Sequence record: SRR22947727_805
DNA length: 33,173 bases
Direction: 5' to 3' (one strand)
The stretch's first letter is position 1. Each line of letters opens with the position of its first letter. Position numbers and translations under genes: made by a program. This document shows positions 1-33,173 of the stretch, one piece after another. A model generated the notes under the pieces. That model saw only the letters and a program-made list of their open reading frames with translations, made no database searches and was not told the DNA's origin.

Positions 1-741
1 TATTACATAATCATCAGGTTTTTTTTGTTGAAGCATTCGCCACATTGCCTCAACATAGTCATCAGCATATCCCCAATCTCTGACTGCATTTAAATTGCCT
101 AATTCTAAAATATTTAGTTTTTTTTTTTTTATTTTTACCAGTGAGCTAACTACTTTTTTTGTAACAAAATCATGTCCTCTTAGTGGAGATTCATGATTAA
201 ATAAAATTCCCGAACATGCAAATAATTTATAAGCTTCTCTATAATTTTGTGTCATGTGATGTCCAAATACTTTTGAAACAGCGTAAGGACTTCTTGGTTT
301 TAAAACAGTATCTTCATTTTGAATGTTATTATAGGTTTTTCCAAACATTTCTGAAGAAGATGCTTGGTAAAATTTAGATTTTGGAGAGAACAATCTAATA
401 ACTTCTAAAAGTCTAAGCACCCCCATTGCTGTAACATCACAGGAGCTTAATGGTGTGTTAAATGACGATTTTACAAAAGATTGAGCAGCTAGGTTATACA
501 CCTCATTAATTTTATATTTCCTAAAAATTTTTATGATTGAAGAAATATCTGTTAAATCTATATCTTCAACAATTAAGTTTTTATCATTAAGGATTCCTAG
601 ATGTCTAAACCTCCAATCAGTATTTCTAGATGATCGTCTGTCTGCGGCTATAACTTTAAAATATTTTTTTTTTAGTAATAATTTAGCTAAGTAAGAACCA
701 TCTTGACCTGATGCTCCTGTTATCAATGCAATCTTTTTCAT
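1..741 (-). CDS. gmd: GDP-mannose 4,6-dehydratase (3' end runs off the window)
   Basis: Not in the ORF track; manual translation from ATG at 741: MKKIALITGASGQDGSYLAKLLL...YNLAAQSFV..SF...FYQASSSEMFG...PRSPYAVSK...GILFNHESPLRG..FVTKKV...LGNLNAVRDWGYA. These are GMD signature motifs; frame stays open to position 1. Confidence 0.93.
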   Translation of the reverse strand, partial: MKKIALITGASGQDGSYLAKLLLKKKYFKVIAADRRSSRNTDWRFRHLGILNDKNLIVEDIDLTDISSIIKIFRKYKINEVYNLAAQSFVKSSFNTPLSSCDVTAMGVLRLLEVIRLFSPKSKFYQASSSEMFGKTYNNIQNEDTVLKPRSPYAVSKVFGHHMTQNYREAYKLFACSGILFNHESPLRGHDFVTKKVVSSLVKIKKKKLNILELGNLNAVRDWGYADDYVEAMWRMLQQKKPDDYVI

Positions 742-745
742 AAGT

Positions 746-1315
746 TTAAAACTTTCTTTTAATTGAATTCTCTACGATTGAACACATTATATGATAAAAG
801 ATGATATGTATTTCCTGTATACGTGATGGGTTTTCAGAATTCACTATGAAAGCATCATCACAAAATTTAATACATTTGCCACCTTTATTTCCTAGTAAAC
901 CTAAGCACTTAAGTTTATTTTTTTTTGCAGTTTTAAGCGCATTTACAATATTCTCACTATTGCCACTTGTACTAATGGCTAAAAAAACGTCTTCTTCACG
1001 ACCAATTGCATCTATTTGTCTGCTAAATATTTTTTCAAAATCATAATCATTACCAATAGCTGTTATGGCCGATGTATCAGTTGTAAGAGCAATTGATGGA
1101 AAAGCTTTTCTATTATAATTCATTCTCACAACAAGTTCAGTCGATATATGTTGGGCATCTGCTGCGCTTCCTCCATTACCAGCTATTAAAAATTTTTTTT
1201 TTTTTTTTAACAAACCAATTAGAATTTTTGCAAAATCTGAAGTTTTAGTTTCTATTTCAGCAGCCTGTGTATTCAGAATATTAATATGTTGCTTTATTAT
1301 ATTTTTATAATCCAT
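746..1315 (-). CDS. gmhA: Phosphoheptose (sedoheptulose-7-phosphate) isomerase, SIS domain
   Basis: GNGGSAADAQH, TAIGNDY, FSRQI, ISTSGNSENI and RIQEIHI motifs; 189 aa. Confidence 0.92.
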   Translation of the reverse strand: MDYKNIIKQHINILNTQAAEIETKTSDFAKILIGLLKKKKKFLIAGNGGSAADAQHISTELVVRMNYNRKAFPSIALTTDTSAITAIGNDYDFEKIFSRQIDAIGREEDVFLAISTSGNSENIVNALKTAKKNKLKCLGLLGNKGGKCIKFCDDAFIVNSENPSRIQEIHIIFYHIMCSIVENSIKRKF

Positions 1316-1428
1316 ATCTGTTTATTATATTAAATTTAACTTATTTAAATAGAAATTTAAAAATATTTAAATAAAAGAATTATATTAGCCAATAAAGGTT
1401 TTTTATTTTTTCTAATTATGATATTTTT

Positions 1429-2337
1429 TTACAAAGTTTTTAGAAATTGTTTCAATTTTAGAGTAAACGTACTTAGTTGCATATCGTAAAATACAAATCT
1501 TAAATGAGTTCTTTTCAAACTATTATCAAGAATTTTGCCTCTTTTATGAAAACCCATATTATTACAAATTACTAAAGAGTTTTTTGGAGCGCTACATATC
1601 TTAATTTTACCAAAACATTTTTCAAATTTTTCATTAGAAAAAGTAATTCTATTATTTTTTTTAAAAAAATCAAAATTTGTTAGATATTTGTCAAAATAAT
1701 TTGTTGAACTAAATATGCTATAAAAATATTCAAATTTTAATCTGTTAAAAGTAAGTAGATGGCTTTTTGAAATATATTCAAATGAACCATTTTCTATAGA
1801 GTTATCGTTTACATAATAAAACGCCTTACAACACGGGTAATGTTTGTCAACATGAAATTCTGAATTTACATCATCAGTGTCCTGCATATTAGGCTTAAGG
1901 TTAATTTCTTGAAAAACTGGCTCTGGAAGCTCTTTAACTTTTTTATAAATAATATTTGAAACATGTTGACTCAGATTGCTTCTACTAAATTTATCTAAAA
2001 TCTTATTATCAGAACCAATAGGTCCAATGAGCACATCTGCATTTCCATAATTTTCTTTTTTAAAATGGTTTTGATTTTTTAAAGTTTCAAAACAATTTTT
2101 AATATAAGTAAAATCATTATCACTTAAAAAATTTTCAATAATAATAAATCCATTTTTTTCTAAATCATTAGTTTCTGAATTTATATTTTCATATTTATAA
2201 ATTAATTTTTTAATTAAAAAGTTTTTTAGATAAAACAATAATATTCTAAAAATTTGTAGCCCTAAAACATTTAATATAAAAATTTTATAAATATGTCTTG
2301 GTGGTTGGAAAAATAATGAAATAATAAATTTTTTCAT
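1429..2337 (-). CDS. Fe(II)/2-oxoglutarate dioxygenase, phytanoyl-CoA dioxygenase (PhyH)-like
   Basis: GFIIIENFLS N-terminal motif, HxD (FHVD), NGSFEYISKSH, distal His (GFHKRG) and following Arg. ATG at 2337 overlaps the upstream stop (TGATG); the ORF track uses TTG 2340. Confidence 0.75.
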   Translation of the reverse strand: MKKFIISLFFQPPRHIYKIFILNVLGLQIFRILLFYLKNFLIKKLIYKYENINSETNDLEKNGFIIIENFLSDNDFTYIKNCFETLKNQNHFKKENYGNADVLIGPIGSDNKILDKFSRSNLSQHVSNIIYKKVKELPEPVFQEINLKPNMQDTDDVNSEFHVDKHYPCCKAFYYVNDNSIENGSFEYISKSHLLTFNRLKFEYFYSIFSSTNYFDKYLTNFDFFKKNNRITFSNEKFEKCFGKIKICSAPKNSLVICNNMGFHKRGKILDNSLKRTHLRFVFYDMQLSTFTLKLKQFLKTL

Positions 2338-3941
2338 CAAAATAATATCTTAATTGTTTCTTTATATGGCAAATTAGTAATTTTTTGTATCTGAATATTT
2401 TTATTTTTATCTTTTTTGAAAAAATTATAATTTATTATAGAATTTTTTATTCTATATTTTGTATTATTTTGTAATTCAATAGTAGTTTTACTTTTAGAAT
2501 ATGTCTTAATCAAATTATCATTTCTTTTAATTTTAGTAAATCGTTCTAAAAATAAATTATTATAAACTTTAACAATGCCAGAACCTTCTAATAAGTCTTC
2601 TATTTCTATGTAGTTTTCATTACAAGTGATTTTTCTTTTGTGAATAATATTATTAAAATAATCAAAACTAAATCCATCATGTTCAGAGATAAATTGAGTA
2701 GTTTTATCTTGATTATAAGTAATTAAGCTATTTACCTTCGGCCTTTTTCCTACTCTAAAGCTTTTCCAAACATCAAGCATGTTAGTTTTATTTACCGAAA
2801 GCGTGCTTTGTTTCATTGTTCCTCTTTCTATAACTCTTTTTTCCAAGTTTTCGTAAGTAGATATTCCAGAATTAGTTATTATTTTATTAAATTTGTTTGA
2901 AATTTCTAAACTAGTTATATTTGCATGTTGGTGTGCTGGAATGTAATCTGAGGCGATACCACCACTTCTAAATATTACTTTGTATTTTTTATTAATATAA
3001 ACAATATATCCACTATCTTTAAAAAAATATAATTTCCTTCTTTTTTTTTTTATATATTTCAAATCTAAGTTAAGTTTATTTGCATAGTTGTATAAATCTG
3101 AATAGCTAGGTTGAACATTTATGCAACTATCATTAAAAAAAGGTACTTGGTCATTATGATTCATAATGCTTGACCATAAAAGCATTTTATCAATCTTAAC
3201 TAATAATTTTTCACGATTTAACCTACTGCATTTTAATTGAATAATATCTAATAAATCATAAACAAATTGATTATGATACATCGGTGATTGTTCAAAATGA
3301 CCTCCGTCATCTAAAATTTGATTTTCTAATTCATTATTAAAATTTAAGTAAATTTTTTCTTTTATCTTTTTATGAAAATTATTTTCAAGCAATGAAAAAG
3401 AAAAAATTAATGCCTTATAATTTATAAATAAATGATTGCCTCTAAGGTGATATTCCATATTCATCATTATAAAATTTGTATGAATAATTAATGTCTCTAA
3501 TAATTTTTTAGATAGATAGTTATATTTAATAGACCATTTGATTAAATTTATTAACCTTAAAGATGTGGGATAAGGATCCCAAGCAATGTCTTTATAAGAT
3601 AATTCGTTTTCATCAATCCATGAATAAATTATTTTTTTTGATTCATTCTTTGAGTGATCAAAGATAAAATCTAAATAATGAATATTATAGGTAAAAAGTT
3701 TATTAAAATTTTTTTTCCAAATTTTTTTACCAAATTTTTTATTTATTTTATTTATTTTTTTAGTAAAATCATTTTGATATCGTAGAATAAAAAAACTAAA
3801 TTTTATTCTTTTACTTTTAACGTTTAAAAAATTTTTTTTTTTTAAAATAACAATTGAAAAATATCTTATTAAGTTTTTGAAAAAAAGATAAAATATTTGA
3901 TTAATTGAAAAATATTTTACTGTATTTAAATATCTAAGCAT
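2337..3941 (-). CDS. Heparinase II/III-family (alginate-lyase-like) protein typical of polysaccharide clusters
   Basis: YNIHYLDF, WDPYPTSLRLINLIK, EYHLRGNH, QILDDGGHFEQSPMYH, FFNDS, SGY, HQHAN, VWKSFRVG, HDGF...HKR motifs. Confidence 0.85.
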   Translation of the reverse strand: MLRYLNTVKYFSINQIFYLFFKNLIRYFSIVILKKKNFLNVKSKRIKFSFFILRYQNDFTKKINKINKKFGKKIWKKNFNKLFTYNIHYLDFIFDHSKNESKKIIYSWIDENELSYKDIAWDPYPTSLRLINLIKWSIKYNYLSKKLLETLIIHTNFIMMNMEYHLRGNHLFINYKALIFSFSLLENNFHKKIKEKIYLNFNNELENQILDDGGHFEQSPMYHNQFVYDLLDIIQLKCSRLNREKLLVKIDKMLLWSSIMNHNDQVPFFNDSCINVQPSYSDLYNYANKLNLDLKYIKKKRRKLYFFKDSGYIVYINKKYKVIFRSGGIASDYIPAHQHANITSLEISNKFNKIITNSGISTYENLEKRVIERGTMKQSTLSVNKTNMLDVWKSFRVGKRPKVNSLITYNQDKTTQFISEHDGFSFDYFNNIIHKRKITCNENYIEIEDLLEGSGIVKVYNNLFLERFTKIKRNDNLIKTYSKSKTTIELQNNTKYRIKNSIINYNFFKKDKNKNIQIQKITNLPYKETIKILF

Positions 3942-4100
3942 TTATATTAAACTTTTAATAAATTATTATTCTTTTTTCAAATGTATAAGAAATTTTATAT
4001 TTCTTTAGAGTTACAATAGATAATGATTTATTAATTATTATATAAAGTTATAACTTAAAAGTGTCTTAAATATATTAAAGATAAACATATCTGTTGTAGT

Positions 4101-4796
4101 CTATTTTTTATTTAAAAAAGAAAAAGTTTTAGCTAAATCTTTCTTTACATCTATATCGATTGAATATTCACTATCATCTAGTTCAAAAAAAAATATTTTT
4201 TTTCCAGTCATAGAATTTTTTTCAATAGTGTCTTTGGGTCTTATAATATCTGCATAACCAACATGATTATAAGTTTGTTCAATAAATTGCCTTCCCTTAG
4301 AATGAAATTCATTTTTTGATTTAATTAACGGTTTTGCTGCATTGTTTTTTTTAGTATACATCTTAAAAGGAGAGTGTGAAGATTTAACAAAACATCTAAG
4401 TGAGCTAAATTTTTTATTTTTAATCATTATTTCAATAATTTTTCTTATGGTTTTTTTTTTTCTAAATGGCGTTGTTGCCCTTAAATGAACAATTAAATCA
4501 ATTTTTTTTTTATTCTTTTTCTTATAATTAATATAAAAATGTTTAAACGCTTCGATATCGGTAGAGCTATCCTCTGAAATTTTTTTTGGTCTTTTAATTA
4601 TCTTCGCACCTAAACCCTTTGAAATTTTTAGAATTTTGTTAGAATCTGATGAAACATAAGTTTCATTTATTAGCTTAATTTTTTTTGATATATCAATACT
4701 ATAAAAAATTAGTGGATTTTTATTTATCTTTAAAATATTTTTATTCTTAATTCCTTTTGATCCTCCTCTTGCAGGAATAAAGGTTACTACATTCAT
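4101..4796 (-). CDS. neuA: CMP-ulosonic acid synthetase (acylneuraminate cytidylyltransferase, NeuA/PseF family)
   Basis: IPARGGSKGIKNKNI, VSSDS, RPKKIS.D, LRATTPFR and IDID motifs; substrate not determinable. Confidence 0.88.
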   Translation of the reverse strand: MNVVTFIPARGGSKGIKNKNILKINKNPLIFYSIDISKKIKLINETYVSSDSNKILKISKGLGAKIIKRPKKISEDSSTDIEAFKHFYINYKKKNKKKIDLIVHLRATTPFRKKKTIRKIIEIMIKNKKFSSLRCFVKSSHSPFKMYTKKNNAAKPLIKSKNEFHSKGRQFIEQTYNHVGYADIIRPKDTIEKNSMTGKKIFFFELDDSEYSIDIDVKKDLAKTFSFLNKK

Positions 4797-4799
4797 TAT

Positions 4800-6245
4800 T
4801 TAAATGTTATAAACTAAAGAATTAAAATTTTCTTTGTAATAATTTAATTTTTCTTTAGAAACTAATTTGTTTTTTGACACAGTTCTAAGTTGACCATCTA
4901 CCTGTTTCTCATAATCATCAAAATAATCTTTTTTTACTGAATTTGCATGCTCATTTGTTCCATAGTAAGGGCTATAAAATGCTACAGTGACATTGTCAGG
5001 TTTTAAATATTTATTAAAATCAATTGTACTTTTAATTGATTGTTCGTCTTGATCAGGTAAACCAATAATATTATATGAAGTTCTTTTGATACCATTCTCT
5101 TTTAATAGATTAAATGCTTTAATAATTTTATCTTGATCAGCAAATCTATTTAATTTTTCTTCTCTAAAATCTTCTCCAGCCAACTCAACACCCATGCCTA
5201 CTCCGTCTACATTTAAATCTTTTAACAACTTGACTGATTTTTCATTAATTCCTTCTGGTCTTGTTTCGATATATAATTTGATGTCTATTGGATTATTTAA
5301 ATATTTTTCTCTTAATTCATTTAAAATTTTTGGATTTATAGTTAAAAAATTTGTATCCTGACACCTAACTAGATCTATATTAAAATCATTTCTAAATTTA
5401 AATAATTCATCATAAATTCTTTCTGCACTTTTATTTCTTAAATAATTTTTTGCTTGTTTTAGTGCTCCTTTAGGAGTTTTTTCTTCAAAACCATAATATT
5501 TTTGAATTACAGTTTCAACACAGTAAGAACAGGTATATATGCAGCCTCTTGACATTTCATAATCAACTGCTCTTACAATATTTCCATTATAAGGTCTTAA
5601 AAAAGTTTGATCATCAAATATTTTATAATCATAGAGCGGAATATCGTTTAAATCTTTAATAATTTTTTGAGGAGCATTTTTTACTATTTGTTGATTATCA
5701 TCTAAATATGACAATCCATTGATATTTTTTAAAGTAATATTATTTTTAATATTCTTACAAATCTCAGTAAGCACAATTTCAGATTCACCTGAAATTAAAT
5801 AATCAATCTTATTAAAATTTTTAAGTATTATCTCGGGTGATGCTGTAGCTTGAATGCCTCCTGTTATCTTTAAAGATCTATCTTTTAAATTTTTAATAAG
5901 ATCATACCCGTATTGAATATTTACATATTCACCTTCGCCATGAATATGAGAGCTCAAAGCCGACCAAAACACTATATCAGGATCAAATTCATTAATTTTA
6001 TTTTCTAAATCTTTTTCAATATTGTTGTCACTAAATTTTATAATTTTTGAATAATCAGTTTTTTTATATTGTTTGTTAGCTGTGTTGTAATTTGTCTCAT
6101 CATTTGTCCATTTTTTATAAAATGTACAATCAAACAACTCTACATCAAATCCCTTTGCTTTTAAAATTGCTGAATGTGAGGCAATCCATATAGTTGTAAT
6201 GCCTCTTCCCCATTTATTTGGATTGATAAATAAAACTTTAACCAT
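4800..6245 (-). CDS. Cobalamin-binding radical SAM protein (class B methyltransferase-like architecture)
   Basis: N-terminal B12-binding-like domain (KVLFINP, TGGIQAT, SGESE) followed by SRGCIYTCSYC (CxxxCxxC), DTNF, ETRP, GVE, IIGLP and PYYGT. Confidence 0.88.
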   Translation of the reverse strand: MVKVLFINPNKWGRGITTIWIASHSAILKAKGFDVELFDCTFYKKWTNDETNYNTANKQYKKTDYSKIIKFSDNNIEKDLENKINEFDPDIVFWSALSSHIHGEGEYVNIQYGYDLIKNLKDRSLKITGGIQATASPEIILKNFNKIDYLISGESEIVLTEICKNIKNNITLKNINGLSYLDDNQQIVKNAPQKIIKDLNDIPLYDYKIFDDQTFLRPYNGNIVRAVDYEMSRGCIYTCSYCVETVIQKYYGFEEKTPKGALKQAKNYLRNKSAERIYDELFKFRNDFNIDLVRCQDTNFLTINPKILNELREKYLNNPIDIKLYIETRPEGINEKSVKLLKDLNVDGVGMGVELAGEDFREEKLNRFADQDKIIKAFNLLKENGIKRTSYNIIGLPDQDEQSIKSTIDFNKYLKPDNVTVAFYSPYYGTNEHANSVKKDYFDDYEKQVDGQLRTVSKNKLVSKEKLNYYKENFNSLVYNI

Positions 6246-6267
6246 TAGTTATATATATACTAATATA

Positions 6268-6846
6268 ATGAAACTAGCAATAATTGATCTTGAATGGACA
6301 GCTTGGAAAGGATCTCAAGAAAGAAAATGGTCTTTGGAATTTGAACAAAAAGAAATTGTAGAATTTGGACTCGTATCATTTAATAATTTTAATTCAACAA
6401 ATATAAGAAAAAAAAGTTTTTACTTTAAAACAAATAAAGAAATTTCAAATTATTTTACAAAGCTCACAAGCATTACAAAAAAATTTCATGTAGAAAGAGG
6501 AAAAAAATTTGAAGAAAATTTTTTTGAAATAAATAGGGAAATGAGTCAACATAAAATAATTTTATGTAATGGAAAAGATAAAGATATTATAATTGAAAAT
6601 TTTAAGTTAAAAAAACTACCATTACCTTTTTTTTTAAAAAAAATAAAAGATATTAGTAATATTATATCAAGTGTTCTTGATAAAGATGGAGAGCATCAAG
6701 TGAGCTCAGAGCTTCTAGACACTCTTAAAATAAAAGATTATATAAAGCACAAACATAGGGCAAGCGACGATGCTTATGCTATATTTTTAGCTTTAAAATA
6801 TTTAATTAAAAATAGAAGAGTTAAAGTTTCTGAGATTCTTAGGTAA
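6268..6846 (+). CDS. DEDDh 3'-5' exonuclease (ERI1/KapD/DnaQ-like)
   Basis: ExoI IIDLEWT, EIVEFG, YFTKLTSIT, ExoII NGKD, ExoIII HRASDDA. Start reassigned to ATG 6268 (MKLAIIDLE) because the track start at 6199 overlaps the radical SAM gene. Confidence 0.8.
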   Translation: MKLAIIDLEWTAWKGSQERKWSLEFEQKEIVEFGLVSFNNFNSTNIRKKSFYFKTNKEISNYFTKLTSITKKFHVERGKKFEENFFEINREMSQHKIILCNGKDKDIIIENFKLKKLPLPFFLKKIKDISNIISSVLDKDGEHQVSSELLDTLKIKDYIKHKHRASDDAYAIFLALKYLIKNRRVKVSEILR

Positions 6847-7800
6847 TTTTTTTTTTGTACTTAACAATAAAAGATAAAAAATTATTGAAAAAAGGAAAGC
6901 TATTATAAAACTAGAAAAAATTGATAGCAATAATGTCAATGAGATATAAATTTGAATTATGATTAATGCGAAAAAATACCCGTATTTTCTTGTACAAATA
7001 TGATGAATATGCTGTCTATCACCTGAAAATGGACTATTAGACATAAAAATTCTGTAAAAGAACAATCTTATTAAATCATAAAGGGGAACAGATGATAACA
7101 AAAATATCTCTTCAATACTTAAGTATGAATTGTGATATCCATTTATAAAAGTTAATCCAAGCAAGAAAGATAATAAATAAATACCAGAGTCTCCAAAGTA
7201 AATTTTGTTAAATAAATTTAAAACTAGAAACGCAACTATTGATATTAATAATATAATTAATAAAGTGTTGTTATTACTCAAGTATATGTATGAAAAAACT
7301 TGAAAAAAATATAGACCACTTTGTCCATTTAAACCATCAAACATATTTATTGAATTAATGATGACTACAAAACAAATAACTGTAAATAAGACTGAAATTC
7401 TAGTTATATCAATATCAAGTCCAAATGTTTCAGCTTGCAATATTTTAATTTGATAAAAATCTATTGTGGATAAGAAAAAAAATAATGTTATTGATATTAT
7501 TATTGTTCTTTGAAAAGGTGTTAATGTGACCAAATCATCATAAGCACCAACCAAAAAAATAATCAAAATACATATTAAAAAAAGATACTTATCAAATTCT
7601 AATAAAAAAAAATTCTGCAAAGGGTTTTTAGAAAGAAAAAAATATAAAATTAAATTTATAAATATAAAGAAACCACCTAATGTTGGTTTTTTGCTGATAT
7701 TTTTAATTTTTTTTTTTTTTAGAAAATTCTTATAAACAAGAATTATTTTATTATGATATAATATTACAAATAATGAAAAGATAAGATTAAAAATTATCAT
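6802..7800 (-). CDS. Polyprenyl-phosphate HexNAc-1-phosphate transferase (WecA/MraY family)
   Basis: PTLGG, GAYDD, INSINMFDGLNG, YFGDSG and DRQHIHH motifs; multiple hydrophobic helices. Confidence 0.9.
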   Translation of the reverse strand: MIIFNLIFSLFVILYHNKIILVYKNFLKKKKIKNISKKPTLGGFFIFINLILYFFLSKNPLQNFFLLEFDKYLFLICILIIFLVGAYDDLVTLTPFQRTIIISITLFFFLSTIDFYQIKILQAETFGLDIDITRISVLFTVICFVVIINSINMFDGLNGQSGLYFFQVFSYIYLSNNNTLLIILLISIVAFLVLNLFNKIYFGDSGIYLLSFLLGLTFINGYHNSYLSIEEIFLLSSVPLYDLIRLFFYRIFMSNSPFSGDRQHIHHICTRKYGYFFALIIIQIYISLTLLLSIFSSFIIAFLFSIIFYLLLLSTKKKLPKNLRNFNSSIFN

Positions 7801-8996
7801 TTTTTTAATTTTGATGATAGATAAAAACCTATAGGAAGAAAATATATAATTGAAATAAAATTATTAAAAAAATTTCCAGACGTGGCAATAGGCAAAAGTG
7901 TGATTAAAAAAGCAGAAATTAAACAAACTTGGTCATCATCTAAATAGGGTTTCTTTACTATGGAATAATAAAATTGCTTAAAAGAAACAAAAATAAAATA
8001 TAAAAAAACTACAAATACAAAAAAAAATCCGATAATTCCAGTTTCTGACAATAATTGGATATATGTATTATGAGGATGTGTGCTACATGCTTTATTAATA
8101 ATTTTAGAGGTAACACATGTTTTCCTAAAAGTATTTGGCCCTGTGCCTGTTATAATATTTTTTTTAAAAAGATCTAGCGCTGTAAAATAATAACGTTCGT
8201 GAATTTTAGAAATATAAATTGTAGATGAAAATCCACCTATAGTTGCATTTATCATTCGATTTTTTATTGAATCATTAAAGTATATCTGGCTAAAAACTAT
8301 CATTAATGAAATAGAAAGAGTTATAAGTCCCAATAATCTCATCTTCTTTGTTAATATAATTAAATAAATAATTGTTAATAAACTAAAAACAAATGATGCT
8401 CTTTCACCTGATAAAAAAATTAAGATTATTGTTAAAATTATAAAAAATATAAAAAAATATTTATACCTAGAGCTTAATAAATTGAGATTAAATAAAAAAA
8501 ATATTAGCAATGGAAGATGTCTAGATAAAAAACTCCCTAAAATTTTTTCATCCCCAAACAATCCACCCAATCTAGATGAGGGACTAATTCCATATCCTTG
8601 AAGATTTACTCCAAATATATATTGAATATAACCATCTAAAACTAAAACAAATAAAGTAAGAAATAAAGATGTAAAAAAAAATTTTTTGAAGTTTTTAATA
8701 TTTTCACATAAATAATAAATTAATAAAGCCAAAATAAAAAACCTAAAATATGGAAGCGTTGATTTTAATGAAAATAAGATATCTACAGACAAAAGACTAG
8801 AAATATTTAAATATATATAAAAGATAATAAAATATTTAAAGAAAAATTGGTTAAGAAAAAAATAAATTTTATTTTTGATAATATAATATAAAAATATCAA
8901 AGAGTTAATACTGACAACTAAATCTGGCAAAAAACTACCTGTAACCATTAAAGGTGGTAACAATATGATTGAAAATTTAAGATAATTAATGGTCAA
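7797..8996 (-). CDS. O-antigen ligase family (WaaL / Wzy_C) membrane protein
   Basis: Multi-TM protein with RLGGLFGDE, LSGERAS, GTGPNTF and HPHNTYIQLLSETGIIG; TTG start. Confidence 0.88.
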   Translation of the reverse strand: MTINYLKFSIILLPPLMVTGSFLPDLVVSINSLIFLYYIIKNKIYFFLNQFFFKYFIIFYIYLNISSLLSVDILFSLKSTLPYFRFFILALLIYYLCENIKNFKKFFFTSLFLTLFVLVLDGYIQYIFGVNLQGYGISPSSRLGGLFGDEKILGSFLSRHLPLLIFFLFNLNLLSSRYKYFFIFFIILTIILIFLSGERASFVFSLLTIIYLIILTKKMRLLGLITLSISLMIVFSQIYFNDSIKNRMINATIGGFSSTIYISKIHERYYFTALDLFKKNIITGTGPNTFRKTCVTSKIINKACSTHPHNTYIQLLSETGIIGFFFVFVVFLYFIFVSFKQFYYSIVKKPYLDDDQVCLISAFLITLLPIATSGNFFNNFISIIYFLPIGFYLSSKLKK

Positions 8997-10275
8997 CAGA
9001 ATTTTTTTTTACTAATGAATTCAATTTCCATATTGGAAGTTCTTTTTCACTACAAGAAATATTAGTAAATGCCCAACCTTCTTGTGAATGCTCACCATTC
9101 TTGTGAGCAACAAATTCAATTTCATTGTCAATTTCCACAGTTATTTCCCCCCATTTAATTTTGAGATTTTTATCTTCTGAGTCCATTATAAATGTTGAAA
9201 AAACAACATTTTTATTAATTTGATCAATATATCCAAAAGCATTACATAATATGTTATCATCATTATCAATAATTTTAGCATCATTTAAAAAATTACAAAT
9301 TTTTTCAAAATTTTCAAAATCATCACATTTAATTTTAAAATCTCTTGTCATTAAAGGGTCAACAATAAATTCAAAATTAAAAAAATTTTTTAATAATTCT
9401 TTATGATTTTTAAATCGCCAATATGTTTTTTTTTTTTTATAAGCTTTTTGAGTCAATGCAGTTATGAACCATATTTCAGATTTATCTCTAAAAGTTTTGA
9501 AAAATCGTTTAAAACAATTATCATAAATTTTCAGCACTCTTAATATTTCATCATCTTTTCTTTCAATGTTCTCATTATCTTCATCTTTAATAAATTGACT
9601 ATTCATCATAAATCTATGCTGAATATGTGCTAATCCATTTAAAAAAACCATAGAGAAATCTAAATTTTCTTTTACAGATCTTTTAATTGCATAATTGAAG
9701 AAAAAATAATCAAAATATCCCACTAAGGAAGCTCTGTCTTTTTTAAAAAATGATAAGATTGATAAGAATATTATTTTTATTTTATGAGAGTTATTAGGAA
9801 AACCTATCATTAAAATTATTCCAATGATTGAGGACATGGATATTTGAAATCTATTATTTGAATTTATAAGTTGCTCTATTGCTTTATAAACAAATTTGCT
9901 AGAGATAGAATTGTCATTTTTATTTCTAGACCAAGGGTCTGATATAAAAATATTAAATTTATCATTATATGATAAATTCATTGATCCAAAACAGCCTACT
10001 CTTTGACTCTTTGATATGTCATCAACAAAGTTTTCTTCTTTAATATTTTTTGAGTCACCAAGATGAAAAACCTGATGATCTTTATAACTTTTAGCAGAAT
10101 AAAAAGAATACCACTGAATCCATGGCTCAAGTTTACTATATTCATTTTCCGAAGTAGTTTTAATCATTGATTTAAAATTTAAAATTTCTAAAAGACCATC
10201 TAGCTTATATTTGATTGAATATTTTTTGATTAAATCAAAATTCGCTTCATTAAATTGAACTATAATTTTTTTCAT
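8986..10275 (-). CDS. Conserved polysaccharide-cluster protein, probable alkaline phosphatase/NPP-like fold
   Basis: FNEANFDL, LEPWIQW, HQVFHLGD, FISDPW, FLNGLAHIQH and C-terminal NGEHSQEG, a motif order resembling AP-superfamily phosphodiesterases; function uncertain. Confidence 0.5.
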   Translation of the reverse strand: MKKIIVQFNEANFDLIKKYSIKYKLDGLLEILNFKSMIKTTSENEYSKLEPWIQWYSFYSAKSYKDHQVFHLGDSKNIKEENFVDDISKSQRVGCFGSMNLSYNDKFNIFISDPWSRNKNDNSISSKFVYKAIEQLINSNNRFQISMSSIIGIILMIGFPNNSHKIKIIFLSILSFFKKDRASLVGYFDYFFFNYAIKRSVKENLDFSMVFLNGLAHIQHRFMMNSQFIKDEDNENIERKDDEILRVLKIYDNCFKRFFKTFRDKSEIWFITALTQKAYKKKKTYWRFKNHKELLKNFFNFEFIVDPLMTRDFKIKCDDFENFEKICNFLNDAKIIDNDDNILCNAFGYIDQINKNVVFSTFIMDSEDKNLKIKWGEITVEIDNEIEFVAHKNGEHSQEGWAFTNISCSEKELPIWKLNSLVKKNSVDH

Positions 10276-10367
10276 TAATATATGATTTTTTAATTATCAT
10301 TTATATATATATATTATTTAAATTATAATTTATAAAAAAAATTGTTAAAAGTGAATTATTTAATCTA

Positions 10368-11405
10368 ATGCAAAATTCTAAAGTAAAATTATTGTTTTAT
10401 GCTCCTGTGGATGAAAAGTATTTGAAAAATTGGGAATTTTACAAACCTGATATTGATGTTTTAAAAAAGATAACTCAATTAAAAGTAACAAATACTTTTT
10501 TTCAATTTTTGAAATATTTTTTTTACAATGATTATATATATTGTGTTTGGTGGGGAAGATCATTTCCTGCAATTCTAATTTCAAAAATTTTTAGAAAAAA
10601 AATTTTTTGTTCAGGAGCAATTCACTTTGAAGACAAATCTGGTGAAAGAACATGGTATAATTCATCTATACTAAATAAGTTAACTAATTATCTCTCTTTA
10701 AAATTATGTAATAAGAATATTTTTGTTTCAAAGTTTCAACAAAAACAATTTAAGAAACATTTGAATATAACTAATGGTTTTCTAATTAAATTAAAACTCA
10801 GTATGAGATTAGATAAAATTAAAAATAAAATTAAAAAGAAAAATAAAAAGAAAAAATTAATACTTACTACTATTTTGTGGCACACAAGATCCAGCTATAA
10901 AAGAAAAGGTTTTTATGAAACTTTAGATGCAATTGAAAAATTAAATAAAACAAACATAAATTTTGAATTTAATGTTATTGGTGCTAATGGTAATGGCTTG
11001 AATAAACTTCAAGAATTATTAGATAAAAAAAAACTCAGAGAAGTTGTAAAAATTTATGTCAACTCTAGTTTTAATGAAAAAGTAAAAATTCTAAAGCAAA
11101 CTCACTTATATATACAGCCTTCTTATTGCGAGTCTTTTGGCTATGCAGTACTTGAGGCGTCTGCATGTAACACTTTATCATTGATATCAAAAAATAATGC
11201 TTTAAGGGAAATTATAAATGAGTTCGGATTTATTACAAAAAAAGTAAATTCACAAAGTATTTACTATTCAATACTAAATTATTATAAAATTAGTTTAAAA
11301 GATGAAAAATTGATGATTTCTAAGCTACAGGATCATGTAAGAAAAAATTATTCAATATTTAAACATAAAATAGAAATTCAAAATTTGTTGAAATCAGTTC
11401 ATTAA
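10368..11405 (+). CDS. Glycosyltransferase family 4 (GT-B)
   Basis: RKG motif and YIQPSYCESFGYAVLEASAC (E-x7-E). Confidence 0.88.
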   Translation: MQNSKVKLLFYAPVDEKYLKNWEFYKPDIDVLKKITQLKVTNTFFQFLKYFFYNDYIYCVWWGRSFPAILISKIFRKKIFCSGAIHFEDKSGERTWYNSSILNKLTNYLSLKLCNKNIFVSKFQQKQFKKHLNITNGFLIKLKLSMRLDKIKNKIKKKNKKKKLILTTILWHTRSSYKRKGFYETLDAIEKLNKTNINFEFNVIGANGNGLNKLQELLDKKKLREVVKIYVNSSFNEKVKILKQTHLYIQPSYCESFGYAVLEASACNTLSLISKNNALREIINEFGFITKKVNSQSIYYSILNYYKISLKDEKLMISKLQDHVRKNYSIFKHKIEIQNLLKSVH

Positions 11406-11494
11406 AAGCAATTAAAACATGAGCCATTTAAAATATATTTGTTTACAATTTAAAAACTTGTTTATAAGTATTTTAATTATATTAAGTTTATGAA

Positions 11495-12367
11495 ATGATT
11501 AGTTATATTTTTAAAATTTTTTCAAAAAGTATTGTTAAAGGTGCTATGTATTTTTTATTTTCATTTGTTCTATTATTAATTCCATTAAATATTGGGAAAA
11601 AAAATTTAGATAAAATCCATACAACAATTGTTATTTATTCAGAAGTACAAGGAGAATATATTAAATATGCAGAATCTATATTATTATGGGAAAGAATCTT
11701 TAGTGATACAATACGATCTATACATCACAAAATTCATGTTTTGAAAGAAAACAGATCCATGATGTCAAATTTTAATGATGATGTAGTTAAAAAAGTTTTT
11801 TCAGATATTATAATTACAAATAGTAATTTAGATGAAGAAAAAATAAAACCAAATTATTTCAATAATCTAAATCTTTGGACAGACGCTGATAAACAAAGGT
11901 ATTTAAGATATGAAATAAATTATAATAAAGATCAAACTGATAATGTTAAAGAATTGTTAGAAATATTTAATAATTCATTTAAAAATTTAATACAAAAAAA
12001 TGTAAGAACCATCACCACTAGTAAAATTGAAACTATTAAAAGAAATGAAAAAATTATGATGGATGAGAAATTAAATATGTTAAATAATACTCGTTTATTA
12101 AATGATTCTGCAAACTTTCAAATAAATATTGACTATAACTTCAAAAATGGCGACATTGATCCAAAAATATTGCAATTAGATGCACAAAGATTTTTCGTAG
12201 ACATTAATAAAAAAGAACTTGATAATCTTTTTCGAATAAAAGTGGAAACAAAAAATTATGACTGGTTTAGATCTAGACAGTATTATCTTGGATATATATT
12301 AATAATAATAATTTCAATTCTTGTATCAATATTTTTTACATCTAATAAAACTAAAAAAAAATTATAA
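11495..12367 (+). CDS. Membrane protein with Wzz (chain-length determinant)-like topology
   Basis: Hydrophobic helix near each terminus (AMYFLFSFVLLLIPL; YYLGYILIIIISILVSIFF) flanking a helical hydrophilic domain; no clear PxxP motif, so call is topological only. Confidence 0.45.
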   Translation: MISYIFKIFSKSIVKGAMYFLFSFVLLLIPLNIGKKNLDKIHTTIVIYSEVQGEYIKYAESILLWERIFSDTIRSIHHKIHVLKENRSMMSNFNDDVVKKVFSDIIITNSNLDEEKIKPNYFNNLNLWTDADKQRYLRYEINYNKDQTDNVKELLEIFNNSFKNLIQKNVRTITTSKIETIKRNEKIMMDEKLNMLNNTRLLNDSANFQINIDYNFKNGDIDPKILQLDAQRFFVDINKKELDNLFRIKVETKNYDWFRSRQYYLGYILIIIISILVSIFFTSNKTKKKL

Positions 12368-12381
12368 ACTTAATTATAATA

Positions 12382-13566
12382 TTATCTAAGACTTAAATTT
12401 ATAATAAATTTGGAATAATCATTCATAATTTTATTTCTATTATATTTTTTTAGTTTTGATCTATTATTTTTTAATGAAATTGGTAATTTTTTTTTAATTT
12501 TATTAATTGTTTTTATAAAACTCAGATGATCACATGAATTAAAAAAAAATACATTATCAAATTTTGAAATAAATTTTTTTGTATATCCAGAAACACCACA
12601 TAATATTGGTTTATTAAATGAAAGATATTCAAATATTTTCGATGGTATAACATTTTCAAGAGCCTTGTAATCATTTAAGTGTAACAACAATATATCTGCT
12701 TGTTTATAATAATAAATTAATTTATTTTGACTCATCGGTTTCAAAATTTTGATATTTTTTAGTTTAAGTTTATTTATCTTATCTATTAAAAGTTTTTTTT
12801 TCCCTCCGTCTCCTATAATTAAAAAATCAACTTTTGATTCGATTTTTGAAATATTAGGTATTATCTTATGTAATCCCTGGCCATCTCCAATATTTCCAAC
12901 ATACAATACTTTTTTTATTTCTCTAAGTCTTTTTGGATTTTTATCTAAATTTTTTAAAAAAATTTGATCTAAACCATTTGAAAAATATGTGGCACTTTTC
13001 AATTTTATCTTATTTTTATCTATATAATTTTGAAATCCTTTTGAAACTAAATTTACTGAGCAAGCACCCTCTAATATTTTTTTTTCTAATTTTCTAATAA
13101 AATTAATCAAATAATTCTTAAACAGAATATTTGTAAATATTTCATTTACATTATCACTAAAGATGTCTCTAAGATCAATAAGATATCTATATTTTAAAAT
13201 AAATTTTGGTAAATAAGCAGATAAACCAGAAATCAGTCTAGCAGTAGATGATATACAAATATCTGGTTTAATTTTAAGCACTAAAATGAAGGAGTTTAAG
13301 AAATAAATTAAGCCACTTAATGATTTTAGAAAAATTTTTTCCTTATGATTAGGGACTTTGATTTTATAAAATTTTACTCTTTTATCATCTATTTTATTAT
13401 GTGATCCTTTTGGTTTAATATCGTATCTATTGGGCGTAGCTGAAATGACAAAAATTTTATCATCTCTGTTTGTATTTTTTAAAATTGTTTTTAGGAGTGT
13501 ATAGGATCTAAATGATCCTGCCCCTATATCTGGAGGAAAATAATAACTTATAAAAAGATATTTCAT
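12382..13566 (-). CDS. Glycosyltransferase family 4, WbuB-like
   Basis: SYYFPPDIGAGSFR, DLRDIF, YVGNIGDGQGL, IGDGG and VIPSKIFEY motifs. Confidence 0.9.
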   Translation of the reverse strand: MKYLFISYYFPPDIGAGSFRSYTLLKTILKNTNRDDKIFVISATPNRYDIKPKGSHNKIDDKRVKFYKIKVPNHKEKIFLKSLSGLIYFLNSFILVLKIKPDICISSTARLISGLSAYLPKFILKYRYLIDLRDIFSDNVNEIFTNILFKNYLINFIRKLEKKILEGACSVNLVSKGFQNYIDKNKIKLKSATYFSNGLDQIFLKNLDKNPKRLREIKKVLYVGNIGDGQGLHKIIPNISKIESKVDFLIIGDGGKKKLLIDKINKLKLKNIKILKPMSQNKLIYYYKQADILLLHLNDYKALENVIPSKIFEYLSFNKPILCGVSGYTKKFISKFDNVFFFNSCDHLSFIKTINKIKKKLPISLKNNRSKLKKYNRNKIMNDYSKFIINLSLR

Positions 13567-13576
13567 TCTTTCAATT

Positions 13577-14752
13577 CTACTTATTAAAAGTATCTATTCT
13601 TTTATATGAAAGTAGAGAAAAATAGAAAGATAATATAATTGCGGTATATAAATGTGTAATCGGTAGTAACAATAAAGAAATAATTAAAATATAAATTGTA
13701 AAACTAAATGTATATTCTGGATTTTTTTCAAATGAATTATCAAGAATTATTTTAAAATGGTAAAATATATAAATAGAAAGAATTCCATACCAATTATAAA
13801 TTTCAATAAATTGATTATGAAAACTTTCACTAACATTCCCCATATGTTGAGGTAGTAAAAAATTATTAATATTTAAATATTTTGTAAATTCTATAATCTC
13901 GATCATCCTATAGGCCGCTGTATTAGCTGTGGCAATATTTGTGTTTATAATAGAAAATGAAAAAACTATAAATAAGTATAAACAAAATATTATTCCTAAA
14001 CTACTATAAAATTTTAATTTACTTTGAAAAACATTAATTCTTAAAAAATTTGATGACCATGTTATGATTGATAAAAAAAGCATAACAAGAAAAGACATTT
14101 GAATCGTGCGTGATTGAGATAAATATAATACGAGAATCGATACAATAAAATAAAACGCAACCAAATGAAAGTTGCTATCTCGAAAAAAATATTTGAGTGA
14201 AAATATTAACATTGGAAGAAAAATCAATGGATAGTAATCATAAAATGAATAAATCTGAAAATTACTAAATAAAAAACCTGATTGATTTCCAGCTAAAATT
14301 GAAATTGAATTAATTAAAAGTATTAAAGAAATTATATAAAATAATATTTTTATATAATTATCAAATATGATGTTGATATTTATTGTTTTATGAAATCTAA
14401 TAAAAATATAGTAACTATTAAAAAATATTGTTAAACCTAAAAATTGTTTAAACAATCTAAACTCTATATTTTCTCGAATATATAAGCTAATAAGTAACGG
14501 AAGAAGTAATACAATATTTAACAAAACTAATTTATTTTCTAATTTAAATGGCTTAGAAAAAATAAAAATTAAAAATAAAGCTATAGCATTTAATGGAAAG
14601 ACCAAGATATCAGCACCACGACTTATTCTTACGTCAAATTTTCCTAAGACATCAAAATAAATTTTTGATCCATCTAAACCAATAAAAATTGGAGTAAAAA
14701 CCAATAAGCAGAATAATAATTTTGAATTTTTAATTAATAATTTCATAAGCAA
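13577..14752 (-). CDS. Putative O-antigen polymerase (Wzy)/ligase-like membrane protein
   Basis: About 10 hydrophobic segments, LSQSRT and SFHNQFIEIYNWYGI (Wzy_C-like His motif); alternative ATG at 14746. Confidence 0.65.
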   Translation of the reverse strand: MLMKLLIKNSKLLFCLLVFTPIFIGLDGSKIYFDVLGKFDVRISRGADILVFPLNAIALFLIFIFSKPFKLENKLVLLNIVLLLPLLISLYIRENIEFRLFKQFLGLTIFFNSYYIFIRFHKTININIIFDNYIKILFYIISLILLINSISILAGNQSGFLFSNFQIYSFYDYYPLIFLPMLIFSLKYFFRDSNFHLVAFYFIVSILVLYLSQSRTIQMSFLVMLFLSIITWSSNFLRINVFQSKLKFYSSLGIIFCLYLFIVFSFSIINTNIATANTAAYRMIEIIEFTKYLNINNFLLPQHMGNVSESFHNQFIEIYNWYGILSIYIFYHFKIILDNSFEKNPEYTFSFTIYILIISLLLLPITHLYTAIILSFYFSLLSYKRIDTFNK

Positions 14753-16112
14753 TACTTTTCCTGCTAGAACCCAAACTATAATTTAGTTGTGATTTAAAGA
14801 TCTGTCTTCTTCCTTTCTGATTATAATTTTTATCATCTAAATATATATTTACATATTTTCTAAATTGGTCATAATTTTTAACATAAGTTACACCTTTTAA
14901 CTTTTTAATAATTTTCATATGTGACCACATATCAACATACGCTTCTTGATTACAATAAATACAATTTTTTTTATGGAAATTTATAAGAGGATTAATAACA
15001 GGTTTATCAAAATAAATGGCGTCCAATATGGTGGTTGAATAAAAACTAATTATAATATCACTGTGGTTTATTAAGTTTCCAAACAAAAATAAATCTTTTT
15101 TAAAATTACCAATTTCATTATAAGATTTTGCTGTAAAAGAGTTTGGTGGTTTTTCCATTTTAATATTATTAAATTTTTTAAATTTATTAAAATTAAAATT
15201 ACCTGCGGGATGAGATCTAAACCATAATTGTGTTTTTTTATTAAATTCATTTTTATGTGACATTGAAGCAATTTTGTGAATTATATCCTCTATATGGGGA
15301 ACATACTGATCTGATGGACCAAAAATAGTAATAAGTTTTTTTTTAGTATCAAGATTATTTTTATTAAAAAAAAATTTTTTTGTTTGTGGTTGAAAATTGT
15401 TAAAATCTTCAAGATTAGGTAGGCCTATTACTTTCACATCTTTATCTTTATATTCATAAATATACTTCGCTTGTTTTTTTAAAGTATTATTCCAAACTAA
15501 TAATTTTTTAAAATCATATGGCATTTTAAATTTACTTGTTAAATTGTCCCAACTGTGAATGAGAGCAATTTTTTTTAAATTAAATAAATTTGAAAATAAT
15601 TGCAGAGGAAAATCAATATTAGCAAAAGGATGTGCTGTAAAAAAAATTTGGGGTTTATATTTTAAAAATATAAAAACATAATTTGGATAAAAAATAATTG
15701 TCATAAAAAATCTCAGAGCTTTTAAGATTTTTATAATCATCTCATTGGATAATAAATTTAAAATCTTATTATTTAAAAATTTAAATGGTTTTATAACCTC
15801 ATTTGAACAATTATTAGAATGCATTTTTTTGAAAGTTTCTAAAGTTAAAATTTTTTTTTTTTTTAAAAGTTTGATTGTTGTTAAATTATTAATCAGAAAA
15901 TTTATCAAATTTAAGAAAATATTAATTTTATGATATTGGTAGTATTTTATATTTTTTTTGTTAATAAATTTAAAAAAAAGACTTTTATTTTTTTTCATTG
16001 GTGAGAAAATAATTAAATTAAAATTCTTGAACTCATCAATAAATTTTTTATCAATTAGATTTTTAATTGACATTGCATATGGTAAACTTAAAATTATAGT
16101 CTTTTTTTTCAT
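14730..16112 (-). CDS. GT-B protein, CDP-glycerol glycerophosphotransferase-like; candidate ulosonic acid transferase
   Basis: HSWDNLTSK, VWN, IGLP, FRSHP and STTILDAIYFDKPVI motifs; the HP and ST motifs are typical of CMP/CDP-donor GT-B enzymes. Confidence 0.6.
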   Translation of the reverse strand: MKKKTIILSLPYAMSIKNLIDKKFIDEFKNFNLIIFSPMKKNKSLFFKFINKKNIKYYQYHKINIFLNLINFLINNLTTIKLLKKKKILTLETFKKMHSNNCSNEVIKPFKFLNNKILNLLSNEMIIKILKALRFFMTIIFYPNYVFIFLKYKPQIFFTAHPFANIDFPLQLFSNLFNLKKIALIHSWDNLTSKFKMPYDFKKLLVWNNTLKKQAKYIYEYKDKDVKVIGLPNLEDFNNFQPQTKKFFFNKNNLDTKKKLITIFGPSDQYVPHIEDIIHKIASMSHKNEFNKKTQLWFRSHPAGNFNFNKFKKFNNIKMEKPPNSFTAKSYNEIGNFKKDLFLFGNLINHSDIIISFYSTTILDAIYFDKPVINPLINFHKKNCIYCNQEAYVDMWSHMKIIKKLKGVTYVKNYDQFRKYVNIYLDDKNYNQKGRRQIFKSQLNYSLGSSRKSIAYEIIN

Positions 16113-16117
16113 TTTGA

Positions 16118-17395
16118 TCAGTTTGGTAATTTTTTTTCGATAAATTTAATATCTGATTTATGATAATGTTTTTCTACTCTATATCTATAATCAATATAAA
16201 ATTTTGATTTGTTAATTTTTTTTTTTTTATTTTTCAAATAAATAAAATCATGAATAAAATAATCAAATTTTACAAATATAAAATATTTAATTATTTGTTT
16301 CATTTCAAATAATTTACTTAGTTTACTTTCTCTTTTATAATCCAATTTTTCTAAGCTATCAGTGATAATTTTAATTGAATCAAGCTTATTATTTTTAAAT
16401 CTAAAGTCTTCTAATAAAGTCACATCTAATTGATTTTTTTTCATTTTTTTAAAAATCTTTAAAAATTTTTTAAAATCTTCAAAATTTTTAATAGTTGGAT
16501 ATTTTACTTTTTCACCCTTAAGGGTTGTGTGCCATGGATCATTTTTTAGTGATAAATTAATTATAAATTTATTTAGTATTGAAGCTTCAGTTAAAGTGTG
16601 GCAATTTCTTCCAATAATAATATCTGATTGCTCAATTACACCTTCTATATAATCTCCAACTGAGATTTTAAAATTTTTTTCAGAATGCTCAAAATTTTTA
16701 ATCCACATATCTGGCTTTTCATATGGATGAATTTTTAAAATTATATTTAAATTAGAATATTTTGTAATTAATTTTTTAAGAAAGTTAATACAACTCTTTC
16801 TGTGCTTAGACTCTTTTAACGCTAAATCTTTATTTATTTCATGTTTAAAAGTATCATTTGGAAAATCATGATAATCAGCTCCTAGAAAGTTTGAAACAAA
16901 TAAAATATTTATTTTATTTTTTTTCTTATAATTTTTAGTTAATTTTTTTCTAAAATTTTTATATTTTTTTGTATAACTAATTAATCTATGGAATCCTGAA
17001 TAAATAACTTTTACATTACTATTTTTATTAAACTTTTTTGTTAAATTAAAAATTTTTTTTCTCCATGCAAAAATAATATCTAGATGTTCATATCCAAAAT
17101 TGTTTCCATGAGCTAACTCTATTTTTGCTTTATCTATAAATGGATTTCCTTCAGAGGGTAAACTTACAACATTACATCCAAATTTTTTAAGATTTAATGA
17201 AATATTTTTCCACTCCTTAGTAAGCACTTGTGTTAAAATAACAGTATCTACTTTTTTTTTTATTGCTACGGGTAGCTCCATACCGTTTCTACAAAAAAAA
17301 ACCTTACTGCCTTTTTTTTCTAGTTTTTTCTTAATTATTAAAAGTGAAATAAGGTCTCTAAGTTTATGATCAACCATAAACAAAAAAATTTTCAT
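16118..17395 (-). CDS. Surface carbohydrate biosynthesis protein (GT-B-like); candidate ulosonic acid transferase
   Basis: N-terminal KLRDL, PSEG, FAW, SGFHR, VSNF, KIHPYE and CHTLTEASILNK motifs. Confidence 0.55.
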   Translation of the reverse strand: MKIFLFMVDHKLRDLISLLIIKKKLEKKGSKVFFCRNGMELPVAIKKKVDTVILTQVLTKEWKNISLNLKKFGCNVVSLPSEGNPFIDKAKIELAHGNNFGYEHLDIIFAWRKKIFNLTKKFNKNSNVKVIYSGFHRLISYTKKYKNFRKKLTKNYKKKNKINILFVSNFLGADYHDFPNDTFKHEINKDLALKESKHRKSCINFLKKLITKYSNLNIILKIHPYEKPDMWIKNFEHSEKNFKISVGDYIEGVIEQSDIIIGRNCHTLTEASILNKFIINLSLKNDPWHTTLKGEKVKYPTIKNFEDFKKFLKIFKKMKKNQLDVTLLEDFRFKNNKLDSIKIITDSLEKLDYKRESKLSKLFEMKQIIKYFIFVKFDYFIHDFIYLKNKKKKINKSKFYIDYRYRVEKHYHKSDIKFIEKKLPN

Positions 17396-17399
17396 GGAA

Positions 17400-19142
17400 T
17401 TATTCTTCTATTAATTGGTAATTAGTTAAATTATATACTTTCGAACAATGCATTAAACTTGATTCACGATGAGCAACCATGATTATTGTGTGATTTTTTG
17501 AGATTTGCATGAGATTATTAATTATTTTTGATTCAGTTTTATTATCTAAAGAACTTGTAGCCTCATCTAAAATAATTAATGGCTTAGGATCGTACATAGC
17601 TCTTGCAAAACCCAATCTTTGTTTTTGACCACCTGATATTCTGGCTCCTCTTTCTCCAATAATTGTTTGTTGTCCTTTTTCTAAATTATTGATAAATTCA
17701 CCTATCTCACTGATACTAATAGCTTTAATAAATTTATTGTTATCATCACTAAGTTCATCTCTATGAAAAATTATATTATTTTTAATCGTATCATCTAACA
17801 AATAAATATCTTGGGGTACATAAGAGATACTATTGTACCAATCATTTTTTATGTCTTGAATAGAAATTCCATCAATTAAAATTGACCCTTTATCTGGAGA
17901 ACTTAAACCCATCAAAATTTCTAAAAATGTACTTTTGCCAGCCCCCGTGACCCCCTTTATGCCAATAAAATCTCCTTTTTTAATTTTAAATTCACTAAAG
18001 TCTAAAATTTTTTTTCCGTAAGAAACATAAATATTTTTTAATTCTATATTTTCAAAATTTACTTGTGATGATCTTGGATTATTATTTATTTCATCTATAA
18101 AAGAATTATCATTTATGATATCCATGTAGTTTAAAAAATTTACACTTCCTGCGGTTAAAGCTTGAAGAGACATAAACATTTTATTAATTATTGGCAACAT
18201 TCTGAATAATGCAAAGCCAAACACTGAAATTAATTTAACCGTTTCAATTTTATCAATATCAGCAATTAAAGATATGAAGATCACTAAAATTAAAACTAAC
18301 AAGCCTAAAAATTCTAATGCATTTTTGGTCAATAGTGGCAAGTATGTATTTTTTGTATGCGCTTGATTTGCTTTTATAGCAGTATGCATTGCAATATTTA
18401 GAAACTCATTTGTTTTTTGAACTAACTTAATTTCTTTAATTGCTCCAAAAATTTGTTGAATATTTTTAATCCAATTACCATCATTTAATTGTTGGCTAAA
18501 ACTACTTCTAGTTAATATTTTATAAGTTAGAAATTTCATACATAAAAATAATAATACAACTAGTACTAATAAAATTAAAAAAACTTTAGCATCATAAATA
18601 AAAAGATAGATGATAAAAAAAAAAATAATGATTGAACTTACAAAAAGAGTTATTACCGGATTAAGCACTCTAGAAAGCATAAAGCTAACTTCTGAAGTTA
18701 GGTTTCTAACTAAAACAGAAGTGTTTTCTTTTTTAAAAAATTTTACGTTATTATATAAATATTTTTCTAGTAATCTTTTTTGCAAAATATTTTTAATTAT
18801 AAAAACTAATTTTGTTTGATAAATAACCAAAAAACAATCATATAAAAATTTAAATACTGAAAAACAAATTAAAAAATAAATAATATAATTAAAGTTGAAT
18901 GATTTATCTTGAAGAAATGACATATCTATAAAAGGATCTAAAAAATCAATGCTATTACCAATTCCATTATCGTTTATAAAAAAGTCAACAAAAATTGGAA
19001 TAAGAGACAATAAAAAAATCTCCATAAAAGCTCCAATTAAAACTAAAGGGAATAATATAAAAATTTTCCTTTTTGTAATTTTATCAATAATATTAAAAAA
19101 ACTTACAATTAGTTTACTTGTTATGGTTGAACTCTCTACCAA
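17400..19142 (-). CDS. ABC transporter fused permease/ATPase, PglK/Wzk-like lipid-linked glycan flippase
   Basis: TM domain with IKEIKL and FRMLP; Walker A GVTGAGKST, Q-loop YVPQ, signature ISGGQKQR, Walker B ILDEATSSLD, H-loop VAHR. Start placed at TTG 19142, preceded by GGAGG; the ORF track extends to 19190. Confidence 0.88.
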   Translation of the reverse strand: MVESSTITSKLIVSFFNIIDKITKRKIFILFPLVLIGAFMEIFLLSLIPIFVDFFINDNGIGNSIDFLDPFIDMSFLQDKSFNFNYIIYFLICFSVFKFLYDCFLVIYQTKLVFIIKNILQKRLLEKYLYNNVKFFKKENTSVLVRNLTSEVSFMLSRVLNPVITLFVSSIIIFFFIIYLFIYDAKVFLILLVLVVLLFLCMKFLTYKILTRSSFSQQLNDGNWIKNIQQIFGAIKEIKLVQKTNEFLNIAMHTAIKANQAHTKNTYLPLLTKNALEFLGLLVLILVIFISLIADIDKIETVKLISVFGFALFRMLPIINKMFMSLQALTAGSVNFLNYMDIINDNSFIDEINNNPRSSQVNFENIELKNIYVSYGKKILDFSEFKIKKGDFIGIKGVTGAGKSTFLEILMGLSSPDKGSILIDGISIQDIKNDWYNSISYVPQDIYLLDDTIKNNIIFHRDELSDDNNKFIKAISISEIGEFINNLEKGQQTIIGERGARISGGQKQRLGFARAMYDPKPLIILDEATSSLDNKTESKIINNLMQISKNHTIIMVAHRESSLMHCSKVYNLTNYQLIEE

Positions 19143-19930
19143 GCTGTCCTCCCACCATCCACGGAAATGACTGCACCATTCATATAACAATTTTCATCTG
19201 ACAGCATCCAAACGATAGTGCTATTATAATCGTTTTGTTTTGCCATCCTTTTTAATGGTATAAGTTTTTCAATCTTTTTTAAAAAACTTTTGTTTTGGTT
19301 ATTTTGTATTCCACCTGGACACAAACAATTAGATCTAACATTTTTATCTGACCAATATGTTGATAAATATTTAGTTAATCCAATCATTCCACTTTTTACA
19401 ATAGAATAAGATATTGCTTTTTTTGAATTAACTTTTTCTTGTTTATATAAATTTTGGTTTGGTGCAATAAGACCGAGGTCTGATGAAATATTTATTATTG
19501 TTCCACCTTTTTTGTTTTTTGAAATTTGGGTACCAAATATTTTAGAACATAAAAAAGCTCCTGTTAGACCAACACTTAAATCATCATTCCAATTTTTTAG
19601 ACTAAAATTTTCTAAAAAATTAGATTTAGTAGAGTTAGGTTGATGGTTGTTAGCAGCATTATTAATTAAGCAGTCAATTTTATTAAATTTTTTTAATACT
19701 TTTTTTTGAATAAGAATAAGTTCTCTTTCATTCGTTATATCACACTTAAAAGATATTATTTTTTTATTAAACTTAGATAATAAATGTTTTTTAAGAAAAT
19801 TTATTTTTTTTTGAGATTTATCAAGTACTATCGGAATACCATCATAGCTTAAAATTGATTCTACAAAATTTGTGCCAAGCAGTCCTGCGCCACCAGTAAT
19901 AATAATAATTTTATTTTTTAAAGAAAACAT
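19136..19930 (-). CDS. SDR oxidoreductase, PtmA (flagellin modification protein A)-like
   Basis: TGGAGLLG, INNAA, NISSDLG, YSIVK, CPGGI, and VDGGRTAW C-terminus. Confidence 0.85.
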   Translation of the reverse strand: MFSLKNKIIIITGGAGLLGTNFVESILSYDGIPIVLDKSQKKINFLKKHLLSKFNKKIISFKCDITNERELILIQKKVLKKFNKIDCLINNAANNHQPNSTKSNFLENFSLKNWNDDLSVGLTGAFLCSKIFGTQISKNKKGGTIINISSDLGLIAPNQNLYKQEKVNSKKAISYSIVKSGMIGLTKYLSTYWSDKNVRSNCLCPGGIQNNQNKSFLKKIEKLIPLKRMAKQNDYNSTIVWMLSDENCYMNGAVISVDGGRTAW

Positions 19931-19931
19931 T

Positions 19932-20699
19932 CTAGTGATTTAGTTGCCCACCATCCACTACAACTTCTTCCCCATTAACAAAAGAGGCTTTAGATGATGA
20001 TAAAAATAAAACAACATTAGCTACCTCATTTGCTGATGCAAATCTTTGTAAAGGAACATTTGACTCTATATATTTAACTACTTTTTTTTTATTTTTTCTT
20101 ATTTTTTTATCCCATGAATTTCCTTCTTGCATAATGTTTCCGGGTGAAACCACGTTTATTCTCATATTTTTGTCAATTTTTTTTGACATATTCTTACAAA
20201 AATAGCTCAATGTTTTTTTAGCAACTGAATACTCAACAGGAGCATTTAACAATTCTTTACCTGTAATTGAAGAAATTGCAATTATATTTCCATGTTTTTT
20301 CTTAACTAATTTATAGAAACAATCAAAAGTATTTTTAAAAGATAAAAAATTTTTATTCCACGAATAATCCCATTTTTTTTTATCAATAACAACGTCTCTA
20401 GTACCAATACCAGAACCCACACTGCTAACAAGAATATCTATACCTTTAAATTTTAAGTTTATTTTTTTACTAAATTTTGCTACTGAAGATATATTTTCAT
20501 GATCTACTAAATAAGGGTAAATTTGACTTTGCTTATACTTTTTTTTTAATTTTTTTTCTGCTTTTTTTAGATTATTTAAATTACTGGATGTAATAATAAC
20601 CTGCGAATCTTCTTTAATATAATTTTCTGCTATTGCATAACCTAATCCTTTAGATGCACCTGCAATTAAAACAATTTTTTTTTTTAAGTTTAAATCCAT
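19932..20699 (-). CDS. SDR oxidoreductase
   Basis: AGASKGLG, ISSITG, YSVAK, NVVSPGNI, VVDGG. Confidence 0.88.
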   Translation of the reverse strand: MDLNLKKKIVLIAGASKGLGYAIAENYIKEDSQVIITSSNLNNLKKAEKKLKKKYKQSQIYPYLVDHENISSVAKFSKKINLKFKGIDILVSSVGSGIGTRDVVIDKKKWDYSWNKNFLSFKNTFDCFYKLVKKKHGNIIAISSITGKELLNAPVEYSVAKKTLSYFCKNMSKKIDKNMRINVVSPGNIMQEGNSWDKKIRKNKKKVVKYIESNVPLQRFASANEVANVVLFLSSSKASFVNGEEVVVDGGQLNH

Positions 20700-20702
20700 T
20701 AA

Positions 20703-21443
20703 TTAAATTCCTTTTGCGGACCACCCTCCATCTACAGTAATATCCGATCCAGTAACATAACTTGAAGCTTTTGATGAGAGAAAAATTACTGCTCCTACTA
20801 AATCTTTTGTTTCACCCCATCTGTTAAGTAAAGTTTTAGACTTTCTTAGATTAAACAATTTATTATTTTTATAACTTTTTATTGTCATTTTTGTTTTAAT
20901 ATATCCTGGTACTAAATTGTTAACTCTTATTCCAAATTTAGATAAATCATATGCTAAAGATCTAGTAAGACCAGAAAGACCAGATTTACTAGATATATAA
21001 CCTGGGTTATTTGGGAACCCAAATTGAGAAGCGATGCTTGTTATATTGATTATACTAGAACCTTTTTTTAGATAATTTTGGGCTATATTGCACACCTTGT
21101 ATATACCAATTAGGTTGGTTTCTAATATCAATTTAAAATCTGATATTTTTTGTAATTTTTTTGACCCACTGACACTCTCACTAATACCTGCTACATTAAT
21201 CAGGACATCTATTCTTCCAAAATTTTTTTTTATTTTTTTTAATGCAGATATTATTTCTTTTTCATTTTTTATAGAGCATTTTATATGATTTTTTTTTTTT
21301 AATTTTGTTCTTCCCAAGGTGATAACTGTTGAACCTAACAACGAAAGTTCTTGTGCAATTTTTGCACCAATTCCTCTTGATCCACCAACTATAACAATAA
21401 CTTTTTTTTTTATGTTAAAAAAATATTCTATTTTATTTTTCAT
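20703..21443 (-). CDS. SDR oxidoreductase (gluconate 5-dehydrogenase/KduD-like)
   Basis: VGGSRGIG, INVAG, NITS, YISSK, PGYIKT, RWG, TVDGGW. Confidence 0.88.
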   Translation of the reverse strand: MKNKIEYFFNIKKKVIVIVGGSRGIGAKIAQELSLLGSTVITLGRTKLKKKNHIKCSIKNEKEIISALKKIKKNFGRIDVLINVAGISESVSGSKKLQKISDFKLILETNLIGIYKVCNIAQNYLKKGSSIINITSIASQFGFPNNPGYISSKSGLSGLTRSLAYDLSKFGIRVNNLVPGYIKTKMTIKSYKNNKLFNLRKSKTLLNRWGETKDLVGAVIFLSSKASSYVTGSDITVDGGWSAKGI

Positions 21444-22260
21444 TTATCAGTTTCTTCAAAATTTTATATTGTTTTTTAAAAATATTTAGACCTTTTCGAT
21501 CTCTATACATTTGAAGGATAAAATCTCCTTTATAATTATTTTGTTTAAGTAATTTAAAAATTTTTTTTAAATCAACGTCTCCTTTTCCCAGAAAAATTGG
21601 TCCTCCCTTATAACGTCTATCTTTAATATGAACTTCAGATATTTTTGATCCATACACCTTGAACTCTTCTTCAGGATCATAACCTAAAGCTGCACTATTT
21701 CCAGTATCATAATTGATAGTAATATATTTAGATTTAAATCTATTAATCAAAATCAAAAATTTTTTAGGTGGTAAGTCCGTTTCTAATGAAATATTTATTT
21801 TTACCTTATCAAGTAAATGTTTAATTTTATTCATTTGAGATACAAATAAATCCAATTTTTTTTTTGAGTTTAAACTTGATTGATCGACACATGGTAAAAT
21901 AATATTTTTAACATTTAAAAATTTTGCATTTTTAATAACTTTTTCTAAAGTAAATAAATTTAGTTTAGATTTATCCGGATTGTTCACGAATATTGGATTT
22001 TCCATAAAATAGTCAGCACATATTGATTCTACTCTTACGTTAGTCAAAATTTGAATTTTTTTTATTTCTTTTAGTCCTTCTTTTGAAATTAGAGGATTTA
22101 AATGTGGGTAAAAATTATCAAATATAAATTCAATTGTTTTTAAGCCTAATTTTTTTGCTAAATAAAATTCTTTTTGCCAGTTAAAAGCAGGAAAACATTG
22201 ATATCTTTCATCAATTTTGGGAAGCAATCTTCCTTGCATTATCCCTAATTTTAGTTGCAT
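21433..22260 (-). CDS. Sugar phosphate isomerase/epimerase (xylose isomerase-like TIM barrel, UlaE/AP-endonuclease-2 family)
   Basis: GIMQGRL, SICADYFM, LETD, NYDTGNS, HIKDR, LGKGDVD. Confidence 0.82.
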   Translation of the reverse strand: MQLKLGIMQGRLLPKIDERYQCFPAFNWQKEFYLAKKLGLKTIEFIFDNFYPHLNPLISKEGLKEIKKIQILTNVRVESICADYFMENPIFVNNPDKSKLNLFTLEKVIKNAKFLNVKNIILPCVDQSSLNSKKKLDLFVSQMNKIKHLLDKVKINISLETDLPPKKFLILINRFKSKYITINYDTGNSAALGYDPEEEFKVYGSKISEVHIKDRRYKGGPIFLGKGDVDLKKIFKLLKQNNYKGDFILQMYRDRKGLNIFKKQYKILKKLINEK

Positions 22261-22270
22261 AGAATATTTT

Positions 22271-23107
22271 TTAATAAATATGCTGTCTTAATTTTTCAGC
22301 ATTAACTTTTTCATCCTCAGAAAATATTTTTATACCATCCCCCATTGCTTTTTCGACTTTTCTAACTTGATCTATTAAATTTTTTAGACCATTTGGCTCA
22401 ATGGATGCTGATTGATCAGAGCCATACATTGTTCTATCTAAAGTAATATGTCTTTCTAGTGATGTTATTCCCAAACTAGATGCTGCAACAGAAATTGCTA
22501 AGCCACTCTCATGTCCACTATATCCAACATCACATGAAAATTTTTTTCTTAAAGTTTCTATCATTCTCAAATTTGCATCTTCTGGTTTCATTGGATAAGT
22601 TGAGATACAGTGCATTAATTCAAATGAACAATTTTCTTTTTTAAAAATTTCTACCGCGCGTTGAATATTATCAATTTCACACATTCCAGTGGAAATAAAA
22701 GTATGTTTTTTTTCTTTTGCTACTTCGAAAAGAAGTTCTTCATATACGATCATTGGGCTAGCTATTTTATTATATTTTGTATCAAATTTTTTTAAAAAAT
22801 CTTGACTATTTAAATCCCATGCCGAAGCGAACCATTCGATATTTAACTTTTTACATATAAGATCAATTTGCTTATAATCATTTAAGTCAAATTCTAAACC
22901 TAACTTTTGGTCTCTTTGAGTTTTTCCCCAAGGACTTTCTCTAGTTGCATCAAGATATTCTTGTGTATAGACTTTATTTATATCTCTTTTTTGAAATTTT
23001 ACAGCATCACATCCTGATACTTTTGCAGTCTTAATTAAATCTTCACAAGTTTTTATGTCACCATTATGATTTATCCCAATTTCTCCAATTATAAAAATTT
23101 TTTTCAT
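22271..23107 (-). CDS. NeuB-family ulosonic acid synthase lacking the C-terminal SAF/antifreeze domain
   Basis: EIGINHNG, KFQKR, KIAS, STGM, HCISTYP, GYSGHE, LERHITL, GSDQSASIEP; only 278 aa. Confidence 0.9.
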   Translation of the reverse strand: MKKIFIIGEIGINHNGDIKTCEDLIKTAKVSGCDAVKFQKRDINKVYTQEYLDATRESPWGKTQRDQKLGLEFDLNDYKQIDLICKKLNIEWFASAWDLNSQDFLKKFDTKYNKIASPMIVYEELLFEVAKEKKHTFISTGMCEIDNIQRAVEIFKKENCSFELMHCISTYPMKPEDANLRMIETLRKKFSCDVGYSGHESGLAISVAASSLGITSLERHITLDRTMYGSDQSASIEPNGLKNLIDQVRKVEKAMGDGIKIFSEDEKVNAEKLRQHIY

Positions 23108-23117
23108 TAAGAATTTT

Positions 23118-24185
23118 TTATATTAATTTAGGTATTCTTTTAACATCTAAATGTGATAATTTCAAAGGTGTTCCTTTTTTTAAAGAGAATTTTATTTTTT
23201 TTCCGATTAAATACTTTTTATATATTGGATGCAGACCATGTGCTGGTCTAACAACTTTTATATTTTTTTCTGATATCTTGTCATTTTTTTTAATATTTTC
23301 AGATACAAATATTGATCTTCTAAATAATCTTGGTTCTTTTTCATTTTTATCTCTATTAAAATTTTCATCACCTAATGTTGAATGAGCTTCTTTTATCATT
23401 TTAACAAATTTAGAAAATTCGTTAGTATCCATTGAAAATTTTCCATCCAAACCATTTTCACCGGGAAGTTTTATATGTTTTTCAATTATTTTTGCACCCA
23501 ATGGGATAGAACTAACTGCAGTAATGCTTCCAATTGTATGATCAGATAATCCTACAATTAAATTATATCTTTTTATAAGTTTAGATATAAATTTTAGATT
23601 ATAATCTTTAGGCTCAGTTGGATATTTGCTTATACAATGTAATAGAGCAATTTGCTTTGCACCAGACTTCTTTGCTACAGATAATGCAATATCGATATCT
23701 TTTATTGATGCCATTCCTGTAGAAATTATTATCGGTTTTCCTGTTCTGCTTACTGCCTCAATTAATGGAATATCTGTTATTTCAAATGAAGCAATTTTGA
23801 ATGCTGGAGTGCTCAGTTTAGATAAAAATTTAACTGCATTTAAATCAAATGGGGTGCTAAAGCATAATATTTTCTTTTTTTTTGCAAAATTAAAAATTTT
23901 TTTATGCCAACTTTCAGGTGTTGAACCCTTTACATAAAGATCATATAAGTAGCTTCCTTTCCACAAGCCCTCTTTTATTAAAAATTCTTTTCTTTTTGAA
24001 TTTATTGTCATAGAATCTGGTGTATAACTTTGTAACTTTATTGCGTCTGCACCACTTTGTTTTGCTTTATCAATTAATGAATAAATGTTTGACAACTTTC
24101 CATTATGATTAGCAGATAACTCTGCAATAATAAAAGGTTTTGATTTGTGATCAATTTTATATTTACCTAATTTAAAAATAGTCAT
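23118..24185 (-). CDS. pseI: Pseudaminic acid synthase
   Basis: AELSANHNG, KLQSYTPDSMT, LWKG..LYDLY, KIASFE, GLSDHT, FRRS and SAF domain VRPAHGL; adjacent to pseB. Confidence 0.9.
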   Translation of the reverse strand: MTIFKLGKYKIDHKSKPFIIAELSANHNGKLSNIYSLIDKAKQSGADAIKLQSYTPDSMTINSKRKEFLIKEGLWKGSYLYDLYVKGSTPESWHKKIFNFAKKKKILCFSTPFDLNAVKFLSKLSTPAFKIASFEITDIPLIEAVSRTGKPIIISTGMASIKDIDIALSVAKKSGAKQIALLHCISKYPTEPKDYNLKFISKLIKRYNLIVGLSDHTIGSITAVSSIPLGAKIIEKHIKLPGENGLDGKFSMDTNEFSKFVKMIKEAHSTLGDENFNRDKNEKEPRLFRRSIFVSENIKKNDKISEKNIKVVRPAHGLHPIYKKYLIGKKIKFSLKKGTPLKLSHLDVKRIPKLI

Positions 24186-24193
24186 GAATATTT

Positions 24194-25177
24194 TTAGTTT
24201 ATTAATTTATTAATTTGATTAATATTTAAGAAATGTCTATTTGTTCCAGAATTATATTCAAAAAAATTTTTTAACATTTTACCTTTTTCTTTAGAAGAGT
24301 TTATAAAATAATTTCTTTGTTTGTAAAATACAATTGAAGGTTTAACAATGTAATAATTTTTAAATTCGATAACGTTTAAACATTCTTCTTTATTAAACAT
24401 TGTTTCGTGTAATTTCTCACCAGGTCTAATCCCAACTATTTTTTTTTTAATTTTGCTATCAAATGCATTTGCTAAATCCAGTATTCTAATAGATGGGATC
24501 TTAGGAATAAACATCTCACCACCTTTCATATTCTTAACCGAATTACACACAAAATCATAAGCCTGATCAAGCGTTATCCAAAACCTTGTCATATTTTTAT
24601 CAGTAATTGGAATAAACTTTGATTTTTCCTTAATCAATCTTTTAAAAAAAGGAATTACTGAACCTCTCGATCCAGAAACGTTTCCATATCTTACTACTGA
24701 AAATAAAGTTTTTGATGTAGAAATATTGTTAGCAGCTACCATTAATTTATCGGAAGCTAATTTGGTTACTCCATAAAAATTAATTGGATTACTAGCTTTG
24801 TCTGTTGATAATGCTAACACTTTTTTAATCTTACACTCTATAGCAACATCTATAATATTTTTAGCCCCATTGATGTTTGTTTTAATATATTCATCTGGAT
24901 TATATTCAGCTGCTACCACTTGTTTTAAAGCCGCAGCATGTATCAATATATCTATTCCTCTACAGGCTCTTAAAAGCCTCTCTTTATCTCTTATATCTCC
25001 CAAAAAAAACCTTAGTTTATCAGATCTAAATTTATTCATCATATTAAACTGTTTGAGCTCATCTCTAGAATAAATAATTATTTTCTTTGGATTATATTTT
25101 TTTAAAGTTTTTTCTACAAATTCGTTACCAAAAGATCCTGTGCCTCCTGTAATTAAAATTATTTTATTTGTGAACAT
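24194..25177 (-). CDS. pseB: UDP-N-acetylglucosamine 4,6-dehydratase (inverting)
   Basis: TGGTGSFG, YSRDELKQ, HAAALKQV..AEYNP, LSTDKA.NPIN.YG.TKL, RYGNV.GSRGSVIPFF, GIRPGEKLHE. Confidence 0.95.
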   Translation of the reverse strand: MFTNKIILITGGTGSFGNEFVEKTLKKYNPKKIIIYSRDELKQFNMMNKFRSDKLRFFLGDIRDKERLLRACRGIDILIHAAALKQVVAAEYNPDEYIKTNINGAKNIIDVAIECKIKKVLALSTDKASNPINFYGVTKLASDKLMVAANNISTSKTLFSVVRYGNVSGSRGSVIPFFKRLIKEKSKFIPITDKNMTRFWITLDQAYDFVCNSVKNMKGGEMFIPKIPSIRILDLANAFDSKIKKKIVGIRPGEKLHETMFNKEECLNVIEFKNYYIVKPSIVFYKQRNYFINSSKEKGKMLKNFFEYNSGTNRHFLNINQINKLIN

Positions 25178-25493
25178 AAATAATGAAAGTTTTTAAAATT
25201 ATTGTTAAATATATTATTTTTTAATAACTGTATACTCTTGTTATTTTATATGTAAATTATTAATGGTAAATAAGCTAACAGAATTTTAAATATTTTTGTA
25301 AACTTGTAAACATTTGTCTATTTTTTTTGTAAATACTAAATTTATATTAAAAAATATGGGTTTTAATTAGACAAATAATAATTAATTTTTTATCAATAAA
25401 AAACTTTATATCTCATTAAAGAAGGCTTTCTAACAAATAGCGATTTAAATTTTTTAAGAGAATTTTTAATATTGAAATACTATTGTCAAAAAA

Positions 25494-26174
25494 TTAATCA
25501 TTTATCCTCTCAATAAAAAACGCTTCTGCAAAATTCATGCCTACTGTAGATCCCCTATAAGAGGATAAATTTTTAACATTTTCAATTGATCGTGAGTTTG
25601 GTTTATTCATCATTTCTTTTTCGTAAAATTTTAAAGCATTAATTTTAGTATTTATATACTCTGATATATCTACAAAATAATTTGGATTAAAGGCAATTTT
25701 ATTTTTATCTGCCCATTCAGTGCTAGACAAAATTTCAAAACAAAATATTTTTTTTACAGTTTCATTTTCTTTTGGTCTACTAGATGTAACAGTTGCTTGA
25801 AAAGCAATCCTATGATCAACATTTAAATCATTAGAAAAGTGGGTGTATATTGTATCTGGCATAATTTTTTTTTTTATTTTTTCAATATCTCTTACCACAT
25901 TGAGTAATGGGACTGAGTCCATCATATTGTCAGGGTAGTCTAAAAAAAAAATATTATCTTTATTAAGATCAAGAAGTTTTGCAGCTTTTATACAATTTTT
26001 CCTTCTTTCAATTTTCTGTTTATTATTTTTTTTTCTAGATGAAACACCGTCTGTCAAAAAAACTAAATTAATTTTATCACCTTTGCTTCTGTGCTTTAAC
26101 AATGTTCCAAAACATCCAAGAGCTTCATCATCTGGATGTGCGGCAACCACTAAAACAGAATTTTTTTTTGTCAT
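25494..26174 (-). CDS. PIG-L/LmbE family N-deacetylase
   Basis: AAHPDDEALG, TDG, THF..DLNVDHR, SSTEW, YRG..VG..FAEAF. Confidence 0.92.
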   Translation of the reverse strand: MTKKNSVLVVAAHPDDEALGCFGTLLKHRSKGDKINLVFLTDGVSSRKKNNKQKIERRKNCIKAAKLLDLNKDNIFFLDYPDNMMDSVPLLNVVRDIEKIKKKIMPDTIYTHFSNDLNVDHRIAFQATVTSSRPKENETVKKIFCFEILSSTEWADKNKIAFNPNYFVDISEYINTKINALKFYEKEMMNKPNSRSIENVKNLSSYRGSTVGMNFAEAFFIERIND

Positions 26175-26319
26175 TTTTTATGTAACTAAATTTTTATTAT
26201 TTCAACAAAATTATATCTTAAATTTAAAAAATTACTTATAATTAAATATAATATTAACAAGATTAATAAAGAAAAAAATAGTAATGACATATTCTGTGTA
26301 ATAAAATTATTAAAATTTT

Positions 26320-26994
26320 ATGAAAAAAAAAACTTTTAATATTATTGCAACTACAAAACCATGGGATTTACATTTTTATAAAAAAAAGCTGGGAAAAAAT
26401 TGGGTAATTGTTAATACAAATATTAAATTAAAAAAGGTTTTAAAAAAACCTATAAATAAGATTTTTTTCGTACATTGGTCGAAAATTATACCAAGTAATA
26501 TAATAGATAATTTTTGCTGCATTGCATTTCATATGACAGACTTGCCTTATGGTAGGGGTGGAAGTCCACTTCAAAATTTAATTTTAGCTGGAAAAAAAAC
26601 TACACAAATAACTGCGTTTAAAATGACAGATAAAATTGATGCAGGACCAATTTATTTAAAAAAAAAATTAAAACTTAATGGAAGAGCAGTTGAAATATTT
26701 AATAATGCAAAAATTATTACATTAAAAATGATCAAAGAAATAAGTGCAAAAAAAATTATACCAAAGAAACAAAAGCCAAGTAAAATAATATTTAAAAGAC
26801 TAACAAAAAAAGATAATTATTTAAATTTTAATGAAATAAAAACTATAAGTAAATTTTATGATAAAATAAGAATGGTTGACGCACCCACATATCCCAATGC
26901 TTATTTTAAAAATGGAGAATTTACATTTCATTTTTCCAATGTAAAAAAAGAAAATAATGCAATTTACTGTTCCGTTAAAATATTGAAATTATAA
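26320..26994 (+). CDS. N10-formyl-THF-dependent sugar N-formyltransferase (Fmt-like)
   Basis: HWSKIIP, FHMTDLPYGRGGSPLQN, IDAGPIY, IRMVDAPTYPNAY. Confidence 0.88.
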   Translation: MKKKTFNIIATTKPWDLHFYKKKLGKNWVIVNTNIKLKKVLKKPINKIFFVHWSKIIPSNIIDNFCCIAFHMTDLPYGRGGSPLQNLILAGKKTTQITAFKMTDKIDAGPIYLKKKLKLNGRAVEIFNNAKIITLKMIKEISAKKIIPKKQKPSKIIFKRLTKKDNYLNFNEIKTISKFYDKIRMVDAPTYPNAYFKNGEFTFHFSNVKKENNAIYCSVKILKL

Positions 26995-27028
26995 AAAATT
27001 ATAAGATAAAAATTTGTTTTATTATTTA

Positions 27029-28177
27029 TTATTTTATAAATTCAATAATCTTTTTAACAATATGCCTTTGCTGTTTTCTTTGTAAGTTTGAAAATATTGG
27101 TAAACTAACAGTATTATTAAAATATTTTTCTGAATTTTCATATTTTTCTTTCTTTCCCTTATACATTCCAAATTTGTATATTGGAATGTAATGATACTGA
27201 CAAATTATATTATTTTTTTTCATAAATTTAAAAAAATTATTTTTTGTTTTTTTGATTTTTTTAAAATCTATATTTAGAAGAAATAGATGAAATGAAGATA
27301 AATTTTTATTTTCACAATTTGGGATTTTAATTATTTTCTTATAATTATTTAATAATTTTACATAATTATTGAAACATTTTGATCTATTGTCTATAAATTT
27401 TTCAATTTTTGATAATTGGCTAATTCCAAGAGCACAATTTATATCACTCAACCTATAATTTAATCCCAAGTTTTTAATGTCATACTTCCAATGAAATTTA
27501 TTTTTATTTCTAATAATTCCATGAGATCTTAAAAGAACAGATTTGTCATAGATTTTTTTATTATTGGTTGAAATTATCCCTCCTTCCCCAGTCGTAATTG
27601 TTTTAACAGGGTGTAGAGAAAAAACAGAAATATCTGAATATGTACAAGATCCCATCATTACCAATTTATCTTTACTTTTATATTTTGCTCCTAAGGCATG
27701 GCATGCATCATCTAATAAATAACATTTATATTTTTTTTTAATTTTATAAAGTTCTTCTAACTTTCTTAGATAGCCTCCCATTTGCATACAAATTATTAGT
27801 TTTATCTTTTTTATTTTATTTTTTTTTATGCAGGTCTCTATAAATTCTGGAGTTATTTGTCCAGTCAAAGGGTCAACGTCTGAGAGGTAAATTTTTGCTC
27901 CTAGAAAACTACAAATACTATAAGAAGCTATAAAATTTACAGCTGGCATTATAACCACATCTCCTTTACTTAAACCCAAACTTCTAATTGATAAATCAAG
28001 AGCAGCAGTTCCACTTGTGCAGGTGACTACATATTTTGCTCTTAGATATTTTTTTAATTCATATTCAAATTTTTCAACATAATTACCAGTGGTAATTAAA
28101 TTTGATTTTAAAGATTTTGAAACAAGTCTTATATCTTTTGAGTCTATAGATTGTTTTCCGTAAGCAATATTGTCCAT
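27029..28177 (-). CDS. pseC: UDP-4-amino-4,6-dideoxy-N-acetyl-L-altrosamine transaminase (DegT family)
   Basis: YGKQSID, SGTAAL, DACHALG, SLHPVKTITTGEGG (PLP Lys), LRSHG, LGLNYRLSD, HYIP; in pse context. Confidence 0.9.
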   Translation of the reverse strand: MDNIAYGKQSIDSKDIRLVSKSLKSNLITTGNYVEKFEYELKKYLRAKYVVTCTSGTAALDLSIRSLGLSKGDVVIMPAVNFIASYSICSFLGAKIYLSDVDPLTGQITPEFIETCIKKNKIKKIKLIICMQMGGYLRKLEELYKIKKKYKCYLLDDACHALGAKYKSKDKLVMMGSCTYSDISVFSLHPVKTITTGEGGIISTNNKKIYDKSVLLRSHGIIRNKNKFHWKYDIKNLGLNYRLSDINCALGISQLSKIEKFIDNRSKCFNNYVKLLNNYKKIIKIPNCENKNLSSFHLFLLNIDFKKIKKTKNNFFKFMKKNNIICQYHYIPIYKFGMYKGKKEKYENSEKYFNNTVSLPIFSNLQRKQQRHIVKKIIEFIK

Positions 28178-28254
28178 ATTAATTTATATTTTTTAATTTT
28201 ATGACTGTATTTTACAGAAATATATTAAGAAAGTTTTATTACAAAGAATTGTCA

Positions 28255-28283
28255 TTGACTATGAAAAAATTAGCAAGTAATGC
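28255..28283 (+). promoter_or_regulatory. Possible sigma70 promoter for the methyltransferase
   Basis: TTGACT (28255-28260), 17 bp spacer, TAATGC (28278-28283); weak given AT background. Confidence 0.3.
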
Positions 28284-28954
28284 TTTCAGTCATGGAAGAT
28301 AAAAAATTAAGTGAATACCTTAAAAATTATACAACATATTTTTCTAGTCGAACTGAAGATAATATTAGAATTTACAATACAATTAATAAACTCTTAAAAT
28401 TTAATGAAAAAGAACCGTTATTAGGTAAAAAGGTTCTTGATCTTGGTTCTGGAGATAAAGAGTTTTATAATGTCTGCTTAGATAAAGGTATAGAAATATC
28501 TGAGATAGATGGTTCAACAGGAATTAATTTTGAGAAAGATATGCTTCCCTATAAAGATGAAAGTTTTGATATTGTAATATTTACTGCTGTTATTGAACAC
28601 TTATACAGTGCCAACTTGGTTTTATCTGAAATTTATAGGATACTGAAACCAAAAGGCATAGTAATAATAATTACACCCAATTTTTCTTATGCATTTAAAA
28701 ATTTTTATAATGACCCTACACATGTTCATCCATATAATCCAATTTCACTAAAAAAGGTTTTAGAAATGAATAAATTTAAAAATAATAAAGTTTATCCCTG
28801 GTTAGTAAATAAGTCTGTTAATTATTGGAAAATACCATTTAAATTCTTTATAGCTGCAAAATTACCATTTAAAAACCATACCTTTCAGAATATTCCAATA
28901 CCCAAGTTTCTAAGAGGTAAAAGTACAGCGATGATTTCTTTATCTCAAAAGTAA
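28280..28954 (+). CDS. Class I SAM-dependent methyltransferase
   Basis: Motif I VLDLGSG, LPYKDESFD, VIEHL, RILKPKG, TPN, DPTH; true start may be ATG 28292. Confidence 0.9.
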   Translation: MLSVMEDKKLSEYLKNYTTYFSSRTEDNIRIYNTINKLLKFNEKEPLLGKKVLDLGSGDKEFYNVCLDKGIEISEIDGSTGINFEKDMLPYKDESFDIVIFTAVIEHLYSANLVLSEIYRILKPKGIVIIITPNFSYAFKNFYNDPTHVHPYNPISLKKVLEMNKFKNNKVYPWLVNKSVNYWKIPFKFFIAAKLPFKNHTFQNIPIPKFLRGKSTAMISLSQK

Positions 28955-28964
28955 ATTTGTTGAA

Positions 28965-28993
28965 TTGACAAATGGGTAAATAAATTTTAACTC
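28965..28993 (+). promoter_or_regulatory. Possible sigma70 promoter for the MBL-fold gene
   Basis: Perfect TTGACA (28965-28970), 17 bp spacer, TAACTC (28988-28993), 18 nt before ATG 29012. Confidence 0.35.
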
Positions 28994-29011
28994 AATTTAA
29001 ATATTTAAATT

Positions 29012-30301
29012 ATGCAAAAAATTAAAGTAATAAATAATGGTACAGTTTTAATTAATAGTGATTTTATTATGGATCCTTGGATTTATGGTAACTTATATAA
29101 TAACTCATGGTCACCATTCCCAAAAAATAATTTTGATAAAAAAAAATTAAAAAAAATTAAATTTTGCTTTATTTCTCATTTACATCAGGATCACTGGGAT
29201 TTAGACACAATCAAACATTTTGACAAAAAAGTAAAATTTTTTTTACCAAAACTACCATTTAACAAAGTTATAGAAAAAGGATTGAATAAGTGCGGTTTTA
29301 AAAATGTCACTTATATTAAATATGGTAAATTTGAAAAAATTTCTGATGATTACGAAATAGCAGTAGTCCCCCCTCTAAACAAGGGTGCGCTAGAAACAGA
29401 TATTATAAATCCATACGATGATAATGCTATTGCAATAGATACTGGTTTAATTTTAAAATCTACAAAATTAAAAATTAATCATTTAATTTTATTTGATAAT
29501 TCTCCGTATGATATAAATATTTTTAAAAATTTTTTTAAAAATATAAAAATTCACAGTTTATTTTTTAATTATAATGGTTTTGCTCAAGATTATCCTCTAA
29601 AATACAATATGCTTAGCCCATCTCAAAAGAAAAAAATCTCATACAATCTTCAATTAAAAAAAGAAAAATATATAGTGAATTTTATTAATTATATAAAACC
29701 TAAAACTCTGGTTCCTCATTCTTCTGACTTTATTCTAAACCAGAATCGAAAATTATTTTTCAGTACACACTCAAAAGATTTTTTAGATAAACATAAATAT
29801 GCTGAGAGAATTAATAAAATAACAAATATAAAAACCTTTGCTTTATATTCTAAAGATACTTTATTTATTGATAAAAATAACTTTCATGCAGAAATCAAGA
29901 CAAATAATAATGAAAGAAATCTAAAAAATCCACCAATGAAACTTAGTTTTCCCAAAGCCTCTGTAAAAAAATTCGAAAACGTGCTTAGCGAAGCATTTGA
30001 TAAAATGTTAGAAAGAATTAAAACATATAACTTAACTATACCCAAAAGTAAACTTGGATTAGATTTTGGAAGTTCAAAATATTTAATAGATTTTAAAAAG
30101 AAAACAATAACAAAAAATAAATTTAGTAAAAAAGATACATTAATACTTTTAACTAGAAAAAGTATATTTAAACTAATTCTAGAAAGAAAAATTCATATTA
30201 ATAATGCTACCATTGGGTGTTATTTAAATTGGGAGAGATATCCAAATAAATATTTAAATTTTAGAGATCTCTATCAATCTTTAAATTTTTTTCACATTTA
30301 A
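29012..30301 (+). CDS. Metallo-beta-lactamase-fold protein (UlaG / CMP-Neu5Ac hydroxylase MBL-domain-like)
   Basis: DPWIYG...SW, ISHLHQDHWD (HxHxDH), IDTG, DYP, PHSS; C-terminal extension ending in GC...ERYP. Confidence 0.78.
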   Translation: MQKIKVINNGTVLINSDFIMDPWIYGNLYNNSWSPFPKNNFDKKKLKKIKFCFISHLHQDHWDLDTIKHFDKKVKFFLPKLPFNKVIEKGLNKCGFKNVTYIKYGKFEKISDDYEIAVVPPLNKGALETDIINPYDDNAIAIDTGLILKSTKLKINHLILFDNSPYDINIFKNFFKNIKIHSLFFNYNGFAQDYPLKYNMLSPSQKKKISYNLQLKKEKYIVNFINYIKPKTLVPHSSDFILNQNRKLFFSTHSKDFLDKHKYAERINKITNIKTFALYSKDTLFIDKNNFHAEIKTNNNERNLKNPPMKLSFPKASVKKFENVLSEAFDKMLERIKTYNLTIPKSKLGLDFGSSKYLIDFKKKTITKNKFSKKDTLILLTRKSIFKLILERKIHINNATIGCYLNWERYPNKYLNFRDLYQSLNFFHI

Positions 30302-30306
30302 AGATA

Positions 30307-30837
30307 TTATAAAAATTTTGCATAATAAACTTCGTCAACTCTTTTATTTTTATAAATTAAATGCTTTTTAAAACTTGCTTCTAATGAAAAGCCATTTTTT
30401 TTTAATACCTTCATTGAGCCTACATTAATTTTATAAGTGCATGCAGTTATTTTTTTCAATTTAAACTTATTTTTTGCGATTAATAAAACTTTTTTAATCG
30501 ATATTGTAGCAATATTCATTCCCCAAAAATTTTTATCTCCTATAAAATATGATATATATGCATTTTTATGATAAAAATTGATCGATCCTAATTTTATATT
30601 TCCTACGTGTTTAGAATTATTTCCTAATTTTAAATAAATTCCATATAAAAATTCTTTTTTGGAATTTCTTTTTTCTTTAATAAAATCTAGAATTCTTTTT
30701 TTATTTTGTTTTACAAGTTTTTGTTCTGTAAACTCATTAATTTTTTTATCTTTCATCCAATTTAAATACTTAATACTGTAATCACTAATTGTAAGTTCTT
30801 TTAGAATAACTTGGGTTGCTTTAATTTTATTTTTCAT
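30307..30837 (-). CDS. GNAT N-acetyltransferase (RimJ/RimL-type), PseH-like candidate
   Basis: YLNWMKD, HVGNIKL, IGDKNFWGMNIAT, N.GS.KVLKKNGF motifs; in pse context. Confidence 0.82.
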   Translation of the reverse strand: MKNKIKATQVILKELTISDYSIKYLNWMKDKKINEFTEQKLVKQNKKRILDFIKEKRNSKKEFLYGIYLKLGNNSKHVGNIKLGSINFYHKNAYISYFIGDKNFWGMNIATISIKKVLLIAKNKFKLKKITACTYKINVGSMKVLKKNGFSLEASFKKHLIYKNKRVDEVYYAKFL

Positions 30838-30846
30838 ATTAAAAAC

Positions 30847-32889
30847 TTACTTATTTCTCATTCCAGACTTAGCAACTTCTGAATGCAAATAGTCACTTAC
30901 ATTTTTTTGATCTTTTTCAACTTTAGAAATTTTATAAAATATACTTTCAAGTATATCAAAATATTTTTTTAATATTTTTTCTTTATGAGGTAGAGCACAA
31001 TAAATCATATTTGAAGCTAATATATTTTTCTTTAACATTTCCTGTGTAATTAAAGTTTTGTATTCCAAGTTATTTTTTGAATTAAAATAAAAATTTGGAA
31101 CTGCGTCTATTCCTTGAATTTTTAAATCTAAATTATGTAGTATTGATAGTCTCTTCCAATTTTTTTTTATTTTTTTACCTGTTGATGTTATTTCCTTCCA
31201 TGATTTAGTTTTATCCATAATCTCAAGTGTTTCCAAAGCTGCTGTGGAACCTACTCTTTCTGTCCAAAATGTACTGCTAATAAATGATTTTTGTGATTGC
31301 TCCATAATATTTCTTTTGCCTATTATAGCATTTATAGCATATCCATTTCCAAGTGCTTTACCAAATATTGCCATGTCTGGCTCAATATTATAAAATTTAT
31401 GAATTCCTCCATAAGTTTGTCTAAATCCCGAAGTACATTCATCAAATATCAAAACAATGTTATTTTGCGTTGCAAGATTTCTTATTTTGTTTAAAAAGTT
31501 ATTTTTAGGATCAGATGTACGTTTAACTTCCATTTTAATAGCACCAATTTTATTTTTTTTTACTATTTTTTTTAATTGTTCAAAATTATTGTATTCAAAA
31601 GTGAAAACTGTATTTTTTAAATTTTTTGGCACACCATTAATAGGTAAATTGCTCATTAAATGAGAGTTAAGGCTATTTTCATTATTAATATTTGAAGACA
31701 AATACCAATCATGCCACCCATGATATCCACAAACTGCAATTTTATCTCTACCACTAGCAGCTCTTGCAATTCTTATTGCTACTGCGTTTGCCTCACCACC
31801 CGACCTAGTAAACCTTGCCATCTCAGACCATGGATGTAAAGAAATTAACTTTTCTGCTAACAGAATCTCCTCAATAGAGTTCAAAGTAGACATTGTTCCC
31901 TTTTTTAGTACTTTAATAACCTTTTTTTCTATATTAGGATGACAATAGCCTAATGTGTTAGTTCCAACCCCCATGAAAGCAACATCATCATAAACATTAT
32001 TATTTAAGTCCCATAATTTACATCCTTTTGATTTTGAAAAGTATGCTGGCCATTTACCAGGTAAAAATAAATCTGGATTTTTAGAAAAAAGCATTGTTCC
32101 ACCAGGTATTACTGTTTGGGCTCGTTTCCAAAATTTTTGTCCAGTGCTTAAAATAGATCCTTCATTTCTTTTAATATCATTATTAATTAAAAATAAGCTT
32201 TTATTTTTATTATAATATTTCATTAAATCTTTTAGATTAAAGAATGGTTTTTTTTTAAAATTTTCTAATATTTTTTTTATTAACTCAAAATCTCTTTGTT
32301 CGTCTAATGTTACTCTTAACCAAGATAAATTTTCTTTATTTCTTAAATTAAATTTACTTATATTTTTGTCTCTTTTCATATATGGATTCACATGCTCTTT
32401 ATCATGATCAGATTTTGCATTTTTGTATGCTTTACTCAAAGATTTAAAATTGAAAATCTCAACATCTAATCCATCTGGAAAACTTGGTGGAATTGCATTG
32501 GATGCATAATCAACCTTTTTTTCAAAAAAATTTTTTATAACTAGGTCTACTATATTGGCATCAATCAGAGGACAATCAGCAGTTATTCTACATATATTGT
32601 TGAATTTGAATTTTTTTGCAGCTAAATAATAACGTTTTAAAACATTTTTTTCTGAACCAACAAAATAATCAATTTTAACTTTATTTGCAATTTTAATTAT
32701 TTCTTTATCCATCTTATTTGACGAACATGCTATTATAACTTTAGAAATTTTTTTAGATTTTAAGAGTCTTTTTATTAAAATCTCAAGTACAGTTTTATTA
32801 TTAATTTTTTTTAAGACTTTGCCAGGCAATCTTGAGGCAAAATATCTTGCTTGAACTATTGCAAGTACTTTATTATTATTTAATTCCAT
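30847..32889 (-). CDS. Fusion of SpsF-type cytidylyltransferase and class III (GSA-aminomutase-like) PLP aminotransferase
   Basis: N-terminal ~240 aa: IVQAR..SRLPGKVL, GSEKNVLKRY, RITADCPLID, PDGLDVE, EHV, RVTLD. C-terminal: IPGG, LGY.HP, RSGGEA, GYHGWHDW, IFDECTSGFR, FGKALGNG. Confidence 0.9.
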   Translation of the reverse strand: MELNNNKVLAIVQARYFASRLPGKVLKKINNKTVLEILIKRLLKSKKISKVIIACSSNKMDKEIIKIANKVKIDYFVGSEKNVLKRYYLAAKKFKFNNICRITADCPLIDANIVDLVIKNFFEKKVDYASNAIPPSFPDGLDVEIFNFKSLSKAYKNAKSDHDKEHVNPYMKRDKNISKFNLRNKENLSWLRVTLDEQRDFELIKKILENFKKKPFFNLKDLMKYYNKNKSLFLINNDIKRNEGSILSTGQKFWKRAQTVIPGGTMLFSKNPDLFLPGKWPAYFSKSKGCKLWDLNNNVYDDVAFMGVGTNTLGYCHPNIEKKVIKVLKKGTMSTLNSIEEILLAEKLISLHPWSEMARFTRSGGEANAVAIRIARAASGRDKIAVCGYHGWHDWYLSSNINNENSLNSHLMSNLPINGVPKNLKNTVFTFEYNNFEQLKKIVKKNKIGAIKMEVKRTSDPKNNFLNKIRNLATQNNIVLIFDECTSGFRQTYGGIHKFYNIEPDMAIFGKALGNGYAINAIIGKRNIMEQSQKSFISSTFWTERVGSTAALETLEIMDKTKSWKEITSTGKKIKKNWKRLSILHNLDLKIQGIDAVPNFYFNSKNNLEYKTLITQEMLKKNILASNMIYCALPHKEKILKKYFDILESIFYKISKVEKDQKNVSDYLHSEVAKSGMRNK

Positions 32890-33173
32890 CTTCTAGGATC
32901 TATATAATTCAAATTACTCAATTTAAGTTTATAAGAGATTTTTTTACTTTTTTTTTTAAATTCATTTAATATATCGTTTAGTTGATTAAAATCATTAAAC
33001 CCAACCACAATACAATCAATTTGATTTATTTGTCTAACAAAATCTAAGCATGCTTTTAATCTTGATATTTTGTTTGTTGTGCACCAATTTTCAAATTTCT
33101 TTAAATGAAGACATAAATTTTTTGGTATGTTTAACGAATTGTAATCACCAATTAACAATCCCTGCAAAAAACA
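32880..33173 (-). CDS. Aldo/keto reductase family protein, C-terminal part (5' end outside window)
   Basis: Frame open from the window edge: CFLQGLL...ACLDFV....IVVG....QL...IDPRRW, the C-terminus of AKRs found beside spsF-like genes; stop overlaps the next start by 10 bp. Confidence 0.75.
   Translation of the reverse strand, partial: CFLQGLLIGDYNSLNIPKNLCLHLKKFENWCTTNKISRLKACLDFVRQINQIDCIVVGFNDFNQLNDILNEFKKKSKKISYKLKLSNLNYIDPRRWN

Follow-up and report, generated by a model that had tools for sequence, protein, structure and literature searches.

The gene run downstream of pseI

The window, by which we mean the whole stretch of DNA analysed here (33,173 nucleotides of sequence record SRR22947727_805), carries eight tightly packed genes of the same orientation directly downstream of pseI (14730-23107, minus strand). 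Their positions and strand agree with the original prediction, and its description of gaps of 10 bp or less, or overlaps, was reproduced on recomputation. There are 10 nt between pseI and the first gene, a short NeuB-family synthase (sNeuB), and another 10 nt before a TIM-barrel gene (TIM), which overlaps by 11 nt the first of three short-chain dehydrogenase/reductase genes (SDR1, SDR2 and SDR3, with spacings of 3 and 1 nt). An ABC transporter gene (ABC) is followed after 4 nt by T1 and, after a further 5 nt, by T2. With the TTG start as listed, SDR3 and ABC overlap by 55 nt, and with the TTG at 19142 by only 7 nt; the latter is probably the true start, since a GGAGG motif precedes it. The co-oriented run exceeds the eight genes first noted, its 12 genes beginning with PseB (25177) and ending with a GT1 gene (12382). 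A domain search gave the same calls as before for sNeuB, TIM, the three SDRs and the ABC exporter.

The sNeuB protein (22271-23107, 278 aa) is a candidate PEP-condensing ulosonate(-phosphate) synthase. It has the NeuB domain alone (PF03102, 238 bits) and no SAF domain, whereas the neighbouring PseI has both. It shares with the NeuB, PseI and LegI synthases the two metal-binding His residues and most of those at the PEP site; in an alignment with N. meningitidis NeuB (1xuu), E25, K129, S132, H215, E234 and H236 are retained. Unlike those synthases it falls below both equivalog cutoffs (TIGR03569, 245 bits against a cutoff of 399.65; TIGR03586, 190.5 bits against 340.25) and has Met119 in place of E134, a Met that is invariant in the sNeuB-family alignment. 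Because this catalytic position holds Met, the condensation chemistry is a prediction, which counts against our best explanation. SAF-less NeuB homologues are a known sequence class, about 30% of 13,941 UniProt synthases, and are described without an assigned function in the part of PMC8208679 considered here. Relatives of sNeuB share about 70% identity with it and have lengths of 273-297 aa.

TIM (21433-22260) encodes a xylose-isomerase-like TIM barrel (PF01261, 82 bits; NF009689, 70.4 bits against a cutoff of 200) that is distantly UlaE-like, the closest solved relative being UlaE 3cqh (E=1e-8). In its family E160, D185 and H211 are invariant and Q250 is nearly so. All three SDRs are classical members with a Gly-rich motif and Ser...YxxxK. 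SDR1 (20703-21443) and SDR2 (19932-20699) match PF13561 (171.5 and 133 bits), and SDR3 (19136-19930) is PtmA-like (NF006619, 185.9 bits, cutoff 255; NF050062 PtmA, 136.9 bits, cutoff 350).

The ABC half-transporter (17400-19190; ABC_tran and ABC_membrane) is of PglK/MsbA type, a candidate flippase or exporter that scores 244 bits on the PglK model (cutoff 1000) and 231 bits on the MsbA model (cutoff 602). T1 (16118-17395), a candidate CMP-ulosonate transferase, and T2 (14730-16112), a second and more divergent candidate, match no Pfam family and have no detectable similarity to each other. The label of orphan transferase does not stand for T1, a sub-threshold relative of TIGR04396 (113 bits, cutoff 125) and NF046086 BFO_1060 (111.9 bits, cutoff 200), a family that includes Tannerella transferases of Pse/Leg derivatives. 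T1 also weakly matches the TIGR04396 protein of an Azospirillum Leg cluster (E=2e-8), with the HP motif aligned. T2 has a weak partial match (NF046086, 38.3 bits, C-terminal part only), and its language-model look-alikes carry the TagB/TagF-like family PF04464, which we take as a lead only.

Further genes in the window and on an Azospirillum plasmid

The pathway had been placed within 14730-23107, but it is not confined there: four further candidate genes lie at 1429-6846. These are a PF02348 cytidylyltransferase (4101-4796, minus strand; PseF model, 93.4 bits, cutoff 205.7), a B12-binding radical-SAM enzyme (4800-6245, minus strand; PF04055 and PF02310), which is likely a C-methyltransferase-type tailoring enzyme, a DEDD exonuclease-like protein (6199-6846, plus strand; PF00929, 32.6 bits) and a PhyH-like protein (1429-2340, minus strand; weak PF05721 match), possibly an Fe/2-oxoglutarate hydroxylase. 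A GmhA-like SIS isomerase (746-1315, minus strand; TIGR00441, 188.8 bits, cutoff 209.45; 175 bits against phosphoheptose isomerase 1tk9 of C. jejuni) may supply an aldose phosphate, an uncertain assignment.

A plasmid of Azospirillum thermophilum shares nine genes with the window: the four at 1429-6846, together with SDR1, TIM, SDR2, SDR3 and sNeuB, which are 33-53% identical to their plasmid copies (sNeuB 53%, SDR1 43%, SDR3 38%, SDR2 33%). The SDR1 counterpart precedes TIM there. The radical-SAM gene is 55% identical over 478 aa to one in the same plasmid neighbourhood, which is preceded by a gene 33% identical to the cytidylyltransferase (E=5e-45) and followed by a '3'-5' exonuclease' gene 31% identical to the DEDD-like protein; a PhyH-family gene preceding the cytidylyltransferase matches ours at E=3e-28.

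The window holds two synthases and two cytidylyltransferases. A separate pseudaminic pathway is represented by PseI (23118-24185; TIGR03586, 431.3 bits, cutoff 340.25) and PseB (TIGR03589, 486.3 bits, cutoff 407.75), together spanning 23118-25177 on the minus strand; with PseC, a GNAT protein, a PIG-L/formyltransferase pair and a cytidylyltransferase-aminotransferase fusion they form a pseudaminic-type set. The cytidylyltransferase fusion at 30847-32889 maps to the copies within pse clusters of three related loci (L018, L022 and L001), so the copy remaining for sNeuB is the one at 4101-4796. That copy is also the best match in the window of the cytidylyltransferases that adjoin sNeuB in related loci.

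The gene set has a Pse cluster for a neighbour in the window and, in Azospirillum, a Leg cluster, which counts against a separate pathway. This agrees with an explanation that we nevertheless consider unlikely, in which CMP-pseudaminic acid itself is what TIM, the SDRs and the radical-SAM enzyme modify, by epimerisation, deoxygenation and C-methylation, sNeuB being an alternative or redundant synthase of one single pathway. It is in keeping with this that SDR pairs of the Acinetobacter aci/ela modules epimerise CMP-legionaminic acid, and that the window holds no KdsC-like phosphatase for a phosphosugar route (tblastn, best E=0.16), which counts against our best explanation too.

Partners of sNeuB in other genomes

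We examined 80 genome loci with a relative of sNeuB. TIM lies near sNeuB in 25 of these and SDR3, its commonest accessory partner, in 27; the two occur jointly in 24 loci, 22 of which also have SDR2 or a GFO-family enzyme and 19 an aminotransferase. With aminotransferases this frequent, the acid may or may not be the non-N-acetylated one first proposed. SDR2 itself was found in 18/80, its position being taken by a GFO/IDH/MocA oxidoreductase in some related loci, and SDR1 in only 10/80. Relatives of the ABC protein (25-39% identity) are present in 16 loci and distant relatives of the B12-radical-SAM enzyme in 8; homologues of T1 and T2 were not found among the 80, which counts against our best explanation. 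PseI stands outside the sNeuB family in the tree, as an outgroup on a very long branch. The window sNeuB falls inside a clade with good support, in which 9 of the 20 rows have TIM and SDR3.

The gene arrangement is more than chance, since SDR1, TIM, SDR2, SDR3 and sNeuB are together on the Azospirillum plasmid and TIM and SDR3 are near sNeuB in 24/80 loci from many phyla. Co-occurrence in other genomes had been named beforehand as a refuting test, and what was found on the plasmid and in the 80 loci favours the pathway. All the loci were picked via sNeuB, so the frequency of TIM and the SDRs without it is outside the survey's reach; this also counts against our explanation.

PseI is present in only 11/80 sNeuB loci and PseB in 13/80. 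One or the other is nearby in 7 of the 24 loci with TIM and SDR3, as tailoring of CMP-pseudaminic acid would have it, but 17/24 have neither within flanks of up to 10 kb. Conserved alongside the set are an additional synthase and an additional cytidylyltransferase, and the partners of sNeuB include two enzymes that have no place in the nucleotide-sugar route to pseudaminic acid, an isomerase and a phosphatase. That the substrate epimerised by the SDRs and TIM is pseudaminic acid itself, offered as an alternative in the original prediction, is graded the less likely, and a second pathway apart from pseudaminic acid, its main proposal, is the best reading.

A KdsC-like HAD phosphatase is found in 46/80 loci, a cytidylyltransferase in 44/80 and a GmhA-like isomerase in 33/80, with one or more of them in 70/80. 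Fusions among them, or with sNeuB, are frequent: HAD-SIS fusions occur in 8 loci, cytidylyltransferase-HAD fusions in at least 7, and three loci (L066-L068) have cytidylyltransferase, HAD and sNeuB joined in one tri-domain protein of 683-685 aa. Among the 31 GmhA-like genes whose match covers 120 aa or more, 21 either lie no further than 1.5 kb from sNeuB or are part of a fusion with the phosphatase; 12 GmhA-like genes are within 17 nt of sNeuB. These partners appear to back the proposed condensation of an aldose (phosphate) with PEP. The aldose phosphate is not settled even family-wide, as 47/80 loci have no GmhA-like gene in their flanks, and this counts against our explanation, as does the distance of about 21 kb between sNeuB and the window gmhA, which adjoins gmd.

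Another product is conceivable, namely a Kdn-type acid of the ordinary C9 kind, formed from mannose 6-phosphate with epimerisation afterwards; the window gmhA would then be part of an unrelated GDP/ADP-heptose pathway. NeuB-family Kdn-9-P synthases acting on Man-6-P are characterised, according to the portion of PMC6200933 used here, and Kdn polymers of Streptomyces walls are cited in that of PMC9000132. The HADs of related loci match a Kdn-9-P phosphatase model (80-102 bits) as well as KdsC models, the actinomycete tri-domain fusions have no nearby GmhA-like gene, and the neighbour of the window gmhA is gmd. This gene could have its role in making a nucleotide-heptose, a point against our best explanation, as it does in L049 and L054, with sugar kinase genes nearby, and as is probably the case in L004, which has a kinase-type gene and no GmhA-like gene. 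Against this, mannose 6-phosphate needs no phosphoheptose-isomerase-like enzyme of the kind placed beside sNeuB or fused to the phosphatase in 21/31 cases, and sugar kinase genes are near the GmhA-like gene in only 2/33 loci (L049 and L054) in a scan covering 62/79 remaining nearby ORFs. We regard the C9 product as rather doubtful.

An acetolactate-synthase-like TPP enzyme lies beside sNeuB and the HAD in 19/80 loci, and the Acidobacteriota-type loci of this kind are usually without a cytidylyltransferase. One could therefore imagine the keto acid as a mere intermediate, decarboxylated and rebuilt for example, that never becomes a glycan residue. For the window this seems very improbable: no TPP enzyme was found in it, it has a dedicated cytidylyltransferase, T1 is related to a NulO-transferase family, and its sNeuB and the TPP-rich loci are in different clades of the tree.

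A proposed second ulosonic acid pathway

On balance, we lean towards the view that the window encodes two ulosonic acid pathways, one of pseudaminic type and an independent one centred on sNeuB that would make a CMP-ulosonic acid by the logic of the Kdo and Kdn routes. The gene and domain content, conservation, fusions and co-occurrence are observations, and from them we infer substrates, step order and product as follows. A GmhA-type isomerase would provide an aldose phosphate of manno configuration, in the simplest case D-glycero-D-manno-heptose 7-phosphate, which sNeuB would condense with PEP to a 3-deoxy-ulosonate phosphate. The phosphate would be stripped by a KdsC-like phosphatase, whose gene is in related loci and absent from the window, and the acid activated by the 4101-4796 cytidylyltransferase. 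TIM, a dehydrogenase (SDR2, elsewhere GFO) and SDR3 may then act through a keto intermediate to give an epimerised or deoxygenated sugar, with further tailoring by SDR1, the B12-radical-SAM enzyme and the PhyH-like protein. Transfer of this acid, of pseudaminic acid or of both would be the task of T1 and perhaps T2, and export of the lipid-linked product that of the ABC protein.

The Kdo pathway (KdsD, KdsA, KdsC and KdsB) has the same four steps as the sNeuB set: SIS isomerase, PEP-condensing synthase, HAD phosphatase and CMP activation. The sNeuB set differs in having a NeuB-type rather than KdsA-type synthase, a GmhA-like rather than KdsD-like isomerase, and a cytidylyltransferase of the acylneuraminate (PF02348) type with its top score on the PseF model. 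In inositol (IolG/IolE/IolD) and levoglucosan (LgdA/LgdB) metabolism, a dehydrogenase works through a keto intermediate with a TIM barrel or second reductase, and the GFO, TIM and TPP families that recur near sNeuB recall this logic; the likeness of these systems and of aci/ela to the window set is in enzyme families and logic only.

The Kdn route, as given in the part of PMC6200933 considered, likewise combines a NeuB-family synthase, PEP and a sugar phosphate with a KdsC-family phosphatase and a cytidylyltransferase. The second pathway departs from it in the recurrent GmhA-type isomerase, the TIM, SDR and radical-SAM tailoring genes and the Met at E134; the window is without the phosphatase, and the likeness to BT1714 is drawn at the level of the pathway. 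Serratia marcescens KL1/KL2 capsule loci, which make the non-aminated acid Kdn, link a NeuB-type synthase to a xylose-isomerase-like TIM (COG1082) in one protein, compared here by its description in part of PMC9000132, whereas in the window the two are encoded apart. Prochlorococcus (L049) has a fusion of similar build, which shares only 32% identity with sNeuB and whose TIM half has no significant similarity to the window TIM.

The GmhA-type partner of sNeuB suggests that heptose 7-phosphate is converted to a C10 acid, and the product backbone is possibly of ten carbons. From mass spectrometry of Magnetospirillum gryphiswaldense a CMP-activated C10 alpha-keto acid is reported, its backbone being elongated (bioRxiv 10.64898/2026.04.20.719630); the part of this preprint considered here reports two N-acetyl groups on the acid and names no gene cluster for it, and the terms 'radical SAM' and 'methyltransferase' are absent from the main text. 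A GmhA-like enzyme with sNeuB, or the B12-radical-SAM enzyme, could give such a backbone. The acid, as there described, has the Leg/Pse oxidation state plus CH2, so C-methylation of a nonulosonic acid could yield it too, in line with tailoring of CMP-pseudaminic acid.

Our literature and database search brought up no pathway of this gene composition that has been characterised. The original statement to that effect stands for the gene set and not for its core logic, which matches the Kdn and Kdo routes. Judged by its homologues, the set is widely conserved, and most likely it makes a second, unusual acidic surface sugar.

Layout of the glycan locus

The window is an AT-rich glycan biosynthesis locus (18-30% G+C). 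Two pseudaminic acid genes on its minus strand are called firmly: PseB (24194-25177; TIGR03589, 486 bits, cutoff 408) and PseI (23118-24185; TIGR03586, 431 bits, cutoff 340), the latter with a NeuB and a SAF (PF08666) domain. They are followed on the same strand by eight genes (14730-23107), which are co-oriented and closely packed downstream of pseI, just as the original prediction had it, with spacings from 10-nt gaps down to small overlaps. A domain search also agrees with its reading of these genes as a SAF-less NeuB synthase (sNeuB, 22271-23107), a xylose-isomerase-like TIM barrel (TIM, 21433-22260), three SDRs (SDR1-SDR3), an ABC half-transporter (17400-19190) and two candidate transferases (T1, 16118-17395; T2, 14730-16112) that belong to no Pfam family. 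SDR3 and the ABC gene apparently overlap by 55 nt; with a TTG at 19142, which is preceded by a GGAGG motif, as the start of the ABC gene, the overlap would be 7 nt. The co-oriented run reaches 12382, via an 8-TM membrane protein and a GT1 gene.

The PseC-like aminotransferase (27029-28177, minus strand) scores 372 bits, under the PseC cutoff of 423.5, and a PseH-like GNAT reaches 35.6 bits where the cutoff is 93.1, which makes the window's own pseudaminic pathway a little unusual. PseG was not found there. Placed between PseB and PseC are a PIG-L-type deacetylase (25494-26174, minus strand) and a formyltransferase-like gene (26320-26994, plus strand), a pair that also accompanies PseI and PseB in three related loci (L003, L033 and L046). 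One preprint ties such a pair, in a Kuenenia Leg cluster, to nonulosonic acids with a free amine or a formyl group; in the window, the Pse derivative may thus be N-formylated or partly de-N-acetylated.

Two cytidylyltransferases can be told apart. One is part of a 680-aa fusion (30847-32889, minus strand) of a PF02348 domain with a class III (GSA-like) aminotransferase; each of the two domains corresponds to a gene of its own within the pse clusters of three related loci (L018, L022 and L001). The other, at 4101-4796, is the best window match of the cytidylyltransferases that adjoin sNeuB in related loci. The window therefore has two synthases and two activating enzymes. A homologue of the aminotransferase half of the fusion also adjoins sNeuB in one locus (L053).

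A WecA-like initiating transferase and a Wzy_C-domain protein lie side by side (6802-8996, minus strand); the latter resembles the O-oligosaccharyltransferase TfpM weakly, with 35.9 bits for a cutoff of 600. The destination of the glycan may be lipid A-core or proteins. Inside the biosynthetic operon, between a cytidylyltransferase and a PhyH-like gene, lies a heparinase II/III-like protein (PF07940 and PF16889; 2337-3941, minus strand).

The short synthase family and its partners

The sNeuB protein has 278 residues and consists of the NeuB domain (PF03102) alone, with no SAF domain. It scores 245 bits with the NeuB model TIGR03569 and 190.5 bits with the PseI model TIGR03586, below the respective cutoffs of 399.65 (equivalog) and 340.25, and is thus not a NeuB or PseI equivalog. 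When aligned with Neisseria meningitidis NeuB (1xuu) it retains E25, K129, S132, H215, E234 and H236; in its own numbering the retained catalytic and metal residues include E9, E218, H199 and H220. The position of E134 is taken by Met119, a residue shared by 16 of 16 family members, and the family alignment shows no variation in a basic loop (R56...R65...K68) either. We infer that this loop would occupy the place of the loop that contacts phosphate in the human enzyme, as located in the introduction of PMC8208679. The accessible text of that paper recognizes SAF-less NeuB homologues as a sequence class and gives no function for them there. The nearest solved structure (6ncs, 132 bits) is an uncharacterized short synthase chain of 290 residues.

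This family is very well conserved. At least 8000 candidates were scored, all with E ≤ 0.001, and among the 120 matches listed the relatives beyond the close ones share about 70% identity and are 273-297 aa long. A genome scan with the sNeuB alignment matched at least 602 stretches, of which at least 595 code for a relative; the 80 best-matching loci (L001-L080) were retained. Flanks extend to at most 10 kb and are shorter for several loci, and all counts below apply inside them. The ORFs of the loci were compared with the window proteins, and with Pfam and NCBIfam families on subsets (95 ORFs of 12 loci, 14 ORFs and 30 ORFs).

The most frequent companions in these 80 loci are a KdsC-like HAD phosphatase (46), a PF02348 cytidylyltransferase (44) and a GmhA-like SIS isomerase (33), with one or more of the three in 70 loci. 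The HADs score 80-102 bits with the Kdn-9-P phosphatase model NF058599 (cutoff 180). These companions are followed by SDR3 (27), TIM (25), a DegT-type aminotransferase (21), an acetolactate-synthase-like TPP enzyme (19), SDR2 (18), an ABC transporter (16), PseB (13), PseI (11), SDR1 (10), a GFO/IDH/MocA oxidoreductase (GFO, 9) and a B12-radical-SAM protein (8); T1 and T2 occur in none of the 80. In tblastn searches the window itself contained no TPP enzyme, GFO or class IV aminotransferase. Gene fusions join several of these partners: HAD with SIS in eight loci, cytidylyltransferase with HAD in at least seven, and all of cytidylyltransferase, HAD and sNeuB in a tri-domain protein of 683-685 aa from Streptosporangium and Herbidospora (loci L066-L068, 8774-10831), which has no isomerase nearby.

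TIM and SDR3 occur together in 24 of the best 80 loci, and in 17 of these 24 neither PseI nor PseB lies in the flanks. The idea of a second pathway, separate from that for pseudaminic acid, is largely upheld. An aminotransferase is present in 19 of the 24; the acid may or may not be non-N-acetylated, as first guessed. Either SDR2 or GFO is present in 22, therefore SDR2 and GFO look interchangeable. That all 80 loci were picked through sNeuB bears against this reading. A search of the plasmid collection centred on TIM returned the Azospirillum record described below, one ordinary UlaE and nothing more.

A maximum-likelihood tree was built from 78 loci together with the sNeuB and PseI of the window, with PseI as a long-branch outgroup. 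The window sNeuB falls in a clade (100/99 support) of 20 rows, nine of them with TIM and SDR3. In L001, its nearest neighbour, the genes run GmhA-like, HAD, sNeuB, cytidylyltransferase. The tree does not follow taxonomy but mixes phyla and domains, which indicates frequent lateral transfer of the module. Nitrosopumilus and Nitrosopelagicus archaea are nested between clades of bacteria, and Pelagibacteraceae turn up at several points. In loci from Acidobacteriota, Verrucomicrobiota and Planctomycetota (L061, L065 and L071-L077, about 10000-13300 in each), sNeuB is followed by a HAD phosphatase and a TPP enzyme, usually with a DegT aminotransferase and without a cytidylyltransferase. Here the keto acid may serve as an intermediate and undergo decarboxylation.

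Conservation on an Azospirillum plasmid and the remaining enzymes

A protein search with sNeuB matched 165 plasmid records, the best being an Azospirillum thermophilum plasmid (L081; 53.5% identity). Its neighbourhood contains a PhyH-family protein (E=3e-28 to window 1429-2340), a cytidylyltransferase (33% identity to the window gene at 4101-4796), a radical-SAM protein (55%), a 3′-5′ exonuclease-like gene (L081 22596-23213; 31% identity to window 6199-6846, plus strand) and, after it, a methyltransferase. Then there are an SDR (43% identity to SDR1), a TIM barrel (37% to TIM), two more SDRs (33% to SDR2 and 38% to SDR3), an IS21 insertion between the SDR3-like gene and sNeuB, and finally sNeuB (53%) together with a HAD protein. 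These adjoin a legionaminic acid cluster, one of whose members is a TIGR04396 protein. The conserved set thus comprises nine window genes, of which four lie outside 14730-23107, and the boundaries first proposed were too narrow. Against a fully independent pathway, both fully conserved examples abut another nonulosonic acid cluster, Pse in the window and Leg in Azospirillum. The exonuclease-like gene, a DEDD/RNase T-like homologue, stands beside the B12-radical-SAM gene in both, and the heparinase II/III-like protein of the window has no counterpart in the Azospirillum locus.

TIM belongs to PF01261. It scores 70.4 bits with the UlaE/SgbU L-ribulose-5-phosphate 3-epimerase model, under the cutoff of 200; its nearest solved structure is UlaE (E=1e-8), with which E160, D185 and H211 align. 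The position of what we take to be the fourth metal ligand of UlaE is Gln250 in TIM. No significant similarity (E=0.016) was found between TIM and the TIM half of a Prochlorococcus NeuB-TIM fusion. The three SDRs are classical, with intact motifs, and SDR3 scores 136.9 bits with the model of the flagellin modification protein PtmA (NF050062), under its cutoff of 350. The ABC gene has a fused TMD-NBD architecture and scores 244 bits with the PglK model (cutoff 1000) and 231 bits with the MsbA model (cutoff 602).

T1 was first described as an orphan, which it is not. With 113 bits for TIGR04396 (cutoff 125) and 111.9 bits for the BFO_1060 model (cutoff 200), it is a sub-threshold relative of these surface carbohydrate (nonulosonic acid) transferases, and its HP motif aligns with the Azospirillum TIGR04396 member. 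Deletions in this family in Tannerella forsythia remove the terminal Pse or Leg derivative, according to the available text of PMC5420450. T2 matches the same two models weakly and in part (21.4 and 38.3 bits). Its language-model look-alikes carry PF04464 (TagB/TagF-like), which is a lead only. Comparisons of T2 with T1 and with a 391-aa membrane protein gave nothing. A cluster look-up returned nothing beyond generic names.

A candidate route to C10 ulosonic acids

We consider the gene set to be a real and conserved pathway, as predicted from its sequences, and a variant of ulosonic acid biosynthesis, not a new category. Its content agrees with a route like those to Kdo and Kdn but based on NeuB, with isomerase, synthase, phosphatase and CMP activation, and the closest characterized logic is that of the Kdn pathway. 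In the available part of PMC9000132, Kdn production in Serratia goes together with a capsule NeuB that carries a fused COG1082 TIM-type domain.

The isomerase partner appears to resemble solved phosphoheptose isomerases closely. The window copy (746-1315) aligns with Campylobacter jejuni GmhA (1tk9) over 168 residues with 175 bits, and scores 188.8 bits with the sedoheptulose 7-phosphate isomerase model TIGR00441 (cutoff 209.45); together with 11 scanned sNeuB-linked copies the range is 85-194 bits, all under the GmhA cutoff of 209. Among the 31 GmhA-like genes of the best 80 loci with at least 120 aa matched, 21 are within 1.5 kb of sNeuB or fused to HAD, and 12 GmhA-like genes in these loci are no more than 17 nt away from it. 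A scan of 62 of the 79 remaining ORFs around GmhA-like genes, together with those in the 95-ORF subset, showed sugar kinase genes close to the GmhA-like gene in two loci only (L049 and L054); in L004 a kinase-type gene is present and the GmhA-like gene absent. From this likeness, and the kinases near it in only two loci, we infer that the simplest substrate is heptose 7-phosphate.

The GmhA-type isomerase would thus supply heptose 7-phosphate, the presumed substrate, which sNeuB would condense with PEP to a C10 acid. TIM, acting with the PtmA-like SDR3 and either SDR2 or GFO as dehydrogenase, would most likely epimerize or deoxygenate the sugar via a keto intermediate, before or after condensation. 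Several observations count against this reading. The gmhA gene of the window is about 21 kb from sNeuB, beside gmd, and a GmhA-like gene is absent from the flanks in 47 of the best 80 loci. In tblastn searches the window contained no KdsC-family HAD phosphatase. For P. parvum Kdn no phosphatase was found either, and PMC6200933 terms such phosphatases functionally redundant.

A 2026 preprint (bioRxiv 10.64898/2026.04.20.719630) describes the mass-spectrometric detection of CMP-activated C10 keto-acid sugars in Magnetospirillum gryphiswaldense; neither 'radical SAM' nor 'methyltransferase' occurs in its main text, and its available passages give no gene cluster for the C10 acid. A tentative and rather unlikely proposal is that the genes so far missing for higher-carbon (C10) CMP-ulosonic acids are those of the SAF-less NeuB clade and of the GmhA-type isomerase and KdsC-like phosphatase that go with it. 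From PEP and D-glycero-D-manno-heptose 7-phosphate a 3-deoxy-decaulosonate would arise, to be remodelled by TIM, SDRs, aminotransferases and the B12-radical-SAM protein; the organism of the window would display it with a Pse derivative, and lateral transfer would have carried the module into bacteria of sea, soil and gut and into ammonia-oxidizing archaea. In the literature covered, which excludes most subscription journals, we found no description of this gene set or of heptose 7-phosphate as a substrate of a NeuB-type enzyme, and nothing relevant on a SAR11 ulosonic acid, on C10/C11 sugar acids or on a nonulosonic acid with a phosphoheptose isomerase. NeuA and NeuB in Thaumarchaeota receive a passing mention in the available text of PMC8397731.

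Ulosonic acids, among them Kdo and the sialic, legionaminic and pseudaminic acids, are important sugars of the cell surface that influence phage recognition, flagellar assembly and host interactions. Here is a synthase family with about 70% identity across phyla (among the matches listed), a fixed set of partners and no product assigned. Pelagibacteraceae, Nitrosopumilus, Lachnospiraceae and Omnitrophota are among the abundant uncultured lineages that have it. Its proteins carry the blanket annotation 'N-acetylneuraminate synthase', which is in need of correction. With a defined gene set, the C10 keto-acid sugars, so far without assigned genes in the available sources, become a testable question.
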